Source of the DNA: Patescibacteria group bacterium
GTDB lineage: Bacteria > Patescibacteriota > Microgenomatia > Levybacterales > UBA12049
Direction of reading: 5' to 3'
Assembly (NCBI GenBank): GCA_041743715.1
Contig: JBGTMH010000032.1
Coordinates: 131 to 64,130, forward strand
DNA length: 64,000 nucleotides
Shown: positions 1 to 64,000 of the stretch, piece by piece
Layout of the letters: each line of letters starts with the position of its first letter
Position numbering within the stretch: position 1 is the stretch's first letter
Position numbers and translations under genes: made by a program
The notes under the pieces: model-generated
The model's database searches: none
What the model saw: only the letters and a program-made list of their open reading frames with translations
Told to the model about the DNA's origin: nothing

Positions 1-12
1 TATGATTAAAAT

Positions 13-966
13 ATGAATCATAGTCGAAATCTTGCTCTTGAATTTGTTCGCGTTACTGAAGCAGCTGCTATTGCAGCCAGCGAGTGGATTGGACGCGGTG
101 ACAAACATGCCGCTGACCAAGCCGCAGTCACAGCCATGCGTTCCCGTTTGAATCAAATAGACTTCTCAGGCAAAGTTGTGATTGGTGAAGGCGAAAAAGA
201 TAAAGCCCCAATGCTCTATACTGGCGAAACCGTCGGAAAAGGCAAAACCCCACAGATGGATCTTGCGATCGATCCTCTTGAATGCACAGATAGTGTCGCT
301 CACGGAAGATATAACGCGCTGACGGTAATTGTGGCGGGAGCAAAAAATTCGCTTCTCCATGCGCCCGATACATACATGGAAAAAATAGCAGTTGGTCCAG
401 AGGCAGCAAAGATGATAGATCTTGATGCACCAATCGCTGACACGATAACACAAGTCGCCAAAGCCCTTGGAAAAGACCAAAGAGAAATAACCGTAATTGT
501 ACTGGATCGGGAAAGACACGAAAAACTCATCGAAGAAATCCGGGCAACAGGTGCCAGAGTACGGTTGATTACTGACGGCGATGTTGCAGGCGCCATAGCC
601 CCATGCATCGGGGAAAGTGGCATCGATATCCTTATGGGAACTGGTGCAAGTACAGAAGCCGTACTGGCAGCAACTGCTATTAAAATAATGGGCGGGGAAA
701 TTTTGTGTCGTTTTGCACCGAGAAACGAACGAGATAAAAATGAGCTCAGAGAAGCAGGTATCCATCTACATAAAGTCTTCCGTGCAGAAGACTTGGCAAA
801 AGGAAAAGAACTGACATTTACCGCGACCGGCGTGATTGATGGACCACTTCTGAATGGAGTCATAATCAAAGACAAAAAAATTATCACCCACTCCATAGTT
901 CTCCGTGGCGTGTCAGAAACACTTCGCTTTATTACTGCCGAGCACAATCTCGTATGGCAAAAATAA
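13..966 (+). CDS. glpX: Class II fructose-1,6-bisphosphatase (GlpX family)
   Basis: 317-aa ORF with GlpX-like N-terminus (LALEFVRVTEAAAIAA..GRGDKHAADQAAV) and DPLECT and ITDGDVAGAI motifs. Its end overlaps the downstream pgk start by 13 nt. Confidence 0.85.
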   Translation: MNHSRNLALEFVRVTEAAAIAASEWIGRGDKHAADQAAVTAMRSRLNQIDFSGKVVIGEGEKDKAPMLYTGETVGKGKTPQMDLAIDPLECTDSVAHGRYNALTVIVAGAKNSLLHAPDTYMEKIAVGPEAAKMIDLDAPIADTITQVAKALGKDQREITVIVLDRERHEKLIEEIRATGARVRLITDGDVAGAIAPCIGESGIDILMGTGASTEAVLAATAIKIMGGEILCRFAPRNERDKNELREAGIHLHKVFRAEDLAKGKELTFTATGVIDGPLLNGVIIKDKKIITHSIVLRGVSETLRFITAEHNLVWQK

Positions 967-2147
967 AATACATCGATGAAGTTGACATTACAAATAAGCG
1001 AGTACTGATGCGCGCTGACTTTGATGTTTCACTGAACGACAACTATACCATCGCGGATGACTTCCGAATAAAACATAATCTCCCAACGATCAATCTCCTT
1101 TTAAAAAACCACAACAAGATAATCTGTGTTGCCAAACTCGACCGGCCAAAAGGACGCGACCCCAAACTTTCACTGAAAGTAGTTGTTCATCGTTTGCGTA
1201 CATATTTACCAGGAGTCCGCGTCAAACTCATTGACGATTTTGTAACAGAAAAACAAGAAACCTTTGACAAACAAAAAGAGCAAGAAATTTTCGTCCTGGA
1301 AAATATCCGCTTTTATCCTGAGGAGAAACAAAATGATATGAAGTTTGCAAAAAAGCTCGCTTCCCTTGCTGATGTCTACGTGAACGATGCCTTTGCAGTA
1401 TCTCATCGAGCTGAGGCATCACTTGTCGAGGTACCGCAACTCCTTCCTGCGTATGGAGGGTTGTTATTAAAACGGGAAATCGAGATGATTAATAAAGCAA
1501 TTCACAAACCCAAAAAGCCACTCGTTGCCATCATAGGAGGCGCAAAAATATCAACCAAAATGTCCCTTATCAACCACCTCATTGAAGTTGCGGATTATGT
1601 TATTCTCGGGGGTGGACTTGCCAATGTCTTTTTCAGAGCCCAACGATATTTTATCGGCAGTAGTATATGCGAATATGAGATGACCTTAAGAGCTCGTCAA
1701 CTCTTATTTCTGGCAGAACAGAAAAAAACAAAAATCATTCTCCCTATAGACGTCATGATTGGTGATCCACAAAATACGCAGAACCGTGGCGAAATAGTCA
1801 AAATCGCTGACAACCGCATCCCCAAAGGTCGGGCAATTCTTGATATCGGCCCGGAAACAAAAGCTCGTATAGGCTCAATAATTGCCAAAGCTGGTACTAT
1901 TATCTGGAACGGCCCTGTCGGTCTTTTTGAGAATCCTGCGTACAGACAAGGAACTGACTTTATCTATTACGCAATCGCGCATAACCCTGACGCCATCTCC
2001 ATTGTGGGAGGAGGAGATACACTGGCTGCGATCTCCAAAAAAGAATATTTAGAAACAATAACCCATGTCTCAACCGGTGGAGGCGCGATGCTTGAATTCA
2101 TTGAAAAAGGGACACTCCCCGCAATCGAAGCGCTCAAACAGCAGTAG
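954..2147 (+). CDS. pgk: Phosphoglycerate kinase (copy 1)
   Basis: 397-aa ORF. RADFDVSL, ENIRFYPEE, YVNDAFAVSHR, IIGGAKISTK, WNGPVGLFE and STGGGAMLEF are classic PGK signatures. Confidence 0.9.
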   Translation: MAKIKYIDEVDITNKRVLMRADFDVSLNDNYTIADDFRIKHNLPTINLLLKNHNKIICVAKLDRPKGRDPKLSLKVVVHRLRTYLPGVRVKLIDDFVTEKQETFDKQKEQEIFVLENIRFYPEEKQNDMKFAKKLASLADVYVNDAFAVSHRAEASLVEVPQLLPAYGGLLLKREIEMINKAIHKPKKPLVAIIGGAKISTKMSLINHLIEVADYVILGGGLANVFFRAQRYFIGSSICEYEMTLRARQLLFLAEQKKTKIILPIDVMIGDPQNTQNRGEIVKIADNRIPKGRAILDIGPETKARIGSIIAKAGTIIWNGPVGLFENPAYRQGTDFIYYAIAHNPDAISIVGGGDTLAAISKKEYLETITHVSTGGGAMLEFIEKGTLPAIEALKQQ

Positions 2148-2186
2148 TTCTATCGCAGCCTTTCGTAAAATGTCAGATTTGTGAGA

Positions 2187-2317
2187 GCGCGGAATACAGT
2201 TTTTTGTAGGAACGAATGCTACCGAAGACTACATATAAAAAATAGTGGTACTCATGAATTACCCCGAATGCGAATAACAACCTACAGGTGGGTGACGAAA
2301 AAAAGTGTATTCCGCGC
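2187..2317. repeat. 131-nt element bounded by a perfect 12-bp inverted repeat (candidate structured RNA or MITE-like element)
   Basis: GCGCGGAATACA at 2187-2198 is the exact reverse complement of TGTATTCCGCGC at 2306-2317. A nested 6-bp pair is TGTAGG 2205-2210 with CCTACA 2281-2286. It lies in the pgk-corA spacer. Confidence 0.35.
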
Positions 2318-2469
2318 GGCAATACAAAGGAGCTTTGACAATTTATTTACAAACTATCCTAACGCTTCCCAGAAACCTGCTTTCTGGTGTATAATACAAA
2401 AGTCTTCCAACACGCAAACTAAGTGATTGACAAGTCTGCCTCAGTTGTAATTCAATAGAAAGGCCTACC

Positions 2470-3486
2470 ATGAATATCCCAACAGTTACCCATAATGGGT
2501 TATCATTTATTAATTTAAATAAACCCACTGCAGAGCAGATCGCTTTTTTGAATAAAAATTTCGGATTCAGCATGCTGAATTTGGAAGATTATCTTTACAA
2601 AACGCAAATTCCAAAAATAGAAATATATAAAGAGTATAGCCTCTTCGTGATGGATGTCCCCCATATCCCCCAAACCACAAAAGCCAGAACTCAAGCTTCT
2701 ACCCAAAAACCCGGTGTCCTCCCCAATCTTCTCACCAATCGCGTTCCCCTCCCTGCATTTTCTAAGGCTGGCCGAAAAAAGCGAATCAATATCGGTGAGG
2801 TAGACTTCTTTATCGGTAAGGACTACCTAGTAGTCCTTCATGATGATCGCACACCGCAAATTGATGAAATTTTTGATATGTGTAAAATCACCTCCAAACA
2901 CCGCGAGGATTTGATGGGGAACGGAGCAGGGTATCTTTTCTACCGCATTGCCGATATATTAGTTGATTCCTCTTTTTCCTACGTTGAAGACATTACCAGT
3001 ACCATTGACTACATTGATCGGGAACTTGAAGAAAAAAGTGGCGCAGGCCTCATTGAAGATATTTCGATAACCAGACGTAACATCGTTGTCTTCGAAACGA
3101 TGATCAAACCGCTCCTACCAATTTTTGGTGATCTTGAAAAAGGAAAATATCCCGAACTCAATGGCAAAATGGCTGATTATTGGAGCAATCTGCTGGACCA
3201 TTTACAGAAAATTTGGGAACGGCTTGAAGATAACAAGGAATTAATCGCCGGTATTTCCAGTAGCAATGAATCGATTCTCTCCAACCGCAATAATGAGCTT
3301 GTAAAATTCCTTACCATCATCACATCAATCTCATTCCCTTTTGCCATCGTCAATTATCTTTATTCTATGAATGTTACCAATCTACCGTACGCTCAAGAAC
3401 CGTGGTTTGTCATTGTCTTATTTTTCATCATCTTTGCAGGAGCACTCGCCATTATCGCCTACTTCAAATACCGTGACTGGCTCTAG
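2470..3486 (+). CDS. corA: CorA-family divalent cation transporter (GMN motif reads SMN)
   Basis: 338-aa ORF with a soluble N-domain and two C-terminal TM helices. The loop motif is YSMNVTNLPY where CorA normally has YGMNF. Confidence 0.7.
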   Translation: MNIPTVTHNGLSFINLNKPTAEQIAFLNKNFGFSMLNLEDYLYKTQIPKIEIYKEYSLFVMDVPHIPQTTKARTQASTQKPGVLPNLLTNRVPLPAFSKAGRKKRINIGEVDFFIGKDYLVVLHDDRTPQIDEIFDMCKITSKHREDLMGNGAGYLFYRIADILVDSSFSYVEDITSTIDYIDRELEEKSGAGLIEDISITRRNIVVFETMIKPLLPIFGDLEKGKYPELNGKMADYWSNLLDHLQKIWERLEDNKELIAGISSSNESILSNRNNELVKFLTIITSISFPFAIVNYLYSMNVTNLPYAQEPWFVIVLFFIIFAGALAIIAYFKYRDWL

Positions 3487-4150
3487 TTTTTTTCTCTAGT
3501 TTTTTCTTCCTGTGTGACATAATTTTCTTCTGATACACAAAAAACAAAATCCCTAGGAGCACAAAAAATCCTATTCCCAAATAAGGACTCTCATCAGCCA
3601 ATTTTGCATAGACTGCTTCACCGGCATAATACGATACTGCGCTGGGCAATAGTGATAGAAGCGTTGCAAAGAAAAACTTTCTAAAACTTAGCTTACTTAA
3701 CCCAGCAAGATAACTAATAAAATCCATTACCGGTCCTGTGGTCAATCGAATCAGGACAAACGTCCATAGTTCTTTTGTACCCGTTAGTTTTCCTTCCCAT
3801 TCTTGCAATTCCTGCAGCGGCACAAACCGTTTGACGAGAGGCTCTCTATAGAACCGTGCTAAATAGAACGCCACTGATGCTCCGATTAATAAGCCCACGG
3901 TGCTGTAAAGAAAAGAAGGAAACCATCCGATAACGGGAATCAGTGCAAACGAGAGCACACCTCCAGAAATCGGCGGAATAACGACGCCAACGATACGCCA
4001 CAGAATAATCATAACCGGCGCAAGCACAGGATGCTCAACAGTAAATCGTGTAATTTCTGCTTGATGAGGTGGAAACCAAAAAATAAAAAAAATGGCTGAT
4101 GCGACAAAAAGAAAAAGTGTCAGCAAGCCAACAACGTGATATTTTTTCAT
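3464..4150 (-). CDS. TVP38/TMEM64 (DedA-related) family membrane protein
   Basis: 228-aa polytopic ORF. The segment LIGASVAFYLARFYREPLVKRF.. followed by further TM helices matches the family pattern. Its 3' end overlaps the convergent corA by 23 nt. Confidence 0.6.
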   Translation of the reverse strand: MKKYHVVGLLTLFLFVASAIFFIFWFPPHQAEITRFTVEHPVLAPVMIILWRIVGVVIPPISGGVLSFALIPVIGWFPSFLYSTVGLLIGASVAFYLARFYREPLVKRFVPLQELQEWEGKLTGTKELWTFVLIRLTTGPVMDFISYLAGLSKLSFRKFFFATLLSLLPSAVSYYAGEAVYAKLADESPYLGIGFFVLLGILFFVYQKKIMSHRKKKLEKKTRASHGI

Positions 4151-4213
4151 GTAGATGAAAATGAGTATAGCATAGGACCCATGCGAGATGACAAAAAGAG
4201 TAATACTACCGTT

Positions 4214-5239
4214 TTAATTCGAGAATTCCTGACTATACATTTTCCCGTAAATTCCTCCATCTATCACCCCAATACCGATTTTATTAAAATTTGGACTTAA
4301 GATATTGGTTCGATGTCCTGGACTATTCATTAGTCCTTGCATAGCCAATGGTGTACTCGGCGCCAGTGCTAGATTCTCTCCCGCATACTCGTATTGGATC
4401 CCCACATCATCCATGCGGTCAAACGGTGTTAATCCTTCAGGCGTCTGGTGTGAGAAATAGCCACGTTTGAACATATCATCGGAGTGCGACCGTGCGACCT
4501 CGCGGAGACTGTTGTCAAAAGCCAGAGGCGGTAAACCTTGCTTTGTCCGCTCAGTATTGACCAATCGGAACATTTCTTGCTCTGCTTTTTCATCAACACC
4601 GCCATTTTTGACAGTGAAGTGAAGCACCACAGTCTTATCGCTTTTAGGCTCAACTGTTAAGAAATTCAATGTTTCATTGAGCGCGCCACCAAAAAGTTCG
4701 TTCAGATGCTTTTCAAAAAGTGAGGTATTGGCCACAAGCCGTGAACCTATACCTGACTCAGCCACAGCGCTTTTAATAAGCGGCGAGGAGGGAAATGTCA
4801 CAATAACACTGAGCAAAAATGACAAAATGATAAACGCAGAAACCATCCCTGGCAAAATGCCAAACCAATGACTGGCTCCTTTCAACCAATTCGTAAATCT
4901 ACTCCGTGGCAATCCAGGCAGATACCGCACAAGTCTCCGAGAAAAAAGTGTCAATATTATTTCACTCAAAAACGCAATAAGAAAAAAACTGGCGGCATTT
5001 GAAATACCGATAGGTAAAGCAAAAAACAGTGTCAATACAAAAGCCACATGTGTATAGAATTTCAGTGCAGCAATAAAAGAAACAATAAAGCTAACCAGAT
5101 CCAAAAAAGCCAATGTAAATCCAAGCGTATACCCTTCGTAAATATAAAAAAGGATAATACATAAGATAACAATATCTAGAAAATTAATCCCTCCCGGAAG
5201 TTGCGAAACAAAACCAGAAATTGCACTGAGTATATCCAT
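4214..5239 (-). CDS. CvpA-like membrane domain fused to a CAP/SCP (YkwD-like) domain
   Basis: 341 aa. The N-terminal four TM helices resemble colicin V production protein CvpA. The C-terminus (VNTERTKQGLPPL..SHSDDMFKRGYFSH..AGENLA..MNSPGHRTNIL) matches the CAP/SCP domain. Confidence 0.6.
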   Translation of the reverse strand: MDILSAISGFVSQLPGGINFLDIVILCIILFYIYEGYTLGFTLAFLDLVSFIVSFIAALKFYTHVAFVLTLFFALPIGISNAASFFLIAFLSEIILTLFSRRLVRYLPGLPRSRFTNWLKGASHWFGILPGMVSAFIILSFLLSVIVTFPSSPLIKSAVAESGIGSRLVANTSLFEKHLNELFGGALNETLNFLTVEPKSDKTVVLHFTVKNGGVDEKAEQEMFRLVNTERTKQGLPPLAFDNSLREVARSHSDDMFKRGYFSHQTPEGLTPFDRMDDVGIQYEYAGENLALAPSTPLAMQGLMNSPGHRTNILSPNFNKIGIGVIDGGIYGKMYSQEFSN

Positions 5240-5330
5240 AAGCTGTTCTATTTGTATTATAACGAATCAAAGCAAGGAAAGGTTAAGAAATACAGCGAGG
5301 TAACAAATTCGCTCTACCACGGTTGACATC

Positions 5331-6161
5331 TTAAGTCGTAATCGGTCGAGATTGGACGATGAATAATGCTTCTTTCTCAAAAGCCCACTCGATGTCTTGA
5401 GGAAAATTATAATGAGCTTCAATGCTCTTTCCCAATTTCGCTAACTCTTTTATTTGCTTCTCACTTAACACTATTCTATTTTGCAAATTCTCAGGAACAG
5501 GCACTTCTACATTTTTGTTATGTTTATAGACCAGCATCTTTTGCTGACTTCCTAAAGACTTATTTTTGCTTTCCAAACTCTGTTTATCGACAATATAATT
5601 ATCAGGTGTAATCATCCCTTGGACAAGTAACTCTCCCAAACCATACCCTGCCTCAATCATTATTTCGTCATTATTATTCGATATCGGATTGGCAGTGAAC
5701 ATGACACCAGCGACTTCACTATTTACCATTTTTTGAATGACGACAGCGACTGCTATTTTGTCGGGTGTTAGTTTTTGTTCTTTTGCATATGCTTTTGCCC
5801 GGTCTGAAGTAATTGAGCGCCAGCATTTTTTGATGGCATTTATGAGATCTTCTTTTGTTACATTCAAATAACTTTCCAACTGCCCTGCCCATGATGCAGT
5901 CAATGAATCTTCAGCAATTGCTGATGATCTGACAGCTACACGTTCTATTTTCAAATCTGTAAAAGCTTGCATAATTTCTGCTTGCAAACGCTGAGGAATG
6001 TCTTTTTGAGAGAAATCATTATATGCTTTTGTAGTAAGAATAAAACCTTGAGGAATAGAAATACCTGCGTGCGTCAGTTCTCCAAGCGAAGCACCTTTCC
6101 CACCAACAAGTGGAGAATCTTGCTTCCAAACATCCCTAAAAGAAACTAAGTAATCATTCAT
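5331..6161 (-). CDS. PEP/pyruvate-binding (PPDK_N, ATP-grasp) domain protein, stand-alone
   Basis: 276 aa. VGGKGASLGELTHAGISIPQGFILTT and VAVRSSAIAEDS..SWAGQ are typical of the N-terminal domain of PEP synthase, PPDK and rifampin phosphotransferase. No TIM-barrel domain is present. Confidence 0.7.
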   Translation of the reverse strand: MNDYLVSFRDVWKQDSPLVGGKGASLGELTHAGISIPQGFILTTKAYNDFSQKDIPQRLQAEIMQAFTDLKIERVAVRSSAIAEDSLTASWAGQLESYLNVTKEDLINAIKKCWRSITSDRAKAYAKEQKLTPDKIAVAVVIQKMVNSEVAGVMFTANPISNNNDEIMIEAGYGLGELLVQGMITPDNYIVDKQSLESKNKSLGSQQKMLVYKHNKNVEVPVPENLQNRIVLSEKQIKELAKLGKSIEAHYNFPQDIEWAFEKEALFIVQSRPITT

Positions 6162-6233
6162 AAATTAATGCTAGAAATATTTTCTTCGACTAATTCAATA
6201 TATACATTCACTGGTATTCTATATCACTCCACT

Positions 6234-6737
6234 TTATTTTTGCAATGCATTCATTTCTCTCCCATTAGAAGTCAGAGGTGGTATTCCTGGAAGTATTCGC
6301 CATCTCCTGTGCATCAATATATTGTTCCGCTCTCTCTCTTCCTCCCACTCTTTTTCACTCATTGACAATGTTCGTGAATCTTTTAACATATTCATGTAAT
6401 CATCAAGTGATAGTATTTCTCCGGTCATTTTTAAAATATTATCTCTGAGTTGATCGCCACCCAAATTGATTGCTCGTTTAAGAGTAGTCGTTCCGTCTGA
6501 TTCTAAAACGCGTTTTACTTCCAAAATATCTGCTTTGAACATGCCTCCGGCTCCAATATCCGTAACTATCGCAGGACCATAGAAAGGAGCATTCCGGTCA
6601 CCAGATAATGATAAAAAAATCGCACCAAATTGTATCTTTACTGGTGTTGCGAATAATTCATTTCGTAGTATCCTGATACTTTCCATTGAAAGTGCAGGTC
6701 CCTGTCTGGGAAATATTATAGGTTGTCTCTCTGACAT
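6234..6737 (-). CDS. Hypothetical protein, possibly a degenerate PEP-utilizer swivel domain
   Basis: 167-aa ORF directly upstream of the PPDK_N gene on the same strand. By eye, GDRNAPFYGPAIVTDIGAGGMFKADIL resembles the swivel motif tdP..p.f..a.aIVTd.GG..SHaAIv, but the phospho-His position is not His. Confidence 0.45.
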   Translation of the reverse strand: MSERQPIIFPRQGPALSMESIRILRNELFATPVKIQFGAIFLSLSGDRNAPFYGPAIVTDIGAGGMFKADILEVKRVLESDGTTTLKRAINLGGDQLRDNILKMTGEILSLDDYMNMLKDSRTLSMSEKEWEEERERNNILMHRRWRILPGIPPLTSNGREMNALQK

Positions 6738-6796
6738 AATGGCTATTCTATCACAAAATAGCTGTCTCTCTTTACAAAAAATCTGGTAAAATAGGA

Positions 6797-8989
6797 ATGC
6801 TGCTCGTTATGTTAAAAGTGAAACGGTATAAAAAGACAGTTAAAAAAGTACGGAAAATCTCCTTCAAACGGAAAACTATATTTTTTGTTTTGATACCATC
6901 TATCTTGGGACTCATTCTTCTCGGCATTTTCTATGTACTCATCTTACGGGATCTCCCCTCTCCTACAAGGTTGAGTAACAATACTGCATCCTATTCAAGC
7001 CAAATCTACGATCGCAATGGCAAGCTCCTCTATACACTTTACTCTGACCGTAATCAAACCTTTGTACCTCTGGCAAAAATTCCCAAAGATTTGCAGGAAG
7101 CTACTATCGCCATTGAAGATAAAGATTTTTACCGCCATGGCGCAGTTGATTTTCGGGGGATTACGAGAGCTGCATACTCAATTTTTGTGCATAAAGAACT
7201 ACAAGGAGGATCCACATTGACACAACAATTGGTAAAGACAAGCCTTTTAACACCTGAACGGACGATTCAGAGAAAAATAAAAGAAGTCGTCCTGGCATTT
7301 GCGACTGAGATAATGTACTCCAAGGATGAAATTATAGAGATGTATCTGAATCAAGTTCCTTATGGTGGTACTTCCTATGGTGTTGGTGCTGCATCTCAGA
7401 CTTTTTTTGGCCGGGATGTCAGTAAATTAACACTTGCTGAGAATGCCTACCTCGCGGCACTTCCCGAAGCACCGAGTACCCTCTCTCCTTTTGGCTCCCA
7501 TCCAGAACTCGGAAAAAAACGGCAAGAAGAAGTATTACGCAAAATGCACGAACAAGGATATATCTCCAGGGCGGAACGAGATAAAGCGCTCAAAGAGCAA
7601 TTAAAATTTCAAAAAATCACGAATCCTATTAAAGCACCACACTTCGTTTTTTATGTCCGTGATCTGCTTATTAAGAAGTATGGACAACAGGCTGTTGAAC
7701 AAGGCGGCTTTAGTATCAGAACAAGCCTTGATTTGAACATGCAAAATTATGTGCAAGATAAAGTTGCGACAGAGGTTGCTGACCTCGTCCAATATAAAGT
7801 CGGTAATGGTGCAGCTTTAGTCACAAATCCTGCGACTGGTGAAGTTTTGGCAATGGTGGGAAGTAAAGACTACTTCGACCCCAAACTCGGAAATGTCAAT
7901 GCGACAATTGCTCTTCTGCAGCCAGGTTCTTCCATAAAACCTATTAACTACGCCATAGGGCTTATGAACGGTTATTCTGCAGCAACACCGTTTGTTGATC
8001 AGCCAATTTGTTATCCACAAATAGGTGAAAAACCCTACTGTCCAAAAAATTATGACGGCAGTTATCATGGTGTTGTTCAAATGCGTTACGCGCTCGCAAA
8101 TTCATATAATATCCCCGCAGTACAAATGCTCAAACTCAATGGCTTGGAAGCAATGGTAGCGACGGCCAGCGCAATGGGAATCAGTACCTACAAAGACCCA
8201 AGTCTGTATGGTTTATCACTCACTTTGGGGGGTGGAGAAGTTATGATGACAGATATGGCTACTGCGTTTGGCGTTTTTGCCAACCAAGGATATCGGATTG
8301 ATCTCCATCCGATTCTTAAGATTACCGACCGGAATGGAAAAGTAATTGAAGAATACAAGCCACCCAAGAGCCCGATTTTTGGCAAGAAAGTTATTCCCTC
8401 TGAAGTAAGTTTTATTGTCTCTGATATACTCGCTGATAATACTGCGCGGACAGCTGCGTTTGGTCCGAACTCTGCTCTAAAAATAGACAAACAACGCGTC
8501 TCCGTCAAAACAGGAACAACTGATAATTACCGCGATAACTGGACGATCGGGTATACACCTTCGTATGTTGTTGCAGTATGGGTAGGGAATAATGACCGCA
8601 AGCCAATGTCTGGGCTTGTCTCCGGTGTGACTGGAGCAGCTCCGATCTGGCATGATATTATGTCGCATCTCTTGGAAGGCAAAAAACCTGAAATCCCTCA
8701 AAAGCCACCCAATGTTTATGGCAAATATGTCTGTAGCGGAACCGGCCAAGTTGCTTTAGGCAACAACTCTGGTTGTGCAACGAGATTTGAATACCTCATC
8801 AAAGGTTCGGAGCAGAAAAAAGTAGCAGTAACCAAACAAAAGGTCTTTATTGATAAGACAACCAATCAGCTTGCAAAACCAGGACAAACAGAAAATGTTG
8901 AAGAACGTGAAGAAACAATGATTACCGATCCGTCTGGTAATAAATTCTGTGCCAGCTGTGCCCGACCAAATCCAACACCAACACCCTAA
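6797..8989 (+). CDS. Class A penicillin-binding protein (glycosyltransferase + transpeptidase)
   Basis: 730 aa with an N-terminal TM helix. GT51 motifs are IAIEDKDFYRHGAVD and GGSTLTQQLVK. Transpeptidase motifs are a SxxK-type SSIK, then KTGTT. The tail is PT-rich. Confidence 0.85.
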   Translation: MLLVMLKVKRYKKTVKKVRKISFKRKTIFFVLIPSILGLILLGIFYVLILRDLPSPTRLSNNTASYSSQIYDRNGKLLYTLYSDRNQTFVPLAKIPKDLQEATIAIEDKDFYRHGAVDFRGITRAAYSIFVHKELQGGSTLTQQLVKTSLLTPERTIQRKIKEVVLAFATEIMYSKDEIIEMYLNQVPYGGTSYGVGAASQTFFGRDVSKLTLAENAYLAALPEAPSTLSPFGSHPELGKKRQEEVLRKMHEQGYISRAERDKALKEQLKFQKITNPIKAPHFVFYVRDLLIKKYGQQAVEQGGFSIRTSLDLNMQNYVQDKVATEVADLVQYKVGNGAALVTNPATGEVLAMVGSKDYFDPKLGNVNATIALLQPGSSIKPINYAIGLMNGYSAATPFVDQPICYPQIGEKPYCPKNYDGSYHGVVQMRYALANSYNIPAVQMLKLNGLEAMVATASAMGISTYKDPSLYGLSLTLGGGEVMMTDMATAFGVFANQGYRIDLHPILKITDRNGKVIEEYKPPKSPIFGKKVIPSEVSFIVSDILADNTARTAAFGPNSALKIDKQRVSVKTGTTDNYRDNWTIGYTPSYVVAVWVGNNDRKPMSGLVSGVTGAAPIWHDIMSHLLEGKKPEIPQKPPNVYGKYVCSGTGQVALGNNSGCATRFEYLIKGSEQKKVAVTKQKVFIDKTTNQLAKPGQTENVEEREETMITDPSGNKFCASCARPNPTPTP

Positions 8990-9144
8990 TGAATACCGAA
9001 GACCAAACATTACAAGTCCCTCCCCAAAAGCTCAGCAAATACAACCGTGAGTCTGGCAAAAAAACACTCGCCTTTGTTGGTGTACTTATTCTGATTGTTG
9101 TTATATTTACGGTGGTAGCACTTTTTATGATGAACGCCGACTAA
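8989..9144 (+). CDS. Small single-TM protein (not in ORF track)
   Basis: 51 codons. The ATG overlaps the PBP stop (TAATG). The sequence is MNTEDQTLQVPPQKLSKYNRESGKKTLAFVGVLILIVVIFTVVALFMMNAD, with one clear TM helix. Confidence 0.35.
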   Translation: MNTEDQTLQVPPQKLSKYNRESGKKTLAFVGVLILIVVIFTVVALFMMNAD

Positions 9145-9163
9145 TCCACTCTTTCAAAAACGT

Positions 9164-9856
9164 TTATACATGGAGCTCTTGGAGTTTTGATTGAAGTAAT
9201 TGGTATTGTTTTTCAGGAGTATCGAGACCAAATAGAAAACTCGTTGCGACGAAACGTGTAGCACCCGCGGCGGCGGCGATGGCAATTGTTTCATCGTTGA
9301 TCCCTCCATCTACCTCAATTGGCAAAAACTCCATTTTTTCTCTGATGGATTTTACTTTCGTAAGTAATCGCTCCTCAAACTTTTGTCCTGAAAATCCTGC
9401 CTGAATTGTCATAACAAGTATGGCGTCTAAATCATCAAGCGGGACTGTAATCGCGTCCACGGGTGTTTGTTTATCAATGGATAAAGCAACTTCTCCGAGT
9501 AGTTGCGCTTGAGCCACGAATTCTTCTTGATCTGACATCTTCTCAATTTGTCCAATAAACCGGCGGAATCCAGCATCAGCCCATTTTTTAAGATGATTGA
9601 TCGGCTCTTCAACCATAAGATGGACTTCAAAAAAGACACCTTTTTCACCTGTCAGTAACCCAGCCTCAACGCCTGGTAACTCTTTTGTATACTTCTTAAA
9701 CGGCTCAGGATCAGCAAATGTTGTATTCTGAGCAAATTTTCCATCAATAACATCAATATGAATTGTTTTTGCAAATGGCTTGACCAGTTCAATCTTTTTC
9801 TCAATTTCTGAAAAATCTTTGTTTTCAGTACCGGGACTGGGGATTATTTCAAACAT
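9164..9856 (-). CDS. rpe: Ribulose-phosphate 3-epimerase-like protein
   Basis: 230 aa. HIDVIDGKFAQNTTF, EVHLMVEEP and VDGGIN match Rpe TIM-barrel motifs. It lies downstream of rpiB on the same strand. Confidence 0.7.
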   Translation of the reverse strand: MFEIIPSPGTENKDFSEIEKKIELVKPFAKTIHIDVIDGKFAQNTTFADPEPFKKYTKELPGVEAGLLTGEKGVFFEVHLMVEEPINHLKKWADAGFRRFIGQIEKMSDQEEFVAQAQLLGEVALSIDKQTPVDAITVPLDDLDAILVMTIQAGFSGQKFEERLLTKVKSIREKMEFLPIEVDGGINDETIAIAAAAGATRFVATSFLFGLDTPEKQYQLLQSKLQELHV

Positions 9857-9860
9857 AATG

Positions 9861-9908
9861 GATTTAAGACTTAAGACTTAAGACTTAGGATTTAAGAATT
9901 CTTAAATC
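9861..9908. repeat. TTAAGAC x3 tandem heptamer followed by a perfect 20-nt palindrome
   Basis: TTAAGAC occurs at 9864-9870, 9871-9877 and 9878-9884. GATTTAAGAATTCTTAAATC at 9889-9908 is self-complementary. All lie in the rpiB-rpe spacer. Confidence 0.7.
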
Positions 9909-9923
9909 TTTACTCTTAAATCA

Positions 9924-10427
9924 TTAATCTTTTTCTATTTCTTTTATTTTCTCAACTCTCCTCTTATGCCTTTCCTCTGTTGGACCTGAAAAATTGAGCC
10001 AAAGCTTGACTGCGGTAAAGATATCTTCTTCTCTCATAAATCTGATACCAATTGAAAGCATATTTGCTCCATTGTGTTCTCTCGTGAGTTTTATGATCTC
10101 ATAGGGATCACTGCTCAATCTTCCCTCTATATTAACTGCTTGTGTCGGAACAGCCGGTGTATAAAATAAAGCGCATCTCACACCCTTAAATTTATTTGCC
10201 ACCATCGCCTCTCCCTGTCCCGACCCACCAAAAATGATTCCCAAAGAATTCTGTGGATCTTTTGAAACTTTTTCCGCGGCTTTACTTATGAGATCGGGAT
10301 AATCATCAAATTTATCGTACTGATATGCGCCACAATCCTCTGCATCATACTCAGTCTCAAGGAGCATTTTATATACTTTATCTTTTAATTGAACCCCTGT
10401 ATGGTCAGCAGCAAGATAGACTTTCAT
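9924..10427 (-). CDS. rpiB: Ribose-5-phosphate isomerase B
   Basis: 167 aa. MKVYLAADHTG and GGSGQGEAMVANKFKGVRCAL match the RpiB/LacAB family. Confidence 0.85.
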   Translation of the reverse strand: MKVYLAADHTGVQLKDKVYKMLLETEYDAEDCGAYQYDKFDDYPDLISKAAEKVSKDPQNSLGIIFGGSGQGEAMVANKFKGVRCALFYTPAVPTQAVNIEGRLSSDPYEIIKLTREHNGANMLSIGIRFMREEDIFTAVKLWLNFSGPTEERHKRRVEKIKEIEKD

Positions 10428-10452
10428 ATAAAACTATGAGAAAATTCCAACG

Positions 10453-13227
10453 TTACGGAGTCACAGTCCATGTCCCAAATGATTTAAAAACACTACACGC
10501 AGCTCCACCTTGCACATCAACAGTTTGCTTCGGGCCACTCCCAACTGTGGTCGAGAGAACAAAGTTATTTCGAAGATAATAGTTGCTCGCGTTTGTCCCT
10601 ATAGTTGCTCCAAACTGACTATTGGCTTGACTATCATTATACCAAAGCCTCGCAGTGCCTAAAGGGTTCAGTGAGCCGGTACAAGCTGTCCGGGCATATA
10701 CTTTAATACTTAGCTGTGATCCTTGGGGAAAATCAACAGGTGCAAAGGCATTAAATGGAATAGTATTCAATTTTGCACTCGTAAATCCACCAAATCCCAA
10801 TCCAGGATCAACACTATTGAGTTGTCCTGTACTGACAAATGATGTATCTTTATACGCTTCTGCTTTCAAGTCAAACTTTGCCCCTGCACCAAAGAAGTTA
10901 GGTAACCCTACCCATACTTTTGCTGGACTCAGTGCAGTAAGTTTATCTGGCGCAGGTGTCGGGGTTGGTGTACTTGTAGGCGTAGGAGTTGCTGTGGGAG
11001 TAGGCGTTGGGATATCTGTTGGAGTCGGTGTTGGCGTTTCTGTAGGGGTGGGTGTAAGAGTATTGGTTGGAGTATTGGTTGGAGTCGGACTATTCGTAGG
11101 AGTCGCTTCAGTTATTTTTGCAACAAAAGCATCGGTGCCACGTAAAACTGATTGAAAGGCATTTGCAATCGGAAAGTTGGTAGAAAGAGTATCTCCCGTT
11201 ATATACACATTATTACCAGCGTCAACTGCGATACCACTGCTTGTGTCTTGATTGCTGCCTCCGAGATATGTGGAATAGTCAAGAGTGGATCCTGTTGAAT
11301 TTAACTTAATCACAAATGCATCTTCATTACCTCCATACGAATTCTGGATTGCATTCATCACGGGGAAATTAGCGGATTGAGTAAATCCCCCTATGTAGAC
11401 ATTACTACTACCGTCAATCGCAATTCCAAAACCTGCCTCATCCCCCCCGCCACCAAGAAATGTGGAATAGATAAATCCAGAACCTGAAGGATTCAATTTA
11501 GCAACAAAAGCATCACTATTACCTGCTAGGATTGGCTGCAACGGATTCACCACTGGAAAATCTGCTGACCTGGTATTCCCAGTTACATAAGCATTACCAG
11601 CGCTATCGGCTGCAATCTCTCTACCTGCATCAAGATTACTACCACCGAGATAGGTTGCAAAAATTGTACTTGAACCTGAGGGATTCAGTTTAATGACAAA
11701 TCCCTCTGAGCCTCCACCGGAGTTAGGCTGCAAAGGATTTACCACTGGAAAATCAGTGGAACCCGTACTACCGGTTACATAAACATTCCCAGTAGTATCT
11801 ACGGCAATGCCTTCGCCATTATCGTTACTGCTTCCACCGAAATAAGTAGAAAAACTCAAGGCACCTCCACTACTATTAAATTTTGTTATAAAAGTATCTC
11901 CTTCTCCCGAATATGCTTGCAGAGAATTCACTGTCGGAAAATTTGTCGATTGCGTGGGGCCTGTTATATATGCATTGCCACTGCTGTCTACAACGAGATC
12001 TTCTCCAATTTCAAAACCACTTCCGCCTAGATATGTAGAATAAACTAACGCTGAACCTGTTGGGCTTAATTTTGTTACAAATACATCTGAGCCACCACCA
12101 AAATTCTGCTGAAACGAATTGATTGTCGGAAAATTAGTAGATTGCGTTCGACCTGTCACATATGCGCTGCCAGCTGAATCCACTGCAATTCCAAAACCCA
12201 CATCTGAATCACTACCTCCAATATACGTAGAATAAATAAGGGCAGATCCTGTAGTATTTAGCTTTGTGACAAAGATATCTCCTCCAGGTCCACCGCTAAA
12301 AGTCGATTGTGCAGGATTTACTGTAGGAAAGTCAGAAGAAAGGGTGGATCCAGCCACATAAGCATTTCCTTGAATGTCTACCGCAATTACATTACCTCTA
12401 TCTGTATTGCTACCACCAAGGTAAGTAGAATAAGCTAAGATAGGATCGATAACAAGTGGTTGTGTCGAATCATACTGACCAACATCGAAGGCGATTTGTT
12501 TATCTTTTACAACATATGAACTAGCAATCGTCTTTCTAACCCCATTTGTTTCTTGATATGTCAGTGGCTTATGAAACTTTAATTCCCCTTCACCAATTTG
12601 TACGACCAGTTCTCCTTTTTTATTTACAGCGACTTTATCGGCTCCTCGTAATCCAAGTTTTACAACCGTTGGATCAGCACCAGGAGCAATGACAAAGTCA
12701 TATTCCAGCTGTTTTTGATTTCCATAATAGATAAGGTCAATTCCAGGATAAATATCACTATATTTTACTTTTGAATAGTGAGCTACATCCCTTTTCCATT
12801 GGGTTTCGTCATTGCCTACGAAATAATTACTTTTACCAGAAAGTTGCCCCATGCCTTCTCCTTCAGAAGAATTTGCACCAAGCACATCCATAAAAAGCGC
12901 TTTAGTTTCTTTCTTTTCACCTTGACCGAGTGAGAGAGCTACTCCTTTTGGAGTTAAAAAAAGACTATAGCCACTCCCACGTGAGAAAAATTCCACTTGT
13001 GAATCCGTTTGCCCGAGATTAGATTCAAAGCTCATAGGAATGTTACCATATATTGCATCAACTTGTGCTTTAATTTTTTGAGTCTCCGTACCTTGAAGAT
13101 GCATCTCTCTCATGGATATTCCCACGGCTGATAAAAGAGTGAGAAACGAAAAAATAAATACCATAAGCCCTATTACATTTTTTTGTGAAGAATTTTTTAT
13201 ATTAAACCGTCGGAAGGCTCGTAACAT
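10453..13227 (-). CDS. Large secreted SBBP (beta-propeller) repeat protein with PT linker and C-terminal domain
   Basis: 924 aa with an N-terminal signal/TM. About nine or more units follow the pattern YSTYLGGS..D.G.GIAVDs.GNAYVTG.T.S.DFP..N. Then a PTPTNTPTNTLTPTPTETPTPTPT linker and a ~190-aa C-terminal domain. Confidence 0.8.
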   Translation of the reverse strand: MLRAFRRFNIKNSSQKNVIGLMVFIFSFLTLLSAVGISMREMHLQGTETQKIKAQVDAIYGNIPMSFESNLGQTDSQVEFFSRGSGYSLFLTPKGVALSLGQGEKKETKALFMDVLGANSSEGEGMGQLSGKSNYFVGNDETQWKRDVAHYSKVKYSDIYPGIDLIYYGNQKQLEYDFVIAPGADPTVVKLGLRGADKVAVNKKGELVVQIGEGELKFHKPLTYQETNGVRKTIASSYVVKDKQIAFDVGQYDSTQPLVIDPILAYSTYLGGSNTDRGNVIAVDIQGNAYVAGSTLSSDFPTVNPAQSTFSGGPGGDIFVTKLNTTGSALIYSTYIGGSDSDVGFGIAVDSAGSAYVTGRTQSTNFPTINSFQQNFGGGSDVFVTKLSPTGSALVYSTYLGGSGFEIGEDLVVDSSGNAYITGPTQSTNFPTVNSLQAYSGEGDTFITKFNSSGGALSFSTYFGGSSNDNGEGIAVDTTGNVYVTGSTGSTDFPVVNPLQPNSGGGSEGFVIKLNPSGSSTIFATYLGGSNLDAGREIAADSAGNAYVTGNTRSADFPVVNPLQPILAGNSDAFVAKLNPSGSGFIYSTFLGGGGDEAGFGIAIDGSSNVYIGGFTQSANFPVMNAIQNSYGGNEDAFVIKLNSTGSTLDYSTYLGGSNQDTSSGIAVDAGNNVYITGDTLSTNFPIANAFQSVLRGTDAFVAKITEATPTNSPTPTNTPTNTLTPTPTETPTPTPTDIPTPTPTATPTPTSTPTPTPAPDKLTALSPAKVWVGLPNFFGAGAKFDLKAEAYKDTSFVSTGQLNSVDPGLGFGGFTSAKLNTIPFNAFAPVDFPQGSQLSIKVYARTACTGSLNPLGTARLWYNDSQANSQFGATIGTNASNYYLRNNFVLSTTVGSGPKQTVDVQGGAACSVFKSFGTWTVTP

Positions 13228-13327
13228 ATACGATATTTATAATAACAGTAAGCACAATGTATGTCAATTTGCCGTTTGCTTTTGCCTCATCACTGCTTTA
13301 TTATAAGTATATAGGTTATTCCCTCTA

Positions 13328-14956
13328 ATGATCACTAGTTTCACCTCATTTATTGAAAGTCTTAATAAAAAACGGATTATTTTGATATTTTCATGTATAG
13401 GCATGCTGATCTATGGAAACTCGCTTTTTAACAACTTTGTTGGTGATGATTTTGGACTGGTTAAAAACAACAAAACAATCCGTTCAGTAATGAATATACC
13501 GAGCTTTTTTGGACAAGGTGCTTTTTATGAAGGCGACGTTATGCAAAGGCAGCAGGTAAATTATTATAGACCAGTCACCCAAACTACATACTCTATCATA
13601 TATTTCTTTTCTAGAGACCATGCTTTTGGATTTCATTTTATACAAGTAATAATACACATCATTAATTCTCTATTGATTTATTTCATAATTAACCGTTTTT
13701 TTGGTAAAAAATCCTCTTTCTTTCTTGCACTGATTTTTCTAACACATCCTTTCAATAATGAAGCGGTAGTATATATATCAGCTTTACAAGAACCTCTGTT
13801 TGTTTTCTTTGGTTTGTTAGCGTTCTCTGTCAGTATGCGAAAAGTAAAAAGTTTACGTAATGCCTCATTTATCACAGCACTCCTTACGGCATCTCTCTTA
13901 TCAAAAGAAGCAGGAGCTGTTTTTTTATTAGTTGTCCCTCTTTTCAGTTACTTTTATAACAAGCAGAGTCTTTTGAGGGCAATTGCACCAAGCATAACGG
14001 CTTTGTTGATTTATATGTTCTTACGATTTGTAGTAGCGCAGATTTATTTTCCTCAAAGTATTATTGTCCCAATCATGACTCTTTCACTTTGGGAAAGATT
14101 GGTTCATATACCTGGAATAATCTTTTTCTACATAAGCACATTTGTATACCCTAACAATTTATTTGTCTTTCAATCATGGACAATTAAGATGTTAACTTTC
14201 AAAGACTTCTATTTACCACTCTTCGTAGATGTTGGATTATTTTCAGGAATATTCATGTTTGGGATAGTGCTCTACAAAAGACATCAGGACCTCTTTAAGG
14301 CTTTTCTGTTCTTTTTTCTATGGTTTTTTATAGGACTTGGGATTCACTTACAAATTATTCCACTTGACCAGACAGTTGCTGACCGCTGGTTTTATTTTCC
14401 CATGATAGGCTTGTTGGGTTTGATAGGCTTAGTAATTAAATACATAAATTTGCATAAGCGCTTAAATCCAAACCTCATTATTCCGATAATTCTTATAATT
14501 ATCATTGCTTTTTCTGTGCGGGTATTTACTCGCAATGCTACCTGGAAGGACCCACTGACTTTATACACCCATGATCTGAAATATGATCAAAATAGTTTCC
14601 AATTGGAAGCAGACTTGGGAAGAGAATATTTTCGTCAAAAAAACTATCGTGACGCGGAAATTCATGATCTTCGCGCAATAGATTTATTTCCAAATGTAAA
14701 TACTTTTGCCTCCTTAGCTGTCCATTATATGGCAGCTAACAGGTATGCTGATGCAGAGAAAGCATTCGAAACCGCGTTAAAACATGACCCGAATCATGTA
14801 AGTTCATGGGTGTATCTAGCAATTTGCAAGCACAAATTAGGAAAAAAAGAGGATGCATTAGCAACAGCCAAAAAAGCTTATTCGCTTTCGCCTAGCAAGA
14901 GTTTACAAAAGCTTATATTGATCATTCAATTCGGCAAACAAATCAATATCCAATAA
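13328..14956 (+). CDS. TMTC/PMT-like GT-C membrane glycosyltransferase with C-terminal TPR repeats
   Basis: 542 aa with about 10 TM helices. It has the FVGDDF..N motif and a HxxN-rich helix (FHFIQVIIHIINSLLIY). The C-terminus has TPR-like repeats (YRDAE..A..L.PN, ADAEKAFETALKHDPNH). Confidence 0.6.
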   Translation: MITSFTSFIESLNKKRIILIFSCIGMLIYGNSLFNNFVGDDFGLVKNNKTIRSVMNIPSFFGQGAFYEGDVMQRQQVNYYRPVTQTTYSIIYFFSRDHAFGFHFIQVIIHIINSLLIYFIINRFFGKKSSFFLALIFLTHPFNNEAVVYISALQEPLFVFFGLLAFSVSMRKVKSLRNASFITALLTASLLSKEAGAVFLLVVPLFSYFYNKQSLLRAIAPSITALLIYMFLRFVVAQIYFPQSIIVPIMTLSLWERLVHIPGIIFFYISTFVYPNNLFVFQSWTIKMLTFKDFYLPLFVDVGLFSGIFMFGIVLYKRHQDLFKAFLFFFLWFFIGLGIHLQIIPLDQTVADRWFYFPMIGLLGLIGLVIKYINLHKRLNPNLIIPIILIIIIAFSVRVFTRNATWKDPLTLYTHDLKYDQNSFQLEADLGREYFRQKNYRDAEIHDLRAIDLFPNVNTFASLAVHYMAANRYADAEKAFETALKHDPNHVSSWVYLAICKHKLGKKEDALATAKKAYSLSPSKSLQKLILIIQFGKQINIQ

Positions 14957-15080
14957 CTGGAGTAAACCTAATACTAATGTGTATGGTTTGAGAATAACGA
15001 CAATATGGAGTTTTATTAAATATGCATTAATCTCTATTGGGAGGGGTATACTTGTTTGGAAACCATGGTATAATGGCGCC

Positions 15081-16805
15081 ATGCCCAAGAAAAAAATTCT
15101 CTTATTGTTTTGTCTTGTTCTCATGTTCCTCTCACCTTTTCTTCCGACACAAGCAGTTTTTTCGCAAGCCGGAACTTCTCAGGGTGATTTAGATAATATT
15201 AACAAACAAATAGCCAACTTAAACGATGAATTGAACAAGTCAGTCGCAGCTACCAAACCGCTGCAGTCAGAGCTTGATAAAATACAAAAACAAATGGTTT
15301 CGATCAAAAATCAGGTCGCTGCGATTGATACCGACTCCAAATTGAAACGAAAACAAATTGATGATGGCTTTAGAGAATTGGCAGAAAAAGAAGCGCTCAT
15401 CACCGCAACTATCAGAAACTTTTACGTCAAAAGCTATCATGATTCACCATTTTTGATCTTTTTCTCCGTGGGAGACGCATTTGAGATCACACAAGCACTT
15501 GCGTACCAACGGGCAAAAACCAGGCAAGACAAAGCGATCATTACCAATATAGCCTTGACCATTACAGATCTGGAAAAGAAAAAAGTTTTGCTTGAACAGC
15601 AAGAAAAGTTTTTAACTGCTGCGCGTGTAAACCTTGATCAACAAAGTAAAAAGCTAGACAAAGTGGTCCAAGAAGCACAAGGCTACCAAAAAGAACTCAC
15701 CGGTAAAATTGCTGCATTAAGCGCCGAACAACAGGCAATTGTCAATGCCAAAAGCGGTAGCTTTACTTTCAGCTTAAATGACGGTGAATCTGCAGACGAG
15801 TACCTCTCTTCCGCGAAAGGTTTTCGCGAATCTGCGCCCGGCGGCTCCTTCGCTCTGTTCTCTTTTGGTGCATATACACACAGAAATGGCATGAGCCAAT
15901 ATGGAGCAAAAGCCCGTGCAGATCAAGGGCAATCAGTTGAAGATATTTTGAAAGCATATTATCCCAACGCAACGCTGAAAAAAGATTATGCCGTAACAGG
16001 GACGATTACCGTCGACGGCCACGGGTCTATGTCGTTTGAAGACCAATATCTGCAAGGCATTTACGAGATGCCTGGTACCTGGCATGTGAATGCGCTGAAA
16101 GCTCAAGCAATCGCTGCAAGAACCTTTGCAATTAAACGTACAAATAACGGACAAAGCTCCATTTGTACAACTGAGGCGTGCCAGGTTTTCAAAAATACGC
16201 CGAAAGGTGGTGCGTGGCAACAAGCTGTTAATGAAACCAAAGGCTGGGTATTGGTTGATAGTGGTGGTAATCCAGTCTCTACTCAATACGCTTCAACCCA
16301 TGGTGGCTTTAGTAATACTGCCGGCTGGGATACAACCGATGGGAGCGGTGGCTCTAACTTTATCGATAAATCGTATGAAAAACTTGGTGGTTCTCCGTGG
16401 CTTTATAAAGCATGGTGGCGAGAACATTACAGTAATGCAGGAGCTACCTGCGGACGATCAAATCCATGGCTCAATGCGACAGAAATGGCAGATATCGTCA
16501 ATGCTGCAGTTGCTCTCAAAACTTCTGGCATCGAAACAAGTAGGATCACACCGATCACAACTGCCTGCTGGGGAGGCAATCCGTACAGTATGGACGAACT
16601 CCGCAACTTAGTGTCTGGCAAAGGTGGAATAAGTGCAGCAACAAGCGTGTCTGTAACTCAGGGAAATGGGTCAACGAATAGTGTGACCATTAATGGGATT
16701 TCGATGAGTGGGTCAGAATTCAAACAAGCTGTCGCTCTTCGTGCTCCCGGCTATGTACGTATCCCACAAAGTGGCTTCGCCTTTTTTAATATCGAGCAAA
16801 AATGA
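15081..16805 (+). CDS. SpoIID/LytB-domain protein with N-terminal coiled coil
   Basis: The ORF track starts at 14979, but the ATG at 15081 gives a signal peptide (MPKKKILLLFCLVLMFLSPFLPTQA). SpoIID motifs are ALKAQAIAARTFAIKR, CTTEACQVFK and STQYASTHGG. Confidence 0.75.
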   Translation: MPKKKILLLFCLVLMFLSPFLPTQAVFSQAGTSQGDLDNINKQIANLNDELNKSVAATKPLQSELDKIQKQMVSIKNQVAAIDTDSKLKRKQIDDGFRELAEKEALITATIRNFYVKSYHDSPFLIFFSVGDAFEITQALAYQRAKTRQDKAIITNIALTITDLEKKKVLLEQQEKFLTAARVNLDQQSKKLDKVVQEAQGYQKELTGKIAALSAEQQAIVNAKSGSFTFSLNDGESADEYLSSAKGFRESAPGGSFALFSFGAYTHRNGMSQYGAKARADQGQSVEDILKAYYPNATLKKDYAVTGTITVDGHGSMSFEDQYLQGIYEMPGTWHVNALKAQAIAARTFAIKRTNNGQSSICTTEACQVFKNTPKGGAWQQAVNETKGWVLVDSGGNPVSTQYASTHGGFSNTAGWDTTDGSGGSNFIDKSYEKLGGSPWLYKAWWREHYSNAGATCGRSNPWLNATEMADIVNAAVALKTSGIETSRITPITTACWGGNPYSMDELRNLVSGKGGISAATSVSVTQGNGSTNSVTINGISMSGSEFKQAVALRAPGYVRIPQSGFAFFNIEQK

Positions 16806-16834
16806 TATAATATTCTCAACTCTCAATTCATACT

Positions 16835-17608
16835 ATGCCTGATATTTTTACATCACACGAACCCAAAAAACCTGAACAGGTACATCATCAACCAAAAGAA
16901 CATCATGTGCAGACACATGAACCCGTACACGATCAAAGACCTGTCCCAACTCCGCAAACAATTACCAGCGAACACCTCGCAACAGCTTCTTCACAATATC
17001 CAGACGGCGGCTCAATAGGATTATTTTCATCATTTCGTATGCATCCGAAAGGGGTAAAATTTGTTAATCAAGAAAAAGGTGAACATATTATTCTCTTTCT
17101 GAGACGGCATTTTATCACCAACGTTCCGTGGATACTGCTTACGATTCTTTTCTCATTATTACCAATTGTCATCATTGCCATCCTTCAGTTCTCAAATCTT
17201 TCTCTTTTTAATCTCTCTCCCCAGCTATCCATTATATTACTCCTCTTTTATTACCTTATTATCTTCAATTACGCGCTAATGCATTTTATTATCTGGTTTT
17301 ATCATGTCGGTATCGTCACTCCCAAAAGGCTTTTAGATCTTGATGTATATAATATCCTCAGTCATCATCTGGCGGAGACCGAAATGGCAGATATCGTTGA
17401 TGTCTCTTTCGCGCAAAATGGTTTTTTCCAAAGCTTTTTCGACTTCGGAAACGTCCCAATACAGACGCAAGCAATCAAAGCAAACTTCGAATTTGAATCT
17501 TCACCAAAACCCGCAATTGTATCAGATATCATAACCGATCTGAGGCCGCACAGAGGGCATACACCTTCCAATGCACATCAAAAAGGGAGGGAGAATAACA
17601 ATGCCTGA
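16835..17608 (+). CDS. Hypothetical membrane protein with His/Pro-rich N-terminus
   Basis: 257-aa ORF with an HHQPKEHHVQTHEPVH region, then two long TM helices and a soluble C-terminal part. No family recognised. Confidence 0.5.
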   Translation: MPDIFTSHEPKKPEQVHHQPKEHHVQTHEPVHDQRPVPTPQTITSEHLATASSQYPDGGSIGLFSSFRMHPKGVKFVNQEKGEHIILFLRRHFITNVPWILLTILFSLLPIVIIAILQFSNLSLFNLSPQLSIILLLFYYLIIFNYALMHFIIWFYHVGIVTPKRLLDLDVYNILSHHLAETEMADIVDVSFAQNGFFQSFFDFGNVPIQTQAIKANFEFESSPKPAIVSDIITDLRPHRGHTPSNAHQKGRENNNA

Positions 17609-17840
17609 ATTCCTCATATTTCTCCAAGAAAATGGTATAGCGTATCTCTTTAAAGGGTTACTCCTTGTACTTATTTTTGTTTATATGATATTTTCATTCA
17701 TTGTATATAATCGTGTACGTGCTCTTAATAGAACACTTTATCTTGCAGCATCAAATGCTTCTTCTACCTTGCAAATACTTACTATTACGTCCTTCCTGCT
17801 TGCGGTCTCGCTTTTTATTGTCACTCTTGTTATAGTATAA
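17601..17840 (+). CDS. Small two-TM membrane protein
   Basis: The ATG at 17601 is preceded by the strong SD-like GGGAGGGAG and overlaps the upstream stop. The 79-aa hydrophobic product starts MPEFLIFLQENGIAYLFKG. Confidence 0.4.
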   Translation: MPEFLIFLQENGIAYLFKGLLLVLIFVYMIFSFIVYNRVRALNRTLYLAASNASSTLQILTITSFLLAVSLFIVTLVIV

Positions 17841-17843
17841 TTA

Positions 17844-19601
17844 ATGCCTGAGTCCCATCATGCCGTCAAACCAAGTCTCTCGTTTGCCAAGCTGGTAGCC
17901 ACCCCGACAGATACTGCCTGGTCACAAGCATATAATGCTGGCAATCTCTTCGCTTGCCTTTCTCTCTCATTGCAAGAAGCATCTGACGAAGTTTCTCTGC
18001 AAGCTGTTGGCAAAGATATATTAAATCTCCTAGAATCGGAATTTTTTACACTTGAAGAAAAAAATACCGCCACAATTAAAGAAGCAATAACAGCAAGTCT
18101 CACAAAGCTTCCGTCCGCTGTCACTGCCAACTTAACTCTGGCGCATTATAAAGATAATACGCTTACCGTCTTCATCGTCGGCCAGGGTAAAGTAGTTATG
18201 AAACGTGGAGAAAAAATTGGAGTTCTCCTTGAAAAACATACTCCTTCTGATCAGACAGTTACTTCTGCATCTGGCATTCTTTCGAATGCCGATACTGTTG
18301 TGCTACAGACGGGAGCATTTGCAGAGGGACTACCAGAACAAACAGTTTCAGGAGCCCTGGAACTTGCCTTGCCCAATGATATAGTCGAAGCGCTTTCTCC
18401 CCCAATGCATGAACAAGATAACGGTGCGCAAGCCGCCATCGTAGTGAGTTACCACGGGACAGCACCACACGTTATAACAGAGGAGGTAATTGAGACAGAA
18501 GAACCAACGATTGCCTCATTGTACGAACAGGAAGCAACAGCGACGGAAGATGATTCAGCAGAAAAAGAAACTGGGAGAAAATTACCCTCATTTCACTTCC
18601 CAAAGCTTCCTTCACTGAACGTAAAACTCAATCATCGAAAAAAACTGTATCTTACCATTGCCGTTATTTTACTTTTTCTTCTTGCAGCGAGCATTTTTTT
18701 TGCAGTGCAAAAACAAAATGCTGACCAACAACAACAATTGTTCCAAACCATTTATACGCCAGCTGAGCAGCTCTATGAAGAAGGTCACGGCCTTGAAAGT
18801 TTAAATAAAAGCCTCAGCCGTGATAGTTATCTCAAAGCACAAAAACTACTTAAAGAGGGTGAAGGAAAAATTACCAAAGGCACTGCGGAATATCAAAAAA
18901 TGCAAGATCTCTTAACAAAAGTAGAAAGCGGTTTGCGAAATGCAACAATTGGTAAGTCATCAAACGCAAAAGAAGCCACAGCTCCTGCTAATTCTTTACT
19001 TGCCATTGAGAAAGAGACACCAGACGGTCTCGCTTTTGGACAAGACGGGACAAGTGTCTATGTTGTAACAGATAGTGCAGTCACGACAGTTACAAAAAGC
19101 AGCGGCAGTAAAAAAGACGTGATCAAAAATAACAACGCTTGGTCAGCACCACGTGCGGTTGTTCCTTACCAAGGCAATATCTATATCCTGGAAAAGCAGG
19201 GAATCCTGAAATACGTAACTGGTACAAAATCCTCATATTTCACAGGGACTGCTCCGGATCTAACTCAGGCAAGCGGAATGGCCATAGATGGATCTGTATG
19301 GATAGTCTTAAAAAACGGCAAAATACTCAAATATACGAGAGGCAAAGAAGATAGTTTCAGCCTAACTGGGCTTGATAAACCGCTGCAGAATGCTACAAAA
19401 ATTGTAACAAATATCGACATGGACAGCGTGTATGTCTTAGATAACGGCAACAGTCGGGTTGTAAAATTTGATAAAAAAGGCGCATACCAAAATGCTTACA
19501 GCTCCGATGTACTAGCAAATGCAAAAGACTTTGAAATATTTGAAAAAGACAAAAAAATCTTCATCCTATCAGATAACAAAATCTGGGAAATCCCCATGTA
19601 G
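17844..19601 (+). CDS. Hypothetical bitopic protein (N-terminal domain, one central TM, C-terminal repeat domain)
   Basis: 585-aa ORF with a central TM helix (LYLTIAVILLFLLAASIFFAV). The C-terminal part has repeated ..VYV.D/IYILE.. strands suggesting a beta-propeller. No confident family call. Confidence 0.5.
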   Translation: MPESHHAVKPSLSFAKLVATPTDTAWSQAYNAGNLFACLSLSLQEASDEVSLQAVGKDILNLLESEFFTLEEKNTATIKEAITASLTKLPSAVTANLTLAHYKDNTLTVFIVGQGKVVMKRGEKIGVLLEKHTPSDQTVTSASGILSNADTVVLQTGAFAEGLPEQTVSGALELALPNDIVEALSPPMHEQDNGAQAAIVVSYHGTAPHVITEEVIETEEPTIASLYEQEATATEDDSAEKETGRKLPSFHFPKLPSLNVKLNHRKKLYLTIAVILLFLLAASIFFAVQKQNADQQQQLFQTIYTPAEQLYEEGHGLESLNKSLSRDSYLKAQKLLKEGEGKITKGTAEYQKMQDLLTKVESGLRNATIGKSSNAKEATAPANSLLAIEKETPDGLAFGQDGTSVYVVTDSAVTTVTKSSGSKKDVIKNNNAWSAPRAVVPYQGNIYILEKQGILKYVTGTKSSYFTGTAPDLTQASGMAIDGSVWIVLKNGKILKYTRGKEDSFSLTGLDKPLQNATKIVTNIDMDSVYVLDNGNSRVVKFDKKGAYQNAYSSDVLANAKDFEIFEKDKKIFILSDNKIWEIPM

Positions 19602-19628
19602 GATTCATTGCAAACATTTCTTAGTAAT

Positions 19629-20387
19629 TTACTTTAACACAAATTTTTCAATAACATCCGCTATTCCGTCTTCATCTACCGATGGGGCAACATAGTCAGC
19701 AATTGCCTTCAAGTCTTCGACAGCATTTCCCATTGCAACTTTTAAACCGCACGCCATAAATAAAGGAAAATCATTGTAATGGTCTCCAACAGCAATTACT
19801 TCTTCTTTTGAAATCCCAAGTATCTCAAAATATTTTAATACCGCATGTTGTTTTGTTGCTTCTGCGTTAGAAACATAAACATCAAGAAATTCTTTGCCTT
19901 CATATGCTCCTGCTCTTACTATAGAAAGATTTTTAAACTTTATCTCAAGTTGTTGTATTAATTTTTCTGCTTCTACTGAAGCTAATCCATGTATAGAAAC
20001 TTTTCTCACTTTTACATTTTTAGGAATTTCTGTGAGATTTTTCAAAATTACAGTATCACACGAAACTCGTGTTAATGGGTATTTATTTGTTATGGAAAGT
20101 ATTTTGTTCGTCTCTTCGTGAGATAATGATGCTTCCCAGAGTACAGCTCCTGTACCAGCATCAACGATAACTGCACCATTGTCTGTAATAATGGGAGATG
20201 TAAGCTTAAGAATTTTTGTAAGGTATTCAACTAAAAAGAAAGGCCTGCCTGTCGCAAGACTAAATGTAATTCCACGTTCTTGAGCCGACTCTACTACTTG
20301 GATAACCTTTGCAGAAAGCAACGCGTGTTCAACAATAGGAGTTAGTGTCCCATCAATATCTGAAATAATAGCTTTATATTTTTGCAT
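19629..20387 (-). CDS. HAD-IIB (Cof-type) phosphatase
   Basis: The internal start MQKYKAIISDIDGTL carries HAD motif I (DxDGT). Also present are LATGRPF and VIAVGDHYNDFPLF (motif IV). The track ORF extends to 20444. Confidence 0.8.
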   Translation of the reverse strand: MQKYKAIISDIDGTLTPIVEHALLSAKVIQVVESAQERGITFSLATGRPFFLVEYLTKILKLTSPIITDNGAVIVDAGTGAVLWEASLSHEETNKILSITNKYPLTRVSCDTVILKNLTEIPKNVKVRKVSIHGLASVEAEKLIQQLEIKFKNLSIVRAGAYEGKEFLDVYVSNAEATKQHAVLKYFEILGISKEEVIAVGDHYNDFPLFMACGLKVAMGNAVEDLKAIADYVAPSVDEDGIADVIEKFVLK

Positions 20388-20471
20388 TAAAGAGAGTATA
20401 TCAAAAAGGTGATAGTAAAATAGGTAGATTTCGTTTGTTGGCAAGTCTAGATTCGAACAGAAACTCTATCC

Positions 20472-21977
20472 TCACTCCCGTTTACGGAAAATAGTAACCG
20501 TGTCATCCCGATATACCTCATTCCAACCCAATTGTTTCAATTGCGGCACGAGGTATGAAAAAGACATTTCTGCTGAGAAGAATTTCTTGAGTAGATTATT
20601 TTTCTCGATATCGATGCCGAGAATTTTTATATTCTCTTTTTCCAACTCGTTGGTGGGAATAAGGACAGTATCAATGCCGTACTTGTCGGCAACCGATGCA
20701 AACGTTACTTTCTTCGTCAGTACTTTTTTATAATCCCCAAATGCGTATTTACTTTCATTGTTAGGAGCATTTTCGTATCGCCAGCTCGGCATTCGGCCAT
20801 CGATAAAGACTTTTTTCTCTGGTAATTGCCAAATCAAATATCCTCCCCAATCATATGGCGCAAAAATCTGGCCAGTAGGGATATGGTTCTTTAGATACGT
20901 AACTGCTGTTTGCGGATAAGGACTTTTTCCTTTCTCATGAATGGAGACACCATAAAAAAAAGCAGCCAGTTGTGGCAGAAAAAGACACAATGAGACAATC
21001 AGAAAACCTGTATAAGCTTTTTTGAACCGCTCCAGACCATACTTGTGCTTGCCCGCTTCCTCAGCAAGATACGAAATCCCTTGTACTGTCAGATAAAAAG
21101 ATGCAATAACAAATAAGGGAAGATTTCTCATACTTGCTAGTCCTGAAATTAAAAGTAAAAAATAGATAACTAATACGGTCGGAGAAAATCTGCGCCAATA
21201 GCGGAGGAGTAAAAAAACCGAAAACATGACATAGACCCAAAAAGAAATATTGGTAAAATAAATCGCAGGATACCACTCCTGAATCTCCGAGCGCAGTGAC
21301 GTATCGGTGAGTGATTTCGTCACCTCGATCCATAATTGATACCCGTATGGATTAAGAAGCGTTGCAACAAGAGAGAAAAAGAAAACCAAAAAATCACTCG
21401 CAATAACTTGACGCTTCTCAATACTCCGTCCCACAACAAAAATTCCTAACACAACAATCCCGATAGCAAAGCCGCCGTGCAGATTTGCCCAGACTAAAAA
21501 CACTAATGGTAAAATAAACCGCCACTTTTTCCACAAATCTTTGTGCAGGAGAACACCCATCAAAAATGCCAGAAAAACCCAAGTAATGATCTGCATTCGA
21601 ATCCCTATGAATTCAAATAATGTACCAGCAACGAGAAATAACGGAATACTTGCCCACTTTTTCTCAACTCCTCTCAGAAGTAACATCAAAGCACTCACAC
21701 CAAGTAACGCAAACCCCACGATCAAAGGCCATATACCAAACGTATTATATGTTCTTGCCAAAACCACATCTGCCAGCCATTCATGATCGACAAATGGATA
21801 ACTCGGCATCGTATACGAATACGGATCAGTCTGCGGAATTCCTTTTTCAGCAATAAGCTCACCTACCCGAAGATGCCACCCAAAATCCGGATCTTGCGTT
21901 GCAAGTCCTCTCAATATAAAACAAATAGCTATGGCAACCAAAAGAAAAACCAAGAACTTGTGGGACCTACGCCTCAT
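20472..21977 (-). CDS. Polytopic membrane protein, GT-C-like (function unknown)
   Basis: About 500 aa with more than 10 TM helices. The N-terminal loop motif DPDFGWHLRVGE..DPYSYT..FVDHEWL is seen in uncharacterised glycosyltransferase-like membrane proteins. I chose the start MRRRSHKF to avoid overlap with smpB. Confidence 0.5.
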   Translation of the reverse strand: MRRRSHKFLVFLLVAIAICFILRGLATQDPDFGWHLRVGELIAEKGIPQTDPYSYTMPSYPFVDHEWLADVVLARTYNTFGIWPLIVGFALLGVSALMLLLRGVEKKWASIPLFLVAGTLFEFIGIRMQIITWVFLAFLMGVLLHKDLWKKWRFILPLVFLVWANLHGGFAIGIVVLGIFVVGRSIEKRQVIASDFLVFFFSLVATLLNPYGYQLWIEVTKSLTDTSLRSEIQEWYPAIYFTNISFWVYVMFSVFLLLRYWRRFSPTVLVIYFLLLISGLASMRNLPLFVIASFYLTVQGISYLAEEAGKHKYGLERFKKAYTGFLIVSLCLFLPQLAAFFYGVSIHEKGKSPYPQTAVTYLKNHIPTGQIFAPYDWGGYLIWQLPEKKVFIDGRMPSWRYENAPNNESKYAFGDYKKVLTKKVTFASVADKYGIDTVLIPTNELEKENIKILGIDIEKNNLLKKFFSAEMSFSYLVPQLKQLGWNEVYRDDTVTIFRKRE

Positions 21978-22011
21978 TGTTTTATTGTATATCAATTCGT
22001 ATAATGAAGAC

Positions 22012-22452
22012 ATGAAAATTGTGAATCGCAAAGCTTTTTATAACTATACGATCCTTGAACGGTTTGAGGCTGGGATAAACCTGCTTGGCGCTGAAGTAAA
22101 AGCAGTGCGGCTGGGTCATGCTGATTTATCAGGAAGCTTTGTCCGAATCATCGGGAGTGAAGCGTATTTAGTGAATGCCAAAATATTCCCTTACGAATTT
22201 GCCCGACTCGATAGTTATGACAGCAACCGTACACGAAAGCTTCTTTTACACAAAAAACAAATCATTTCCACAAAGTCAAAGATGGATGGATCGAGCTTGA
22301 CAATCGTGCCTGTTTCATTGTATACTAAGCAGAATCTCATCAAGCTTGAATTGGCCCTTGCCAAGGCTAAAAAACAGTTTGAGAAGAAAGAAGCAATCAA
22401 AAATCAGGACATTGACCGGGAAATAGAGCAAGAGTTAAAAAATTTCAAGTAA
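22012..22452 (+). CDS. smpB: SsrA-binding protein SmpB
   Basis: The ATG at 22012 gives MKIVNRKAFYNYTILERFEAGINLLGAEVKA..RTRKLLLHKKQI, which is canonical SmpB. The tmRNA gene follows. Confidence 0.9.
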   Translation: MKIVNRKAFYNYTILERFEAGINLLGAEVKAVRLGHADLSGSFVRIIGSEAYLVNAKIFPYEFARLDSYDSNRTRKLLLHKKQIISTKSKMDGSSLTIVPVSLYTKQNLIKLELALAKAKKQFEKKEAIKNQDIDREIEQELKNFK

Positions 22453-22537
22453 GTTATTTGAAATTACTTGCTGAATCGATATTCGCCTTACTTTTTTGAA
22501 TTTGGGGGACCTGTCCCCCGAAGCTCAAAGAGCGAAG

Positions 22538-22962
22538 GGGGATGACTTGATTCGACGAGAAAAGTACCTTAAAACTGCAAGCCGACGATGATCAATAGTC
22601 GTAAAACTGGTCAAAAAATAAATGCTGATTCTAGCATAAAAGCAAAGCTGGAAGCGATGCGTGAGGAAACTCTTGCTGAGCTCCATGCCCTTACCGGCAA
22701 CAGCTTTGTTGGCCAAAAAGCTTTGGCATACGCCTAAGCTCTAAAGCCTGTTTATACACGTCTTCCCTCACTGGGACTGTATAGGCACAAAACAGGTGAG
22801 GAAAATAGTAAAAAGTTTGGTTACGCTTTTACTATTATAAGTAACCTATACTTTGTTACTCCAGCCGACAGGAAACGGCAAAGTGAATTTTAATAATCGG
22901 CTACGCTTGTAGATGTTTTAACTAATTTTACTCGGACTCGGTATCATTCACCGACATCTCCA
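22538..22962 (+). ncRNA. ssrA: tmRNA (SsrA)
   Basis: The 5' end GGGGATGACTTGATTCGACGAG matches the tmRNA consensus. The 3' end has a T-arm (TCGGT ATCATTC ACCGA) and CATCTCC-A, which pairs with the 5' GGGGATG to give a G3:U wobble. An internal frame ends ..GGC AAC AGC TTT GTT GGC CAA AAA GCT TTG GCA TAC GCC TAA, with the stop at 22735-22737. CCA is not encoded. Confidence 0.8.
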
Positions 22963-22970
22963 CAAAAAAA

Positions 22971-22994
22971 ATCCGCTTAATTGCGGATTTTTTA
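22971..22994 (+). terminator. Rho-independent terminator after tmRNA
   Basis: The stem is ATCCGC (22971-22976) with GCGGAT (22983-22988), loop TTAATT, followed by TTTTTT. An A-run precedes it, so it could act in both directions. Confidence 0.6.
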
Positions 22995-23067
22995 TTTGCA
23001 AACTCAAAATTATCTACCATTACAGGCAGAATTGGTGTAACGTTTATTTTTTTGCTACTATTATTAT

Positions 23068-23763
23068 ATGTGTTGGTCGGCATCAGCAAGTATTGCAGCA
23101 ACAGCGCTCGGCGGAGCAGCAACGGTTTATGCTGCAAAAAAAAAGGTGCCAAAGATACGTACGTTCACACTTGCGTTCTTCACGCTCATGGAATTGCTCC
23201 AGGCAGTTTCTTATATCTGGATCAATCAATGTGATGTAAGCGGAAATGTGTTGCTTACACAACTTAGTTATATCCATATAGCATTTCAGATACCTATCGT
23301 GAATGCTTTTATGCTTTCATTTCTTCCCGAGAAGAAGAGAAAAAAATGGTTTAGGCCGGTTATGATCATATCCTTTATCGCAACACTGCTGCTGCTCTTG
23401 AAGTTGTTCGTCCCGGTGGTATGGAACATACCGAAAGAATTGATGTGTAAAATAGGAGAGCCCTTGTGCGGTACCAATGCGTGTTCCTATCAAGGGAACT
23501 GGCATTTGGCATGGAGACTCCCATTATTGGGATTTGATCCGTTTACGCTTGTCTATTTTATACCTGTGTTCATCCTTCCTATTCTCTACGGATGTTGGCG
23601 TTTGTCATTATTTCATTTCATATTCGGACCGATGCTCGCATTTTTATTGACTACTGATCGCAACGAAGCTCCTGCCATCTGGTGTCTTTTTTCGATAGCA
23701 ATCCTTGGTGCAATATTCTTCAAGCCACTTAAAAGGTGGCTCGAAACCCCGATGCGGAGATAG
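23068..23763 (+). CDS. Hypothetical polytopic membrane protein
   Basis: 231-aa ORF starting MCWSASASIAATALGG, with about 6 TM helices and several conserved-looking Cys. No function assigned. Confidence 0.5.
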   Translation: MCWSASASIAATALGGAATVYAAKKKVPKIRTFTLAFFTLMELLQAVSYIWINQCDVSGNVLLTQLSYIHIAFQIPIVNAFMLSFLPEKKRKKWFRPVMIISFIATLLLLLKLFVPVVWNIPKELMCKIGEPLCGTNACSYQGNWHLAWRLPLLGFDPFTLVYFIPVFILPILYGCWRLSLFHFIFGPMLAFLLTTDRNEAPAIWCLFSIAILGAIFFKPLKRWLETPMRR

Positions 23764-23779
23764 ATTTTTTGAAATCAAA

Positions 23780-24109
23780 TTACAACTTTGCAGTAAAGAG
23801 GTTTATTAGTGATACCAAGAAGCTAAAGAGTACCGCCCACCAAAATCCGTCTACTTGAAATCCCGGGACAATAAGGTCTGTTAGAAGAATAAGTAAAGCG
23901 TTTATGACCAAAAGAAAAAGGCCAAATGTTATTAGTGTAATTGGGAGCGTGAGAACGATGAGAAGCGGTTTTACTAAAAGATTTAAAACTCCCAGAACAA
24001 GTGCTACCACAAGAGCTGTTAAGAAATTTTCTATGTGCACTCCCGGTAGTATGTAAGCGACAACGATGATTACCAAGGCATTGACGAGCCAATTAATAAG
24101 CATTCCCAT
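23780..24109 (-). CDS. Phage holin family IV / DUF360-like small membrane protein
   Basis: 109 aa. WLVNALVIIVVAYILPGVHIENF..ALVLGVLNLLVKPLL..LTLPITLITFGLFLLVINA closely follows that family pattern. Confidence 0.65.
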   Translation of the reverse strand: MGMLINWLVNALVIIVVAYILPGVHIENFLTALVVALVLGVLNLLVKPLLIVLTLPITLITFGLFLLVINALLILLTDLIVPGFQVDGFWWAVLFSFLVSLINLFTAKL

Positions 24110-24151
24110 AATCCCAATTATAGCACAGCAATATAAGAATTTTGTAAAAAA

Positions 24152-24841
24152 TTACTCTCCGTGCGCCAGCGTAAGTCCCCATACTTTTTCTACTCCAGCT
24201 TTTTTCAATACCTTTGCAGCTTCGCGGAGTGTCGCGCCAGATGTAGCGACATCATCCACCAAAAATACTTGAGGAAAATTTGATGCATTCTTGCCTTTTA
24301 ACGCAAACGCGTCTTTGATGTTTTCTTGTCTTTTCTCCTTTGTAAGGCCCACTTGTGTCTTCGTTTCCTTTACCCGATCGAGACAATCGACAACAGGCAT
24401 TCCAAACTGCTTTGCCAAACCATCAGCCAAAAGTCGTGCTTGATTATATCCCCGTTTTCGAAATTTTTTCGTATGCAAAGGGATGGGAACAAGTATGGAT
24501 GGTGTCTTAAGTAAGCAATAGAATTGCTCTTTCTGAATAATTCCCTCATAAAAAAGATCCGTCATAAGCGTTTGTAAGTCTGTAAGATACGGCGGATATT
24601 TAAAGGTATATACCATTTTTTTAACAACACCTTTATACACCAAACTCGAGAAAACACCATCAATACCGTATCTCGTCCGGCAAACAGGATGCGTCACGCC
24701 CCCAATCGCCTGCTTCTGACAAACAGCACAGACCATATATTCAAGAAACGTAATATAAGAAAAACACTTCGGACAGACATAAGACCCCATCTTGTTACAC
24801 TGCACACAGCGTTTGGGAAAGAGCAGGTCAAGAAGAGACAT
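24152..24841 (-). CDS. comF: ComF-family phosphoribosyltransferase-domain protein
   Basis: The start MSLLDLLFPKRCVQCNK carries a zinc-finger CxxC...CxxC. The C-terminus has the PRTase motif VFLVDDVATSGATL. The track ORF is extended across a tRNA gene from a GTG, which I consider spurious. Confidence 0.8.
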   Translation of the reverse strand: MSLLDLLFPKRCVQCNKMGSYVCPKCFSYITFLEYMVCAVCQKQAIGGVTHPVCRTRYGIDGVFSSLVYKGVVKKMVYTFKYPPYLTDLQTLMTDLFYEGIIQKEQFYCLLKTPSILVPIPLHTKKFRKRGYNQARLLADGLAKQFGMPVVDCLDRVKETKTQVGLTKEKRQENIKDAFALKGKNASNFPQVFLVDDVATSGATLREAAKVLKKAGVEKVWGLTLAHGE

Positions 24842-24879
24842 ATAAAAAGTGTAGCAAACAAAGAAGCTTTTATGTAGTG

Positions 24880-24967
24880 CGGAGGGAACAGGATTCGAAC
24901 CTGCGGTAGGGTTTACCCCCACGACTCCTTAGCAAGGAGTTACCTTAAACCACTCAGACATCCCTCC
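24880..24967 (-). tRNA. tRNA-Ser (anticodon GCU)
   Basis: The reverse complement is GGAGGGATG..ACTCC TTGCTAA GGAGT.. with a long variable arm, T-arm GCAGG TTCGAAT CCTGT, acceptor TCCCTCC and discriminator G. Confidence 0.85.
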
Positions 24968-24988
24968 TTAGCGATACTGGTATATGGG

Positions 24989-25073
24989 CGGAGAGAGCGA
25001 GATTCGAACTCGCGGAATCTTACGAATCGACGGTTTAGTAAACCGTTACCATAGGCCACTCGGTCATCTCTCC
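24989..25073 (-). tRNA. Class II Ser-type tRNA whose anticodon loop reads UUACUAA (anticodon ACU)
   Basis: The reverse complement is GGAGAGA TG ACC GAGTGGCCTAT GGT A ACGGT TTACTAA ACCGT CGATTCGTAAGATTCC GCGAG TTCGAAT CTCGC TCTCTCC G. All stems are intact, the variable arm is long and the discriminator is G. Confidence 0.6.
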
Positions 25074-25489
25074 AATTGATGCGGACAAATACTACCATAT
25101 CTGGTTGCCCAATTACAATTCATACAAAGAATTCTATACCCTATTGGAAAGCTATTTTTCTTTAACCATCTATACATATGTACCCCACTTATATTATAAC
25201 CGAATAATTCCTTCCTTTGCTTATTACCATTTCCTTTTTCATGATCTATTGTTAGGAACTGCAGTATGCTTATACCACAACAACTGCATTCTTTTCCATA
25301 ATAGCCAAAGCATTCATTTCTTAGTTTTACTATTGCCTTTTTCGAAGTACTTCTGCCCCTAATCCTATCTTTCTCCCTATGGTAGGTACAGTAAGTTGTG
25401 CTCCCCTCAGCCACGGGTAATGGACAAACTCTACATAATCCAAGTGCTTTATGCCGTAATGCATAATCTTTTCTACTCATATTGCACAA
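25064..25489 (-). CDS. HNH / endonuclease VII-like nuclease
   Basis: 141 aa with Cys-rich zinc-ribbon-like motifs (CRVCP..CTYH). The core CSCCG..LTIDHEKGNG...ILCMNCNWA resembles HNH/EndoVII homing-type nucleases. It sits between tRNA genes. Confidence 0.55.
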   Translation of the reverse strand: MCNMSRKDYALRHKALGLCRVCPLPVAEGSTTYCTYHREKDRIRGRSTSKKAIVKLRNECFGYYGKECSCCGISILQFLTIDHEKGNGNKQRKELFGYNISGVHMYRWLKKNSFPIGYRILCMNCNWATRYGSICPHQLER

Positions 25490-25555
25490 ATACTAACTAT
25501 AGAAAAAACTCTACTTAAACTATAGCACATTTGCGACTAAACACCTACTTGGGTG

Positions 25556-25642
25556 CGGAGAGGGTGGGATTCGAACCCACGGAAGTCTTACAACCTCAGT
25601 GCTTTTCAAGAGCACCGCACTCGACCTCTATGCGACCTCTCC
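25556..25642 (-). tRNA. tRNA-Ser (anticodon UGA)
   Basis: The reverse complement is GGAGAGGTCGCATAGAGGTCGAGTGCG GTGCT CTTGAAA AGCAC.. with a long variable arm, T-arm GTGGG TTCGAAT CCCAC, then CCTCTCC G. Confidence 0.85.
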
Positions 25643-25701
25643 ATGTGTTGCCTATTATATCATTTCTTGACTTCCTTTTTCTAATAAGTTAGAGTGAAAT
25701 T

Positions 25702-26286
25702 ATGACCCGTTCTCCAAATCTTTCAGTAGAAAATGGTGACTACCCGCAGTTAGAAGAGGATTATTCTTTCGATGATTTGGATACGAGCCGCGAAGTAAAA
25801 ACGTTTTTATCTTGGCATGCTCCTGGTAGGCCCTATAAAAAGCGTTCAAAAGAATATTACGTTAACTGCTTGCTTATCACCCTCGCTCTTGAAATCATCC
25901 TGTTTCTTTTTACAGAATATGTGCTCATGCTCGTCGTTTTTTCACTTGCGTTTCTCGCCTTTGCGCTAGCAGCGATCCCACCTCATATGTTTTACTATCG
26001 AATCAGTAGTGAGGGAATTCGAGTTGAAGATCATTACTTTATATGGGACGAGCTTTATGATTTTTATTTTATGAAACGTCTTGGACAAGATGTATTGCAT
26101 GTACGCACCAAAGCGTACTTCCCAGGAGAACTGACTATCGTACTTGGTGATATCCCAGTGAATCAAATAAAAACTGTTATGCTCCCCTTCCTGCCTTTCC
26201 GTGAATACGTTAAGCCTCCCTTTCTGGATAAAGCAGGCGACTGGCTGGAAAAAAACTTTCCACTCGAAAAACCCTCAGCTCAATAA
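25702..26286 (+). CDS. Hypothetical membrane protein
   Basis: 194-aa ORF with an acidic N-terminus, two TM helices (LLITLALEIILFLF, MLVVFSLAFLAFALAAI) and a soluble C-terminal domain. Confidence 0.5.
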   Translation: MTRSPNLSVENGDYPQLEEDYSFDDLDTSREVKTFLSWHAPGRPYKKRSKEYYVNCLLITLALEIILFLFTEYVLMLVVFSLAFLAFALAAIPPHMFYYRISSEGIRVEDHYFIWDELYDFYFMKRLGQDVLHVRTKAYFPGELTIVLGDIPVNQIKTVMLPFLPFREYVKPPFLDKAGDWLEKNFPLEKPSAQ

Positions 26287-26395
26287 CTCCCATTCAGTGG
26301 TACGATTGTGATAAAATACACTTTGTATAAACCGTTTAGTGTTTAGTATAAAACTGGGTACAAATCCCTAGAACCTATTCCTAAACCCTAATTTC

Positions 26396-26445
26396 GCTCT
26401 CGTAGCTCAGTTGGATAGAGCGGTCGCCGCGGCGACAGGCCGGAG
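26396..26445 (+). pseudogene. Truncated tRNA-Arg-like 5' fragment
   Basis: GCTCTCG TA GCTCAGTTGGATAGAGC G has an acceptor and D-arm nearly identical to the two Arg tRNAs downstream. It continues into the 14-nt palindrome GTCGCCGCGGCGAC (only a 4-nt loop), then AGGCC GGAG. It stops mid T-stem, with no T-loop or 3' acceptor. Confidence 0.6.
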
Positions 26446-26450
26446 ATATA

Positions 26451-26702
26451 ATGTATTACATCTATATTTTAAGAAGCTTAAAAAATAGTAGGCTTTATAC
26501 TGGTTCAACTGAAGATCTCAACAAGAGATTAAATCAACATAATACGGGGATAAGTAAATATACTCGCTTAACTAGACCGTTCGAATTACTCTATACTGAA
26601 ACTTATAATACAAGATCCGAAGCAGTAAAAAGAGAGACATATTTAAAAACAGGCAAAGGCAGGGAAGAAATAAAAGAAATACTTAAGAATAAATTAACAT
26701 AA
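26451..26702 (+). CDS. Small GIY-YIG nuclease-family protein
   Basis: 83 aa. MYYIYILRSLKNSRLYTGSTEDLNKRLNQHN...R..E..LK matches the GIY-YIG motif, the Arg and the Glu of the family. The GGAG of the tRNA fragment sits 5 nt upstream of the ATG. Confidence 0.85.
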   Translation: MYYIYILRSLKNSRLYTGSTEDLNKRLNQHNTGISKYTRLTRPFELLYTETYNTRSEAVKRETYLKTGKGREEIKEILKNKLT

Positions 26703-26776
26703 GCACCCGTAGCTCAGTTGGATAGAGCGCAACATTGCGGATGTTGAGGCCGGAGGTTCGAATCCTCTCGGGTGTA
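26703..26776 (+). tRNA. tRNA-Arg (anticodon GCG)
   Basis: GCACCCG TA GCTCAGTTGGATAGAGC G CAACA TTGCGGA TGTTG AGGCC GGAGG TTCGAAT CCTCT CGGGTGT A. It starts at the nucleotide immediately after the GIY-YIG stop codon. Confidence 0.85.
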
Positions 26777-26782
26777 CTAAGG

Positions 26783-26869
26783 GGTGGGATGCGAGAGTGG
26801 TTGAATCGGATCGTCTCGAAAACGATTGTAGCTGTAAAGTTACCCCGGGTTCGAATCCCGGTCCCACCG
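26783..26869 (+). tRNA. tRNA-Ser (anticodon CGA)
   Basis: GGTGGGA TG CGA GAGTGGTTGAA TCG G ATCGT CTCGAAA ACGAT, then a long variable arm, CCGGG TTCGAAT CCCGG and TCCCACC G. Confidence 0.85.
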
Positions 26870-26878
26870 CCCCAACCC

Positions 26879-26952
26879 GCTCCCGTAGCTCAGTTGGATA
26901 GAGCACCAGATTCCGGATCTGGGGGTCGGAGGTTCAAATCCTCTCGGGAGTA
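26879..26952 (+). tRNA. tRNA-Arg (anticodon CCG)
   Basis: GCTCCCG TA GCTCAGTTGGATAGAGC A CCAGA TTCCGGA TCTGG GGGTC GGAGG TTCAAAT CCTCT CGGGAGT A. Confidence 0.85.
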
Positions 26953-26957
26953 CTTTT

Positions 26958-27797
26958 TTATCTTTTTCCTCTTCCGGATCCTTTATTGATCGCTGACATC
27001 TCTATAATAATGAGTATGTATAAAGCCGCTGCGATGATACTTCCTACCTTAAGCGTAAAGATGCTTCCGTCTTTTAGATATTCTGTCGCTTGTTTTATTT
27101 TTGTGCGATTTCTCTCGAGGAACCCTATTCGGTCCTTCTTTTCTTCTGATTCTTCCATAGCTTCGACTTTTTGAGCTTCTGTTTCAAGAGCAATATTTGC
27201 CTGCTGTTCAAGCGCCTCTATCTGCTGCTGTGACTGGGCTTGTTCCTGCTCTGGCAATTTTTCTCTTTCAATCTCTTCAGGCAACATTTCGAGAAGCTTC
27301 TTTTTTTCTTCCTCAAAAAGATTTGTGGATTCGAGAAACAAACTCCCCTCTTTTCGCGTAAACCCAACGTCATTTAACTGTTTGGCCAAATTGACTCTCT
27401 CTACATCATTCAGACTATTTTTCTCTCTCATCTGTTCAAGACCTGAAGCTAACTGTAACTGAGCAGGGGTTGCATTAGGGACAGCTTCTTTAACGGCTCC
27501 TGCCAATTTTCCCTCATCAGCAGGTTCCATTGGGCCTTCTGCTTGTCCTGCTGCGTTAAGTTGTGTTGAAACTGCTGCCGCAACTTCTGTAGGGTTACCT
27601 AACATACGACCATCAAATATTGGAGGGTCCGCACTAGTAGTCGCTGTATCCGGCAAAGTTCCTTCACCTTCAGTAAAAGCCGGTCTTTCTAACGGGCTTC
27701 TCTCTGTTGGATGTGGCTCGGTAGTAACCCTGGGTGTTGGTGTTGTATCTCTGTCAGGAGAAGAAGTTAGTTCCTCCGTTGATCTTCCATCATTCAT
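26958..27797 (-). CDS. Hypothetical tail-anchored coiled-coil protein
   Basis: 279-aa ORF with a disordered T/P/E-rich N-terminus and a Glu/Gln-rich coiled coil (QQQIEALEQQANIALETEAQKVEAMEE). There is a single C-terminal TM (IFTLKVGSIIAAALYILIIIEM). Confidence 0.5.
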   Translation of the reverse strand: MNDGRSTEELTSSPDRDTTPTPRVTTEPHPTERSPLERPAFTEGEGTLPDTATTSADPPIFDGRMLGNPTEVAAAVSTQLNAAGQAEGPMEPADEGKLAGAVKEAVPNATPAQLQLASGLEQMREKNSLNDVERVNLAKQLNDVGFTRKEGSLFLESTNLFEEEKKKLLEMLPEEIEREKLPEQEQAQSQQQIEALEQQANIALETEAQKVEAMEESEEKKDRIGFLERNRTKIKQATEYLKDGSIFTLKVGSIIAAALYILIIIEMSAINKGSGRGKR

Positions 27798-27915
27798 AAT
27801 TCTTATCCTCCCTTAAAATACTGCAATTGTCAAGAGAATACGTTATAATTACCACATGATTATAGGAAAAACTCATGCAATGCACTTGATATTTTCCTTA
27901 TAAAATACTCTCAAA

Positions 27916-28002
27916 GGAGGGATCGCATAGTGGTCGAGTGCGCGGGCTTGGAAAGCTCGTATGGCCGTAAGGTCATCGGGGGTTCGAATCCCCCTCTCTC
28001 CG
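27916..28002 (+). tRNA. tRNA-Ser (anticodon GGA)
   Basis: GGAGGGA TC GCA TAGTGGTCGAG TGC G CGGGC TTGGAAA GCTCG, then a long variable arm, GGGGG TTCGAAT CCCCC and TCTCTCC G. Confidence 0.85.
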
Positions 28003-28072
28003 CACATCAATCGTGGCTGTCGCGTTAACGTGAGCGCTTGACATCCTCTGCTAAATCCCTCACACTGAAATT

Positions 28073-30013
28073 ATGCGTTTTTCTGCCCACGTTGGATTAT
28101 GTGCACGGCTTTTTTACTCACTGCTCCTCTTTGCAATGGTAGGTGTTGTCTTCCTTATCAATTTTTCCTCACCAGCGCTAGCTCAATATCCATCGGTAAC
28201 TCCACAAGCGCAACAAACATCAAACTCGTACCGTGATTTTCGCACACCAGATGTTGATGCAAATGTCCCCCGCAATCATCATACGTATACACAAGTAGTA
28301 GTCATTGATGTGTTATCAGCATTTATTTGTCAGCTGACTGGCATTGATCCCGCAAATCCCCGACAACCATGTCTAGACCTTAATCCCCAAACAGGCAAGC
28401 TGGGTTTTGCGCAACAACCCCCAAATCAGTTCGGGCAAATACAAGATGACAAACCGCAAGTAGGCGGCGCTCTTGGGACAATGACACACCTCGTCGCGGC
28501 CCTCTATACACCGACCGTCAGCTCAAGTCAATATTTCACCTACCTTGCAGGCAACTTTGGGATTGTCAAACCCGCAATCGCCCAACAACCGCAAATTCCT
28601 GCAGGACAACCTGGCTCCAACGCACAAGTTGCTGAAAATTGTTCTCTCTCGCAGTTTGGTTATGGTTTTTGTGGTCTACAACCTATCTTTCAACTATGGA
28701 AAACTTCAAGAGATTTTGCATATGCACTCTTGGTTATCGCTTTTATCGTACTCGGCGTTGGCGTAATGACACGGTTTCGTGTCGATCCACGTACTGTTAT
28801 GACTCTCCAAAATCAAATCCCTCGGGTGATTATAGCCATTCTGCTCATTACCTTTTCTTACGCCATTGCTGGCATTATGATTGATCTGATGTGGACCGTG
28901 ACCTATGCGGGAATTAACGCTATTACCACCGGTTCAAAATCGCAAGTGGCACTTGATTGTGATCCAGAAACCATAAAACCGCTCGCTGATTCAGCTTCTC
29001 TGCAACTTTTAAATCAACCATTCAGTTTTGTAAATACTATTTTCCTCAGAGACTGTGAGGGAAATGTTAATAGTGGAATCGTTAATCTTTCTGGCCGCGT
29101 TAGTGATGCATTCGGCGATTTAATCACCAATATTATCTATAACGTCTTCGGTTGGAACTTTGAGAACATAGATTGCGGGATAGGACCATGGGGCAAACTG
29201 CAAGATTGTTTAATAGGATTTGGTGTGTGGGTCACGAAATTGATTGTTGCCGCAATCATTATTATTGCTCTTCTTATCGCGCTTTTTAGGTTATGGTTCG
29301 AACTCATAAAAATGTATATTTCGACTTTGATTTTTGTTATCCTCGGGCCTATCTGGATCGTATTTGGGCTTATTCCCGGACGGCCCTTAGGGTGGGAGAA
29401 ATGGCTTCGTATCATATTTTCCAACCTTGCTGCATTTCCTCTCGTTGCGTTTCTTCTTGTATTCGCGCGTGTTATGGTTGATGCTATTCCTGAAACACCT
29501 TCCCCTCACAGCATTTTCATACCTCCGCTGATAGGAAATCCTAATGTATCGGCATTTAGTGTTCTGATAGGCTTTGGCGCAATTATGATGGCACCTACTA
29601 TTCCAAATATGATCCGCGAAAAGATGAAAGCACCACCGAGCAAAACCGGCACAGCTATTGCTGCAGGTATTGGAGCCGCAGCCGGAGCAGTTACTGCACC
29701 AGCAGCAAAACAATGGAAGAAAATGAATAGAGTCAATCCGACGACTGGTCAAGCTGAAGGTTCACTGGCAATCTGGAGAAAGCGAGCAGCTAATAGCGTA
29801 ATACCTAAGAAAATCCAAGACGTTAGAGCCAGAAGAAAGAAAGCTTGGAAAGCGAGTCTGGACGATCCTGGATCATTCAGAGCAAGAAACAAAGAAATGA
29901 AAAATCCACCACCCCCGCCGGCACCAACCCCAACGCCTACACCGGCGCCAGGAACTGGTACTGGTACTGGTACTGGTACTGGTACTGGTACTGGTACTGG
30001 TGGAACACCTTAG
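28073..30013 (+). CDS. Large polytopic membrane protein, candidate VirB6/TrbL-like channel component
   Basis: 646 aa with a signal peptide ending ALAQ, a ~200-aa periplasmic-type region, at least 6 TM helices, and a basic/PT/GT-rich C-terminal tail. The call rests on topology and position at the head of the T4SS-like locus, not on a recognised motif. Confidence 0.4.
   Translation: MRFSAHVGLCARLFYSLLLFAMVGVVFLINFSSPALAQYPSVTPQAQQTSNSYRDFRTPDVDANVPRNHHTYTQVVVIDVLSAFICQLTGIDPANPRQPCLDLNPQTGKLGFAQQPPNQFGQIQDDKPQVGGALGTMTHLVAALYTPTVSSSQYFTYLAGNFGIVKPAIAQQPQIPAGQPGSNAQVAENCSLSQFGYGFCGLQPIFQLWKTSRDFAYALLVIAFIVLGVGVMTRFRVDPRTVMTLQNQIPRVIIAILLITFSYAIAGIMIDLMWTVTYAGINAITTGSKSQVALDCDPETIKPLADSASLQLLNQPFSFVNTIFLRDCEGNVNSGIVNLSGRVSDAFGDLITNIIYNVFGWNFENIDCGIGPWGKLQDCLIGFGVWVTKLIVAAIIIIALLIALFRLWFELIKMYISTLIFVILGPIWIVFGLIPGRPLGWEKWLRIIFSNLAAFPLVAFLLVFARVMVDAIPETPSPHSIFIPPLIGNPNVSAFSVLIGFGAIMMAPTIPNMIREKMKAPPSKTGTAIAAGIGAAAGAVTAPAAKQWKKMNRVNPTTGQAEGSLAIWRKRAANSVIPKKIQDVRARRKKAWKASLDDPGSFRARNKEMKNPPPPPAPTPTPTPAPGTGTGTGTGTGTGTGTGGTP
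29951..29998 (+). repeat. In-frame hexanucleotide repeat GGAACT + (GGTACT)x7 encoding (Gly-Thr)8
   Basis: A perfect GGTACT tandem array spans 29957-29998, inside the 3' end of the VirB6-like gene, just after a PT-rich tract. Confidence 0.9.
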
Positions 30014-30019
30014 TTCTCT

Positions 30020-33019
30020 CTACTTTTCATATCCTCTAAATATCGAGCTGATGATGAGGGAGAATGATTGGCTGAGGCCGGGTTCGTCGACGTGGCGTCC
30101 GAAATCATCGAGCATAGCCTTCCAGAACAGACGATAATTTGTGGTTCCGGACATCTGGCGTAGCCAGCGTATTTGCTTCTTACTGAAATATGATTTTGCG
30201 ACTAAAACATTTCTCATCTTCTCATCGTCTCCATATACTTCACCAGGAATCGTTGCGAGTGCATCTAAGACATTGAAGTAGTAACTGACATTATATGACG
30301 GATCAGTACTATGCCTATCGATGTGTGTCCACAGATCTGCCCCCAATTTCATCAACACCCATTGCTTGTAGAGAGTCGATTTGTCATTTTGCACTTTATT
30401 ATAATCAATAACATACCTGCCAGTCGATGGATCTTTTTCATATCTCCCTTTGATGTCTTTTCCATTTTTGTCTTTTTTATTCATACGAAATTCTGGGATG
30501 TTGAGAAGTTCATACCCAAACATCGCTTCTCCCAACGGCATAGTCTCAAATTCGTACTTATCTTCGTCCCCTTCCCTCCCTTTAAACTTATTGTAACGAA
30601 CAGGCATATTATAATTAAGATCTCCATAGTTCTGAAATAAATACCTGATCGGATGCAGGAGTCCTGCCTGTAATTCCTTTTGAAATTCTGATCGATCAAA
30701 CGTTATACCACGGAACGTATCGTATTTGGTAAATTTTTCAAAATTAATTTCTTTGGCGCTCATTATCTGCTCATAAATCAGATACGACTTGCTGACGTGA
30801 TTGATTGCATAATCACGCATGGCATTTTCCTTAAAGACTAACTGACCGGCTATCTGACTGGACACTTTGGCCATCCGCACGTCATAATCATCAAGTGCCT
30901 TTTGTCTTTTACGTTTTTCGTTTTCGGGAGCTTGCTCAAACGCTTGCTCAAGCTCTCTTCGTCCTTCTTTTTGTCTCGCTTTTTCGGTATTAATTTCTTG
31001 AAAGATCTCAAGCGGTGTCTTTTTACGCGTTACGGCCTTGCGCTTACCGTCTTTATCTTGCTTATAGACTGTATTGCCGAGTTGGTCTTTGACTTCAGCG
31101 TAAGCTTCAGTCACGTTCATAGCTCTCATCAGATCAACCATCACTGATTTGAACATCGGTACGGTGTGGAAATTGCCAGCACCATTGCCCCGTTTTACCG
31201 ATGCCATTTTTCGCCGATATGCTTCAGTGTCCATCCATTTTTTGGCATAGTCATACCCCTGTGCCTTTGTGTCGTTTTTGGCTGCGCCGCCAGTAAAACG
31301 CATCATCGAATGCGCAACTAACCACACCATCTCCCAGCTGGCCTTATCTACTATGTCTTCTCCTTCATTTTTATCTTTGGCTTTATTGTTTTGCTCTTTG
31401 GATTTGAACTCATAGCGTTCCCTAAGCGCATCTTTCAGCCCTTGCTTGACAACATCCTGAAGAATGTGCGAAGTACTCATTGCTACCGAGTAATAGTTAA
31501 CAAGATTGGTAAAAGCTTTACTATCCTTAATCTTTCCGTCTGCACCAAATGCTTTATCAAAATGTCCACTTGCATCTTCTCCCAAAAAAGTAATCATGTC
31601 GTGACTTTTAAAAGTTCCACTATTTTTTTCTTTATACACTTCTGTTATTGCTTCAAGCATGCCTTCTCTCGTAAAGAATTTAGAATTTGGACCGAGTGTC
31701 TTTTGGAGTTCTTTAAAGTCTCCCAGGTTATAATAGGCAAGATACAGTGTGGCAACAGCTCCTCCGAACGTGTCATCACTCTTCTCTCCGTTATAATCAA
31801 GCGGTATGGTCGTCAGAACGTTAAAATAACTTTTTTCAAATGACTTTTTGGTGAGCTTACTTTTAAAGTAGAGTTCGTTGAGCTTTTCCGAAAGCTCCTT
31901 CCCTGTTCCCATAGCCTTCTCATATTCAAGATCATGATTCCGAAGATGAAATAACGCTATGACTTCTGACAACATTTCTGCATACAGTCCATTATATTCA
32001 TTCCCTTCCTCGTCAGTAAAATACCGTGCCTTTTCATCCACAAGCTCGTTAAGGTCAACAGGACGCATTGTTTTGGGTAACTTAACAGCTGAGAGATAAT
32101 TTGTCAGCTCGTCCTCATCTTTATCCTGATAGTACATCATTCGTGACCGTATCCATCGTATAAAATTTGCTTGATTGACAACATATCTCCCCTTAACCTC
32201 ACCATCTTTATTTTTTGTCACTTCCATCTGTAGCACAGGATATCGTCCTTGTACACCAAATTGCTCGGGATCATTATAATTAATTTGCCAAGCAAGCTCA
32301 AAGATGTTCGCAGGCAGATCTCCGTCATAATCCCTCTGCAAATCATAATGATAGTCTTCATCTAAAATAAACCGCTGTATATATTTTTCATTTTTTATTC
32401 CCATCGTTTCATAGAGAAAGTAGGTCTTTCGTCTCGTCATCTCTTGATCCGGATTCATTGTACCCAACTTTTCTATATATGGGTTCGTTTCCTCCTCAAA
32501 CACATTCTTAAAGTCTTCCCTTTGAAACAGATTTCGAATCTGTTCAGCAGTTTTTCCAGTTGCGATAAAATTATCGACAGCATTGATTGCTGATATTTCA
32601 TTTAATTTGAAAACCTCGTTCTTCTGTAGCAATTCGATCATTACTTCTTTATCCTCTTTCGTCCATTCCAATCCAAATTCGGTCAAATCATCTTCTTTTC
32701 GCAAAACAATCGGTGGAGTACCTTCATCTCTTTTTTTAATTTCTTTTCTCTTTGATTCTAGTTCCAATATATCCTCATATCGACGTATGGTCTCCTGCAT
32801 TGACCCTTTCGACTTTGATTGCTCATACGCGCTTTTTCGTTCTTGTTCTGCTACAACGAACTGCCTCTTTGCCTCAGCAAGCTCGGCATCACTTTGAATC
32901 GAGGAAATATCTTTTTCAAAAAGATCGCTTTCCTTATCAAGAGTCCCGTTGGTACCTTCGGTCATACCTCTATTATATCGGCTTTGTGAAAAGCCAGTCA
33001 ATCGTTCCTGTTCGTCCAT
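30020..33019 (-). CDS. 999-aa soluble orphan protein (no recognisable domain)
   Basis: A long uninterrupted ORF, convergent with the VirB6-like gene with 6 nt between stops. It is charged and coiled-coil-rich at the N-terminus. I found no TM helix, Walker A or nuclease/relaxase motif. Confidence 0.6.
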   Translation of the reverse strand: MDEQERLTGFSQSRYNRGMTEGTNGTLDKESDLFEKDISSIQSDAELAEAKRQFVVAEQERKSAYEQSKSKGSMQETIRRYEDILELESKRKEIKKRDEGTPPIVLRKEDDLTEFGLEWTKEDKEVMIELLQKNEVFKLNEISAINAVDNFIATGKTAEQIRNLFQREDFKNVFEEETNPYIEKLGTMNPDQEMTRRKTYFLYETMGIKNEKYIQRFILDEDYHYDLQRDYDGDLPANIFELAWQINYNDPEQFGVQGRYPVLQMEVTKNKDGEVKGRYVVNQANFIRWIRSRMMYYQDKDEDELTNYLSAVKLPKTMRPVDLNELVDEKARYFTDEEGNEYNGLYAEMLSEVIALFHLRNHDLEYEKAMGTGKELSEKLNELYFKSKLTKKSFEKSYFNVLTTIPLDYNGEKSDDTFGGAVATLYLAYYNLGDFKELQKTLGPNSKFFTREGMLEAITEVYKEKNSGTFKSHDMITFLGEDASGHFDKAFGADGKIKDSKAFTNLVNYYSVAMSTSHILQDVVKQGLKDALRERYEFKSKEQNNKAKDKNEGEDIVDKASWEMVWLVAHSMMRFTGGAAKNDTKAQGYDYAKKWMDTEAYRRKMASVKRGNGAGNFHTVPMFKSVMVDLMRAMNVTEAYAEVKDQLGNTVYKQDKDGKRKAVTRKKTPLEIFQEINTEKARQKEGRRELEQAFEQAPENEKRKRQKALDDYDVRMAKVSSQIAGQLVFKENAMRDYAINHVSKSYLIYEQIMSAKEINFEKFTKYDTFRGITFDRSEFQKELQAGLLHPIRYLFQNYGDLNYNMPVRYNKFKGREGDEDKYEFETMPLGEAMFGYELLNIPEFRMNKKDKNGKDIKGRYEKDPSTGRYVIDYNKVQNDKSTLYKQWVLMKLGADLWTHIDRHSTDPSYNVSYYFNVLDALATIPGEVYGDDEKMRNVLVAKSYFSKKQIRWLRQMSGTTNYRLFWKAMLDDFGRHVDEPGLSQSFSLIISSIFRGYEK

Positions 33020-33203
33020 GCTTGCAGTGTAGGGTAACTATGCGAAGGGTGCTTTATATTGAGGTAACAGAAGGATTACAGAAGCGTTATAATTTTCAAT
33101 TTCTAATTTACAATTTTTAATCAAATCACAATATTGCAATTTTCAAACGCTTAAAATATTGAGTCATTGAAAATTCATTGTAAATTGAAAACTGAAAATT
33201 AAT

Positions 33204-34532
33204 TTACGCAGCAAACCTGAATCCTCTTCCTTTAATCGTTTGCAGATGCACGGGATGATTGGCATCTTCTTCAATTTTACGACGGACTCGAAAGACGAGT
33301 TGATCAACAGCTTGATCTGTGATACCTGCTGTTGATTTAACTCCTTGCCAGACGATAGTAATCAGTTCGTCACGCTCCACAATTCGCGCCGATTGCTGCA
33401 ACAAATAACGAAGCAATCTGAATTCTGACGAGGTTAGTTGATCTGAGAGCACAACTGCACCTTTGCGAATTGTATTGGTATTTTCATCATAGACAATTTT
33501 CTGAATACTCTTCGCCGCTTCTTGGTACTCTGCGGTGATGAACTGGGCAAACAAAGGAATTTGAATTTTGTTCCCATGAATTAAGCCAACCTTTTCCAAA
33601 TAATCATTGACATCACGGTCAGCAAATGTACCCTCGAGCAAATCTGATTGCTCAGCAGGCGAGAGCGAAAACCAAATCTCATTTAATGCTCCTCTTACAA
33701 TCGTTTGTGTCAACAAAAATTCGCTGAGGTTTCCCGGTGTACTACCATGAGCAAGCAGTGTTTCAACACAAAATTTTGTTACCTTTCCGTGACCGCCGGT
33801 CAATGTCAGTACTTCTTTGAGAATCTGTGCAGACAGCTTCTTCCCAGTTAGCTTTTCAATAAACGAAAGTCGGAATGTACTAAATACCTCCTCATGCATG
33901 GCTACATACACGATATGACCTGCTACAAATTCGTAATATTCTGCAAGCAATGTCGGTTCAAGCATATTCTCCAAAGGTCTATTAACTGAAAAAACAATCG
34001 AGAAACGGTATTTTGCTCTATTGCGAAGAACACGAAGATTGGTAAAAAATTGACTTGTAACAGTTGGGACATACTCCTCAAAACGATCAAACAAAAACAC
34101 AATTGTTATTTTTTTCTCAAGAGCCATATAGTCAACTGCTTCTTTAAAGCCCTGAAATAACACCAACTCATCATTGAATTGGAGATGTTCCTGGAATTTA
34201 CCAACTACTACTTTATGTTCTTCAGTCATACCTCGTTCTCGGAGTGACTCGGTGAGATTAAGGAATAAATATTTCATCACATCAAAGAGATCACGATTGC
34301 GGATCTCTGAAAAATCAATCGCAACAAAATGTGTCTTTTTTTCGGCTGTACCGAGATGTTTTTGTCGGATATGTTTGTTATAGGCAAAAAGCCCAAGGAG
34401 TGTCGACCGACTCACGCCTGGGATGCCGACAACCTGACATGACCTGCCATCTTTTATATAGCTGACTATCTTTGCCATTTCCTCAAATCTCGTAGTATCA
34501 GGAAATTCTGCTTCAAAATGTTCGTCGTGCAT
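33204..34532 (-). CDS. AAA-like NTPase domain fused to C-terminal OmpR/PhoB-type winged-helix DNA-binding domain
   Basis: 442 aa. The P-loop-like VVGIPGVSRSTLL has Arg where Lys is expected, and the Walker-B-like segment is ITIVFLFDRFEE. The C-terminus LTSSEFRLLRYLL...VDQLVFRVRRKIE...IKGRGFRF matches the Trans_reg_C pattern. Confidence 0.7.
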   Translation of the reverse strand: MHDEHFEAEFPDTTRFEEMAKIVSYIKDGRSCQVVGIPGVSRSTLLGLFAYNKHIRQKHLGTAEKKTHFVAIDFSEIRNRDLFDVMKYLFLNLTESLRERGMTEEHKVVVGKFQEHLQFNDELVLFQGFKEAVDYMALEKKITIVFLFDRFEEYVPTVTSQFFTNLRVLRNRAKYRFSIVFSVNRPLENMLEPTLLAEYYEFVAGHIVYVAMHEEVFSTFRLSFIEKLTGKKLSAQILKEVLTLTGGHGKVTKFCVETLLAHGSTPGNLSEFLLTQTIVRGALNEIWFSLSPAEQSDLLEGTFADRDVNDYLEKVGLIHGNKIQIPLFAQFITAEYQEAAKSIQKIVYDENTNTIRKGAVVLSDQLTSSEFRLLRYLLQQSARIVERDELITIVWQGVKSTAGITDQAVDQLVFRVRRKIEEDANHPVHLQTIKGRGFRFAA

Positions 34533-34654
34533 AAACCTATTCTACCGACTTACTTATCAATTTACAATTTTTAATTTTGCTCTTGCTTTTCTTCTTACAA
34601 CTTTGTTATTGTGAATATATGGACTATCTAGCACTTACCCTACCAGGTGGAAAG

Positions 34655-34939
34655 ATGATTGACGCACCGGCTAGCGTTCCCACAGGAGGAACTGACGTAC
34701 TCGCAAAAGTGATCGGCAACGCAATCAACATCATGCTTATTATTGCTGTATTCGCAGCACTCGTATTTCTCATCCTTGGTGGCATCCAATGGATTAGATC
34801 AGGAGGAGATAAAAGCCAAATCGCCTCAGCCCGTTCAAAAATAACCATGGCAATTGTCGGTCTGGCCATCGCGCTCTTTGCTTTCCTTATCGTTAACCTC
34901 TTCGGTGTCTTCTTCAATGTCAAACTTTTTGGAAGATAA
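34655..34939 (+). CDS. T4SS pilin-like protein (VirB2/TrbC-like), copy 1, no obvious signal peptide
   Basis: Two-TM hairpin with the conserved loop ILGGIQWIRSGGDKSQIASARSKI. The ATG at 34655 follows AGGTGG. The track ORF starts at the TTG at 34577, and the ATG at 34619 is an alternative start. Confidence 0.55.
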   Translation: MIDAPASVPTGGTDVLAKVIGNAINIMLIIAVFAALVFLILGGIQWIRSGGDKSQIASARSKITMAIVGLAIALFAFLIVNLFGVFFNVKLFGR

Positions 34940-34991
34940 AGTTGATCTATTGACAAAGGTCAAAAAATTGTTTTATCATGGATACAGAGAT

Positions 34992-35393
34992 ATGAAAAAG
35001 ATTTTAGGAACACTCATAACAGCAGGCGCGTACTTAGGATTTGCAGTTTCAGCATTTGCGACAGGAGGTCAAGTTAATCCTTGTCCAGGTGCCGGTCAAT
35101 TTAGTAAACTGTGTAACTTAAATGCAAATAATATCGGTCCCCTCGTTGGAGCTGCAGTAACTTTCATTTTAATAATCGCAGTTTTGATCGCTCTCTTCTT
35201 CCTCATTTTTGGTGGTATCCGATGGATTACATCAGGTGGAGACAAAGCAAAGGTAGAAAGCGCCCGTGGAACAATCATTGCCGCAATCATTGGTTTGGTT
35301 ATCGCATTCTTAGCATTCTTTATCCTATCACTAGCACTGAGCTTCTTCGGACTCAGCTTGAACAACCTGCAATTGCCTACAGCTATTAAGTAA
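34992..35393 (+). CDS. T4SS pilin-like protein (VirB2/TrbC-like), copy 2
   Basis: Signal peptide MKKILGTLITAGAYLGFAVSAFA, then two TM helices flanking IFGGIRWITSGGDKAKVESARGTI. This is the pattern of the monoderm/CPR T4SS pilin family. Confidence 0.7.
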   Translation: MKKILGTLITAGAYLGFAVSAFATGGQVNPCPGAGQFSKLCNLNANNIGPLVGAAVTFILIIAVLIALFFLIFGGIRWITSGGDKAKVESARGTIIAAIIGLVIAFLAFFILSLALSFFGLSLNNLQLPTAIK

Positions 35394-35571
35394 GGCACTT
35401 ATCACAAAGAACTCATCCGCACTGACTTGTCACATTTATATACTTGAGCGCGTTCTTTGCATTCTACTGAAAAAATACTTGATGAGTAAGTGAAGATTCA
35501 CTCTAGCCTCGTATGATCTTCATTTTTCTTCTTGCTTTTTTATACTATTATTTGTTAGGCTTAAAAGAGAT

Positions 35572-35955
35572 ATGAAAAAACTTATTGCTTTAACCCTTCT
35601 TGTTGTCACCTTACTTGTTGCTGTCCCGCCTGCGTATGCACAAGGCAAAGAATGGGGAGATTGTGTCGATCCCCAAACAAAAATTGCTACTTTGAGATGC
35701 ATTCCAATTGTTTTCGGCAATATCGTTAGTGCCGCACTAGCGTTTGTCGGAGCAGTCTCGGTCATTCTTATCGTATACGCAGGTATCAGATTTATTACAT
35801 CAGGAGGAGATCCCAAACAAGTCGCTGCAGCTCAAAAAATTATTACTTACGCCCTCATTGGACTCGTCATTGTGCTCTGTTCGTTTGCAATTATCTACTT
35901 TATCAGTTACGCGACTGGTGTCAAGTGTATCACCAAATTTGGCTTTGGCTGCTGA
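35572..35955 (+). CDS. T4SS pilin-like protein (VirB2/TrbC-like), copy 3
   Basis: Signal peptide MKKLIALTLLVVTLLVAVPPAYA, then two TM helices flanking VYAGIRFITSGGDPKQVAAAQKII. The C-terminus is Cys-containing. Confidence 0.7.
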   Translation: MKKLIALTLLVVTLLVAVPPAYAQGKEWGDCVDPQTKIATLRCIPIVFGNIVSAALAFVGAVSVILIVYAGIRFITSGGDPKQVAAAQKIITYALIGLVIVLCSFAIIYFISYATGVKCITKFGFGC

Positions 35956-36079
35956 CGCTCCATAAATTAGTTTTCACAAAATAGCTTGAATTCCTATCCT
36001 GTTTGACACACTTTGTAGGGGTTGCAATCAAATTTTTCACGTTATACACTTTTAGCAACAGTAGACTCTAGTGCGAAGT

Positions 36080-36162
36080 GTATCAAAAGTATCAAGAGTA
36101 TCAAAAGCTTTTCAGTTTTTGGTTCCCTTGATACACTTGATACCCCTTGGTACTCTTGATAC
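36080..36162. promoter_or_regulatory. Array of seven GTATCAA/TTGATAC heptamers with ~9-nt phasing
   Basis: GTATCAA occurs at 36080, 36089 and 36098 (plus strand). The complement TTGATAC occurs at 36128, 36137 and 36156, with TTGGTAC at 36147. The array ends 13 nt before the PrgI-like start codon. Confidence 0.6.
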
Positions 36163-36174
36163 TCTTTAGAACTT

Positions 36175-37575
36175 ATGGATCAACACCCAATACCACAAGA
36201 CGTTACCGGATTTCAATTTAAATTGATCGGCACCATGACAGTCAAACAATTTGGCTATGTCGCAGCAGGCGCGATCATGGCGGTTGCACTCTACTATTTG
36301 CCTCTTCCTCCCCTTTGGCTCCTTTTCAAACTTATATTCGTTCCGATTTTTGGCGCAAGTGGCGTAGTCATCGCTTTTGTACCCATCGAAGGCCGTCCGA
36401 TAGATGTTATGACAACAAACTTTGCGAAAGCGCTTTTTTCTCCCAATCAATATATTTACCGCCGTGCCGGAAGAAAATTAAGTTTTTCATCTGTCGCAGC
36501 TTTTAAGCCGCCAGCTGTATCTAAAACAGATCCAAAGAAAATTGAACATATAACACCTGCAAAAAAACAAATGAATCTGAAAGAAGAACAACTCCGTGCG
36601 TTTCTCCAAAGCTCCCAAGGGGTAGGCAAAACTGAGGCTGACAAAAAAGAGGCAGCCTTTCTCAAAACACTTACCATTACTGCACCTCAACTTGCGGCAC
36701 CAACAATTGCCAAGCCGTCCCCTACTAAAATTATCCCCACTGTTCACCTAACAGTTAGCACTCCTCAAGCCAAACCAGCTCTTATAGCTAAACCCATAAG
36801 TCCTCTTCAACCCAAACCTACAGCACCTGTCTTACCACTTCAAATGCCACCGCCTGCACCGGTCATACAATCGACCAGCCCAACACCAACACCAACACCA
36901 ACACCAGAAACGCCGGACATACTCGCAAAAAAAGAAAGTCAACTAGAGCAAGAACTGATACAAGCCAAGCAGGAAGAAACAAAACCTCTTGCTCCTTCTG
37001 CGCATGCAGCAGCTCATCAAAAAGTTGAAGAACTCGATAAACAAATTCAAGAAATACATTCCCAAAAGCAAAAACTTGAAGAAGAACTCACCCGTTTACA
37101 AACTCAGTTGACTTTACAAAAAAATCCAACTCCTCCCACAGTTCCTCAATCACCAGCACCAGTTCAAGTTCTAGCCCCATCAAAACCTGCCATCCCCATA
37201 CAAGATCCAAAATTTGTTAAGATCGTACAAAAAACAGTAACGAGCCAGACAGATATTCCGCAGGTTTCCGATTCGCCAAACGTCGTAGTAGGTATTGTAA
37301 AAGATCCGCGAGGTAATGTCCTATCAAATATCTTAGTTGAGGTAAAAGATAAAGACGGTAATCCTGTCAGAGCGTTTAAGACCAATCCTCTTGGCCAATT
37401 TGCCTCTGCAACACCGCTTAGTCCCGGCGTTTATACCATGGAGCTTGAGGATCCCAAAAAGATGCATAACTTCGATGTCATCCAAATTACAGCCAACAAC
37501 CAAATTATGAGACCGATAGAAATCATCTCACATGATGCAAGAGAAGCCCTACGACAACAGCTATTTGCAAATTAA
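36175..37575 (+). CDS. PrgI/VirB3-like membrane protein with Pro-rich linker, coiled coil and C-terminal carboxypeptidase-regulatory-like domain
   Basis: 466 aa. The N-terminus FQFKLIGTMTVKQFGYVAAGAIMAVALYYLP plus a second TM fits the PrgI-family pattern. The C-terminus VVGIVKDPRGNVLSNILVEVKDKDGNPV..TNPLGQF resembles a CarboxypepD_reg-type beta-sandwich. Confidence 0.5.
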   Translation: MDQHPIPQDVTGFQFKLIGTMTVKQFGYVAAGAIMAVALYYLPLPPLWLLFKLIFVPIFGASGVVIAFVPIEGRPIDVMTTNFAKALFSPNQYIYRRAGRKLSFSSVAAFKPPAVSKTDPKKIEHITPAKKQMNLKEEQLRAFLQSSQGVGKTEADKKEAAFLKTLTITAPQLAAPTIAKPSPTKIIPTVHLTVSTPQAKPALIAKPISPLQPKPTAPVLPLQMPPPAPVIQSTSPTPTPTPTPETPDILAKKESQLEQELIQAKQEETKPLAPSAHAAAHQKVEELDKQIQEIHSQKQKLEEELTRLQTQLTLQKNPTPPTVPQSPAPVQVLAPSKPAIPIQDPKFVKIVQKTVTSQTDIPQVSDSPNVVVGIVKDPRGNVLSNILVEVKDKDGNPVRAFKTNPLGQFASATPLSPGVYTMELEDPKKMHNFDVIQITANNQIMRPIEIISHDAREALRQQLFAN

Positions 37576-37578
37576 TAT

Positions 37579-38244
37579 ATGTCTGCCCAAAAAATACATG
37601 CAACCACACAAAAATTTACTGAGATTGTCGATTTCGCAGATGATATTGTCATCTTAGAAGGCGGCAACGCTTGTATGATTATTGAAATCACAGCAAGTAA
37701 TTTCGCTTTGCTCTCAAAACGGGAACAAGATAGCCGTATTTTCTCATACGCAGGACTGCTTAATTCACTGTCGTTTCCTATCCAAATTTTGATCCGTAAT
37801 CGGCGGATGGATATTTCCCAATATATAAAAGAGCTTGAAGGAATAATTACAACCACAAAAAACCCACAGCTTGCAACCTATGTCGAATACTACGCCGCAT
37901 TTGTCAAAGAAATGGTTACCGTTAACGTCGTATTGAATAAATCATTCTATATCGTTGTCCCCTTTTCTTCACTTGAGTTGGGGGTTACCGGTGCTACGCA
38001 AGGTCAACAAAAAGGACAAGTCAAAGCTGAAGCATTTACTCAGTCGGCTCGAAAAGCACTTCAAAACAAAGCTAATTCCCTTTTAGGTCAGTTGCAAAAG
38101 TTTGCAACCTCAGCGAAAGTACTAGAAAAAGAGGATTTGATTAAGCTTTTTTATGAAATTTACAATGAAGAAACAGAAGTTGATATTGGTCAGATGCAAG
38201 AAGGCGCAGGTGCTACAATGATTAAAGGAGAGACGAAACAATGA
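37579..38244 (+). CDS. Hypothetical T4SS-associated protein (weakly resembles a VirB4/TraC N-terminal region)
   Basis: 221-aa soluble ORF. The stretch IVDFADDIVILEGGNACMIIEITASNFALLSKREQD..F..LLNSLSFPIQILIR resembles the start of VirB4-type proteins by eye. Its stop overlaps the VirB4 start (ATGA). Confidence 0.4.
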   Translation: MSAQKIHATTQKFTEIVDFADDIVILEGGNACMIIEITASNFALLSKREQDSRIFSYAGLLNSLSFPIQILIRNRRMDISQYIKELEGIITTTKNPQLATYVEYYAAFVKEMVTVNVVLNKSFYIVVPFSSLELGVTGATQGQQKGQVKAEAFTQSARKALQNKANSLLGQLQKFATSAKVLEKEDLIKLFYEIYNEETEVDIGQMQEGAGATMIKGETKQ

Positions 38245-40313
38245 ATTTACCATTCGGAAAAAAACCACCAGCACCAGCGCCAGCTGCACCGAGTGCAGCA
38301 CCAGCCAAAACGGCACAACCTGCCAAAGGAGTACCCGGCAAAGGTCCCGTTGCAAAAGGAAAGGCAAAAGCACCCCCGCCACCTCCTGTTTCTAAAAATA
38401 TACAGAATCTTGAAAAAGGACTATCCTCTGTCGTGGATATTATCGCTCCTTCATCTGTAGAGGTTGACTTTCGCTATATCCGTGTCGGTGATTTCTTTTA
38501 TACGACACTCTTCATTGCAGGATACCCACGTTACGTTTCTTCTGCCTGGCTTGAAGCTATTATTGATTATGATCACACGATGGACATCGCTATGTTCTGT
38601 TATCCAACTTCATCATCCGACGTACTCGCTGATCTAAAACGAAAAATTGGGGAAATGCAGGCAACGCTCGCATCAGACGCAGAGCAAGGAAAAGTAGCCG
38701 ATCCAACAGTAGAAGCAGCACTTGAGGATGCGCTTGGTTTGCAAGAAGAGTTAGCTAAAGGTGTTGAACGATTCTTTCAATTTGGCTTTTATATTACCGT
38801 TTCTGATGCTGATTTGGTCAAATTGCAAGACACTATTAAAAACCTTCAGACAGCTCTTGGTTCTTTGCTTCTGACAGGAAAACTTGCAACCCTTCAAATG
38901 GAAGAAGGATTTAAATCCACGCTTCCTCTGGGACAAGACCGACTGTACATTACCCGCAATATGGATACTTCATCGCTTGCCTCCACATTTCCTTTCACCT
39001 CCGCAATTCTGACGCAAAACAAAGGTGTTATGTATGGCGTCAATCAACAGAATGGCTCACTTATTATTTTTGACAGATTCTCTTTGGAAAATGCCAATGA
39101 GGTCGTGCTTGGAAAATCCGGTGCGGGAAAATCATATACGATTAAGCTCGAGATTATGCGTCAGTTTATGCTTGGCTCTGAGGTTATTGTGATTGATCCT
39201 GATGGAGAGTATGAAACCATGACGCCAGCCCTTGGTGGAGAAGTTGTTGAATTTTCATCCGGCTCACAAATCAAAATAAATCCGTTTGACCTTTCAGATG
39301 TGTATGAAGAAGGTGAGAATGAGTTGGGCCTAAAAATCATGTCTTTGCATGGATTACTCAAGATCATAACTGGACAACTTGACGCTGAGCACGATGCTAT
39401 TTTGGACCGTGCCTTGATTGCGACCTATCTATCAAAAGGCATAACCACAGATCCTGCTACCCAAAAAAAATTACCCCCTCTCATGGAAGATTTGTATAAA
39501 ACACTCCTTGGTATGGAAGATAAGACCGCACGGGAAATTGCTTACACGCTTGAAAAGTTTATTAAAGGAAGTGCTTCAGGTATTTTCAACCAGCAATCAA
39601 ATTTTGAGATCAATAATCCCTTGACTGTTTTTTCTATCCGCAACCTTGAAGAAACGCTTCGTCCGGTTGCTATGCATATTATTCTTGACTTTGTCTGGAC
39701 AAAAGTAAAACGGTCACTGAAAAAACGCACATTAATTCTTGATGAGGGGTGGTATATGATGAAATATCAAGATTCCGCCTCATTTGTGTACTCAATTGCC
39801 AAACGTGCGAGAAAATACTACTTAGGGTTGACTACTGCCACGCAGGATGTGGAAGATTTTCTTAAAAATGAATACGGGAAGGCCGTTCTTACCAATTCGT
39901 CCATTCAAGTGCTACTCAAACAAGGAACTGCTGAAGTAGATATGATAGCCGAAACATTTTATCTTTCAGAGGGAGAAAAAGCACTTCTTTTATCTGCAGA
40001 TGTCGGCGAAGGATTATTCTTTGCCGGACAAAATCATGTGGCCATGAAAGTTTTTGCCGCGCCATTTGAACATGAACTTATTACCTCAAACCCAATGGAA
40101 CTTCTCAAACGCCAGCAGGAAAAAGAACGAGCCAATCAAGCAGAAGCCAACTCAACCGGTGAGACACAAACAGCCGCCGCGATGACGAACCCTACTGCCT
40201 CACCCACTCCAGCTGCTCCAACACCATCTGTTGAGAATACGGATATCTCCACTCCGACACCATCACCAAGTACACCTCCTGCTCCCCCAACACCGACTGG
40301 AACACCTACATAA
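38241..40313 (+). CDS. virB4: VirB4/TraE-type T4SS ATPase
   Basis: 690 aa. Walker A is LGKSGAGKSYT and Walker B is RTLILDEGWYMM. Also present are the N-domain motif APSSVEVDF.YIRVGD.FYTTLFIAGYPRYV and TTATQDVEDF. Both termini have Pro/Ala/Thr-rich low-complexity tails. Confidence 0.85.
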   Translation: MNLPFGKKPPAPAPAAPSAAPAKTAQPAKGVPGKGPVAKGKAKAPPPPPVSKNIQNLEKGLSSVVDIIAPSSVEVDFRYIRVGDFFYTTLFIAGYPRYVSSAWLEAIIDYDHTMDIAMFCYPTSSSDVLADLKRKIGEMQATLASDAEQGKVADPTVEAALEDALGLQEELAKGVERFFQFGFYITVSDADLVKLQDTIKNLQTALGSLLLTGKLATLQMEEGFKSTLPLGQDRLYITRNMDTSSLASTFPFTSAILTQNKGVMYGVNQQNGSLIIFDRFSLENANEVVLGKSGAGKSYTIKLEIMRQFMLGSEVIVIDPDGEYETMTPALGGEVVEFSSGSQIKINPFDLSDVYEEGENELGLKIMSLHGLLKIITGQLDAEHDAILDRALIATYLSKGITTDPATQKKLPPLMEDLYKTLLGMEDKTAREIAYTLEKFIKGSASGIFNQQSNFEINNPLTVFSIRNLEETLRPVAMHIILDFVWTKVKRSLKKRTLILDEGWYMMKYQDSASFVYSIAKRARKYYLGLTTATQDVEDFLKNEYGKAVLTNSSIQVLLKQGTAEVDMIAETFYLSEGEKALLLSADVGEGLFFAGQNHVAMKVFAAPFEHELITSNPMELLKRQQEKERANQAEANSTGETQTAAAMTNPTASPTPAAPTPSVENTDISTPTPSPSTPPAPPTPTGTPT

Positions 40314-40360
40314 AAACTTTATCATTTTACCTCTATCTTCAATTTTGCTACTATTAGAGT

Positions 40361-41530
40361 ATGGACGATGAAAATGAACAAGGCGGCGGTGGCGATGATG
40401 GCGGTGGGGGTGCCGGAGGTAGCTCTGGTGATAAAAAACACGGCGGGCATTTTGACATAAGCAACCCGCTAAAAAATGCAGCAAGACGCGGGATGCCTAA
40501 CCCTGCAAATATGCGGGCAAACAATCCCTTATCAGGACGCGGAGGTCCAAAAGGTACGAAGAGAAGTATCGTAAGCGTAGGACGAGTAACCGCTCAAGCC
40601 TCAGCAGCCGCATTTAGAGGTATACTAGCTTTCTTTGCAACTCCCCCTGGCATAGTTACACTCGTATTAATTGCTGCTACTATATTTATTTTCTATATGC
40701 TTTTTGCAGACGAGGTAGCAAATCAACCACCTACGGAACCAGACCCTGCTGTTAGAGTACGTACCACCTGCCCCCCTCAAGCTGTTGTGGGACAAGAGTT
40801 TACATGTGCGATTTCAGCTACCTACCCGGGAATCGCAAAGGATTTCATTATCATTGACACCTATTTCGATGGACTTGAATACGTCTCTTCAATTCCAGAA
40901 GGAAAACATGACGCTACCGGTCGTAAGGTTACCTGGAGCATGAGCGATGCTGGTATACTTCTCACAAGCCCGCTTATCTTCGGAGTCACTGTCACCTTCC
41001 GAGTGCTCGGATCCGCACCTGATAAGCTCTACCAAAAAATACAAGCATACCCTGTCGAAGGATCTGTTTCAGCAGGAGCAGCAGCAAATTATGTACCAGC
41101 CAACAGAGACAACTGTGGAGGCAAAGCAAATCTCGGCAAAAACCCTCTCGGAAATTTTGGTGATCCGGCTTGCGACTATACCAACGACGAACTCTATACA
41201 TTTCTTAAATTAGAAGATCCACTCTATGCAGAACTATGGTATCTGACAATTGTTGTTGGTGAAAGCTCGTATAATCCCAACGCGTGGGCGGCACCAGTGG
41301 GCCAACAAGCAAGTCTGGATGCTGGCGGTGCATGGGGGAATTTTCAAATGGGAAGTAGTACACCACCTGGTACCGCGCCCCCTGCTCCTGGCAAAAATGG
41401 AGAATTCGATCGCGGAGATGTCAACTGGAAAATGCAAGCAAAAAGCGCAATTCAATATAATAGAAATCAGAATTGTAGTTTTCGGTATTGGGCAACTGCC
41501 AGGTCAAAATGGGGTGCTTACAAATGTTAA
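40361..41530 (+). CDS. Membrane-anchored protein with C-terminal lytic-transglycosylase-like (SLT) motif, VirB1-like candidate
   Basis: 389 aa with a Gly/Asp-rich N-terminus and one TM (GIVTLVLIAATIFIFYMLF). The C-terminus VVGESSYNPNAWA...GAWGNFQMG resembles the SLT catalytic E-S...GxxQ pattern. Confidence 0.5.
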   Translation: MDDENEQGGGGDDGGGGAGGSSGDKKHGGHFDISNPLKNAARRGMPNPANMRANNPLSGRGGPKGTKRSIVSVGRVTAQASAAAFRGILAFFATPPGIVTLVLIAATIFIFYMLFADEVANQPPTEPDPAVRVRTTCPPQAVVGQEFTCAISATYPGIAKDFIIIDTYFDGLEYVSSIPEGKHDATGRKVTWSMSDAGILLTSPLIFGVTVTFRVLGSAPDKLYQKIQAYPVEGSVSAGAAANYVPANRDNCGGKANLGKNPLGNFGDPACDYTNDELYTFLKLEDPLYAELWYLTIVVGESSYNPNAWAAPVGQQASLDAGGAWGNFQMGSSTPPGTAPPAPGKNGEFDRGDVNWKMQAKSAIQYNRNQNCSFRYWATARSKWGAYKC

Positions 41531-41555
41531 GCATAAAAAGGAAAGGATACTAGAC

Positions 41556-42113
41556 ATGAAACAAAAGCAAAAAGAAAATATTTTTATCATAGCGCTAGCG
41601 GGACTCCTTCTTATCATCGTTTTCTGGATTGCGATCCTCGCTTTTTCCGCAGAACCTACTTTGCAGCCGGAACAACAAATTCAACCAACAATTACAATTA
41701 CACTTACTCCAACTCCCACACATGAAACAACGTCTCCCCCCGTCAAATATGATACCGCGGCACAGGATAAGCTCTTAGATAAATTTAATAACAGACAGGC
41801 ACTCTCTTCAAATGATACATTTGCCAAGGCTAAGATACTTGCATCACTTCCGCCGGGTCAACAATCAGGAATTGTCTATAAAACCTCAAATATAAGCATC
41901 GAGTACGTTCATTCTCCAGACCTTTTCCAAATAGAAATTCTAACAACTGACATCGCTCAGGCCAAGGCAGCAGCAAATGTATGGTTCCGGGCACAAGGAA
42001 TGAGCCAACGGGGAATTTGTGACCTTCCGCTACTATTCTATTTAAATTGGGAAATTGCAAATCAAATGCGGGGACAAAACATCCAGTTTAGCCCGCTTGG
42101 GAACGGTTGTTAA
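41556..42113 (+). CDS. Bitopic protein, paralog family P, copy 1
   Basis: The ATG at 41556 follows AAGGAAAGGA. It has an N-terminal TM, a T/P linker and a ~115-aa domain ending GICDLPLLFYLNWEIA...FSPLGNGC. The track ORF is extended upstream. Confidence 0.6.
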   Translation: MKQKQKENIFIIALAGLLLIIVFWIAILAFSAEPTLQPEQQIQPTITITLTPTPTHETTSPPVKYDTAAQDKLLDKFNNRQALSSNDTFAKAKILASLPPGQQSGIVYKTSNISIEYVHSPDLFQIEILTTDIAQAKAAANVWFRAQGMSQRGICDLPLLFYLNWEIANQMRGQNIQFSPLGNGC

Positions 42114-42114
42114 T

Positions 42115-42687
42115 ATGAAACTTTACGATTACTTATTACAAAATAAAAAGCTCGTCATTCTTGTCACACTGTTTTTCATACTTTTGCCTCTTGGTTTTAG
42201 CAGAATACCCTACCCTACTAATAACTTCATTGAAAAAACTTCCCTTTCCCCTACTGTCTCTCAATTACAAAATACCACCCAAGAGACAACACCTACGATG
42301 CTTATACCGACAACACAGATAGTAGATGATGATCCACATAGTAAACTTCTTGACTTAATACAAAATAGACGACAACTTTCAGATGCTGACAGTACTGCAA
42401 AAAAGAATCTACTTCTACAATTACCAAACGGTGAAAGTTCTGGAAATATATATCTTTCTTCTACCATCAGAGTTGAGTATGTTCGAGGGCCCGATTTATT
42501 CCAAGTAGAAATATTAACCACAAATGTTGCGCTTGCAAAAGTCGAAGCTGCGGCCTGGTTTCAACAAAATGGTATCAGCCAAGAGGGTATTTGCAATCTT
42601 CCGGTAAGTTTTTATCTTAACTGGGATATTGCACAAAAACTCAGAAATAGTGATACTGTATTTAACCCCTTACCAAATGACTGTTAA
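42115..42687 (+). CDS. Bitopic protein, paralog family P, copy 2
   Basis: The start is 1 nt after the P1 stop (TAAtATG). The architecture is the same, and the domain ends GICNLPVSFYLNWDIA...FNPLPNDC. Confidence 0.6.
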   Translation: MKLYDYLLQNKKLVILVTLFFILLPLGFSRIPYPTNNFIEKTSLSPTVSQLQNTTQETTPTMLIPTTQIVDDDPHSKLLDLIQNRRQLSDADSTAKKNLLLQLPNGESSGNIYLSSTIRVEYVRGPDLFQVEILTTNVALAKVEAAAWFQQNGISQEGICNLPVSFYLNWDIAQKLRNSDTVFNPLPNDC

Positions 42688-42688
42688 T

Positions 42689-43210
42689 ATGAAAACATTA
42701 TTAAAAAAATTGCGATTTGATTCTTGGGCACTGTCGTTTTTAGCATTTATCATCGTTTTTCCACTCATTTTACTCGCGGCAAAAAACACACTTAATGTTA
42801 CTCCCGCCCAACAAACACATTTTCAGGAAACAACCAGTTCTGAAACAAACAATCCTCCTTCCGGAGGAACTCTTGAAAAGGTGGAGAACAGACAACCACT
42901 TTCCGCCACTGATGCAAAGGTCAAAGCAAAACTCCTTGCGCTTCTTCCTGACGGACAAAAGGCTGGTATTATTCACCAATCACCAAATATCAGAGTAGAA
43001 TATATTCTTTCTCTTGATCAATTTAATGTGGAAATTGTTAACACCAATATTGCAAATGCAAAAAAAGAAGGCAACGCATGGTTTCTAGAACAAGGCCTGA
43101 GCCAGAAAGGATTATGTGATCTTCCTCTTCGTTTTTACCTCAATAATGCCGTTTTCGAACAAATGCCTGATATACAAGACACATTCAACCCCTTGCCTGA
43201 TGGCTGTTAA
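42689..43210 (+). CDS. Bitopic protein, paralog family P, copy 3
   Basis: The start is 1 nt after the P2 stop, with the same TGTTAATATGAAA junction. The domain ends GLCDLPLRFYLNNAV...FNPLPDGC. Confidence 0.6.
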   Translation: MKTLLKKLRFDSWALSFLAFIIVFPLILLAAKNTLNVTPAQQTHFQETTSSETNNPPSGGTLEKVENRQPLSATDAKVKAKLLALLPDGQKAGIIHQSPNIRVEYILSLDQFNVEIVNTNIANAKKEGNAWFLEQGLSQKGLCDLPLRFYLNNAVFEQMPDIQDTFNPLPDGC

Positions 43211-43230
43211 TCTGTGTATGATAAAAGTGT

Positions 43231-43866
43231 ATGAATAAACTACTAAAAAGTGCCATTACTTTTTCGTTTATTGTTGGCTTATTCCTCATTACCCCATCAT
43301 TTACCATTGCCCAAGCCCCAAATCCCGAAGCACCTAAAAAGGATGGTGAATGTGTGGTAATAAACATTCCTGGCGCAATAATAAAGTCTACTCCTCCTCC
43401 AGGTTGTGAAAGTGTGGGAGGTGGCGGAGCACCTAAGGTCGTAGAATTAGCAAGACAGCAGGTTGGTAAGCCATATGTTTGGGGAGCACCTTCAGGTAGA
43501 AATTGGGCAGCATTAGATCCTGAAGCAGGAAAAACACCAGGATCGTTTGATTGTTCAGGGTTAGTCGGCTGGGCGTGGTATTGGGGTACTGGTGGTAATG
43601 TTAGTATGGCTGGACAAACATCAGCAGACTGGGGTAGTGGTAAATTTGAGAAACATCAACCGGGAGAACCTATGATACCTGGAGATCTGGTCTATTACTC
43701 GACTCCTAGTAACATTCATCATGTAGCTCTCTTTGCAGGGACGGGAAACTGTGGAACAAGTGATTGTATAATCGAAACCTATACAAGTAGTAAACCTGCG
43801 AGAGAAATTAGCTTAGCTCAAAAGGGAGGAACAGTGGTAGGGTTCTTACGACCTACTACTCAATAA
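43231..43866 (+). CDS. Secreted NlpC/P60-family cell-wall peptidase
   Basis: 211 aa with a signal peptide ending TIAQA. The catalytic Cys context is FDCSGLVGWAWYW and the His context is IHHVALFAG. An N-terminal module ECVVINIPGAIIKSTPPPGC is present. Confidence 0.8.
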   Translation: MNKLLKSAITFSFIVGLFLITPSFTIAQAPNPEAPKKDGECVVINIPGAIIKSTPPPGCESVGGGGAPKVVELARQQVGKPYVWGAPSGRNWAALDPEAGKTPGSFDCSGLVGWAWYWGTGGNVSMAGQTSADWGSGKFEKHQPGEPMIPGDLVYYSTPSNIHHVALFAGTGNCGTSDCIIETYTSSKPAREISLAQKGGTVVGFLRPTTQ

Positions 43867-43869
43867 GAT

Positions 43870-44397
43870 ATGGAAGAAAATATTAACATTAATCAGAATA
43901 TACAAAGTAACAAATATCTCAATTTTATTAAGAAAAATAAATACATTATTTTTGCATTTTCAATGCTCATTATTCTCATTAGTGTCTTTATTTCACTCAT
44001 GGTTGTTTCCTCAAATAGTTCATCGAAGATCGCTGTAACTCCCACTCCTACGCGGGATGGAACAATAACACCCCAACCTACCGTAACTTTTCCCTTAGTT
44101 CAACCCACAAAAGATACCAAGTCACAAGAACAAAAAATCATTGAAAACCAAACGAAACAACAACTTGATCAGCGAATCCAAATATCATACACAATAGAAA
44201 AAGTAAAAATCTATGAAGGAAATTGGGCAATCATGGTAGTGAATAACCCTACTACTGACCCCGCAAGGGTCGTAATTAAAAAAGAAAAAGGTAGTTGGAA
44301 CGTAATACTTGGCCCAGGAACATATTTTGATGATGCTGATTTACAAGCAATTGGAGCACCGTTGAACTTAATTAACGAAATCAACGGAATTCTTTAA
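43870..44397 (+). CDS. Hypothetical bitopic protein (paralog pair Q, copy 1)
   Basis: 175 aa with one TM and a T/P linker. The C-terminal domain is ..KIYEGNWAIMVVNNP..ARVVIKKEKGSWNVILGPGTYFDDADLQAIGAP. Confidence 0.5.
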   Translation: MEENININQNIQSNKYLNFIKKNKYIIFAFSMLIILISVFISLMVVSSNSSSKIAVTPTPTRDGTITPQPTVTFPLVQPTKDTKSQEQKIIENQTKQQLDQRIQISYTIEKVKIYEGNWAIMVVNNPTTDPARVVIKKEKGSWNVILGPGTYFDDADLQAIGAPLNLINEINGIL

Positions 44398-44457
44398 TAA
44401 TTTTGATACCATTTCCAACTTGAACTAATAAAACTCTAATTCAAGTGACATTTTTTT

Positions 44458-45048
44458 ATGATTGAAGGTGGAGAATCGTTTCCTAGTGGACATCATCCCT
44501 CTGAAATAATTAATAACACAACTGAAACTACTCCCGTTGTCACACCAATAAATAGGGGTGGACCTTTGAGAAGAAGATTGATTGGTGGAACAATGGCGGC
44601 AGCCACAGTAATCAGTGCACTAGGGATGTTTGGAATAAATAGAGGAATGGATTCAGAGCAATCGGATAAGAAACCCCTAGCAATTTCACAAATAACTGAT
44701 ATTCGTACTCCTCTTTTAGTATCATCATCCACCGAGTCACCACCACCAGTTGAGTCCCCAGAAATTAAACGCATTAAAGAACAAATTAAAAATAAAGTAA
44801 GTACAAGTGATAATGCTGAGGTTAGGGTTGAAGCACCTTATGATTTTTCTGATGTAGATATTTATAATGACTCTTGGGCAATAGCTCAAATAACTGGAAC
44901 CAACATTGACAACGCAAACATAGTCGTCAAGAAAGAGAAAAATGGACAATGGAAAATTGTAGAAGGACCCTTTACTTTTTCTGATGATGAACTATTACGA
45001 GCAAAAGGTGTACCTGAAGATGTAATAGAAGCTAGCGGTAAATTCTAA
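44458..45048 (+). CDS. Hypothetical bitopic protein (paralog pair Q, copy 2)
   Basis: 196 aa with one TM. The C-terminal domain ..DIYNDSWAIAQITG..ANIVVKKEKNGQWKIVEGPFTFSDDELLRAKGVP aligns with the preceding ORF. Confidence 0.5.
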   Translation: MIEGGESFPSGHHPSEIINNTTETTPVVTPINRGGPLRRRLIGGTMAAATVISALGMFGINRGMDSEQSDKKPLAISQITDIRTPLLVSSSTESPPPVESPEIKRIKEQIKNKVSTSDNAEVRVEAPYDFSDVDIYNDSWAIAQITGTNIDNANIVVKKEKNGQWKIVEGPFTFSDDELLRAKGVPEDVIEASGKF

Positions 45049-45049
45049 A

Positions 45050-45154
45050 CTACCCCTGTACCCGAATAGGCATGATCATGTGGAGGAAGGAGATGTCTCC
45101 TTGGATATTAAAAACCCCAGAAACGTCCTCCTCATCATTCTCCAAATTTAAAGC
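45050..45154 (-). pseudogene. Duplicated fragment of the dnaN 3' end
   Basis: The minus-strand translation is ..LNLENDEEDVSGVFNIQGDISFLHMIMPIRVQG*. The real DnaN C-terminus is ..GIFKIQGDTSFLHMIMPIRVQG*. By my manual alignment about 53 of the first 60 nt match 46601-46660. Confidence 0.7.
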
Positions 45155-45184
45155 ACATTCAACCACTTGCCTGATGGCTTTTAA
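45155..45184 (+). pseudogene. Remnant of a family-P gene 3' end (TFNHLPDGF*)
   Basis: ACATTCAACCACTTGCCTGATGGCTTTTAA plus the next ~30 nt of spacer align at roughly 85% with 43181-43240, which is the P3 3' end plus the spacer before the NlpC/P60 gene. Confidence 0.55.
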
Positions 45185-45205
45185 TCTGTGTATTATGAAA
45201 AGAGT

Positions 45206-45940
45206 ATGAATATACAATTAGAACGCTACATTATATATTTCATTGTTATGGGAATATTTCTCTTAACTCCTTTATTTCACAACGCTCAAGCCCAAAACAC
45301 AGGCGACGAGTGTGTTGTAATAGAAATCCCCGGCTCCTTAATTAAATCTTCTCCTCCCCCAGGATGTAACGCTGTAGGGCAAGATGGTATCACCTATCCT
45401 ACCAATATGACTTGTAAGCCTGATGGCTACTGTCAACTTCAACACCCTCAGCCTCCGAACGGTTCGTATCGAGCACTCAATTGTCAAAGTAAATATTTTG
45501 GTCATAAAGATCTTGTCGGTGTCCTTTACACAGTCTCGGAACGATGGAAGCAAAAATATCCAAGTGGTTTTCTTAGAATTGGCGATCTCAATGGTGCTGG
45601 TCATAAAACTCATAATAAAGGCTATGCTGTTGATCTGGATGCAACGACAAACGGTACCGATTGTGTTGCTGATTATGTAGCAGGTGGATTAGCACGCAAT
45701 TGCGGGGGGGGGAATTATAACCGGGAAGCAACGGTTGAATTAGGGAAAATGTTTGTTGATACGAATTCTATCCGACAAATTCTCTATATGGACCAATCAG
45801 TCAACAGTGCTGTTATGGAATATGCACGACAGACAAATAAATCACCAGGTATGAATATGTTTCCTGTTGCCCGCCATGACAACCACTTTCACGTAGATGT
45901 AAGAATTGAAAATCTTCCTTTCTGGGAACCTGGTTGTTAA
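45206..45940 (+). CDS. Secreted LAS-superfamily zinc murein peptidase (M15/M74-like)
   Basis: The ATG at 45206 gives a signal peptide ending NAQAQ. GHKTHNKGYAVDLD and RHDNHFHVDVRI fit the H-x6-D...HxH zinc site of LAS peptidases. An N-terminal module ECVVIEIPGSLIKSSPPPGC is present. Confidence 0.6.
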   Translation: MNIQLERYIIYFIVMGIFLLTPLFHNAQAQNTGDECVVIEIPGSLIKSSPPPGCNAVGQDGITYPTNMTCKPDGYCQLQHPQPPNGSYRALNCQSKYFGHKDLVGVLYTVSERWKQKYPSGFLRIGDLNGAGHKTHNKGYAVDLDATTNGTDCVADYVAGGLARNCGGGNYNREATVELGKMFVDTNSIRQILYMDQSVNSAVMEYARQTNKSPGMNMFPVARHDNHFHVDVRIENLPFWEPGC

Positions 45941-45955
45941 ATAATTTTCTTAACT

Positions 45956-46597
45956 ATGAATACATTTGTTACTAACATTATCGCTTTTGCCTTAAGATAC
46001 AAATTATATTTTTTTCTTTCAATACCATTGGTATTGATACTTTTTTCAGTAATTCTTATTTCTTTTTTTCAATCCCCCGTTTCGCAAACACCTCGCACTT
46101 CTGTTATTCCTACAGTTGTATCTCATACGAATTCCCCTCCTATCCCAACTACAAAACCTACAGGATTAAATAGAACCATAGAACCAGTTGAATCTGTCGA
46201 AGGAGAAGGTATTGAAGACAGATCAGGGCTTTTGAAAAAAGAGCAACTTTCGGACGGAACAACACAATATACTTATACTTCTCCCAATCCTGAACGACCA
46301 AATATTATTATAGCAAGAGACGAACAAGATATCTTATTTGAAAGAGCTGTCAGTCTACCTGATTATCCTGTTAAAATTTCAGAATATACACAACCATATG
46401 GTCAGCCCGAAAGAATCATTCGAGGTTCTTTGTTTTATGGTTCAAGCGCTGAAACTTATATTTATGCTCAGCGAGGATTTGCTTTTATCGCAAATCCTGA
46501 AACCACCTTAGTACTGGAACAGCATCTTTTTTCTCCTGTATCTGTTAACGAGTACATCAAAAAATACGGCGACGATATACCATCAAATACTCGATAA
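45956..46597 (+). CDS. Hypothetical bitopic protein
   Basis: 213-aa ORF with one N-terminal TM, a P/T-rich linker and a ~130-aa C-terminal domain. No family recognised. Confidence 0.5.
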   Translation: MNTFVTNIIAFALRYKLYFFLSIPLVLILFSVILISFFQSPVSQTPRTSVIPTVVSHTNSPPIPTTKPTGLNRTIEPVESVEGEGIEDRSGLLKKEQLSDGTTQYTYTSPNPERPNIIIARDEQDILFERAVSLPDYPVKISEYTQPYGQPERIIRGSLFYGSSAETYIYAQRGFAFIANPETTLVLEQHLFSPVSVNEYIKKYGDDIPSNTR

Positions 46598-46600
46598 CAC

Positions 46601-47710
46601 TTACCCCTGTACTCGAATAGGCATAATCATATGGAGGAAGGATGTGTCTCCTTGGATCTTGAATATTCCTGGATTGAGTGGGCCGATCATATCGAATGCT
46701 AAATCTTTCTCTTCAACATTTCCTAAGACATCAAGCAAATACCTCGCATTAAAAGCAATTTCATTTTCTTCACCTGTTAGCTTTGCATCTACACGTACGG
46801 TATTTTCACCGATAGCAGATGATCCAGATGATACGGTTATGTTATCTGCGGCTAAGGCAAATTTGATAATATTTGCTGAATCTCTTGCAAAGACTGAGCA
46901 AATCTTTACCGCCTTGAGTAATTCTTCTCTATCAAATGACACGCTGACTGAAAAATCAGAGGGGATAATTTTTGCGAAATTTGGAAATTCTGCTTCTATC
47001 AGTCTCCCAATTAGAACCGTATCTTCTTGTTCAAAAAGTACTTGATTATTTTGCTGAGAAACGTAGATCGAAATGTCTTTATTCTCATCCTTCAAAGAAA
47101 GCAATTCCCGGAAAACTCTGGCTGGAATGATATAAGATGCACTTTCTCCAGCTCTATTCTCTGTTGTTTTATAATGTCTTAAAGACAAACGATAACCATC
47201 AGTTGCGACAAGTAAAAATCCTTCAGGCTCTTTGCGTACCAAAACACCCGAAAGCGCTGGCCGCGCTGTATCTTGACTTGCTGCAAAGACGACAGATGAA
47301 AATTCATGTTTGATGTCTTTTCCTGACAAAACTGCGAGCTTTTCTCCCCTTTCTTCATACAACTTGGGGAATTCTTCACTATTTATAGTTTGAAAAATAC
47401 TTTTTGTTCGTTTCGTGTGGACTTCAAGCGTTTTCTCTTTTGTCTCAAGTGTCAGCATATCATCGGTCAGAGAATTTATCAGTTCAGTAAAAAGTTTTGC
47501 TGGAACAGTGATTTCACCGTGTTCTTCAATTTTTGCTGGACAAAAAATCTCTATTCCTATTTCCAAATCTGTACTGCTGAGCTTTATTTTCCCTTCAACT
47601 GATTCAATCAAAAAATTCTGTAGTACTGGTAATTGGCTTTTGGGAGAGACTGCTCTGTTGAGAAACGAAAGTTTACTTACGAGGTTTGGGGTTAATATCT
47701 GTACTTTCAT
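46601..47710 (-). CDS. dnaN: DNA polymerase III beta sliding clamp
   Basis: 369 aa. MKVQILTPNLVSKLSFLNRAVSPKSQLPVLQNFLIE.., ..ATDGYRLS.. and C-terminal ..LHMIMPIRV are canonical DnaN. It lies immediately downstream of dnaA. Confidence 0.9.
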   Translation of the reverse strand: MKVQILTPNLVSKLSFLNRAVSPKSQLPVLQNFLIESVEGKIKLSSTDLEIGIEIFCPAKIEEHGEITVPAKLFTELINSLTDDMLTLETKEKTLEVHTKRTKSIFQTINSEEFPKLYEERGEKLAVLSGKDIKHEFSSVVFAASQDTARPALSGVLVRKEPEGFLLVATDGYRLSLRHYKTTENRAGESASYIIPARVFRELLSLKDENKDISIYVSQQNNQVLFEQEDTVLIGRLIEAEFPNFAKIIPSDFSVSVSFDREELLKAVKICSVFARDSANIIKFALAADNITVSSGSSAIGENTVRVDAKLTGEENEIAFNARYLLDVLGNVEEKDLAFDMIGPLNPGIFKIQGDTSFLHMIMPIRVQG

Positions 47711-47929
47711 ATATCTATATTTGTTGTTGTTGTAGTGTATATGGAAATGTGGAAAAAATCAAGGCCTGTCAAGCTTATAAGAAGAGGTTTGCAGCGAAAA
47801 GTTTGCTTTTTGAAATGCAATAATACTTGACTTACGAAGGGTGAGTTACACAGAGAGAATTGTGGACAACTTGTTGATAATTTTGGGTATAAGTTGTGTA
47901 TAAGAAAATATCGAGCGTTATCCCCAAAT
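47711..47929. other. Candidate oriC segment (dnaA-dnaN spacer with DnaA-box-like 9-mers)
   Basis: An AT-rich 219-nt spacer containing TGTGGAAAA (47748-47756), TGTGGACAA (47861-47869), TGTGTATAA (47895-47903) and TTATCCCCA (47918-47926). Each is within one or two mismatches of TTATCCACA or its complement. Confidence 0.45.
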
Positions 47930-49297
47930 TTATTCAAGAAATGCACGTTTTATCCCCAGAATATCCTCAGAGACTTTTTCCTTATTTTCCACAAGAAATC
48001 GAATTTTATCCACACCATGCATGATCGTTGTATGATCACGTCCTCCTAAGAGATTACCAATCTCAACATGCGTAATTCCCATTTCAACATAGAGGAGATA
48101 CATACAGACATGCCGGGCCTTAACAAGTCCTGCATCCCGTTTTGGTCCTTTCAACTGAGTTGTTTTAATGTGATAAAAATCACAAACTGCTTTAATCACA
48201 TCATCAGTATGCAGATGTCCCCTTTTTTCTTCAACCATAGACCCAAGTGCTTTTTCAGCCAACTCCAAAGTAATACTTGAATCATTTGCTGTTATTTGAG
48301 AAATAATCCTCAAAAGTAAACCCTCTAAGCTTCTGGTGTCCTCGGCATTTTCTGCCATAAAGAGCGCAACATCAATTGGCAATTCTTGGCCGAATTTTTC
48401 AGCCTTCTTTCGGACAATAGCAGTTTTCAGTTCCAAATCGGGTTTTCCTATATCAACTGTTAATCCGCCCGCAAACCGGGAAGACAAACGTTTCTCTAGT
48501 TTTTTAATCTCTTGCGGTGGACGGTCTGAAGTTAAACATATCTGTGATCCATTATCTATCAAAATATTAAAGGTATGAAATAGCTCTTCTTGCACTTTTT
48601 CTTTCCCTTCAATAAATTGAATGTCATCGATGAGGAGTACAAAGGCTGAACGAAATCTTTTTTTCATTCTCGCCGTGTCGTTGTTGCGTATCGCTTCAAC
48701 GACTTCATTGGTAAATTCCTCACTGGTGATGTAGATTATTTTTTTCTCAGGTTGTTGTTGATAGGCGCTGTTTGCAATGGCGTGCATTAAATGTGTTTTC
48801 CCCACACCGACCGGTCCATACAGAAAAAGTGGATTGTATGACTGACCAATTTTTTCAGCGACACGTTGTGCTGAAACAAATGCAAGCTGATTGGTACTTG
48901 AGACAGCAAAATTGCTAAAAGTAAAATCAGAACGGACACGGGTTAAATGTCCGATAAACGGCTGAATTGGTTTTTGATTTGGTTCTCCATTCGCTGGCGG
49001 GTCAAAAAGTGGCGTGGTTTTTTCCGGTTCTTTCGGCTGGAGTGGGTTACTTTTTACAATAAAGACAATATCGATTTCGTGTCCGGTTTGCTTTTGCAAT
49101 AATTCTTTTATCTGTCCTGAAAAACGTTTTTGTAAAAGATCAACAATCATTGAAGAAGGCGCACCTATTGTTGCTATATCGTCTTCCAGGGACAACAGAA
49201 AGGTTGGATTGAGAAAGGTTCCAAAATTGCCTTTAGAAACAGTTAATTTTAATTCTGTCAGTATCGTAGTCCATAATAGTATGAGGTTTGTCTCCAT
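47930..49297 (-). CDS. dnaA: Chromosomal replication initiator DnaA
   Basis: 455 aa. Walker A is LYGPVGVGKTHL. Also present are LLIDDIQF, SDRPP, and the C-terminal DNA-binding helix region VCMYL...IGNLLGGRDHTTIMHG. Confidence 0.95.
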   Translation of the reverse strand: METNLILLWTTILTELKLTVSKGNFGTFLNPTFLLSLEDDIATIGAPSSMIVDLLQKRFSGQIKELLQKQTGHEIDIVFIVKSNPLQPKEPEKTTPLFDPPANGEPNQKPIQPFIGHLTRVRSDFTFSNFAVSSTNQLAFVSAQRVAEKIGQSYNPLFLYGPVGVGKTHLMHAIANSAYQQQPEKKIIYITSEEFTNEVVEAIRNNDTARMKKRFRSAFVLLIDDIQFIEGKEKVQEELFHTFNILIDNGSQICLTSDRPPQEIKKLEKRLSSRFAGGLTVDIGKPDLELKTAIVRKKAEKFGQELPIDVALFMAENAEDTRSLEGLLLRIISQITANDSSITLELAEKALGSMVEEKRGHLHTDDVIKAVCDFYHIKTTQLKGPKRDAGLVKARHVCMYLLYVEMGITHVEIGNLLGGRDHTTIMHGVDKIRFLVENKEKVSEDILGIKRAFLE

Positions 49298-49320
49298 ATG
49301 CTGTAACTGACATTAAATAA

Positions 49321-49329
49321 TGTGGATAA
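49321..49329. promoter_or_regulatory. Perfect DnaA box
   Basis: TGTGGATAA is the exact complement of the consensus TTATCCACA. It lies 24 nt upstream of the dnaA start, in the dnaA-rpmH divergent spacer. Confidence 0.6.
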
Positions 49330-49370
49330 CTTTTTGTCAAGGACCAATAAGAAAGAATTCTCAATTTCCC

Positions 49371-49399
49371 TTGGTACTTTTCTAAAACTATGGTATACT
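49371..49399 (+). promoter_or_regulatory. Candidate sigma70-type promoter for rpmH-rnpA-yidD-yidC
   Basis: TTGGTA (49371-49376), a 17-nt spacer, then TATACT (49394-49399). It ends 7 nt before the rpmH ATG. Confidence 0.4.
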
Positions 49400-49406
49400 T
49401 AGGCTC

Positions 49407-49541
49407 ATGGAAAGACTTACTAAGCCTAATAAAATCAAAAGAAGCAGAAAACATGGATTTTTGACTCGAATGAAAAGCAATGATGGTAAGAAGATCCTCA
49501 AACGCAGACGAGACCAAGGACGAGAAAAACTTTCTGCATAA
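49407..49541 (+). CDS. rpmH: 50S ribosomal protein L34 (not in ORF track)
   Basis: 44 codons: MERLTKPNKIKRSRKHGFLTRMKSNDGKKILKRRRDQGREKLSA. This is the L34 pattern, in the conserved position before rnpA. Confidence 0.85.
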   Translation: MERLTKPNKIKRSRKHGFLTRMKSNDGKKILKRRRDQGREKLSA

Positions 49542-49552
49542 CACTTGTCACC

Positions 49553-49882
49553 ATGTTACCACAACAGAATCGTTTACCTGCTGTAACACGACTGAGGCAA
49601 CCAAGATTTCGTAAAACACTGCTCTTTAGTGTTAAATTTAGCCAAAATAATCTACCTCTCAACCGTTTTGGTTTTGTCGTGAGAAAGACTGTTGATAAAC
49701 GTGCTGTCATTCGTAATCGCATTCGAAGAGTGTTCCGGTCTTGTCTTGAAGAACAGCTTGGAAATATTGTCGTTGGTCAGGACATGCTTTTTTTTCTTGA
49801 AAAAGGTATAATAGAAACATCTCGCGCGCAGCTATGTCAAAAAGTGAACCAGTTCTTAACAGAGGAAAAACTATTGAAATGA
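49553..49882 (+). CDS. rnpA: RNase P protein component
   Basis: 109 aa. LP..NRL...F..V......F....F.V.K...KRAV.RNRIRR matches the RnpA signature. Confidence 0.85.
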   Translation: MLPQQNRLPAVTRLRQPRFRKTLLFSVKFSQNNLPLNRFGFVVRKTVDKRAVIRNRIRRVFRSCLEEQLGNIVVGQDMLFFLEKGIIETSRAQLCQKVNQFLTEEKLLK

Positions 49883-50088
49883 AAAACATCATACTTGCCG
49901 GTATAAAAGGCTACGCTACTTTTATTGCTCCCCCACTCCATCAGTTGCTTGGTGTAAAGACCGTTTGCCGGAACACACCGTCTTGCAAAGCATATGCGCA
50001 ACAAGTTGTAACACAATACGGGGCCGGCAAAGGCATCGTATTATCACTCAGGCGAATTGTGAATTGCCAACCCTACTTTACCCTATGA
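49879..50088 (+). CDS. yidD: Membrane protein insertion efficiency factor YidD
   Basis: The ATG at 49879 overlaps the rnpA stop (ATGA). IKGYATFIAPPLHQLLG...CRNTPSCKAYAQQ....G..KG..L...RI..C.P fits YidD. Confidence 0.8.
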   Translation: MKNIILAGIKGYATFIAPPLHQLLGVKTVCRNTPSCKAYAQQVVTQYGAGKGIVLSLRRIVNCQPYFTL

Positions 50089-50909
50089 ACATATTCGATA
50101 TTCTTTTTTTACAGCCATTTCTGAATGTAATGGTAGCCATTTATCATCTGCTCATTGCAGCACATATTCCGTATGCTCTCGGATTTTCAATAATCATCTT
50201 AACGACTATTATTAAGATTTTTCTCTATCCCCTCATGCATCAGAGTCTTAAGCAGCAAAAAAAGATGCAGGCGTTAACCCCACAAATGAATAAATTGAAA
50301 GAAAAATATAAAGGTGACGCCAAAAGAATGCAGATGGAACAAATGGCGCTTTTTAAAGCAGAAGGCGTAAATCCTGCATCAGGGTGTTTCATACTATTGC
50401 TGCAGTTACCTGTTTTTATTGCCCTCTATAATGTTTTGTTAAAAGTTGTGAGTGTAAAATCTGCCAACGACATCAATCAGTTCTTATATACTGACTCACT
50501 CAATCTTACTAAAATGTGGGATACCAGCTTTTTTGGTCTTCCGTTGGGGAAAACACCTGCGGAATTATTGCCAGTCGTTGGACTGGGTATTTTTTGGGTT
50601 GCCGTTATCACGGGAGGGCTTCAGCTTATTCAATCTAAAATGATGGCTACGCCGGCTGCTGATAAACCAGTGCTACCGAAGAAAACCGAGCCTGACTTTG
50701 CCACAACACTGCAAACCCAAATGCTCTATATGCTCCCGATTTTTGTCGGCTTTTTCGCTCATACCCTACCTTTCGGTTTATCTCTCTACTGGAATACTTT
50801 TACGATTTTTGGTATCATACAGCAGTACATGGTAGCCGGCTGGGGAGGTTTGGTTGATTGGCTGCCATTCCTAGGAGAAAAGAAATCCCTAGAAAGTAAA
50901 TATAAATAA
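50085..50909 (+). CDS. yidC: YidC/Oxa1-family membrane insertase (short form)
   Basis: The ATG at 50085 overlaps the yidD stop (ATGA). IIILTTIIKIFLYPL..KQQKKMQALTPQMNKLKEKYKGD...M..MALFKAEGVNP..GC.ILLLQLPVFIALY is a canonical YidC core. Confidence 0.85.
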   Translation: MNIFDILFLQPFLNVMVAIYHLLIAAHIPYALGFSIIILTTIIKIFLYPLMHQSLKQQKKMQALTPQMNKLKEKYKGDAKRMQMEQMALFKAEGVNPASGCFILLLQLPVFIALYNVLLKVVSVKSANDINQFLYTDSLNLTKMWDTSFFGLPLGKTPAELLPVVGLGIFWVAVITGGLQLIQSKMMATPAADKPVLPKKTEPDFATTLQTQMLYMLPIFVGFFAHTLPFGLSLYWNTFTIFGIIQQYMVAGWGGLVDWLPFLGEKKSLESKYK

Positions 50910-50911
50910 CT

Positions 50912-51382
50912 ATGGAACAAAAAGCATTAACAGCGAAAGAGAGAAAAGAAGTAGAACAAGTCGTTGAGAAGTTATTTGTGCTTCTTGAGATTGAAGGCAC
51001 CTTTACGCTTGAACAACAGGATGAAGTTTTGGATATCATGATGGAAACCAAAGATACCGGTATGGTCATCGGTTATCACGGTGAAGTTCTTGAGTCACTC
51101 CAACTTATCCTTTCACTCGCAATTGCGAAAAAGCTTGGCCGGTTTGTCCGTGTTTCAATTGAAGTTGACGGCTACAAAAAGAATAGGACAGAATATCTTC
51201 ATAATCTGGCTTTGCAGGTAAAAGAAAAGGCACTCGCGGAAAACAAAGAACAAGTGTTATCTTCTCTCAAATCTTGGGAGCGCCGCATCATTCATCTCTA
51301 TCTCCAAAATGATGAACAAGTTTCCTCCGAGTCCAGTGGAGAAGGAAAAGAGCGGGTTTTGGTTATTAAACCCCGCGAGTAA
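50912..51382 (+). CDS. jag: Jag/KhpB-like RNA-binding protein (KH + R3H)
   Basis: 156 aa. The KH-like segment is GMVIGYHGEVLESLQLIL and the R3H-like segment is SLKSWERRIIHLYL...SESSGEGKERVLVIKP. It is in the conserved position after yidC. Confidence 0.75.
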   Translation: MEQKALTAKERKEVEQVVEKLFVLLEIEGTFTLEQQDEVLDIMMETKDTGMVIGYHGEVLESLQLILSLAIAKKLGRFVRVSIEVDGYKKNRTEYLHNLALQVKEKALAENKEQVLSSLKSWERRIIHLYLQNDEQVSSESSGEGKERVLVIKPRE

Positions 51383-52730
51383 AAGCGAATCTGTCCTTCT
51401 CACCTTTTTATTTCTCCTCCTCCCGACACAGCTTGGTAAACATTTCTGGCCATCATTCTCACTGGTCTCTGGTATCAGAGTGGACTATCTATCCCCCACA
51501 TTGTATGTAACGGATATCGTAATTGTTTTGTTATTTGGATTTGCTCTCGTGCGATGGATTAAAGAATGGAGAGAGAGATCAAAAATACATCCACCAGCGG
51601 GCGGAAAAAATCAAAAATATTTTATTTTTTTAATCTGTGTTTTTACTTTTCTATTTCTCATTTTTAATATCGTAAACTCCAGTCGTCCGTTGCTCAGCAT
51701 CTATTTTAGTATAAAACTATTCGAATACACATTTCTTGCATTGTATTTAGCGAAAACATTCCGCTCAGTTATACAATTAGCGTTTATGGCACTCCTCTTT
51801 GCTGTCGGTACTTTTTTTGAGTCCTTCCTAGCGATCCTCCAATACATAAGTCAAGGATCACTCAATGGTTGGTTGTATTTTTTGGGAGAGCGGAGTTTTA
51901 ATGGTTCGACACCTGGTATTGCCAATGCTTCAGTAGACGGAATCTTAGTACTCCGTCCGTATGGCACCTTCTCTCATCCAAATGTTCTGGCCGGTTATCT
52001 GCTTATCTCGTTGTTCTTCATAACATTTTTCTTCTTTGGAAAATTCCGGGGTGTATCACGGTCTTTGGGTATACTCGTTCTTTTGCTCGCAAGCATTGCA
52101 CTTTTTCTCACGTTAAGTCGGGTCGCGATTGGACTTTGGTTCTTAGCGACGTGCGGTGCATTACTCGTGTTGTTATCAAAAAAAAATTTATCCTATCGTA
52201 AAAGCATAATCTTTGCAGCGGTAGTGGGGTGTTTGATAAGCCTTGTTCTGTTGCCTTTTTCCCAAACCGTGTTTACGCGTTTTGCGCAAACATCGCTCTT
52301 AGAGGAAGCACTTTCGCAGCGAACTGGGTTAATTGTCAGCACAGTTACCATGATTCAAACACATCCATTTACCGGATTGGGCTTGGGGCAATTCATCCCC
52401 TCGCTTGCACCCTTGCAAAAACCACTGTCTCTTGGCTTGTATCTTCAACCGGTACACAATATTTTTCTTCTTGTTGCAGCAGAGACAGGATTGATAGGTT
52501 TGGGGTTATTTATTTCATTTCTGTTTCTCACCTATAGACGACTCGTGTTGCAAATAATGAAGTTCCCCAACCAACGAAAAGCATATACGGCATTTGGTTT
52601 GCTCCTTTCAATCATTCTTGTTCTTGGATTTTTTGATCACTATTTTCTGACGCTTCAGCAGGGACAGTTATTGTTTGCAACGGTTTTAGGGTTATGTTGG
52701 GTGAAGAAAATGGAGAGTCAAAGTTCGTAA
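51309..52730 (+). CDS. O-antigen ligase/polymerase (Wzy_C)-family membrane protein
   Basis: 473 aa with about 11 TM helices. It has a large loop with the LSRVAIGLW-type motif and HNIFLLVAAETGLIGL. The start is uncertain, and the ORF overlaps jag by 74 nt. Confidence 0.6.
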   Translation: MMNKFPPSPVEKEKSGFWLLNPASKSESVLLTFLFLLLPTQLGKHFWPSFSLVSGIRVDYLSPTLYVTDIVIVLLFGFALVRWIKEWRERSKIHPPAGGKNQKYFIFLICVFTFLFLIFNIVNSSRPLLSIYFSIKLFEYTFLALYLAKTFRSVIQLAFMALLFAVGTFFESFLAILQYISQGSLNGWLYFLGERSFNGSTPGIANASVDGILVLRPYGTFSHPNVLAGYLLISLFFITFFFFGKFRGVSRSLGILVLLLASIALFLTLSRVAIGLWFLATCGALLVLLSKKNLSYRKSIIFAAVVGCLISLVLLPFSQTVFTRFAQTSLLEEALSQRTGLIVSTVTMIQTHPFTGLGLGQFIPSLAPLQKPLSLGLYLQPVHNIFLLVAAETGLIGLGLFISFLFLTYRRLVLQIMKFPNQRKAYTAFGLLLSIILVLGFFDHYFLTLQQGQLLFATVLGLCWVKKMESQSS

Positions 52731-52746
52731 GCAATGATCGATTCAT

Positions 52747-53211
52747 TTATGCTTTCAGATATCCAAGTTTGGTAAAAAGCTTAACAGAAGGTGGTGTCAG
52801 TTTTACTTTCGATAATTCATCAAACCGAACCCATTGATATTCTGCTAAGTCATCGTTCAATGCCACATTAATTTCATCACTATTTTTATCTACAAGCAAA
52901 ACTCTATAGACAAAAAAATGCATTGTAACGATGACTTTTTCTCCTGTGTCTTTGAGTGTTTTTTCAGCTGTCCCCGTGCCGCTGTCATCGATAAGAGTAC
53001 TGGTGTATGGGACAATATCAATACCGACTTCTTCCAGTATTTCTCTTTTTAGCGCGTCACTCTTTGTCTCATGCAGATTGACACCACCACCAGGTATGTG
53101 CCAACAATCGACATAAACACCGCCGCTTTTAGAGTCTTTTTTCCCGAGTAAAAGTTTATTATCTTTTGAAACCAACATCGCGGCAACAATAAGACGTTTT
53201 ATCTTTCTCAC
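52747..53211 (-). CDS. NUDIX hydrolase
   Basis: The Nudix box is GGGVNLHETKSDALKREILEEVGI. I prefer the GTG start at 53211 (MRKIKRLIVAAMLV); the longer track ORF overlaps the divergent EEP gene. Confidence 0.7.
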   Translation of the reverse strand: MRKIKRLIVAAMLVSKDNKLLLGKKDSKSGGVYVDCWHIPGGGVNLHETKSDALKREILEEVGIDIVPYTSTLIDDSGTGTAEKTLKDTGEKVIVTMHFFVYRVLLVDKNSDEINVALNDDLAEYQWVRFDELSKVKLTPPSVKLFTKLGYLKA

Positions 53212-53259
53212 AATAAGATAATAATACCATATGGTTAAAGAAAGTTGGTATACTTGAAG

Positions 53260-54027
53260 ATGATGTTTCAAGAAGAAAAACCGAAAAATCCAAAGACAAT
53301 TACCATCCTCCAGTGGAATATTTTGTTTACTGTGCCTTTTGAAAAAACGCTTACGTACCTCAAAACAATCAATGCTGACATTCTTTGTCTTCAGGAAGTA
53401 ACGAGTGACTCGAGTTTTAACCCTGGCGTAAATATCCCGGATCAACTCGCCCAGGCGCTTAGTATGAAATACTATTATGAACCCTGCAGATATCTTAAGG
53501 CAGGACGATGGTTTATTCGCGATGGGAATGGTATTTTTAGCAAGTTCCCTATTCTTCTCAAACAAAGTCAAATATTAAGTCAGGAAGGGTTTGAGTTTGC
53601 ACTAGAGCGGAAAGTTTTGAGGAAATACGTGGAGGCAGAAATTGCTATAAGCGACAATCAAACATTGACAGTCGCTACCACACATCTCTCATGGTTTTTC
53701 CCGACTCGTAGTCATATACAAATGCGCGAAAAGGAAGCTGTACGACTCGGGGAAATCGTCGCGACCAAGCGTGAACGTTTCGTGATTACCGGTGACTTTA
53801 ATGCCAGCCCAGGGTTTTCTTCGGTAAAAAATGTGTCGGCTTTTCTGCGGGCAAGTGAATTGGATTACCGCAAACCGACATGGGTTTTAAAACATTTTGA
53901 AAAATTAGGGATTCGCAGAAGACTTGATTATGCTTTTACGACTCAGGATCTGCGAGTGATACGGACCGAAATTTTACCTCCCGGTCCTTCTGATCACTGT
54001 CCTGTGCTTGTGAAAATAGCGTGTTAA
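53260..54027 (+). CDS. Endonuclease/exonuclease/phosphatase (EEP) family protein
   Basis: ILQWNIL, ADILCLQEV, GDFNASP and SDHCPVLVKI are the EEP catalytic motifs. I prefer the ATG at 53260 over the TTG at 53245. Confidence 0.75.
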   Translation: MMFQEEKPKNPKTITILQWNILFTVPFEKTLTYLKTINADILCLQEVTSDSSFNPGVNIPDQLAQALSMKYYYEPCRYLKAGRWFIRDGNGIFSKFPILLKQSQILSQEGFEFALERKVLRKYVEAEIAISDNQTLTVATTHLSWFFPTRSHIQMREKEAVRLGEIVATKRERFVITGDFNASPGFSSVKNVSAFLRASELDYRKPTWVLKHFEKLGIRRRLDYAFTTQDLRVIRTEILPPGPSDHCPVLVKIAC

Positions 54028-54282
54028 ACAACCTTTGACTTGCATGGCCAGAAAATTCAGCGAACCCCCTACTTTACCTTGCATGTTCTTATTTTTTTCA
54101 AAACGGTTCAGATTGTCGTGTCAATCCAAATCTACGAAATTTATGCGAGTCCAGAGTTCAAAAATACTTTCAGTATACCATAAATCCTTGAATTTTGCTT
54201 TAAGAGCAACCGCCGCTTATTCTTTTCAAAGCCAGAGAATTTTGCAAAGACAAAGGGGTGTAGTATATGATAATAACTATAT

Positions 54283-56970
54283 ATGGAAGATCGTCCCCTA
54301 CTTGTTACAACTGAAGAGACATCACGTCTTCCCATTCTCATCGTTGATAAAAAAGGACTTATTGGCAGAGGACTAGCGAGAACTTTACGAAACGAGTTTC
54401 TCGTCGTCTTGGCAACCGCAGAAGACGTGGAGTCGCATGATAATGTTATCCATATCCCCTACTTTAAAAAAATTCCACTCATTCCCGATAATACCTATTC
54501 CCATATCTTCGTCGTTTATAACGGTGAAAAAGAAATTCTCGATATGATTTCAAGTTTTATAGAAAAAGCCCAAGTCTCTGAAGCAAAATTTCTTTTCATC
54601 ACTTCCTTGGTACACAGTACTCAGAGGTTATTCGCCCTGCTGGATAACTATAGCTATCCGCACATGCATATCGTGGTATATGGTGAAACATTTGCCAATC
54701 GGAACACTGAGGATAATGAAATAAACTTTTTCATTCATCAAGCAAGGGTATACGGACGGATTGATGTACCCAATCCTGGACTTGGAAGAATGTACCCTGT
54801 GCTTTTTGATGATGTGCTGAATGCGATCGTTTCTCTGTCTTTTGCTGAAGAACAACAACCACGTCTCATTTTGGCTTTTCCCCGATATGATTTTACTGAA
54901 ATATCTATTGCTCATATGCTTCAGAAAATAGATCCGATGTTAAAGATTGATTATAATAAACAGAGAAGTAGAACAAAGGATTATTATATTCCACCGGGAG
55001 GAATGTATGTTTTTGCCGATTATGATCTTTTGGTACGCTTTAAGCAGCTTGATTTTACGAGGGTAGGGGAAATCAAGCAGATTTCTCAGAAGAAAGTGAA
55101 GAGTTCATTCCCTGATCCGCAAGCAAGGAAGCGGCGGCTTGTGATTTTTGCCACCTTACTTTTTTCACTTTTTATCGCACCCATACTCTTTACCTTTCTC
55201 TTCGCGGTTTGTGGAGCAGGATTTTTAGCGTTCTCGTTCAGGGAGGCAGAAAAGGGGAATTTTGGGTCAGCGCAGCAGGCAGCATCCGCAGCACATGCTT
55301 CATTTGTTGCATCAGAGACACTTATCCCAAGTTTGCTACTGCCGACATTTATCGCTCCTCAGCAAAAAAACGAATTCCTGCAAAATATTCAGACAGGTCG
55401 TGAAGTGGTTGAGACTGAGCAGGATGGGTTACAGGCCTTGCAACTTTTACAGAATATTTATGAAGAAAAAAGTGATGATCCAAAGAATGATTTTTTCCGC
55501 GCTTTGGCAACGCTCAAAAATTCGTTGCTGACCTTTCAAAAACTGAAAGCAGAAAACAAACTGCCAAAGGAAGTGGTCAAAAAAATGGAAAACTATACAG
55601 GTGTATTGCGGCTTATGGAAGGGACGATCGATACATGGCCTGTGCTCTTTGGTTTTGAAACAAAAAAGACATATCTCGTGTTATTTCAAAATAATATGGA
55701 GCTGCGCCCTGGCGGGGGATTCATTGGTTCCTACGGCATACTGCCAGTTCAAAACGGCAAGATGGATAAATTGCAAATCTATGACGTCTATGATGCGGAT
55801 GGCAAACTCAAGATCCACGTAGAGCCGCCGTATGGATTACGGCGATATTTGGGGGCAAGTCATTGGTATTTGCGTGATAGCAATTATGATGTTGACTTTA
55901 CCCGTAATGCAGTGCAAGCAGCGCATTTTTTAGAACTTGAAACTGGACGGAGCGTCGATGGCGTTATTGCTATTGATACCACATTTCTTAAAAATTTGTT
56001 GACAGTCTTGGGGCAGGTGGAAGTTCCTGAGTACAAGGAAATTGTCACGGCCGATACTTTTTACCTGCAGACCCAAACGCATTCCGAAAAGAATTTCTTT
56101 CCAGGGTCAACACAGAAAAAGGATTTTTTAAGAAGTCTTACCAATGCCATGATGGTGCGGTTATTTGAAGAAAAAGATTTCTCGGCTGAAAAATTGTTGC
56201 AGCAAGTAGAAGCTTCTATTCGGCAAAAGCATATGATATTTGCATTTTCAGACGCGGGAATACAAAATGTCTTTTCGGTTACTGGACTTTCGTCAGCACT
56301 TCTTGATGGACGTGCAAAGAGAAAAAATACGTATCTGGATTTTTTTAGTGTTATCGATGCCAATGTAGGGACAAATAAAGGCAATTATTATGTAAAACGA
56401 TCAATAGGGCAAGATGTGCGTTTTGATAGTACTGGAGCGCTTCAGGCGACCGCAGAAGTGGTCTATACAAATACTAGTGGAAAGGATAGTCCCTTTGGTG
56501 GTGATTATAAAAATTATCTACGCTTTCTTTTACCGGAAGACGCGGTGTTGCAAAATGTCTTTTTTGATAATATCGAGCAAAATATAACACCTGCTATCAC
56601 TGATCCAGGCGTCTTTACTGCCCCTGGGTTTGTTCCACCTGCAGGGTTGGAGGTAGAAGAGACAGAAGAACTGGGCAAAAAAATAGTAGGATTTATGGTA
56701 TTCGTACCGACGTTGTCGACAAAAAAAGTGACGATTTCATATCGTGTTCCAAAAGCAATTAATCTCAGTGAATCAGCATTCATCTATAATCTACGATTGT
56801 TTAAACAACCCGGAGCACTCGAAGATCCCTATACCTTATCGTTCTCTTATCCCAATACTTTTAAGATCTTTAAGACAGAAAGTGCAGTTACTGATCTCGG
56901 AGGGAAATTTACCTACGAAACAAAATTTTCAGAAGATAAAGATTTTAAGGTGGAGTTTTCAAAAAAATAA
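54283..56970 (+). CDS. DUF4012-domain membrane protein with degenerate Rossmann-like N-domain
   Basis: 895 aa with the N-terminus ILIVDKKGLIGRGLA, a central TM pair, and then YLVLFQNNMELRPGGGFIGSYG, which is characteristic of DUF4012. Confidence 0.6.
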   Translation: MEDRPLLVTTEETSRLPILIVDKKGLIGRGLARTLRNEFLVVLATAEDVESHDNVIHIPYFKKIPLIPDNTYSHIFVVYNGEKEILDMISSFIEKAQVSEAKFLFITSLVHSTQRLFALLDNYSYPHMHIVVYGETFANRNTEDNEINFFIHQARVYGRIDVPNPGLGRMYPVLFDDVLNAIVSLSFAEEQQPRLILAFPRYDFTEISIAHMLQKIDPMLKIDYNKQRSRTKDYYIPPGGMYVFADYDLLVRFKQLDFTRVGEIKQISQKKVKSSFPDPQARKRRLVIFATLLFSLFIAPILFTFLFAVCGAGFLAFSFREAEKGNFGSAQQAASAAHASFVASETLIPSLLLPTFIAPQQKNEFLQNIQTGREVVETEQDGLQALQLLQNIYEEKSDDPKNDFFRALATLKNSLLTFQKLKAENKLPKEVVKKMENYTGVLRLMEGTIDTWPVLFGFETKKTYLVLFQNNMELRPGGGFIGSYGILPVQNGKMDKLQIYDVYDADGKLKIHVEPPYGLRRYLGASHWYLRDSNYDVDFTRNAVQAAHFLELETGRSVDGVIAIDTTFLKNLLTVLGQVEVPEYKEIVTADTFYLQTQTHSEKNFFPGSTQKKDFLRSLTNAMMVRLFEEKDFSAEKLLQQVEASIRQKHMIFAFSDAGIQNVFSVTGLSSALLDGRAKRKNTYLDFFSVIDANVGTNKGNYYVKRSIGQDVRFDSTGALQATAEVVYTNTSGKDSPFGGDYKNYLRFLLPEDAVLQNVFFDNIEQNITPAITDPGVFTAPGFVPPAGLEVEETEELGKKIVGFMVFVPTLSTKKVTISYRVPKAINLSESAFIYNLRLFKQPGALEDPYTLSFSYPNTFKIFKTESAVTDLGGKFTYETKFSEDKDFKVEFSKK

Positions 56971-56976
56971 TCTATG

Positions 56977-57987
56977 TTATCGTTTTGAAAGTTCATCAAG
57001 TAAGACTGGTTCTACTTGTCTTCTAATATCCTCATTTGCATAGCCTACCCAGCTGCAGTTGGTTTCGGTATCTAAAGGATATTTTAAAGGGTTTCCTATC
57101 GCGTCTGTAATTATCGCTCCTGCTTCTTGTGCGATCAAAGTCGTAGATAAATCATAAGGATGTGAAGCAAGTCCAAGTTTTTTTCCTTCTCTGAGTACTC
57201 CTTTTTCCATTTCAGGTCGTAGGTCTGCTACAAATCTATATCTTCCAGTGGCGAGCAGATATATCTGGCCCGCATTACTTATATATTGGTCATTGAATAT
57301 AAGAGCTTTGCCTTCTTGTACGGGGCCAACCACTCGTTCAAAGACATTATCAGAAAGTTTCCCAATAGCTTCTTTTGATCCAGGGAAAAAATCTACGAAG
57401 CTAGCATATCCATGTTCCAAGCCAGTTGCTTGTGATGTAAGAAGTCTTCTGGCAGACGAATGGGTGTTCGTTTTTAAATCCCATATCTCCTCAAAAGCTC
57501 CTTGTCCTTTTACCGCCCAAAGAACACTTGCTTTATCTTGTTTGGATGTAGGAATCTCTGTCATGACTGCAACCTGAATATCAGAGAGCGTTGCGCCATC
57601 AGGCATTACCAGAGCGAATCCTGTCAGAACCCAAGCGCTACGAAAGTCATACATTATGTTTCTGCTTCCATCAATTGGATCTATGATAACTTCAATTTCA
57701 GGAGCACCATTACCATAAATTTTTCTTCCTATACCTTCAGCAGTTAGGGAAACAGGCGCTAGATGAGACAAACTTCGACCAAAGGAGCCAATGTGTCGCT
57801 CAGCATGAGCATCTATTCTGTACGTGACATCTCCAGCTCCTACGGCTACAACTTCTGATAATTCTCTCGATGAACTGAGTAGTAATTGACGTCTGACATC
57901 ATCACGGATACCAGCTTGAAAAGTTTTTGTCACTGCAATTAAGCCTTCCGAGTTAGGAAGAATTTCAACTTGTCGTGGTCGTTCCAT
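56977..57987 (-). CDS. Inositol monophosphatase / FBPase (FIG) superfamily phosphatase
   Basis: 336 aa. The IIDPIDGSRN metal-binding motif and the late HPYDLSTTLIAQEAGAIITD motif fit the IMPase-family fold. It lies downstream of pgk copy 2. Confidence 0.7.
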   Translation of the reverse strand: MERPRQVEILPNSEGLIAVTKTFQAGIRDDVRRQLLLSSSRELSEVVAVGAGDVTYRIDAHAERHIGSFGRSLSHLAPVSLTAEGIGRKIYGNGAPEIEVIIDPIDGSRNIMYDFRSAWVLTGFALVMPDGATLSDIQVAVMTEIPTSKQDKASVLWAVKGQGAFEEIWDLKTNTHSSARRLLTSQATGLEHGYASFVDFFPGSKEAIGKLSDNVFERVVGPVQEGKALIFNDQYISNAGQIYLLATGRYRFVADLRPEMEKGVLREGKKLGLASHPYDLSTTLIAQEAGAIITDAIGNPLKYPLDTETNCSWVGYANEDIRRQVEPVLLDELSKR

Positions 57988-58103
57988 GAGGATATTGTAT
58001 CATGAAGAGGGATTTTTTTGATCTTGTACCAGATATCGCCAGCATGATGATAGATTGAAATTTTACATAAACCTGATTATACCAATAACTATTTGGAAGT
58101 GGA

Positions 58104-59270
58104 TTATTTCAACGCCTCAATACCCGGCAGGGTGCCATTCTCTATGAATTCCAGCATCGCGCCGCCGCCGGTTGAGATGTGGGTGATTTTGTCCAGGTAT
58201 TCTTTTTTGGAAATTGCTGCCAGGGTATCGCCGCCACCGACCACGGAGACTGCTTCTTCGTTGAGGGTGATGGCGTAGTAGAGAAAGTCTGTCCCGCGTT
58301 TGAATTCTTGATTTTCCATATAGCCAACGGGGCCATTCCAGACGATTGTTCCAGCATCGGCAATCACAGCGCCAAATGCCGCCTGTGTTTCCGGACCAAT
58401 ATCGAGCGCTTCATCATGAGGACTAATCGAAGTTATCTTTTTTACTTCGCTTTCTTTACTGTGCAGGTTTTTTCCAACGACCACATCTGTTGGTAATATA
58501 AGATGAGTGTTTTGTTTTTTTGCATGATCTAAAAGCTGTTTGGCAAGAGAGATATCCTCTTGGGAAATCAGACTTTTACCAACAGGAAGTCCTTCTGCTG
58601 CAAAGAACGTATTCGCGAGTCCTCCTCCTAACAACACATAATCAGCTACTGCTGTCAATTTTTGGATAAACTTAATTTTGGTACCTATTTTTTTTCCACC
58701 GATAATTGCTACAAGGGGCTTGTTTGGATGTTTCATGAGATTGTCCAGAACAGTTACTTCTTTTTTGAGAAGCAATCCGCCGTACGATGGAAGAAGGGAG
58801 GGGAGCCCAACAATTGATGCTGCCTTGCGGTGGGAAACGCTGAAGGCGTCGTTGACATAGATTTGTCCCAGACTTGCTAGTTGTTTTGCAAATGCTGGAT
58901 CATTCTTCTGTTCCCCCGGATAGAAACGGATGTTCTCAAGCAAAATAATTTCATCAGGTTGTTGTTTGGTAAGCCGATGAGGATCTGCTATGAAATCATC
59001 GACAAGTACAATTTTGTAATGGGGGAGATATTGATGTAATCGTTTGGCAACTCTGGTCAAGGAGTCAGCAGGATTACGTTTTTCCGGCTCACCTAAGTGA
59101 GCGATGAGGACAAGTTTGTTCTGATGTTTGAGCAAGTATTCAATACTGGGAATGGATTGTTTAATCCGTGCGTCATCAGAAATGGAGTGATTCGGATTCA
59201 GAGAAACGTTAAAATCAACGCGGATGAGAATTGTTTTATGTGCGAGTTCAACTTCGTCAATATATTTCAT
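58104..59270 (-). CDS. pgk: Phosphoglycerate kinase (copy 2)
   Basis: 388 aa with the full set of PGK motifs (RVDFNVSL, ENIRFYPGE, YVNDAFSVSHR, IIGGKKIGTK, WNGPVGYME, STGGGAMLEF). It is clearly paralogous to 954-2147, with roughly half the residues identical by eye. Confidence 0.9.
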   Translation of the reverse strand: MKYIDEVELAHKTILIRVDFNVSLNPNHSISDDARIKQSIPSIEYLLKHQNKLVLIAHLGEPEKRNPADSLTRVAKRLHQYLPHYKIVLVDDFIADPHRLTKQQPDEIILLENIRFYPGEQKNDPAFAKQLASLGQIYVNDAFSVSHRKAASIVGLPSLLPSYGGLLLKKEVTVLDNLMKHPNKPLVAIIGGKKIGTKIKFIQKLTAVADYVLLGGGLANTFFAAEGLPVGKSLISQEDISLAKQLLDHAKKQNTHLILPTDVVVGKNLHSKESEVKKITSISPHDEALDIGPETQAAFGAVIADAGTIVWNGPVGYMENQEFKRGTDFLYYAITLNEEAVSVVGGGDTLAAISKKEYLDKITHISTGGGAMLEFIENGTLPGIEALK

Positions 59271-59365
59271 GGCAGGATTTGATTCTTTTCCAGTATAGCA
59301 TATCTTACTTGTTGTGCATAAGATTTCTCATTGCCAAAAGTGCAAAAAGGATTTACAATACTTCC

Positions 59366-60670
59366 ATGAACGCATCGGTACTCGAGGCATCATATCCAAT
59401 TACGTTTCAACAAAAGGAAGCTGAGAAGTTGGGCGAGTATTTACGCCAGCGGCAGTCCGTAAATATCGTCGGTATGAAACGGGTCGGCATCAGTAATTTC
59501 CTTCGTTTTTTTCTGAGACATGACGATATTATTTCTACCTACATAAGTGACAAGGAGAAACATTTATTTATTCCTGTTGATCTCAATGATCTTGTAGAAC
59601 AGGAAATCTATCCTTTCTGGACCCTCACGCTCAAGAGGATTGTTGATGCATCTGACCAATCGACACTGCCGCCTGAAATAAAAGTTAAAATCAGCGATTT
59701 ATTTGTCAAAAGTATTCAATTTCAGGACCTGTTTTTGGTTATTGATAATATCAGACGTGCGCTGGTATTAATCGTTGAAAATGGGTATATGCCCACTATT
59801 TTTTTCCTCCGTTTTGATCGGTTAAAAGACAGCTTTAACCCATCGTTCTTTGATAATCTCGAAGGCTTGCGGGACGCGGCACATGGCAATCTTTCCTATG
59901 TCTTTACGAGCTATCGGAGTTTGGTGAGTATTTTCCCAGGCGCCAGATCTGCTCTCTCGGTTTTTGCCCAAACCATGTGTGTGAGGCGTATAGGCGATGC
60001 GGATATGAAGGTTGTTTACGAAACCTACAGAAAACGGTATAAAATGACGCTTACGCCACCCATGGAAAAGTCGTTGTTTGCGGTAATAGGCGGTTATTTG
60101 CAGTATTTACAATTAGGATTAATTTATTTAAATGAGATTACGAAGTCACTTATTACGGAAAAAGAAATTATCAATGCATTATTATCAGATGAACGTATAG
60201 TCTTGCAGTCTGAGGAACTTTGGGAAAGCTTAATTCCTGACGAGCAAAAGGTTCTCATGCAAGTCGCGAAAAAACAAAAAGTTGAGCAAGCAGATCAGGA
60301 ACGGAGTAAATATTTGTGGGACACAGGATTTATTTGTGAAGTAGATGGCAAATCACAGGTTTTTAGTTCGCTCTTCGCGCAGTACATTTTGCATATAGAG
60401 CAAGAAGAAAGTAAAAAGAAAAAAACAGCACATCTGACACGTAAAGAAAATTTATTGTTTAATTTGTTGAAAGAACAATTGGGAGAAATTTGCGAACGGG
60501 AGAAAATAGTAGAAGTCGTCTGGCCAGAATCCCAAGAATTCGGCGTCTCAGACTGGGCAATCGACCGCCTGGTAGCCCGAGTCCGGCTCAAGCTCAGAGA
60601 ACAGGACACCCCTTATGAAATTCAAACCGTTCGTACCCGCGGTTACAAGTTGACTCCGGTAAAAACTTGA
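59366..60670 (+). CDS. AAA-like domain + C-terminal OmpR/PhoB-type winged helix (paralog of 33204-34532)
   Basis: The ATG at 59366 gives MNASVLEASYP. The P-loop region is degenerate (IVGMKRVGISNFL), with TIFFLRFDRLKD. The C-terminus is LTRKENLLFNLL...IDRLVARVRLKL...VRTRGYKL. Confidence 0.65.
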   Translation: MNASVLEASYPITFQQKEAEKLGEYLRQRQSVNIVGMKRVGISNFLRFFLRHDDIISTYISDKEKHLFIPVDLNDLVEQEIYPFWTLTLKRIVDASDQSTLPPEIKVKISDLFVKSIQFQDLFLVIDNIRRALVLIVENGYMPTIFFLRFDRLKDSFNPSFFDNLEGLRDAAHGNLSYVFTSYRSLVSIFPGARSALSVFAQTMCVRRIGDADMKVVYETYRKRYKMTLTPPMEKSLFAVIGGYLQYLQLGLIYLNEITKSLITEKEIINALLSDERIVLQSEELWESLIPDEQKVLMQVAKKQKVEQADQERSKYLWDTGFICEVDGKSQVFSSLFAQYILHIEQEESKKKKTAHLTRKENLLFNLLKEQLGEICEREKIVEVVWPESQEFGVSDWAIDRLVARVRLKLREQDTPYEIQTVRTRGYKLTPVKT

Positions 60671-60700
60671 CCAAGCCTATAACTATGCTATAATGCCGCT

Positions 60701-61477
60701 ATGACGGTTGAGCGGGCAGAGACGCTGTTTATCGAAACAGAACAAAAAGCATTATCGTTACAAAGAGATATTATCCAATTTGCTGAAGAAGAGAATGTGC
60801 GAGAACGAGAAAAAAAACTTCTTGCCATTGCAACCCATTTAGTCGATCATGTAGATAGTGATATCTTAGATAGATTAGTATCCCCAGATTCTTCATTCCA
60901 ACCAATATTGCGAGAAGCGGTAGGAGATACATTTGATACTCCTATAAAAACCCATTCTGCAGATCCTGAACCAGAACATGCCTGGAAAAGGCATGGTTCT
61001 GTTATTGCTTTGGCTTCTGATGGAATGGTGATAGGTGCATATAGCAAACCAACCGGACTGGAGGGGGAAGGATATGGTGATTTACGTCGGTATGCGCTTA
61101 TAAAAGCAATGTGTAGGTTGCATTTGGCTAAAAGTGGGAAAAAAGGAGGGATTCTCGAAAATTATGATTATCTTTCTGAAGAAGTAGGACTACCACCATA
61201 TAAACTTCTTTTTACAGGAGATGCAGACGAGCCGGTAAAACATGAAAAAAAAGATGTTTTTATTGCTGCGAGCGGATGTGAAGCAAAGACAGATTTTATA
61301 GCAAGATATTTAAAACATGCCTTGTTATTGGAAGAAATGCCAAAACCTGGACGTGAAACGCAAGCGGGCTTTATTGATGGGGTTTTCAGCAGCGAAGTGG
61401 TAAAGAACGTCGGTAATGATGGCGTACGAAGGAGATACACAGTGATGCCTCGTACGCAAATGGGCAAAGGTAACTAA
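60701..61477 (+). CDS. Hypothetical soluble protein
   Basis: 258-aa ORF directly after the second regulator paralog. No recognisable motif. Confidence 0.5.
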   Translation: MTVERAETLFIETEQKALSLQRDIIQFAEEENVREREKKLLAIATHLVDHVDSDILDRLVSPDSSFQPILREAVGDTFDTPIKTHSADPEPEHAWKRHGSVIALASDGMVIGAYSKPTGLEGEGYGDLRRYALIKAMCRLHLAKSGKKGGILENYDYLSEEVGLPPYKLLFTGDADEPVKHEKKDVFIAASGCEAKTDFIARYLKHALLLEEMPKPGRETQAGFIDGVFSSEVVKNVGNDGVRRRYTVMPRTQMGKGN

Positions 61478-61536
61478 ATAACGTTTTTCTCATAATTCCT
61501 TGAATACATTAATCATGCTGTGCTACAATCAGCTTC

Positions 61537-63846
61537 ATGGAGAAAGCGTATAATTCGAAAATCGCAGAGGAGACATTTTATAAAAAATGGGAAGATGCAG
61601 GCTATTTTACTGCGAAAGTTGATAAAAAGAAAAAGCCTTATACCATAATTCTCCCCCCACCAAATGCAAGCGGGAAAATGCATACTGGTAATGTGCTGAT
61701 GATCGCAATTGAAGACTTACTCATACGCTGGCATCGGATGAAAGGGGACGCGACGTTATGGCTTCCAGGGACAGATCACGCTGGAACTGAGACGCAGATT
61801 ACTTTTGAAAAAGAATTAAAAAAACAAGGGAAGTCACGCTTTAGTTATAGTAGGGAAGAACTGTATAACGAGATTTGGAAATTCGTTGAAAAAAATAAAG
61901 GACAGATCGAAAGTCAAATTCGCCAAATGGGAGCAAGTGTGGATTGGAGTAGATATACTTTTACATTGGATGAGAAAGTAATTAAAACAGTCCATGCGAC
62001 ATTTAAAAAACTTGCCGAGGATAATCTCCTGTATCGAGGGGATTATATCGTCAACTACTGCACAAAATGCGGAACCACGTACTCAGATGTTGAGATCAAA
62101 CATGAAGAGCGGAAAGATCCCCTTTATTATTTAAAATATGGTCCTTTTGTTCTTGCAACAGTTCGGCCCGAAACAAAATTTGGTGATACTGCAGTTGCCG
62201 TTAATCCAAAAGACAAACGGTATAAAAAATGGATTGGCAAGGAAGTTGCAGTAGAAGGGTTGATTGGTACATTTAATTTAAAGGTGATAGGAGATACGTA
62301 TGTTGATCCGAAATTTGGAACCGGTGTCGTGAAAGTGACTCCTGCACATGATAAAAATGATTTTGAAGCCGGATTGCGGCATAATTTAGAGGTCAAACCT
62401 GTTATTGATATCACTGGTAAGCTAAACGAAAGAGCAGGGAAGTATGCAGGGTTAAGTGTCGTCGAAGCCCGAAAGCAAGTTGTTCACGATCTTCAGGAAA
62501 ATAATCTAATTGACCACATTGATGAGAATTACATCCACTCTGTTGCTCTTTGTAAAGCAGGACATGGCATTGAGCCTTTGGTTATGCCGAACTGGTTTAT
62601 TAATGTGGATGCCGAACATAAATCACTGAAGAAGCCTGCATATGAAGCGGTAAAAGATGGAGATATTAAAATTTATCCAAAGTGGCGGGAGATTACATAC
62701 CTTCGCTGGATGGAAGAAATGCGGGATTGGCCAGTGTCTCGGCAGAATGTGTGGGGTATTAGGATTCCTGTTTGGTATGATGTCGATGTAAATCCCACGC
62801 TGAGAGTGTCATTTAAATATAAAGATGTCATTGTCGGGGGCGCAGTTGGTCAATTAATGCATCCTCCTGGAAAATATAGAGATCAGAGAACATTCAATGG
62901 AGATAAAGAGCAAGTAGTGAAGTATAAACTCAGTGAGAAACAGTTTGCCTTAAAAGAAATAAAAAAAGGTTTACAAAGAGTTTTTCCACCTGTCGATTCA
63001 ACATATATTATTTCCTCTGATTCTCCTGGTGAGAATTATCTTCCTGAGACAGACACCTTTGATACATGGTTTTCATCAGGTCAATGGCCACTGGTCACGC
63101 TGGGATATCCTGACTCAGAAGACTTTACGTATTTCTATCCGACTGCTGTTATGGAAACCGGGTGGGAGATTATTCGACTGTGGGTATCACGAATGGTGAT
63201 GTTTGGGTATTATCTCACTGGCAAACCTCCCTTTAAAGATGTGTATCTCCATGGCATTGTCAGGGCACTCGATGGAAGAAAGATGAGTAAGAGTTTGGGA
63301 AATGTCATTAATCCTGATGAATACATTGAACAATACGGCGTGGATGCACTTCGCATGGGACTTATTTCAGGAACAGCAAATGGGAAGGATTTTAATTTTC
63401 CAAAAGACCGCGTGGTTGCCTTTAAACATTTTGCGAATAAAATTTGGAATATGGGAAGGTTTTTGCTTATGATGCGTGAGCAGTATGGAAAAGAAATTCC
63501 AGAATACGTTGGAAGTATGCAGTCGCAACTTACCAAAGAGGATAAAGCGATTCTGAAAGGATTACAGCAGCTTATTAAAATAATAGATGTTTCTCTTAAA
63601 AAATTCCGGTTTGCCGATGCAGCTGATGCTATTTATCATTTTATGTGGCATGAAATGGCAGATAAATATATCGAGCAGGTTAAACTACGTGAAGATAAAG
63701 ATATTGCTTTATCAGTGTTAACCTATGTATATGTTGCATGTCTCAAATTGCTTCATCCCTTCATGCCATTCGTTACCGAAGCAATTTATCAACAAATGCC
63801 TGGACATGGCGAATCAATTATGATAGAGTCATATCCAAAGGCTTAA
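61537..63846 (+). CDS. valS: Valyl-tRNA synthetase (short form)
   Basis: PPPNASGKMHTGNV (the HIGH region reads HTGN), LWLPGTDHAGTETQ, and KMSKS (GRKMSKSLGN). At 769 aa it appears to lack the long C-terminal coiled coil. Confidence 0.85.
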   Translation: MEKAYNSKIAEETFYKKWEDAGYFTAKVDKKKKPYTIILPPPNASGKMHTGNVLMIAIEDLLIRWHRMKGDATLWLPGTDHAGTETQITFEKELKKQGKSRFSYSREELYNEIWKFVEKNKGQIESQIRQMGASVDWSRYTFTLDEKVIKTVHATFKKLAEDNLLYRGDYIVNYCTKCGTTYSDVEIKHEERKDPLYYLKYGPFVLATVRPETKFGDTAVAVNPKDKRYKKWIGKEVAVEGLIGTFNLKVIGDTYVDPKFGTGVVKVTPAHDKNDFEAGLRHNLEVKPVIDITGKLNERAGKYAGLSVVEARKQVVHDLQENNLIDHIDENYIHSVALCKAGHGIEPLVMPNWFINVDAEHKSLKKPAYEAVKDGDIKIYPKWREITYLRWMEEMRDWPVSRQNVWGIRIPVWYDVDVNPTLRVSFKYKDVIVGGAVGQLMHPPGKYRDQRTFNGDKEQVVKYKLSEKQFALKEIKKGLQRVFPPVDSTYIISSDSPGENYLPETDTFDTWFSSGQWPLVTLGYPDSEDFTYFYPTAVMETGWEIIRLWVSRMVMFGYYLTGKPPFKDVYLHGIVRALDGRKMSKSLGNVINPDEYIEQYGVDALRMGLISGTANGKDFNFPKDRVVAFKHFANKIWNMGRFLLMMREQYGKEIPEYVGSMQSQLTKEDKAILKGLQQLIKIIDVSLKKFRFADAADAIYHFMWHEMADKYIEQVKLREDKDIALSVLTYVYVACLKLLHPFMPFVTEAIYQQMPGHGESIMIESYPKA

Positions 63847-63886
63847 GCTTGTCCGCTCGTCTCAATTCCTCTATACTTTCATCACC

Positions 63887-64000
63887 ATGTGGCTCTTCTT
63901 TGCATTTCTTGCAGGAGTATTTTTTACCATCCAAGGATTAGTAACCCGGCATGTTTTGAAAGGGGAGAAAGATGCTTGGGCATTTTCGTTTTATTTCAGT
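63887..64000 (+). CDS. 5' end of a membrane protein (possibly EamA/DMT-like), truncated by the window edge
   Basis: The ATG at 63887 gives MWLFFAFLAGVFFTIQGLVTRHVLKGEKDAWAFSFYFS. The product is hydrophobic and the frame is open to the window end. Confidence 0.3.
   Translation, partial: MWLFFAFLAGVFFTIQGLVTRHVLKGEKDAWAFSFYFS

Follow-up and report, generated by a model that had tools for sequence, protein, structure and literature searches.

A small open reading frame (ORF) of the GIY-YIG nuclease type is wedged between a truncated copy of a tRNA-Arg gene and an intact tRNA-Arg(GCG) gene in the 64-kb window, the whole stretch of DNA that was analysed here. The question raised by this locus is whether the arrangement represents the scar of a single event or a copy of an element that resides in tRNA genes. 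According to our best reading, the window copy is one member of a widespread family of selfish cassettes that occupy tRNA genes of bacteria and keep one working copy of the tRNA. A cassette composed of a GIY-YIG gene, a hairpin and a tRNA gene was not found described in the open-access literature searched, and the family is apparently new.

Structure of the locus and identity of the tRNA fragment

The locus (positions 26312-26953) consists of the following features:

26312..26321, + strand: probable -10 region of the tRNA operon promoter (TAAAATACAC), a motif conserved among relatives
26322..26395, + strand: leader from the promoter to the tRNA fragment, without conservation in comparison with locus L001
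26396..26422, + strand: 27-nt 5' remnant of a tRNA-Arg(GCG) gene, GCTCTCGTAGCTCAGTTGGATAGAGCG, comprising the acceptor 5' strand and the D-arm (standard positions 1-26)
26423..26436, + strand: GC hairpin GTCGCCGCGGCGAC (GTCGCC-GC-GGCGAC), a perfect palindrome in the place of the anticodon arm
26437..26445, + strand: tRNA positions 44-52, AGGCCGGAG, variable loop and 5' strand of the T-stem
26451..26702, + strand: ORF for an 83-aa single-domain GIY-YIG protein of the UPF0213/Slx1-like branch (Pfam PF01541), stop codon TAA at 26700-26702
26703..26777, + strand: intact tRNA-Arg(GCG) of the GCACCCG/CGGGTGT allele class (ARAGORN 26703-26777; Rfam tRNA 67.8 bits)
26783..26953, + strand: tRNA-Ser(CGA) and tRNA-Arg(CCG), the native downstream genes of the tRNA operon (ARAGORN, Rfam)

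An earlier, sequence-only reading of the window had described the acceptor and D-arm of the fragment as almost identical to those of the neighbouring Arg tRNAs, and the comparison bore this out, with two mismatches in 27 nt to Arg(GCG) at 26703 and two to Arg(CCG) at 26879. The same 27 nt agree in 27/27 positions with the functional tRNA-Arg(GCG) in L134, an empty allele whose acceptor stem is GCTCTCG/CGAGAGC. The likeness to Arg tRNAs is not a matter of chance, since the 20-mer GTAGCTCAGTTGGATAGAGC is limited to three sites in 64 kb, namely the two Arg tRNAs and the fragment, nor is it confined to the D-arm, as the acceptor strand agrees with L134 in 7/7 positions and the variable loop and T-stem part with positions 44-52 of the downstream Arg(GCG) in 9/9. 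The fragment ends, as had been proposed, in the 5' half of the T-stem with GGAG (26442-26445), located 5 nt upstream of the ATG at 26451. The former T-stem thus occupies the place of a Shine-Dalgarno sequence and, judging by this spacing, is the putative ribosome-binding site of the ORF. A translational switch by pairing of the acceptor strand with the Shine-Dalgarno sequence was rejected; TCTC can pair with GAGA in the window, and not in L001. At the other end of the ORF, the TAA codon abuts G1 of the intact tRNA-Arg(GCG) without any spacer, again as first described, and the 5' end of this tRNA would define the 3' end of the ORF message.

The region 26396-26445 fails the cloverleaf test: its hairpin measures 14 nt, the loop 2-4 nt, and an anticodon loop and a 3' partner are missing. 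Neither ARAGORN nor the Rfam scan (E<=10) returned a tRNA model for this region, no Rfam RNA family at all was matched over the fragment or the hairpin at E<=10, and a matching 3' half (CGAGAGC beside a T-arm) was not found in the window. The well-preserved acceptor and D-arm would suit a functional tRNA that is split, permuted or intron-containing and of which the fragment is one half. This candidate was rejected, as it comes without an anticodon, without a 3' half in the window and without an ARAGORN or Infernal model, while an intact tRNA of the same identity always adjoins; its probability is negligible.

With respect to transcription, the motif TAAAATACA(C) is kept 5' of tRNA-Arg(GCG) in most syntenic relatives and is located approximately 8-12 nt ahead of +1 in several empty alleles (L112, L102, L109 and L118). 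The corresponding TAAAATACAC of the window, which was not called by the promoter consensus scan, would drive the leader, the fragment, the ORF and the three tRNAs as a single transcript, and the same scan provided no useful match for a promoter or terminator belonging to the ORF itself. In a global alignment with L001, the 70 nt 5' of the fragment show about 54% identity, which is roughly random. The leader also holds a T-arm-like sequence, GGGTACAAATCCC, at 26356-26368. The order of tRNA-Ser(CGA) and tRNA-Arg(CCG) is common to the empty alleles L112 and L134 and the filled allele L032.

A family of loci with a conserved hairpin and a small GIY-YIG protein

The same architecture was detected in about 85 independent loci of Patescibacteria, Planctomycetota, Acidobacteriota and Bacteroidota. 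The genomic context of the cassette was drawn from homologues, as an exact look-up of the window nuclease or of a 100% identical entry gave no contig. In this family, an ORF of about 80 codons, oriented like the tRNAs, is bordered on one side by an intact tRNA and on the other by a second copy of it, either partial or complete. An intact tRNA on the same strand abuts the ORF in 69/85 loci, a clear adjacency of the kind known for SegB, with the tRNA downstream in 49 loci and upstream in 22 (two loci belong to both groups), and a tRNA on the opposite strand within 150 nt of the ORF occurred in one case only. The tRNAs used are those for Arg, Asp, Val, Ile, Gly, Ala, Pro, Lys, Cys, Gln, Asn and Trp. 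Across the ORF from the intact tRNA lies a hairpin-interrupted copy, and the sequences flanking the hairpin align to the adjacent tRNA on both sides. The junction of ORF and tRNA without spacer and the ribosome-binding site in the T-stem, for which the sequence-only reading had advised a search, recur in dozens of loci; in others of this layout the ATG often lies inside the former T-loop. The stop codon is located within the mature tRNA in 30 of the 49 loci with a downstream tRNA, which suggests that tRNA maturation may compete directly with expression of the nuclease.

The family moreover includes two mirror geometries, tandem arrays and loci with hairpins at both borders. The locus L094 is a tandem array with a period of 289 nt, L081 contains three hairpin-tRNA copies, and L005, L011 and L012 carry one or two trailing units with joints at TAGA; most loci are derived from MAG or metagenome assemblies, in which repeats may be mis-joined (for example L013). 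The tandem arrays and microhomology joints point to recombination and break repair in the loci concerned.

The hairpin follows the family consensus NYCGCC-N2-4-GGCGRN and adjoins the GIY-YIG ORF in at least 66/85 loci. Its density amounts to 3.3 per kb near the ORFs versus 0.23 per kb elsewhere, and GCC-N2-4-GGC cores in which all three outer pairs are complementary account for 103/129 cores near ORFs versus 36/253 elsewhere. The outer stem positions covary, with the pairs G-C (62), T-A (32) and C-G (16) at position 1 and T-A (64) and C-G (49) at position 2. The hairpin arm varies with the protein clade (GTCGCC, TCCGCC or CCCGCC). Imperfect hairpins contain 14 G-T versus 8 A-C mismatches, a ratio that is not decisive between an RNA and a DNA signal. 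In the window, the hairpin at 26423..26436 is the only one of its kind in 64 kb. The palindrome had been regarded as a replacement of the anticodon arm that is too short for an anticodon loop. Its perfection and its length, 14 nt versus 17 nt for an anticodon arm, stand; judging by the comparison of loci, it is not a shortened or mutated arm and represents an element-specific hairpin conserved beside the nuclease family whatever the tRNA.

These data also bear on the candidate explanation that a single local duplication in tandem of the neighbouring tRNA-Arg left a decaying scar whose palindrome arose by chance. The fragment is indeed truncated and similar to the neighbouring Arg tRNAs, as such a scar would be. 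The hairpin and the geometry are shared by at least 12 tRNA identities in the 85 loci, the fragment allele differs from that of its neighbour, and the conservation extends across hosts with saturated synonymous sites; the recurrence data refute this candidate, which was rated very improbable. The proposal that the locus is the scar of a cassette insertion or of a duplication thus holds as far as an insertion into a tRNA gene is concerned, given 21 syntenic relatives without the cassette, and fails as a one-off event or a simple copy of the neighbour.

The 83-aa protein matched the Pfam GIY-YIG profile PF01541 over residues 1-70 with E=1.4e-19 and 70.5 bits (cutoff 22.6), and a family profile searched against PDB yielded 1ZG2 (E=1.1e-13) and 1YWL (2.1e-12), both deposited as hypothetical UPF0213 proteins, followed by five Slx1 entries, with no Seg, I-TevI or UvrC chain at E<=0.01. 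The protein can be placed in the UPF0213/YhbQ/Slx1-like class, to which its closest similarity belongs and with which it shares the single domain and a size of about 80-100 aa; a separate DNA-binding domain of the Seg/I-TevI type is not present in this one-domain protein, and a match to TIGR01453 reached 25 bits versus a cutoff of 56 and covered residues 4-34 only. Among 36 homologues, Y16, G18, H30 and E62 are invariant, and Y5, R26 and N31 are conserved in at least 90%. The residues Y5, Y16, R26, H30 and E62 are presumably catalytic, in line with established knowledge of I-TevI and UvrC. The ORF displays a dN/dS ratio of 0.11-0.15, and the nuclease protein is accordingly under purifying selection. 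The window protein is predicted to be an active nuclease. A function or substrate of UPF0213 proteins was not found in the open-access literature searched, and to our knowledge no protein of this family has an assigned activity or target.

Two further candidates were rejected. All PADLOC matches stayed below the threshold, which speaks against an anti-phage defence system. An N-terminal extension encoded by the fragment is contradicted by the lack of a start codon in the frame that is open from 26406, and conserved coding is excluded by the 2-4 nt variation in loop length and by TGA and TAA loops in relatives.

Allelic distribution and spread of the cassette

Uninterrupted alleles, which the sequence-only reading had suggested looking for, are frequent. 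Among the syntenic tRNA-Arg(GCG) loci, 21 are empty, with the flanking gene followed directly by the tRNA and neither ORF nor hairpin, and four are filled; the cassette is thus subject to a presence/absence polymorphism at a conserved locus, as expected of homing endonuclease genes. The filled loci belong to more distant hosts, with a flank protein identity of 56-61%, compared with up to 81% for the empty ones. Between the window and L001, the identity of the nucleases (77%) exceeds that of the flank proteins (59%).

The window is a composite of two alleles, since the first 27 nt of the fragment equal the L134 allele, unlike the neighbouring intact tRNA of the GCACCCG class. In L042, L046, L056 and L047, the 5' piece upstream and the 3' piece at the trailing end complement each other as halves of a single allele, the intact tRNA between these remnants differs from both, and the remnants flank the unit hairpin-ORF-intact tRNA-hairpin. 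The allelic differences in the window and in these four loci would agree with co-conversion of flanking markers. These four relatives clearly appear to contain a split resident tRNA gene, and the intact tRNA-Arg(GCG) of the window is probably a copy that was brought by the cassette.

In our moderately confident view, the data are best explained by a selfish cassette of the homing type, which would interrupt the tRNA gene already present, bring along a spare intact tRNA and depend for its expression on the transcription and processing signals of tRNAs. Its parts would be the GC hairpin, a stretch of the tRNA 3' part as ribosome-binding site, the gene for the nuclease of about 80 aa and the intact tRNA fused to the ORF. 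The presumed direction of transfer is from a donor allele, and the cassette may have reached the tRNA-Arg(GCG) locus through recombination or gene conversion. The resident gene would have been cut off past the D-arm, leaving the 27-nt remnant at 26396-26422, and the role of the hairpin in the cassette would be to mark the border of the insertion, while the intact tRNA at 26703 stands in for the lost function. Having no promoter or terminator of its own, the ORF would be read from the tRNA operon promoter and be processed together with the tRNAs, its message ending at the RNase P cut at tRNA +1. The nuclease may make or provoke breaks in hairpin-forming tRNA-gene DNA, either in the anticodon-arm region or in the hairpin itself, and repair would then copy the cassette, with the tRNA-derived pieces serving as homology arms.

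Several observations weigh against this homing-type cassette. Sequence-specific homing is hard to picture for a single domain of 83 aa without a DNA-binding module. The anticodon arm of the carrier's intact tRNA is identical to that of the empty alleles, so its sequence would give the intact tRNA no protection from a nuclease that targets this arm, which would be a departure from classical homing. A role of the hairpin purely in border marking or immunity leaves its strict conservation unexplained. The cassette is old at the window-type locus, with dS of at least 1.2 between filled alleles, and the ORF tree partly tracks tRNA identity; the cassette may have resided there vertically for a long time, or may even have been domesticated. 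Finally, hardly any members of the family occur on viral contigs and plasmids.

The difficulty of self-cleavage vanishes if the intact tRNA is not the target. This is the case in a hairpin-targeted cut-and-paste mechanism, in which the palindromic hairpin is the recognition site of the nuclease, which acts either in dimeric form on duplex DNA, as do GIY-YIG restriction enzymes, or structure-specifically on a hairpin, cuts at both borders and moves the segment to other hairpin sites; solo hairpin-tRNA copies would then be footprints or landing sites. Such solo full-length copies occur in L081, upstream copies are present in L085, L058, L064 and L072, the arm changes with the protein clade, the structure-specific Slx1 nucleases are the closest structural relatives, and the two bordering hairpins possess identical loops in 10/13 loci, although a simple direct duplication predicts identical loops equally well. 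Only a single hairpin is present in the window, L001, L029 and L032, variation of the loop between 2, 3 and 4 nt speaks against a fixed duplex site for a dimer, and the first entry of a hairpin into a naive tRNA gene is left unexplained. We regard this mechanism as unlikely, if worth consideration.

Still less probable is a domesticated, host-beneficial module with a cellular role linked to the tRNA operon, such as repair or processing, in which the hairpin is an RNA element, for example a stabiliser or regulator of the mRNA end, and the fragment is kept as part of the 5' leader. Such a role would agree with the purifying selection on the ORF, the strict co-orientation with the tRNA and the near-absence of the family from phages and plasmids. 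Furthermore, the fragment D-arm and hairpin are 90-100% identical in four hosts that share only 61-74% identity in their functional tRNA-Arg copies and have random leaders; this conservation may reflect purifying selection, which we do not regard as proven, or a resident tRNA that was functional until recently. The module is contradicted by 21 of the 25 syntenic genomes, the closest relatives included, which do without the cassette, and by tandem arrays, composite alleles and split resident genes, which are hallmarks of selfish DNA. One of the two geometries has the hairpin 5' of the ORF and the second has it 3', an arrangement that a single function in RNA can hardly account for, and the minimum free energy predicted for the leader RNA is ordinary, resembling that of shuffled sequences (z = -0.48).

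By analogy with OMEGA/TnpB systems, the RNA of the fragment and hairpin might serve the mini-nuclease as guide and scaffold, with the tRNA-derived 5' segment as guide and the hairpin as protein handle. The hairpin does lie directly beside the nuclease ORF, it covaries with the clade of the protein, and the adjoining tRNA-derived segment matches tRNA genes. The position of the hairpin relative to the ORF and tRNA pieces is not fixed, the 5' part of the fragment can be lost (L026), there is no Rfam match and no special fold, and we know of no RNA-guided GIY-YIG nuclease; a guide function is accordingly considered highly improbable.

One bolder and clearly more tentative proposal is a new class of mobile element of tRNA genes, in which a UPF0213/Slx1-like structure-specific nuclease is combined with the hairpin and acts on the cloverleaf arms of tRNA genes, on its own GC hairpin or on both, and the spare tRNA serves as antidote. 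This would be a compact drive that breaks the resident copy and supplies its own, in which a nuclease stop codon placed inside the tRNA lets tRNA processing throttle expression, and the UPF0213 family would also gain its first biological role. GIY-YIG proteins of the UPF0213/YhbQ type abound in bacteria, and their partnership with a tRNA copy, a hairpin and a fused ORF offers concrete substrates. The cassette would also illustrate how a selfish gene can inhabit an essential intron-free RNA gene by bringing a spare copy, and it would explain a class of tRNA fragments and pseudo-tRNAs by which tRNA annotation is confused in genomes of the CPR and of other groups. Should the intact copy move together with the cassette, such elements may also cause the tRNA alleles of one lineage to be replaced by those of another.

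Comparison with known systems

The closest known system is the phage protein SegB, which is likewise encoded by a GIY-YIG nuclease gene among tRNA genes. SegB comprises about 220 aa with a C-terminal DNA-binding region. It is much longer than the 83-aa window protein and belongs to the Seg/I-TevI branch, in contrast to the UPF0213/Slx1-like branch, and it is phage-borne, whereas the window family is cellular. In phages T4 and T6, SegB is a free-standing homing endonuclease in tRNA gene clusters that cleaves tRNA-gene DNA at a TpsiC-loop motif, including the tRNA genes of its own genome, and promotes co-conversion, dependent on homologous recombination, as well as segmental duplication of units of tRNA plus segB (PMC2330249; PMC13096335). 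It is statistically associated with tRNAs of many isotypes, and the C-terminally truncated SegB-short loses toxicity (PMC2330249; PMC13096335). The SegB loci do not possess a conserved hairpin, a hairpin-interrupted tRNA copy or an ORF fused to tRNA +1, all three of which are present in the window family. A scan of IMG/VR detected one relative of the window family in 2.9 million viral contigs, and 19 of 50,697 phage records matched with less than 45% identity throughout, the one inspected not being linked to a tRNA; carriage by phages or plasmids was thus rejected, with essentially no case in viral contigs, phage records and plasmids.

The closest sequence family is formed by UPF0213/YhbQ/YazA and eukaryotic Slx1 (PDB 1ZG2, 1YWL, 6SEH and 4XLG), with which the window protein shares the single GIY-YIG (URI) domain. 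The yazA product of B. subtilis and the homologues of Rhizobium phages are only 40-44% identical, and the phage copy inspected does not lie beside a tRNA. Slx1 is a structure-specific nuclease that acts on branched and stem-loop DNA. It contains a RING/PHD domain and needs Slx4, whereas the window protein consists of a single domain. Linkage to tRNA genes, a hairpin partner or mobility of these proteins was not reported in the open-access literature searched.

Integrase-mediated islands and prophages in tRNA genes likewise leave one tRNA whole, with part of a second copy remaining at the opposite border. These islands carry a short attP-borne 3' segment, whereas the window cassette carries an entire spare tRNA, has no integrase, inserts about 0.3 kb and displays a conserved hairpin at its borders. 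Neither a Tyr/Ser recombinase nor att repeats of the tRNA 3' end were found, the ORF of the insert being of the GIY-YIG type only; the repeat flanking the window insert is the tRNA 5' part, and in cassettes of this type the leftover is the 5' part or both halves of the tRNA, unlike in integrase islands.

In the same bacterial radiation, rRNA genes of the CPR contain non-intron insertions that encode GIY-YIG proteins, often at the tops or bases of stem-loops, and were judged unlikely to spread by homing (PMC11270868). These insertions resemble the window family in placing small GIY-YIG ORFs in genes of structured RNAs; they stay inside a functional gene, and a duplicated gene copy or a conserved hairpin was not described (PMC11270868). 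Finally, in 'fractured genes' a free-standing homing endonuclease gene resides in an essential gene that is rescued by split inteins (PMC2677866). Common to both systems is the concept that an essential gene is disrupted by the nuclease gene and that the element itself brings the restoring device, which is protein trans-splicing in 'fractured genes' (PMC2677866) and would be a spare intact gene copy in the window cassette.

The tRNA-Arg fragment and its nuclease gene

Direct reading of the region 25800-27400 of the window located the following elements around the 83-aa GIY-YIG ORF.

26396-26422, + strand: acceptor 5' strand and D-arm of a tRNA, GCTCTCGTAGCTCAGTTGGATAGAGCG
26423-26436, + strand: perfect palindrome GTCGCCGCGGCGAC, 14 nt compared with 17 in an anticodon arm
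26437-26445, + strand: AGGCCGGAG, identical at 9/9 nucleotides to positions 44-52 of the downstream tRNA-Arg(GCG), with a GGAG 5 nt 5' of the ATG at 26451
26700-26702, + strand: TAA stop codon of the ORF
26703, + strand: G1 of the intact tRNA-Arg(GCG), as placed by ARAGORN and Infernal

The anatomy described in the sequence-only reading, namely a partial tRNA copy with a palindrome and a GGAG, the ORF and a tRNA starting at 26703, was thereby borne out element by element. The D-arm 20-mer is present in only three copies in the window, the two Arg tRNAs and the fragment, and a single hairpin of the conserved type described below was found. No tRNA model covered the fragment, even with Rfam at E<=10, and a matching 3' half is absent from the window, so that a full-length tRNA incorporating the fragment was not recovered; the likeness also extends beyond the D-arm into AGGCCGGAG. 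About 30 nt 5' of the fragment, the leader contains the T-arm-like sequence GGGTACAAATCCC (26356-26368), which may be the relic of a further decayed tRNA copy. A perfect TATAAT at 26447-26452 overlaps the start codon of the ORF and probably arises from the AT-richness of the sequence, given that a transcript starting from there would be devoid of the ATG.

The 83-aa product consists of one GIY-YIG domain (PF01541, E=1.4e-19). A profile of 36 homologues matched the structural-genomics UPF0213 proteins BH0048 (1ZG2) and EF2693 (1YWL) with E about 1e-13, followed by Slx1, and the score of the window protein with the Seg/I-TevI model TIGR01453 was far under the cutoff. The residues Y5, Y16, G18, R26, H30 and E62 are kept in the family, and four orthologous copies give dN/dS values of 0.11-0.15, their synonymous sites being saturated or nearly so. 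By its domain and profile matches, conserved residues and dN/dS values, the protein is a maintained and probably active mini-nuclease of the Slx1-like branch, and it lacks any DNA-binding domain.

The same tRNA cluster contains a 138-aa Cys-rich ORF (25067-25480, - strand) between tRNA-Ser(TGA) and tRNA-Ser(ACT). It matched a PHROG HNH endonuclease family (E=1e-4) and had no match in Pfam or the PDB. Its TGA stop codon represents U8-G9-A10 of tRNA-Ser(ACT), a geometry like that of the GIY-YIG family. This ORF looks like a second nuclease insertion, because it is absent from four comparison loci (L102, L106, L109 and L112) in which the two tRNAs are about 20 nt apart. The tRNA-Ser with the unusual anticodon ACT (A34; 24985-25074, - strand, ARAGORN) is also present in these four loci.

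Recurrence of the cassette and its hairpin

The pattern was present in all of the first three homologues with readable contigs. Locus L001, which is syntenic with the window and encodes a nuclease 77% identical to that of the window, has the same fragment and palindrome ahead of the ORF, with tRNA-Arg(GCG) starting 2 nt beyond its end. In locus L002, which has another genomic context, the first 26 nt of tRNA-Asp are followed by GTCGCCTTGGCGAC, AGGTC and the ORF, the last 10 nt of which overlap an intact tRNA-Asp; tRNA-Val, tRNA-Ile and tRNA-Ala versions were found among further homologue loci. A family-alignment scan with one genome per species yielded 486 relatives, the best 80 of which were combined with the earlier loci to give 85 independent loci; nearly all data in this and the syntenic comparison below come from MAG or metagenome assemblies. 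An intact tRNA on the same strand adjoins the ORF in 69 of these (49 downstream and 22 upstream, two loci being in both counts), and only one opposite-strand tRNA was located within 150 nt of an ORF. The hosts are mainly Patescibacteria (Saccharibacteria, Levy-, Woese- and Berkelbacteria, Microgenomates), along with Planctomycetota, Acidobacteriota, Bacteroidota/Ignavibacteria and a few others; the viral contigs, phage genomes and plasmids searched contain almost no members of the family.

The ORF is always flanked on its two sides by copies of one tRNA in the same orientation, of which one is intact and the other carries at least one GC hairpin; two arrangements occur.

Type A (including the window): [tRNA 1-26 + hairpin + 44 to about 50-60] ATG...stop [intact tRNA]
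Type B: [intact tRNA] 0-25 nt ATG...stop [tRNA copy from +1 or about 17, + hairpin + 3' part]

In type A, the 5' strand of the old T-stem provides the Shine-Dalgarno sequence and the ATG often lies in the old T-loop. The tRNA starts 10 nt before the end of the ORF in 22 of 49 loci, and the stop codon is therefore the TAG of the universal U8-A9-G10; the stop is inside the mature tRNA in 30/49, and tRNA +1 follows the conserved GKGRE motif at an almost fixed distance of 32 or 35 nt. Type B ORFs end at a D-loop TAG or a hairpin-loop TGA. Both types are present within one protein clade and one tRNA identity. A sequence scan detected no promoter or terminator between the ORF and its neighbours, and the only conserved putative promoter motif is that of the operon. 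The message would begin 5' of the fragment, rely on the old T-stem for ribosome binding and end at the RNase P cut at tRNA +1. The stop codon of the window ORF immediately precedes the predicted cut; a stop inside the tRNA would be removed by processing, which would result in non-stop messages and low nuclease levels.

The hairpin is real and element-specific. Near ORFs (-120 to +200 nt), the density of perfect GC-rich hairpins with a 6-bp stem and a loop of 2-4 nt is 3.3 per kb, compared with 0.23 per kb in the remainder of these loci. When only the core GCC-N2-4-GGC was fixed, all three outer positions were complementary in 103/129 cores near ORFs and in 36/253 elsewhere, with about 1.6% expected by chance. 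Compensatory pair types were G-C (62), T-A (32) and C-G (16) at stem position 1, and T-A (64) and C-G (49) at position 2. The arms GTCGCC (54 copies), TCCGCC (23), CCCGCC (11) and rarer variants roughly track the clades of a protein tree that rests on 80 residues and is weakly resolved. The loops are variable, GC, TGA, TAA and TTA being commonest, and the cloverleaf element replaced differs among clades.

GTCGCC-type hairpin: replaces the whole anticodon arm
TCCGCC-type hairpin: replaces positions 25-31 or 25-37
Hairpin in Bacteroidota Arg-ACG: replaces the D-loop
Hairpin in Cys: replaces positions 38-56
Second hairpins: additional, in the T-loop

Locus L094 (1134-2183) contains a tandem array of three GIY-YIG ORFs with a 289-nt period; ORF arrays were also found in L057, L064 and L095, and every ORF is followed by a hairpin-bearing tRNA 3' piece. 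In L081 (1080-1400), tRNA-Pro is repeated in tandem as three almost complete copies with a 108-nt period, each with GTCGCCTAAGGCGAC in place of the anticodon arm; these directly precede the intact tRNA-Pro(GGG) and the ORF, and additional hairpins replace the T-arm of the copy 3' of the ORF. Trailing 70-nt units occur in one or two copies, differing among strains. Trailing hairpin-tRNA copies with T-arm inserts were observed in L037 (about 1900-1960, 40-nt palindromic) and L003 (about 1880-1990, about 110 nt). In L013 (about 1800-1830), a tRNA-Val is continued beyond position 48 by another T-arm and an acceptor 3' strand lacking complementarity, a switch due either to recombination between tRNAs at the AGGTC junction or to a chimeric assembly. 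Second, divergent GIY-YIG paralogues (36-40% identity) lie on the opposite strand of the same tRNA neighbourhood in L029 (350-562, - strand) and L127 (724-948, - strand), and one of these two genomes has an empty tRNA-Arg(GCG) site.

Filled and empty alleles

The 194-aa gene upstream of the window cassette has many homologues. In 21 syntenic loci it is followed by 53-309 nt with the conserved putative promoter motif TAAAATACA and then directly by tRNA-Arg(GCG), and neither ORF nor hairpin was found in any of these empty loci. The filled loci are the window, L001, L029 and L032, all with the flank gene. The flank protein is 56-61% identical to that of the window in filled loci and up to 81% in empty ones, and between the window and L001 the nuclease identity is 77% versus 59% for the flank protein. 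The cassette is thus patchily distributed and more alike between hosts than the neighbouring host gene. The anticodon GCG is kept in 25/25 syntenic loci of the window clade (26703-26777; L102-L137); the usual tRNA-Arg anticodon in bacteria is ACG.

In the empty loci, tRNA-Arg(GCG) falls into several functional allele classes, and several of the acceptor-stem classes differ by compensatory changes.

GCACCCG/CGGGTGT: majority of empty loci
GCTCTCG/CGAGAGC: empty locus L134
GTTCTCG/CGAGAAC: empty locus L112
GTGCCCG: empty loci
GCTCCCG: empty loci

The window fragment belongs to the L134 class (27/27 identity) and the intact copy to the GCACCCG class; the window locus therefore combines two alleles. 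The sequence-only reading had proposed insertion into, or duplication of, a tRNA gene, and local duplication of the neighbouring tRNA is ruled out by these differing classes. The conservation of the fragment across hosts may indicate a function or a recent derivation from a functional resident tRNA.

Some type A loci have kept a trailing piece after the intact tRNA. In four of them (L042, L046, L056 and L047) the 5' piece upstream and this trailing 3' piece complement each other as the two halves of a single allele (e.g. GGGTAGC...GCTACCC), which is distinct from the intact tRNA that they enclose, and the loops of the bordering hairpins are identical in 10/13 loci despite their wide variation between loci. 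Accordingly, the layout is resident 5' half - hairpin - [3'-part stub, ORF, intact tRNA, D-arm stub] - hairpin - resident 3' half, the resident gene being split at the anticodon-arm region by an insert with its own tRNA. The window, L001, L029 and L032 are without the right-hand remnant, and their intact copy runs into the native downstream tRNA-Ser.

Proposed mechanism and relation to known systems

A homing-type selfish cassette is the best-supported reading of these data. A break between the 5' and 3' parts of the resident tRNA gene would be repaired with a filled allele as template: the resident 5' end would pair with the hairpin-bearing 5' copy of the donor, and the other end either with the trailing 3' copy of the donor or with its intact copy and downstream flank, so that hairpin, ORF and intact tRNA would be copied in. 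Such repair would leave the fragment with an acceptor strand of the recipient type, supply an intact tRNA of the donor type, eliminate the anticodon arm of the resident gene and make the border hairpins identical, all of which is seen; it also predicts aberrant products, which are present as tandem arrays and as trailing units joined at TAGA microhomology. Against homing, the anticodon arm of the intact copy is the same as in the empty alleles, so that its sequence gives this copy no immunity; a domain of 83 aa is probably too small to recognise a long site, and the conservation of the hairpin demands a role, a weak point of the homing reading. These three points keep alive the alternative that the hairpin itself is the site of the nuclease. 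Since the hairpins are inserted where the cloverleaf has its own three hairpins, and since the window protein is most closely related to structure-specific nucleases, we favour a structure-directed enzyme.

A precedent for GIY-YIG cleavage of tRNA-gene DNA in the proposed mechanism is SegB, which cleaves tRNA genes, including those of its own genome, and gives rise to recombination-dependent duplications of tRNA and nuclease units (PMC2330249, PMC13096335). GIY-YIG-encoding non-intron insertions at stem-loops have been described in CPR rRNA genes (PMC11270868), and Patescibacteria appear to be donors of GIY-YIG genes via horizontal transfer (PMC12455944). No description of the GIY-YIG/hairpin/tRNA cassette was found in the open-access literature searched. 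The cassette is filed with the tRNA-associated GIY-YIG selfish nuclease genes, a known kind, and is new in its protein branch, in having a conserved hairpin, in splitting the resident gene while bringing a spare tRNA, and in the fusion of ORF and tRNA.

Follow-up and report, generated by a model that had tools for sequence, protein, structure and literature searches.

The repeat array and neighboring genes

The DNA analyzed here (the window, 64 kb) derives from a CPR bacterium of the Levyibacteriota. It encodes T4SS-like machinery, which in Patescibacteria is linked to an epibiotic lifestyle, and a Saccharimonas strain reportedly cannot grow epibiotically without PrgI. A published comparative study (PMC12102498) leaves promoters unmentioned and regulators unanalyzed. 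The genes and repeats at the locus are:

33204–34532: adjacent ATPase-wHTH regulator, 442 aa, with a paralog at 59366–60670
36071–36104, plus strand: left arm of the array, GTGCGAA (36071) and three exact GTATCAA copies (36080, 36089 and 36098), period 9
36119–36162, plus strand: right arm of the array, TTGGTTC (36119), TTGATAC (36128 and 36137), TTGGTAC (36147) and TTGATAC (36156), period 9–10
36175–37575, plus strand: prgI/VirB3-like gene, the first of the T4SS machinery operon, then the TraC-like gene, VirB4 (Pfam PrgI and TraG P-loop)

Synteny of the machinery operon is conserved in relatives and, wherever the upstream gene was seen in them, a Trans_reg_C regulator lies divergent from the pilin genes. 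The PrgI of the window is on record in one contig, the next PrgI match being 64% identical, and an exact-protein look-up of the adjacent pilin returned no record.

The seven clear heptamers had been picked out in the first-pass annotation, and we found their positions and sequences to be correct, together with the exact reverse complementarity of GTATCAAGAGTA (36089–36100) to 36151–36162. Two more copies, the degenerate GTGCGAA and TTGGTTC, lie in phase with them and bring the total to about four forward and five reverse units. The last copy ends 12 nt before the ATG rather than the 13 nt first counted. The arms are mutually inverted, with a spacing of 9 bp in the left arm and 9–10 bp in the right; the description of the repeats as helically phased is at odds with this 9-bp period, helical phase being about 10.5 bp. 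TRF reported both arms as period-9 repeats of 3.1 and 4.3 copies, which reaches the three or more near-perfect tandem copies that a phase-variable repeat would need.

Exact GTATCAA matches number 16 in the window against 9.6 ± 3.3 expected, with 6 of the 16 falling inside 83 nt. The phased dimer GTATCAAnnGTATCAA, with up to three mismatches allowed, gave 19 matches against 8.4 expected, a count reached by none of 100 shuffles; seven of these lie in the array and another 150 nt upstream, at 35918. The array is clearly non-random. As tandem repeats arise via replication slippage, chance is nevertheless the wrong null model for it. Among the seven clear heptamer cores the sole substitution is A to G (TTGGTAC), and changes affect 1 of 49 core nucleotides versus 6 of 15 spacer nucleotides (p = 4e-4). 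The array spacers do not pair, and a very recent origin, or a constraint on the sequence itself, explains the better conservation of the cores no less readily than selection for a stem does. Unit pairs that are exact complements (F1 with R2, and F2-F3 with R5-R4) are non-nested, a layout that is best taken as a record of duplication history and not as the optimization of one helix.

A conserved promoter and the predicted leader hairpin

Anchored alignment of orthologous upstream regions placed a promoter, P1, between the pilin gene and the array. The elements of the promoter region and of the leader are:

35971–35978, plus strand: TTTTCACA, a distal box in the promoter region of the machinery operon, its relative position shared by most of some 45 orthologous loci
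36002–36015, plus strand: TTTGACACACTTTG, a conserved box ahead of the -35 element with TTTGAcctAcTTTG as its consensus (anchored alignment)
36022–36050, plus strand: P1, with -35 TTGCAA (36022–36027), a 17-nt spacer holding the invariant TTTTCACG, and -10 TACACT (36045–36050)
36057–36058, plus strand: predicted P1 transcription start, where orthologs spaced by 7 nt have the first base of their ATG
36060–36163, plus strand: long imperfect hairpin predicted by RNA folding, covering nearly the whole 117-nt leader, apical loop UUUC at 36110–36113, AUG region unpaired
36077–36104, minus strand: promoter-like site in the left arm called by a consensus scan, TTGATA-16-TACACT with a TG, facing P1
36137–36165, plus strand: candidate P2, TTGATA (36137–36142), 17 nt, TG-a-TACTCT (36157–36165), by a TGnTAnnnT match

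The sequence TTTTCACGTTATAC is present with at most two mismatches in about 45 orthologous loci, which show almost no variation in the 17-mer TTTTCACGTTATACACT or in the boxes on either side of it, and the conserved promoter region extends over about 80 bp. The full P1 motif occurs once in the window, a three-mismatch match at 31624 being within chance. In about 20 orthologous loci the prgI ATG follows TACACT by only 7–14 nt, implying that the prgI mRNA would be leaderless there; TACACT should therefore be the -10 element, and the array part of a leader. From the conserved -10 and these leaderless orthologs we infer a transcription start at about 36057–36058. Because it lies downstream of the conserved promoter, the array should be transcribed. 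The earlier proposal that a stem separates pilin from machinery expression does not hold: the machinery promoter sits between the pilin gene and the array, which makes the array the leader of the machinery operon.

Leaderless expression would not be unusual in the window. The extended -10 pattern TGnTAnnnT stands 6–7 nt before 10 of the 52 gene starts versus none of 353 internal ATGs (p = 5e-10), and an SD-like motif was found at only 5 of the 52 starts, suggesting that the genome is largely leaderless and SD-less.

The box TTTGACACACTTTG resembles the array unit TTGATACACTT and is likely to be an activator or regulator site. Orthologs of the adjacent regulator were found by tblastn in 20 cases, with DNA-binding domains 59–82% identical. 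Across these 20 the recognition-helix segment (...KSTAGITDQAVDQLIFRxRRKIEE...) is near-invariant, and their leaders range from 7 to 141 nt. A recognition helix so little changed points to the conserved promoter boxes as the probable target of the regulator. For annotation, the candidate regulatory site would be the conserved boxes at 35971–36050, rather than the eye-catching heptamers. Across Levyibacteria, prgI would thus be served by a near-invariant and probably regulator-controlled promoter, with lineage-specific structured insertions between promoter and gene.

The suggestion of a large RNA stem was supported by fold prediction: 36060–36163 forms one long imperfect hairpin with a predicted RNA minimum free energy of -37.7 kcal/mol (z = -4.57). 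When the start codon was included the value was -40 kcal/mol (z = -4.88), and the AUG was unpaired in the centroid structure. The hairpin has about 45 pairs over 104 nt, arranged as 7–10-bp helices with small internal loops at the spacers, and the TTGGTAC substitution retains pairing as G.U in the sense RNA. A DNA fold of the region has the same topology (z = -3.55). The minus strand folds equally well (z of -4.1 in the window; ortholog mean of -2.2 versus -2.0), so that selection for an RNA-level structure and for a DNA-level palindrome are inseparable on this measure; the strand asymmetry of folding was absent and hence uninformative as a test of RNA versus DNA.

The 3' tail after the hairpin reads CUCUUUAG, with a short and interrupted U run. 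Rfam gave no match at the array site at gathering thresholds, and under permissive settings returned there only sub-threshold miRNA precursor hairpins (14–22 bits against gathering scores of 70–100). A leader peptide was considered and rejected: the leader contains no ATG, and the sole ORF across the array (36022–36159, TTG start) has its first codon ahead of the point where transcription is predicted to start. The array would most likely act on RNA, through a hairpin presumed to form in vivo and to influence expression.

Orthologous loci and arrays elsewhere

We found the heptamer array in none of about 70 orthologous loci with a readable region upstream of prgI, a distribution that speaks against the conserved regulatory site first envisaged. 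Judged from these alignments, the array is a species-specific or lineage-specific palindromic short-repeat insertion in what appears to be a hypervariable leader. Ortholog leaders vary in length between 7 and about 190 nt; even those with alignable ends have unrelated middles. The 27 orthologous leaders of 35 nt or more are non-homologous and more structured than shuffled sequence, with a mean z of about -2.

At the position of the array, other hairpins or short tandem repeats, unrelated to it, are present in sister lineages. Their small hairpins lie directly after the predicted start, with stems AAGAC/GTCTT, AATAC/GTATT and GCAC/GTGC; two others, GATACT/AGTATC in L004 and AGACAC/GTGTCT in L203, look like a possible seed of the GTATC unit. 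Short tandem repeats with periods of 7–12 nt are scattered over about 1 Mb of related loci. In some other orthologs, perfect tandem heptamers immediately precede the prgI or traC-like start codon: L073 has an ATACTTA array before both genes, and arrays occur also in L013, L015, L038 and L074.

The window itself holds a second structure of this build, where the first-pass annotation had noticed no comparable array:

9857–9932, minus strand: palindromic tandem-heptamer hairpin, (TTAAGAC)n/(TCTTAAA)n, filling the spacer between rpiB (9924–10427) and rpe (9164–9856), by RNA folding

Its predicted fold has a free energy of -23.5 kcal/mol (z = -5.45), and its unit is unrelated to GTATCAA and is not -10-like. 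A metagenome scan for three phased GTATCAA copies returned at least 120 loci, a count that says little, the scan having had no control heptamer. Most of the loci listed are plain 9-nt minisatellites of unrelated organisms, and among the matches listed two (L086 and L146) have the repeats in-frame within coding sequence. GTATCA-type palindromic arrays were found, again among the matches listed, on metagenomic contigs at ilvC-ilvA (L141) and at atpG-atpD, and the TTGGTAC variant recurs in two of those listed (L095 and L167). The IlvA of L141 is closest to Patescibacteria proteins. Four relatives of this locus, with IlvA 81–89% identical, each have a different long hairpin in the ilvC-ilvA spacer, indicating that a hairpin is kept and its sequence is not.

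Two classes of dispersed sequence were examined and rejected. A DNA uptake sequence is not supported by 16 heptamers against 9.6 expected, six of them in the array, with no excess outside arrays in the fetched contigs. A REP- or MITE-like dispersed element does not fit a single array of this unit in 64 kb, with GTATCA/TGATAC close to its expected frequency (46 observed against 41 expected) and the array at 9857–9932 having an unrelated unit.

Interpretation and comparison with known systems

The explanation we favor, tentatively and with a probability of about 0.4, is that the array is a palindromic repeat made by slippage which, if functional, would act as a transcribed 5' stem-loop and not as a conserved operator. 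Sister lineages have a small stem-loop immediately behind the point where transcription of the T4SS machinery operon is predicted to begin; slippage may have multiplied a 9-nt unit (heptamer plus a 2–3-nt spacer) on each arm of such a stem-loop. Placed between P1 (36022–36050) and the prgI start codon, the array would be transcribed in a leader of about 117 nt, of which about 104 nt would fold into one 'beaded' hairpin. This would start 2–3 nt past the predicted 5' end and end 11 nt before an unpaired, SD-less AUG. Such a 5'-proximal stem-loop could alter the stability of the operon mRNA, its translation, or both. If these hairpins matter, they offer a handle on post-transcriptional control where Shine-Dalgarno use is near nil; if they do not, they exemplify the fast turnover of palindromic short repeats in reduced genomes.

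Alternatively, though we regard this as rather unlikely, slipped replication or a switch of template in a spacer that tolerates change could have produced the palindromic expansion, leaving it transcribed but with no selected function. Occurrence in one genome among some 70 readable loci, leaders of 7 to about 190 nt with unrelated middles, repeats of 7–12-nt period throughout about 1 Mb of related loci, and unit complements that look like duplication history would all agree with neutrality, but hairpins persist at the same junctions despite sequence turnover and the cores are significantly more conserved than the spacers. Long palindromes are, moreover, usually unstable unless tolerated or selected. 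An unlikely alternative reads the units as reiterated promoter elements, TGATACnCT matching an extended -10 (TGnTAnnnT), with the last copy and TTGATA forming P2. This would restore a near-leaderless prgI mRNA after the insertion, and mirror copies on the opposite strand could drive transcription towards P1, with which they would interfere. R2 (TGATACACT), R4 (TGGTACTCT) and R5 (TGATACTCT) all fit the pattern, whose free 'n' position takes the sole core substitution, and P2 has a twin one repeat pair upstream (TTGATA at 36128, TGgTACTCT at 36148–36156). The unit TTGATACACTT also resembles the conserved -10 region GTTATACACTT, extended -10 elements are strongly enriched 6–7 nt before start codons of the window, and among the matches listed three independent arrays (L141 ilvA, L137 and L167 atpD) end with TGnTAnnnT 6, 7 and 8 nt before the ATG. 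R5 (36157–36165), however, ends 9 nt before its ATG, as against 6–7 nt at the confidently identified gene starts of the window; TACTCT agrees with TATAAT at only three of six positions and went uncalled in the scan; and such an element near the ATG was found in only 1 of 24 long-leader orthologs. Neither the ilvC-ilvA hairpins of the L141 relatives nor the array at 9857–9932 supplies one, and by our own estimate a few percent of random 9-nt units would show the pattern on one strand or the other in one of their phases. The minus-strand site called at 36077–36104 would suit promoters firing towards P1, and is a by-product of the palindrome. It is similarly doubtful that the array belongs to a selected class of intergenic module, in which hypervariable 'beaded' hairpins of short tandem units, in Levyibacteria and related CPR bacteria (largely SD-less and leaderless), would fill the spacer from stop codon (or transcription start) to start codon, the TGATAC version doubling as a reiterated extended -10. 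On this reading the array would give the P1 leader its fold and prgI a new near-leaderless promoter, perhaps together with an antisense promoter interfering with P1; if true, T4SS expression would have been rewired in a lineage-specific way.

A multi-site protein operator, in which the adjacent ATPase-wHTH protein or an omega/MetJ-like ribbon-helix-helix repressor binds the heptamers and represses or loops the leader, is distinctly unlikely. The omega repressor of pSM19035 and the metboxes of MetJ provide precedents, their arrays of heptads or octads being oriented both directly and inversely. Conserved cores with free spacers, the resemblance of the units to TTGACACACTT, a conserved box ahead of the -35 element, and a nearby Trans_reg_C regulator with its 20 tblastn orthologs would suit an operator. 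Against this, the recognition helix is near-invariant in those orthologs and the array occurs in one genome only; the regulator and pilin promoters have no GTATCAA-like site; a 9-bp period is off helical phase and differs from the 10–11 bp or so of OmpR/PhoB tandem sites; and GTATCAA-type arrays were also found between ilvC-ilvA and atpG-atpD among the matches listed. The array is thus probably not a binding site of the neighboring regulator: of the two possibilities raised in the first-pass annotation, the RNA stem is supported, and the OmpR-type winged-helix operator is not, in view of period, non-conservation and the arrays at housekeeping genes. Resemblances to CtsR, Fur and omega-type operators were rejected for their mismatched periods. 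A DnaA box, which TGATACACT and the conserved TTATACACT resemble by eye, was also set aside, with only one unit fitting and the dnaA/dnaN origin region about 13 kb off, and so was an oriT: the cluster is chromosomal and vertically conserved, conservation does not extend to the array, and key conjugation components are missing from the T4SS of Patescibacteria (PMC12102498). Very unlikely is a contingency locus, in which slippage would make members of the population differ in their count of 9-nt units and so tune T4SS expression. Each arm has three to four near-perfect tandem copies, some orthologs have perfect tandem heptamers before prgI or traC-like start codons, and in H. influenzae more 7-bp hmw repeats correlate with less hmw mRNA (PMC2424069). 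The copy number here is nonetheless low, the repeats lie 3' of the promoter where they change neither frame nor spacer, and the sequence is on one contig only, so polymorphism cannot show. Marginally less probable again is an attenuator or terminator by which the hairpin would stop or lower transcription from the pilin genes and P1 and set the pilin-to-machinery ratio. A long stable hairpin followed by CUCUUU, similar arrays ending in TTTT in L141, L137 and L095 (among the matches listed), and the location of such arrays at junctions of genes with plausible stoichiometry differences would favor it. A terminator scan of 34400–36400, however, called none at the array, whose interrupted U run differs from the local style, a canonical GC stem and T run after tmRNA (22961–22998); many orthologs are without any leader, and the conservation of P1 just upstream would be pointless if transcripts stopped some 100 nt on.

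For a transcribed 5' stem-loop, the reading we prefer, the closest known systems are the leaders of E. coli ompA and papA and B. subtilis aprE. Stem-loops at the 5' terminus are established mRNA stabilizers, documented by works that PMC3997798 cites (Emory, Bouvet and Belasco 1992, and studies of the papA and aprE leaders). As in those leaders, the predicted stable hairpin would lie within a few nucleotides of the inferred 5' end, upstream of an unpaired start region, and it belongs to the leader of a surface-structure operon. Unlike them, the array hairpin is much longer and built of tandem 9-nt units with looped-out spacers, and it has no SD and a CPR host. With REP/BIME elements the array shares an imperfect palindrome in the transcribed spacer of co-directional genes, and arrays of the same build occur at housekeeping junctions, but it is not dispersed in multiple copies and each locus has its own sequence. 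The 7-bp repeats of H. influenzae hmw1A/hmw2A (PMC2424069) are likewise short tandem repeats between promoter region and start codon of a surface machinery, whereas the array is an inverted pair of arrays of low copy number. Operators of omega, MetJ and OmpR-PhoB also have several 7-nt cores, direct and inverted, near a promoter; the array differs in its period of 9 bp, rather than 7, 8 or 10–11, and in not being conserved with the regulator. Compared with leaderless promoters of the extended -10 type (TGnTATAAT), the array has units of the form TGATACnCT, the last one placed 9 nt before the ATG. This spacing exceeds the local 6–7 nt, and further differences are a weak hexamer and an element that is repeated and forms a palindrome.

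The heptamer array and its predicted fold

The array lies between the pilin genes and the T4SS machinery operon. Pfam annotation gave the following gene order at the locus:

33204-34532, minus strand, regulator (ATPase plus Trans_reg_C, wHTH)
34577-35955, three T4SS_pilin genes, between the regulator and the array
36175-37575, PrgI/VirB3-like gene (prgI), directly after the array
between prgI and the VirB4-like gene, TraC-like gene, 221 aa
38241-40313, VirB4-like ATPase
46.6-49.3 kb, dnaN and dnaA

Reading of the sequence bore out the heptamers claimed by a first-pass annotation, in position and in sequence, and added two degenerate in-phase copies, so that the array comprises about four units in forward and five in reverse orientation:

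36071, GTGCGAA, degenerate
36080, 36089 and 36098, GTATCAA
36119, TTGGTTC, degenerate
36128, 36137 and 36156, TTGATAC
36147, TTGGTAC

The segment 36151-36162 is, as claimed, the exact reverse complement of 36089-36100; the distance from the last copy to the ATG at 36175, put at 13 nt in that annotation, is 12 nt by our count. The exact heptamer has 16 matches in the 64-kb window, 6 of them inside 83 nt. The phased dimer pattern has 19 matches in the window against 8.4 expected (none of 100 shuffles gave as many), and the array holds 7 of the 19. TRF called period-9 repeats on both arms, and the region as a whole is a single imperfect palindrome. The array is non-random and the observation is real.

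RNA folding of the region, proposed earlier as a check, predicted one long hairpin (36060-36163, apical loop UUUC, −37.7 kcal/mol, z = −4.57) in which the heptamers form the helices and the 2-3-nt spacers mostly small internal loops. With the start codon added, the predicted energy was −40 kcal/mol (z = −4.88), and the AUG was unpaired in the centroid structure. The array had been described as either an RNA stem or a protein-binding array for wHTH proteins; the single predicted hairpin favors the former, and occurrence of the array in one genome argues against the latter. Best supported is a species-specific expansion, by palindromic short repeats, of a leader hairpin close to the 5' end. Its transcription would start from a deeply conserved promoter; if the hairpin acts at all, it would most likely do so as an RNA stem-loop.

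The prgI promoter and its leaders

A VirB4 homolog scan of species-representative genomes yielded 79 loci, almost all of them in Levyibacteriota or other Microgenomates. The conservation of the array anticipated in orthologous loci was not seen: none of the 67 loci with a locatable gene start has the exact heptamer upstream of prgI, nor does any of six further relatives fetched via protein look-ups. Near-invariant elements sit just upstream of the array, shared by about 45 loci and traceable to PrgI identities of about 50%:

35971-35978, distal box TTTTCACA
36002-36015, box TTTGACnnACTTTG
17 nt before TACACT, hexamer TTGCAA
36034-36050, 17-mer TTTTCACGTTATACACT

The spacer of TTGCAA-17-TACACT (P1) contains an invariant TTTTCACG. 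Within the window the 17-mer has a single full occurrence; one match with 3 mismatches, at 31624, is no more than chance would give. Only 7-14 nt lie between TACACT and the downstream prgI ATG in about 20 orthologs, indicating that TACACT is the −10 element and that their prgI mRNAs are leaderless or nearly so. Judged by sequence comparison, 35971-36062 is the putative promoter/operator of prgI, near-invariant across Levyibacteriota. Three TTTTCAC/TTTGAC boxes in this segment are spaced 31-32 bp, about three helical turns. Taxon labels look wrong for several orthologous contigs (L001, L007, L055 and other SMAG/TPA records): despite assignments such as Acidiferrales, Sulfotelmatobacter, Gammaproteobacteria and Nanoarchaeia, they have a T4SS locus and promoter of the Levyibacteria type.

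Leaderless prgI agrees with the wider pattern of gene starts in this genome, in which SD motifs are scarce and −10 elements are enriched just before first ATGs. Only 5 of 52 long ORFs in the window have an SD-like motif, and the genome appears largely SD-less. TAnnnT stands 6-7 nt before 15/52 first ATGs versus 18/353 internal ones (p = 1e-6), and the extended −10, TGnTAnnnT, before 10/52 versus 0/353 (p = 5e-10), pointing to widespread leaderless mRNAs. Example starts with TGnTAnnnT are:

15081, 17844, 40361, 60701 and 61537, plus strand
6737, 20387, 24841 and 57987, minus strand

Since the array is absent from orthologs and the conserved promoter lies just upstream, it is located inside a lineage-specific insertion, predicted to give a leaderless gene a leader of about 117 nt (predicted start about 36057-36058). 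Leader length in the orthologs varies from 7 to about 190 nt. Within the closest subclade, leaders can be aligned at the 5' end (TTTAGCAAyAG...) and at the 3' end (...TTAGAAyTTAT...), with unrelated sequence in between. In 27 orthologs with leaders of 35 nt or more, these leaders are more structured on average than shuffled sequence (mean z −2.0 sense, −2.2 antisense), and the leader in the window has the most extreme fold of those compared. Relatives carry a small hairpin right after the predicted start, with a stem that varies by lineage:

several relatives, AAGAC/GTCTT
ortholog L004, GATACT/AGTATC
ortholog L001, AATAC/GTATT
ortholog L011, GCAC/GTGC
ortholog L203, AGACAC/GTGTCT

Because ...CTAGTG...AGTGTATC of the window can be aligned with the stems of L004 and L203, the GTATC unit plausibly derives from the descending arm of that small leader hairpin, out of which it may have grown by tandem duplication. 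More distant orthologs (L038, L074, L013, L015) have other short tandem repeats right before prgI or traC-like starts; in L013 and L015 these are perfect heptamer arrays that precede the traC-like gene. In distant ortholog L073 the same (ATACTTA)n array occurs at 5178-5215 and 6236-6280, before consecutive prgI-like and traC-like genes, with identical flanks (GCGCT ... CTCATG). A TTCGAA-type inverted array is common to L042, L043 and L060.

Alternative readings of the array

A minor rival holds that a protein recognizes the heptamers sequence-specifically. Spacers have changed far more than heptamer cores (6 changes in 15 nt versus 1 in 49 nt, p = 4e-4), and one unit resembles the conserved box TTGACACACTT. 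However, the array occurs in only one genome, whereas synteny of the 442-aa regulator extends to relatives, and its DNA-binding domain is 59-82% identical in 20 orthologs, with a near-invariant recognition-helix segment, equally for leaders of 7 and of 141 nt. GTATCAA-like sites are absent at the regulator and pilin promoters, and the 9-bp period does not fit tandem binding of the OmpR/PhoB kind, whose typical phase is 10-11 bp. The evidence thus does not support the array as a phased operator of the wHTH regulator. With so conserved a reader a conserved site is to be expected, for which the best candidates are the boxes at 35971-36050.

Alternatively, the units could be extended −10 elements, the last supplying a secondary promoter (P2), which we consider rather improbable. 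Read on the sense strand, the reverse units are TGATACACT, TGGTACTCT and TGATACTCT, all matching TGnTAnnnT, and the sole core substitution falls at a free position of it. The end of the last unit is 9 nt from the ATG and TTGATA is 17 nt upstream of the hexamer of that unit, making 36137-36165 a complete promoter-like site; a twin lies one repeat pair upstream, and mirror sites on the opposite strand are directed at P1. Among the metagenome matches listed, three independent palindromic GTATCA arrays end 6, 7 and 8 nt before the ATG of the next gene. Yet the 9-nt spacing differs from the 6-7 nt at confidently identified starts here, the hexamer TACTCT is weak, and such an element is found in only 1 of 24 long-leader orthologs and is missing from the ilvC-ilvA hairpins of relatives of L141, a metagenome match. 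A terminator or attenuator is unlikely, given zero terminator-like calls at the array, a poor U tract and a perfectly conserved promoter immediately upstream. A contingency locus, for which the hmw 7-bp repeats (PMC2424069) provide a precedent, would be very improbable here; the array sequence is on one contig only. A purely neutral slippage product is a serious possibility: exact complements between units are non-nested, resembling a duplication history, and folding is equally good on both strands, making RNA-level and DNA-level constraint inseparable.

Comparable hairpins and the T4SS locus

Turning to hairpin expansions elsewhere, the claim that the window holds no comparable array proved wrong. 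The spacer between the minus-strand genes rpiB and rpe is filled, from the stop codon up to a point 3 nt short of the ATG, by a (TTAAGAC)n/(TCTTAAA)n palindrome at 9857-9932 (z = −5.45 for the RNA fold). We also scanned metagenomes for three phased GTATCAA copies. Among the matches listed, most loci are ordinary 9-nt minisatellites, some in-frame in coding sequence, and four (L095, L137, L141, L167) have palindromic arrays almost superimposable on that of the window. The array of L167 lies between atpG and atpD, and that of L141 (5057-5155) is a GTATCA-type spacer hairpin between ilvC and ilvA. The IlvA of L141 is closest to Patescibacteria proteins, and its relative L209 shares an assembly with ortholog locus L024. 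Four relatives (L206-L209, IlvA 81-89% identical) each have a different long hairpin filling this spacer (predicted −27 to −61 kcal/mol), indicating that in this lineage the junction hairpin persists while its sequence turns over fast. The GTATCAA array is one of many sequences that yield such a hairpin, and the hairpin architecture is not T4SS-specific.

Outside arrays the GTATCA hexamer occurs at the expected frequency, ruling out a dispersed element and an uptake signal. In-frame 9-nt GTATCAA arrays in coding sequence (L086:12862-12886; L146:1971-1995 and 4579-4606) use two reading frames (peptides ...KGIKSIKGIKG... and ...VSKVSKVSNVSK...), and one such insertion is common to homologous genes of two contigs.

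Other features of the window include a second ATPase plus Trans_reg_C paralog (59366-60670, 24% identical to the regulator) and, within the T4SS cluster at 42055-43210, three tandem paralogous small secreted-protein genes (about 190-290 aa) with common C-terminal halves ending ...NPLPxxC, followed by an NlpC/P60 hydrolase gene. The spacer downstream of the regulator gene (33090-33186) has AT-rich tandem repeats TAATTTT/TAATTTACAATTTC and TCATTGAAAAT. A perfect (ACTGGT)x8 at 29954-30001, at the 3' end of a 646-aa ORF (28073-30013), is probably a coding TG/GT dipeptide repeat.

More valuable than the array itself are the by-products: the conserved promoter/operator of the Levyibacterial T4SS operon, signs that leaderless, SD-less starts are widespread, and recurrent fast-evolving intergenic hairpins. 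Within the term-searched text of PMC12102498, promoters, this promoter/operator included, are unmentioned and regulator analysis is absent. The T4SS described there is chromosomal and origin-proximal in Patescibacteria, and the locus in the window is of that type.

Follow-up and report, generated by a model that had tools for sequence, protein, structure and literature searches.

We report a family of small bitopic proteins, represented by three tandem genes (P1–P3) in the window (i.e., the whole 64-kb stretch of DNA analyzed), which we propose, with a probability of roughly 0.55, to be dedicated extracytoplasmic components of a chromosomal monoderm-type (MPF-FATA-like) type IV secretion system (T4SS) of a Levyibacteriota-type Patescibacterium that would do the job of PrgL/TraH. 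The genes occupy the slot that PrgL and TraH take after the genes for the VirB4 ATPase and a VirB1-like hydrolase, and we therefore propose the corresponding job for their products; judged from this context, they would be the positional, and possibly the functional, analog of VirB8, with no detectable homology to it. We found no published description of the family in the literature.

The T4SS cluster lies on the forward strand and comprises three genes for VirB2-like pilins (34577–34939, 34854–35393, which is a mechanically called ORF, and 35572–35955; Pfam: T4SS_pilin), a gene for a PrgI (VirB3)-like protein that includes a CarboxypepD_reg domain (36175–37575), a TraC-like/TrsD-like N-terminal ORF (37579–38244) that shares 4 nt with the VirB4 gene and stands as a gene of its own in every locus, and the gene for the VirB4-like ATPase itself (38241–40313; NCBIfam CD1110 family, E = 4.6e-114). 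These are followed by a gene for a membrane protein (40361–41530; VirB1/PrgK-like) whose C-terminal domain (41048–41527) is lysozyme/SLT-like, P1–P3, a gene coding for an NlpC/P60 peptidoglycan endopeptidase directly downstream of P3 (43231–43866), and, as the last cluster gene before dnaN, one for a second conserved bitopic protein of 213 aa, unrelated to P1–P3 (45956–46597). The reverse-strand dnaN (46601–47710) and dnaA (47930–49297) genes, markers of the chromosomal origin, border the cluster. The SLT-like identity of the upstream protein, which the preliminary description had advanced along with the VirB4 assignment, is supported through its orthologs, four of seven of which match Pfam SLT (best E = 1.1e-5) and in which an E-S...G.(F/Y)QM motif is invariant; the window copy itself, at 389 aa versus 700–961 aa in the orthologs, falls below the Pfam threshold.

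This arrangement recurs across the family loci examined. A family gene lies directly 3' of the SLT-like membrane protein gene in 16/16 loci, and all 13 loci with enough upstream DNA show the same succession of pilin (three to four T4SS_pilin genes), PrgI-like, TraC-like N-terminal, VirB4 and SLT-like genes and adjoin dnaN-dnaA. Thus, both the position seen in the window and the suggested co-occurrence with VirB4 of the candidate phyla radiation (CPR) hold, the latter in every checkable locus (13/13), with all 16 being consistent with it. The synteny is kept even in the most distant member (26% identity), while the number of family genes per locus varies from one to three and the type of hydrolase encoded downstream ranges from NlpC/P60 through CHAP or M74-like to none.

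P1 (41556–42113, forward strand) encodes a 185-aa protein, with the N-terminus MKQKQKEN, a TM helix, a Pro/Thr linker, and an ectodomain bearing Cys155 and Cys185. P2 (42115–42687, forward strand; 190 aa; Cys160 and Cys190) has the anchor ..QNKKLV..LLPLGF, in which a Pro lies toward the outer end of the TM segment, and P3 (42689–43210, forward strand; 173 aa, or 177 aa if a second in-frame ATG at 42677 is used; Cys143 and Cys173) has the anchor ..IIVFPLILL. They are indeed paralogs, with pairwise identities of 39–45% and BLASTP E-values of 9e-45 (P1/P2) and 2e-36 (P2/P3), and their common architecture of a TM helix, a Thr/Pro linker and a domain of ~118 aa is seen alike in AlphaFold2 models and in the statistics of 214 family members. 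The full-length model shows a TM helix at residues 2–28, low pLDDT at 29–72 and a domain with pLDDT of at least 95. Across the 214 members, the TM segment has a mean Kyte-Doolittle hydropathy of 3.05 (19-aa window), and the N-terminus has a median net charge of +3 and is positive in 99%, which, together with the modeled helix, matches the N-in/C-out bitopic topology of VirB8-like proteins. The linker between anchor and domain is disordered and Pro/Thr/Ser/Gln-rich (P 18.6%, T 15.6%, S 10.7%), with a median of 31 aa and a span of 15–82 aa. The domain is under purifying selection (pN 0.32–0.35 vs pS 0.73–0.84), with a higher pN of 0.48–0.63 in the anchor and linker.

Two kinds of anchor are evident, with N-termini of the form MK(R/K)KKED... 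or ...NKKLV..., and these differ between the first-gene ('a') and second-gene ('b') copies of the loci. P1, which at its N-terminus agrees with the first genes of loci that have two copies, is accordingly termed 'a-type', P2 'b-type', and P3 a divergent 'b-type'. As a neighbor-joining tree of the domain does not resolve the copies (all bootstraps ≤66%), the putative a/b orthology is argued from the anchor sequences.

The claim that consecutive genes are separated by a single nucleotide at a repeated junction proved exact: at both P1/P2 (42108–42120) and P2/P3 (42682–42694) the identical forward-strand 13-mer TGTTAATATGAAA provides a Cys codon (TGT), a stop (TAA), one nucleotide (T), a start (ATG) and a Lys codon (AAA), and these are its only two matches in the 64-kb window, against 0.01 expected by chance. 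A Shine-Dalgarno-like AAAGGA can be read 8 nt 5' of the P1 ATG, whereas P2 lacks a clear Shine-Dalgarno sequence and P3 has none, their ATGs lying 1 nt past the stop of the preceding gene. This tight packing suggests that translation of P2 and P3 is probably coupled to that of the preceding gene through termination-reinitiation. Family genes in other loci are spaced comparably, by 2-nt gaps or 1–11-nt overlaps. No terminator-like site was found on the forward strand between 39852 and 46019, and P1–P3 may be co-transcribed with VirB4.

The two Cys residues of the ectodomain are invariant in 53/53 homologs, and of 192 members in a broader set, 191 have exactly two Cys within the last 125 residues, the second of which is nearly always the final residue, in agreement with the preliminary description. 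The C-terminal signature NPLP(N/D)(D/G)C that it gave for all three proteins does not apply to P1, which ends in SPLGNGC. Cys residues outside the ectodomain are absent in 49/53 members, with three exceptions having a lone Cys in the TM segment and no lipobox around it. The invariance of the ectodomain pair and the confident placement of the C-terminal tail in the AlphaFold2 models (pLDDT 83–92) suggest that the two Cys probably form a disulfide, which would pin the tail to helix 4.

The family comprises 621 clusters at 50% identity, and searches of Pfam, NCBIfam and PDB sequences with P1–P3, and of Pfam also with 53 homologs, returned only TM-driven noise. The AlphaFold2 model of the domain (pLDDT 92.5, pTM 0.84) has the topology H-H-E-E-E-H-H-E-H, with four short strands of 5–6 residues, the third and fourth of which are separated by two helices. 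Foldseek searches against PDB (full-length and domain-only models) and BFVD (full-length) gave nothing below E = 0.07, and VirB8-like entries were absent from the top 50 PDB matches, in which the best TM-score was 0.41; PDB includes PrgL (7AED), and, per the literature, TraM (4EC6), TcpC (3UB1) and VirB8 (2BHM and 2CC3) are deposited and may have been in the search library. The weak top matches (DciA, RbfA, and the N-terminal region of a PUA-methyltransferase) have TM-scores of 0.2–0.4 and rmsd >10 Å and were judged meaningless. At the profile level, hhalign against a 30-sequence PrgL profile aligned the TM helix only (probability 16%), single-sequence comparisons with PrgD, PrgL and Orf13 gave probabilities <1%, Pfam VirB8 or TpcC matched none of 53 members, and comparisons with all pCF10 Prg accessory proteins, Tn916 Orf13 and Orf14, and the other two bitopic families of the cluster recovered no similarity. 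Hence, the suggestion of a new family, made in the absence of visible similarity to VirB8, stands, and the expectation of a VirB8/TcpC/PrgL-type NTF2-like fold is not supported.

The gene order in pCF10 is PrgI-PrgJ(VirB4)-PrgK(hydrolase)-PrgL(VirB8-like), so that the family does sit, as had been expected of a VirB8-like factor, in the PrgL slot; similarly, in Tn916 the hydrolase gene orf14 is followed by orf13, whose product has been named VirB8-like (PMC12857230). Like PrgL (pCF10) and TraH (pIP501) of class ALPHA, the family proteins are small (~180–210 aa), bitopic with an N-in/C-out orientation, encoded immediately downstream of the genes for the VirB4 ATPase and a membrane-anchored VirB1-like hydrolase, and expected to lie in the wall region of a monoderm T4SS; unlike them, they show no sequence, profile or Foldseek NTF2-like match, have a long disordered Pro/Thr stalk and a Cys pair with a C-terminal Cys, and occur in one to three tandem copies with two anchor types. 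They also resemble the accessory T4SS proteins TraM (pIP501), TcpC (pCW3) and Orf13 (Tn916) of class GAMMA/BETA in combining a membrane anchor with a predicted surface-accessible α + β ectodomain of ~110 aa, and in some systems such proteins occur in several copies or carry several domains, with Orf13 likewise following a hydrolase gene; however, the NTF2-like domains of these proteins, which in TraM comprise two helices and a five-stranded highly curved sheet (PMC3548508), were not matched by the P1–P3 domain. The cluster as a whole corresponds to those reported from Patescibacteria (PMC12102498), including Southlakia epibionticum (PMC10633639), in its array of VirB2-like pilins, its PrgI/VirB3, TrsD-like, VirB4 and VirB1-like genes, its adjoining dnaA/dnaN, and in that no relaxase or coupling protein was seen within the 64-kb window. 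A recent survey found almost no VirB8 homologs outside the class ABY1, left genes without profile matches unannotated, and raised the possibility that another protein does the job of VirB8 in most classes (Quinonero-Coronel et al. 2025, PMC12102498). The P1–P3 family is one of the genes thus left unannotated.

One alternative is that P1–P3 are true but extremely diverged VirB8/PrgL homologs with a remodeled NTF2-like domain. The bitopic topology and operon slot are those of PrgL, VirB8-like proteins are notoriously divergent in sequence, and the domain begins (H-H-E-E-E, its first half) much as the 109-aa TraM domain does, in which a curved sheet comes after two N-terminal helices (PMC3548508). 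Nevertheless, we regard this as improbable, given that a model of such confidence retrieves none of VirB8, PrgL, TraM or TcpC, that PrgL is aligned solely over the TM helix, and that the short strands and the two helices between strands 3 and 4 are unlike the continuous curved NTF2 sheet. Of still lower probability is that the proteins are secreted T4SS substrates/effectors, or soluble products of Sec secretion and signal-peptide cleavage: A-F-S↓A past the hydrophobic segment of P1 can be read as a signal-peptidase site, but the segment is long and strongly hydrophobic, no AXA-like motif is conserved across the members, and strict synteny in one slot with translational coupling is typical of machine subunits rather than effectors. 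Both signal-peptide and sortase-substrate readings were rejected on sequence features, as was a VirB7-like or other lipoprotein for want of a lipobox (53 members).

The constant location directly 3' of the lysozyme/SLT-like gene, and often 5' of a gene for an NlpC/P60, CHAP or M74-like hydrolase, would also befit proteins that inhibit, activate or tether these enzymes, e.g., by guarding the wall of the producer from the SLT-like enzyme, without being parts of the channel. Known lysozyme inhibitors are small extracytoplasmic domains with a disulfide, as the ectodomain probably is, and in a single sequence (P0099) the family domain is fused to a 173-aa extension with a 'GAESSF' motif. We find this reading unlikely because the downstream hydrolase varies or is absent while the family is constant, as would not be expected if enzyme and inhibitor formed a specific pair on that side; neither sequence nor fold resembles a known inhibitor family in Pfam or PDB, the P0099 extension has no match in Pfam, PDB or the SLT-like profile, and an identity as Ivy or MliC/PliC-type inhibitors was discarded since neither Pfam, PDB sequence nor Foldseek searches matched them. 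It is also partly a sub-case of our main explanation, given that VirB8 homologs are thought to bind VirB1. Slightly less probable than such regulators are surface modules for recognition or adhesion, or minor subunits associated with the pilus, held out on a stalk to reach the host cell or the VirB2-like pilus. A long Pro/Thr-rich stalk such as theirs is typical of display across the wall, the one to three divergent paralogs share the cluster with three to four pilin genes, and a hydrophobic N-terminus with a C-terminal disulfide-bounded region is superficially pilin-like; yet the ectodomain is conserved under strong purifying selection and has many invariant residues, both core and polar, whereas host-contact proteins typically evolve fast. 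Type IV pilins or pseudopilins were likewise dismissed, as the members have no class III signal peptide with its prepilin-peptidase motif (G↓F/M...E5) and the disordered linker separates helix and domain, and so were VirB2-like T4SS pilins (PF18895), which are matched by three upstream genes whereas P1–P3 and 53 homologs show no match.

Returning to P1–P3 as extracytoplasmic T4SS components, we envisage that a single TM helix would anchor each protein with an N-in/C-out orientation, placing an α/β domain of ~105 residues in or beyond the cell wall at the end of a flexible Pro/Thr-rich stalk of 15–80 residues, and that the coupled translation of P2 and P3 would supply the copies in fixed proportion. 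These might oligomerize, probably as an 'a'/'b' heteromer, into a scaffold for the part of the machine that spans the wall, and this scaffold could position the flanking peptidoglycan hydrolases and/or support the base of the channel or pilus; in this it would parallel the Gram-positive VirB8 homologs, which bind VirB1-like hydrolases and are treated as a 'cell wall complex' (PMC12857230). Its fold would then be one doing the job of VirB8 without a detectable relationship to it. A fixed heteromer is not universal because the copy number varies from one to three. Further, the long disordered stalk, unlike class-ALPHA PrgL with its domain close to the TM helix, could hold the domain far from the translocon, and the bitopic family at 45956–46597 could equally be the VirB8 analog. 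Accordingly, the most specific form of the proposal, wherein a non-homologous, stalked and disulfide-stapled a/b hetero-oligomer, with a fold lacking a solved relative, has taken over the VirB8 'cell-wall complex' role in Levyibacteriota-type systems and organizes both the flanking wall hydrolases and the VirB2-like pilus base, is offered as a tentative and rather doubtful one.

In the one lineage amenable to genetics, epibiotic growth requires the patescibacterial T4SS (PMC10633639). The parts list of these systems is incomplete, and the P1–P3 family is a concrete candidate for the job of VirB8, commended by its strict locus linkage, a confident structural model, the biochemical handle of the Cys pair, and clear partners in the two hydrolases, the VirB4/PrgI-like proteins and the pilins. 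Were it the VirB8 analog, a 'core' T4SS assembly factor would be replaceable by an unrelated fold, i.e., a non-orthologous displacement within a secretion machine that is essential in cultivated relatives, and a family HMM would serve as a marker for annotating such clusters. Even as hydrolase regulators or surface modules, these proteins would add a new conserved component to a machine that is important yet poorly understood. The reach of these implications is limited by the uncultivated hosts and by the apparent restriction of the family to one CPR lineage.

Repeating the word-indexed homolog search with a profile of 149 sequences added few new members, and genome and metagenome scans, from one exact peptide pattern, yielded three and four loci, respectively. 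An 827-aa ORF in locus L007 that ends in the family domain is an artifact of an N-masked stretch and not a fusion. No DsbA-type oxidoreductase was detected in the 30 neighboring ORFs scanned, the 64-kb window being too small for its absence to count; in locus L004, a gene for such an oxidoreductase adjoins dnaA.

The three paralogs under study occupy 41556-43210 on the + strand, as P1 (41556-42113, 185 aa), P2 (42115-42687, 190 aa) and P3 (42689-43210, 173 aa, or 177 aa from an alternative in-frame ATG at 42677). Their reading as tandem paralogs is borne out by BLASTP (P1/P2, E = 9e-45; P2/P3, E = 2e-36) and by 44-45% identity to P1 in a three-way alignment. The single-nucleotide gene spacing at a repeated junction noticed in the preliminary description is likewise present: both spacers are 1 nt and fall inside copies of one 13-mer, TGTTAATATGAAA, which reads Cys codon, TAA, T, ATG, Lys and has two occurrences in the window where 0.01 would be expected. 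An SD-like AAAGGA is located 8 nt 5' of the P1 ATG, and sequence inspection found no obvious SD ahead of P2 or P3, a pattern that would fit translation of P2 and P3 via termination-reinitiation. In comparisons among the three genes, the ectodomain shows a pN of 0.32-0.35 against saturated synonymous sites (pS 0.73-0.84), whereas in the anchor and linker pN (0.48-0.63) is near pS. All three copies are thus kept by purifying selection acting on the ectodomain, and at the DNA level the duplications are old.

The layout of TM helix, Thr/Pro linker and C-terminal domain proposed from the sequence is recovered both in an AlphaFold2 model of P2, built with a 53-sequence alignment (TM helix 2-28, low-confidence linker 29-72, C-terminal domain with pLDDT 95-98), and in topology statistics covering 214 family members. 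In the latter, the most hydrophobic 19-residue window averages 3.05 on the Kyte-Doolittle scale, the net charge of the N-terminal segment is positive in 99% of members (median +3), and Pro (18.6%), Thr (15.6%), Ser (10.7%) and Gln (8%) are abundant in the linker (median 31 residues, range 15-82). These features point to a predicted N-in/C-out signal anchor followed by a flexible stalk; no AXA-type site, as for a cleaved signal peptide, is conserved in the family. The domain-only model (pLDDT 92.5, pTM 0.84) comprises H5-14, H21-31, E41-45, E49-54, E59-64, H69-82, H87-92, E95-99 and H101-107, and ends in an irregular yet confidently placed C-terminal tail. The two Cys singled out earlier are invariant in all 53 closest homologs, each with exactly two ectodomain Cys 27-33 residues apart; across a wider set, 191/192 proteins have exactly two Cys within the last 125 residues, and nearly all carry the terminal G-C at the C-terminus or at most two residues from it. 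As the domain is extracytoplasmic, the natural reading is a putative intramolecular disulfide pinning the C-terminal tail to helix 4. Further (near-)invariant positions (P2 numbering) are D92, G110, Y122, F129, E132, I133, A141, K142, W148, G153, P163 and F166.

A word-indexed search recovers 53 proteins, every one with E < 1e-30, whose sole source name is 'hypothetical protein' from Candidatus Levyibacteriota. When 1.84 billion representatives were searched exhaustively with an HMM, 621 clusters (50% identity) matched at E <= 1e-3 and 339 at E <= 1e-30, which makes this a sizeable family. Pfam, NCBIfam and PDB contain no sequence match to it, a literature search found no published description of it, and in a 2025 survey of Patescibacteria T4SSs genes without profile hits stayed unannotated (PMC12102498). 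The family is new in being undescribed and unannotated, as a component variant inside a known machine type and not as a new kind of system. One 369-aa representative combines the family domain and its terminal Cys with a following 173-aa region that contains a 'GAESSF' motif and four more Cys and matches nothing in Pfam, PDB or the SLT-like profile; either a genuine fusion or an artefact of gene calling could account for this.

The T4SS cluster in the window comprises a Trans_reg_C regulator gene (33204-34532, - strand) followed on the + strand by three VirB2-like T4SS_pilin genes (34577-35955), a PrgI/VirB3-like protein with a CarboxypepD_reg domain (36175-37575), a separate TraC-/TrsD-like ORF (37579-38244), VirB4 (38241-40313; CD1110 family, E 4.6e-114), a 389-aa SLT-like membrane protein (40361-41530), P1-P3, an NlpC/P60 endopeptidase (43231-43866), two further bitopic paralogs (43870-45048), a weak M74-like protein (45188-45940) and a conserved bitopic 213-aa protein (45956-46597), the last cluster gene before dnaN (46601-47710, -) and dnaA (47930-49297, -). 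No + strand terminator-like site was found between 39852 and 46019. The TraC-/TrsD-like ORF overlaps the VirB4 gene by 4 nt and is split from it in every related locus, so that the split is not a pseudogene artefact. Trans_reg_C (OmpR-type winged helix) domains are C-terminal in the large proteins at 33204-34532 (-) and 59231-60670 (+), neither with a recognised receiver domain; the former gene heads the cluster in most related loci, and its product may be the cluster regulator.

In all 15 further loci recovered (L001-L011 and L013-L016), the family gene(s) lie directly 3' of the SLT-like gene. That gene is preceded by VirB4, TraC-like, PrgI-like and 3-4 pilin genes in 13/13 loci with enough upstream DNA, the window included, in keeping with the placement after VirB4 noted earlier and with the co-occurrence of the two families. 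The dnaN-dnaA pair lies just downstream of the cluster, and the synteny extends to the most distant member found (26% identity). The family is present in one copy in six loci, two in seven distinct loci and three in the window only. In two-copy loci the first gene has an M-(K/R)-x-(K/R)-K-(E/G)-(D/E) anchor leading into the TM helix, and in the second the pre-TM segment is longer and ends in NKK/DKK, with F-P-(L/I) near the outer TM end; P1 carries the former anchor, P2 and P3 the latter. This subtype distinction is only suggestive, because a domain-only neighbour-joining bootstrap gives no resolved tree, although P1+P2+P3 monophyly received 0/500 support in it. Two loci, L005 (OZ246394.1, a 1.61 Mb chromosome) and L007 (CAZLKE010000019.1), come from records titled 'uncultured Gammaproteobacteria bacterium'; they carry the window's 13-gene Levyibacteriota-type T4SS-dnaN-dnaA synteny, and hence these labels look wrong.

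The 'SLT-like' assignment of the upstream gene stands through its orthologs: 4/7 match Pfam SLT, at E values down to 1.1e-5; the window copy itself falls below threshold. Its C-terminus aligns with those of 700-961-aa orthologs across an invariant E-S...G-A-(W/Y)-G-x-(F/Y/E)-Q-M motif, and their profile weakly matches C-type lysozymes around the catalytic Glu; together these make the label reasonable. The 389-aa protein has a Gly/Asp-rich N-terminus, and the longer orthologs additionally contain N-terminal and Ig-like or peptidase regions, with CLIPPER and Peptidase_M15_4 matches.

The preliminary description found the size, topology and position of P1-P3 to be as expected for VirB8-like (NTF2-fold) assembly factors. 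Their position agrees: in pCF10 the order is PrgI, PrgJ (VirB4), PrgK (membrane hydrolase) and PrgL, the VirB8-like protein of solved structure 7AED, and in Tn916, present on the same record, the hydrolase Orf14 is followed by Orf13, which is VirB8-like of class BETA (PMC12857230). The predicted fold does not. VirB8-like domains adopt an NTF2-like fold, which in TraM comprises two N-terminal helices and a highly curved five-stranded antiparallel sheet round helix 1 (PMC3548508), whereas in the model of the P1-P3 domain three short strands are followed by two helices, another short strand and a final helix. In Foldseek searches with the full-length and the domain-only model, no PDB entry reached E < 0.07 or TM > 0.41, VirB8, PrgL, TraM and TcpC were absent from the 50 matches listed, and BFVD, searched with the full-length model, gave nothing. 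The lack of sequence similarity to VirB8 remarked on earlier persists at profile level: hhalign against a 30-sequence PrgL profile aligned TM helices alone (probability 16%), and comparisons with PrgD, E, F, G, H, I, K, L and M, PcfB, Orf13 and Orf14 gave <1%. The family thus resembles VirB8 in topology and gene position, and not in fold or sequence.

Given the strict one-slot synteny, tight coupling, purifying selection and extracytoplasmic location, we consider it very likely, with a probability of roughly 0.8, that the family is a dedicated T4SS component. Gram-positive VirB8 homologs form multimers, interact with VirB1-like hydrolases and are regarded as a 'cell wall complex' (PMC12857230); the Patescibacteria survey recovered VirB8 homologs almost exclusively from class ABY1, and the role was suggested to be taken possibly by 'a completely different protein' (PMC12102498). 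With a wall hydrolase on either side and in the position of PrgL, the P1-P3 family is, by analogy, a good candidate for this replacement. Against this, the long stalk could keep the domain at a considerable distance from the membrane, and the 213-aa bitopic family at the cluster end is equally a candidate: it has orthologs in L001, L005 (two copies), L006, L007, L008, L011 and L016, shows no PDB, Pfam or PrgL-profile similarity, and could be the VirB8 analogue itself.

Among rival readings, a regulator or inhibitor of the hydrolases is possible, as is a module at the surface or associated with the pilus. A true VirB8 homolog with a remodelled domain would share the slot and topology and is unlikely, the fold and sequence comparisons having found no match; a secreted product is unlikely beside the predicted signal anchor. 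The family makes testable what replaces VirB8 in patescibacterial T4SSs, with a reach limited by uncultivated hosts, apparent confinement to one lineage and a function inferred from context.

Downstream of P3, the NlpC/P60 and M74-like proteins have a homologous module of ~66 aa at the N-terminus (50% identity, E ~2e-15); one kind of leader or anchor module thus appears to be combined with two different hydrolase domains. Between them lies a second tandem bitopic paralog pair (43870-44397, 175 aa; 44458-45048, 196 aa; both +), similar over the C-terminal ~90 aa (BLASTP E 9e-15), with no family match, unrelated to P1-P3 by hhalign, and among the fetched loci present only in L006. Elsewhere in the window, a tmRNA gene (22538-22965) and seven clustered tRNA genes (24879-28003) are found, five of the latter being tRNA-Ser, one called with the unusual anticodon ACT and adjoining a GCT copy. 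A gene with a strong Phage_holin_4_2 match (23780-24109, -; E 5.8e-35) adjoins this cluster and a ComF-like phosphoribosyltransferase gene (24152-24922).
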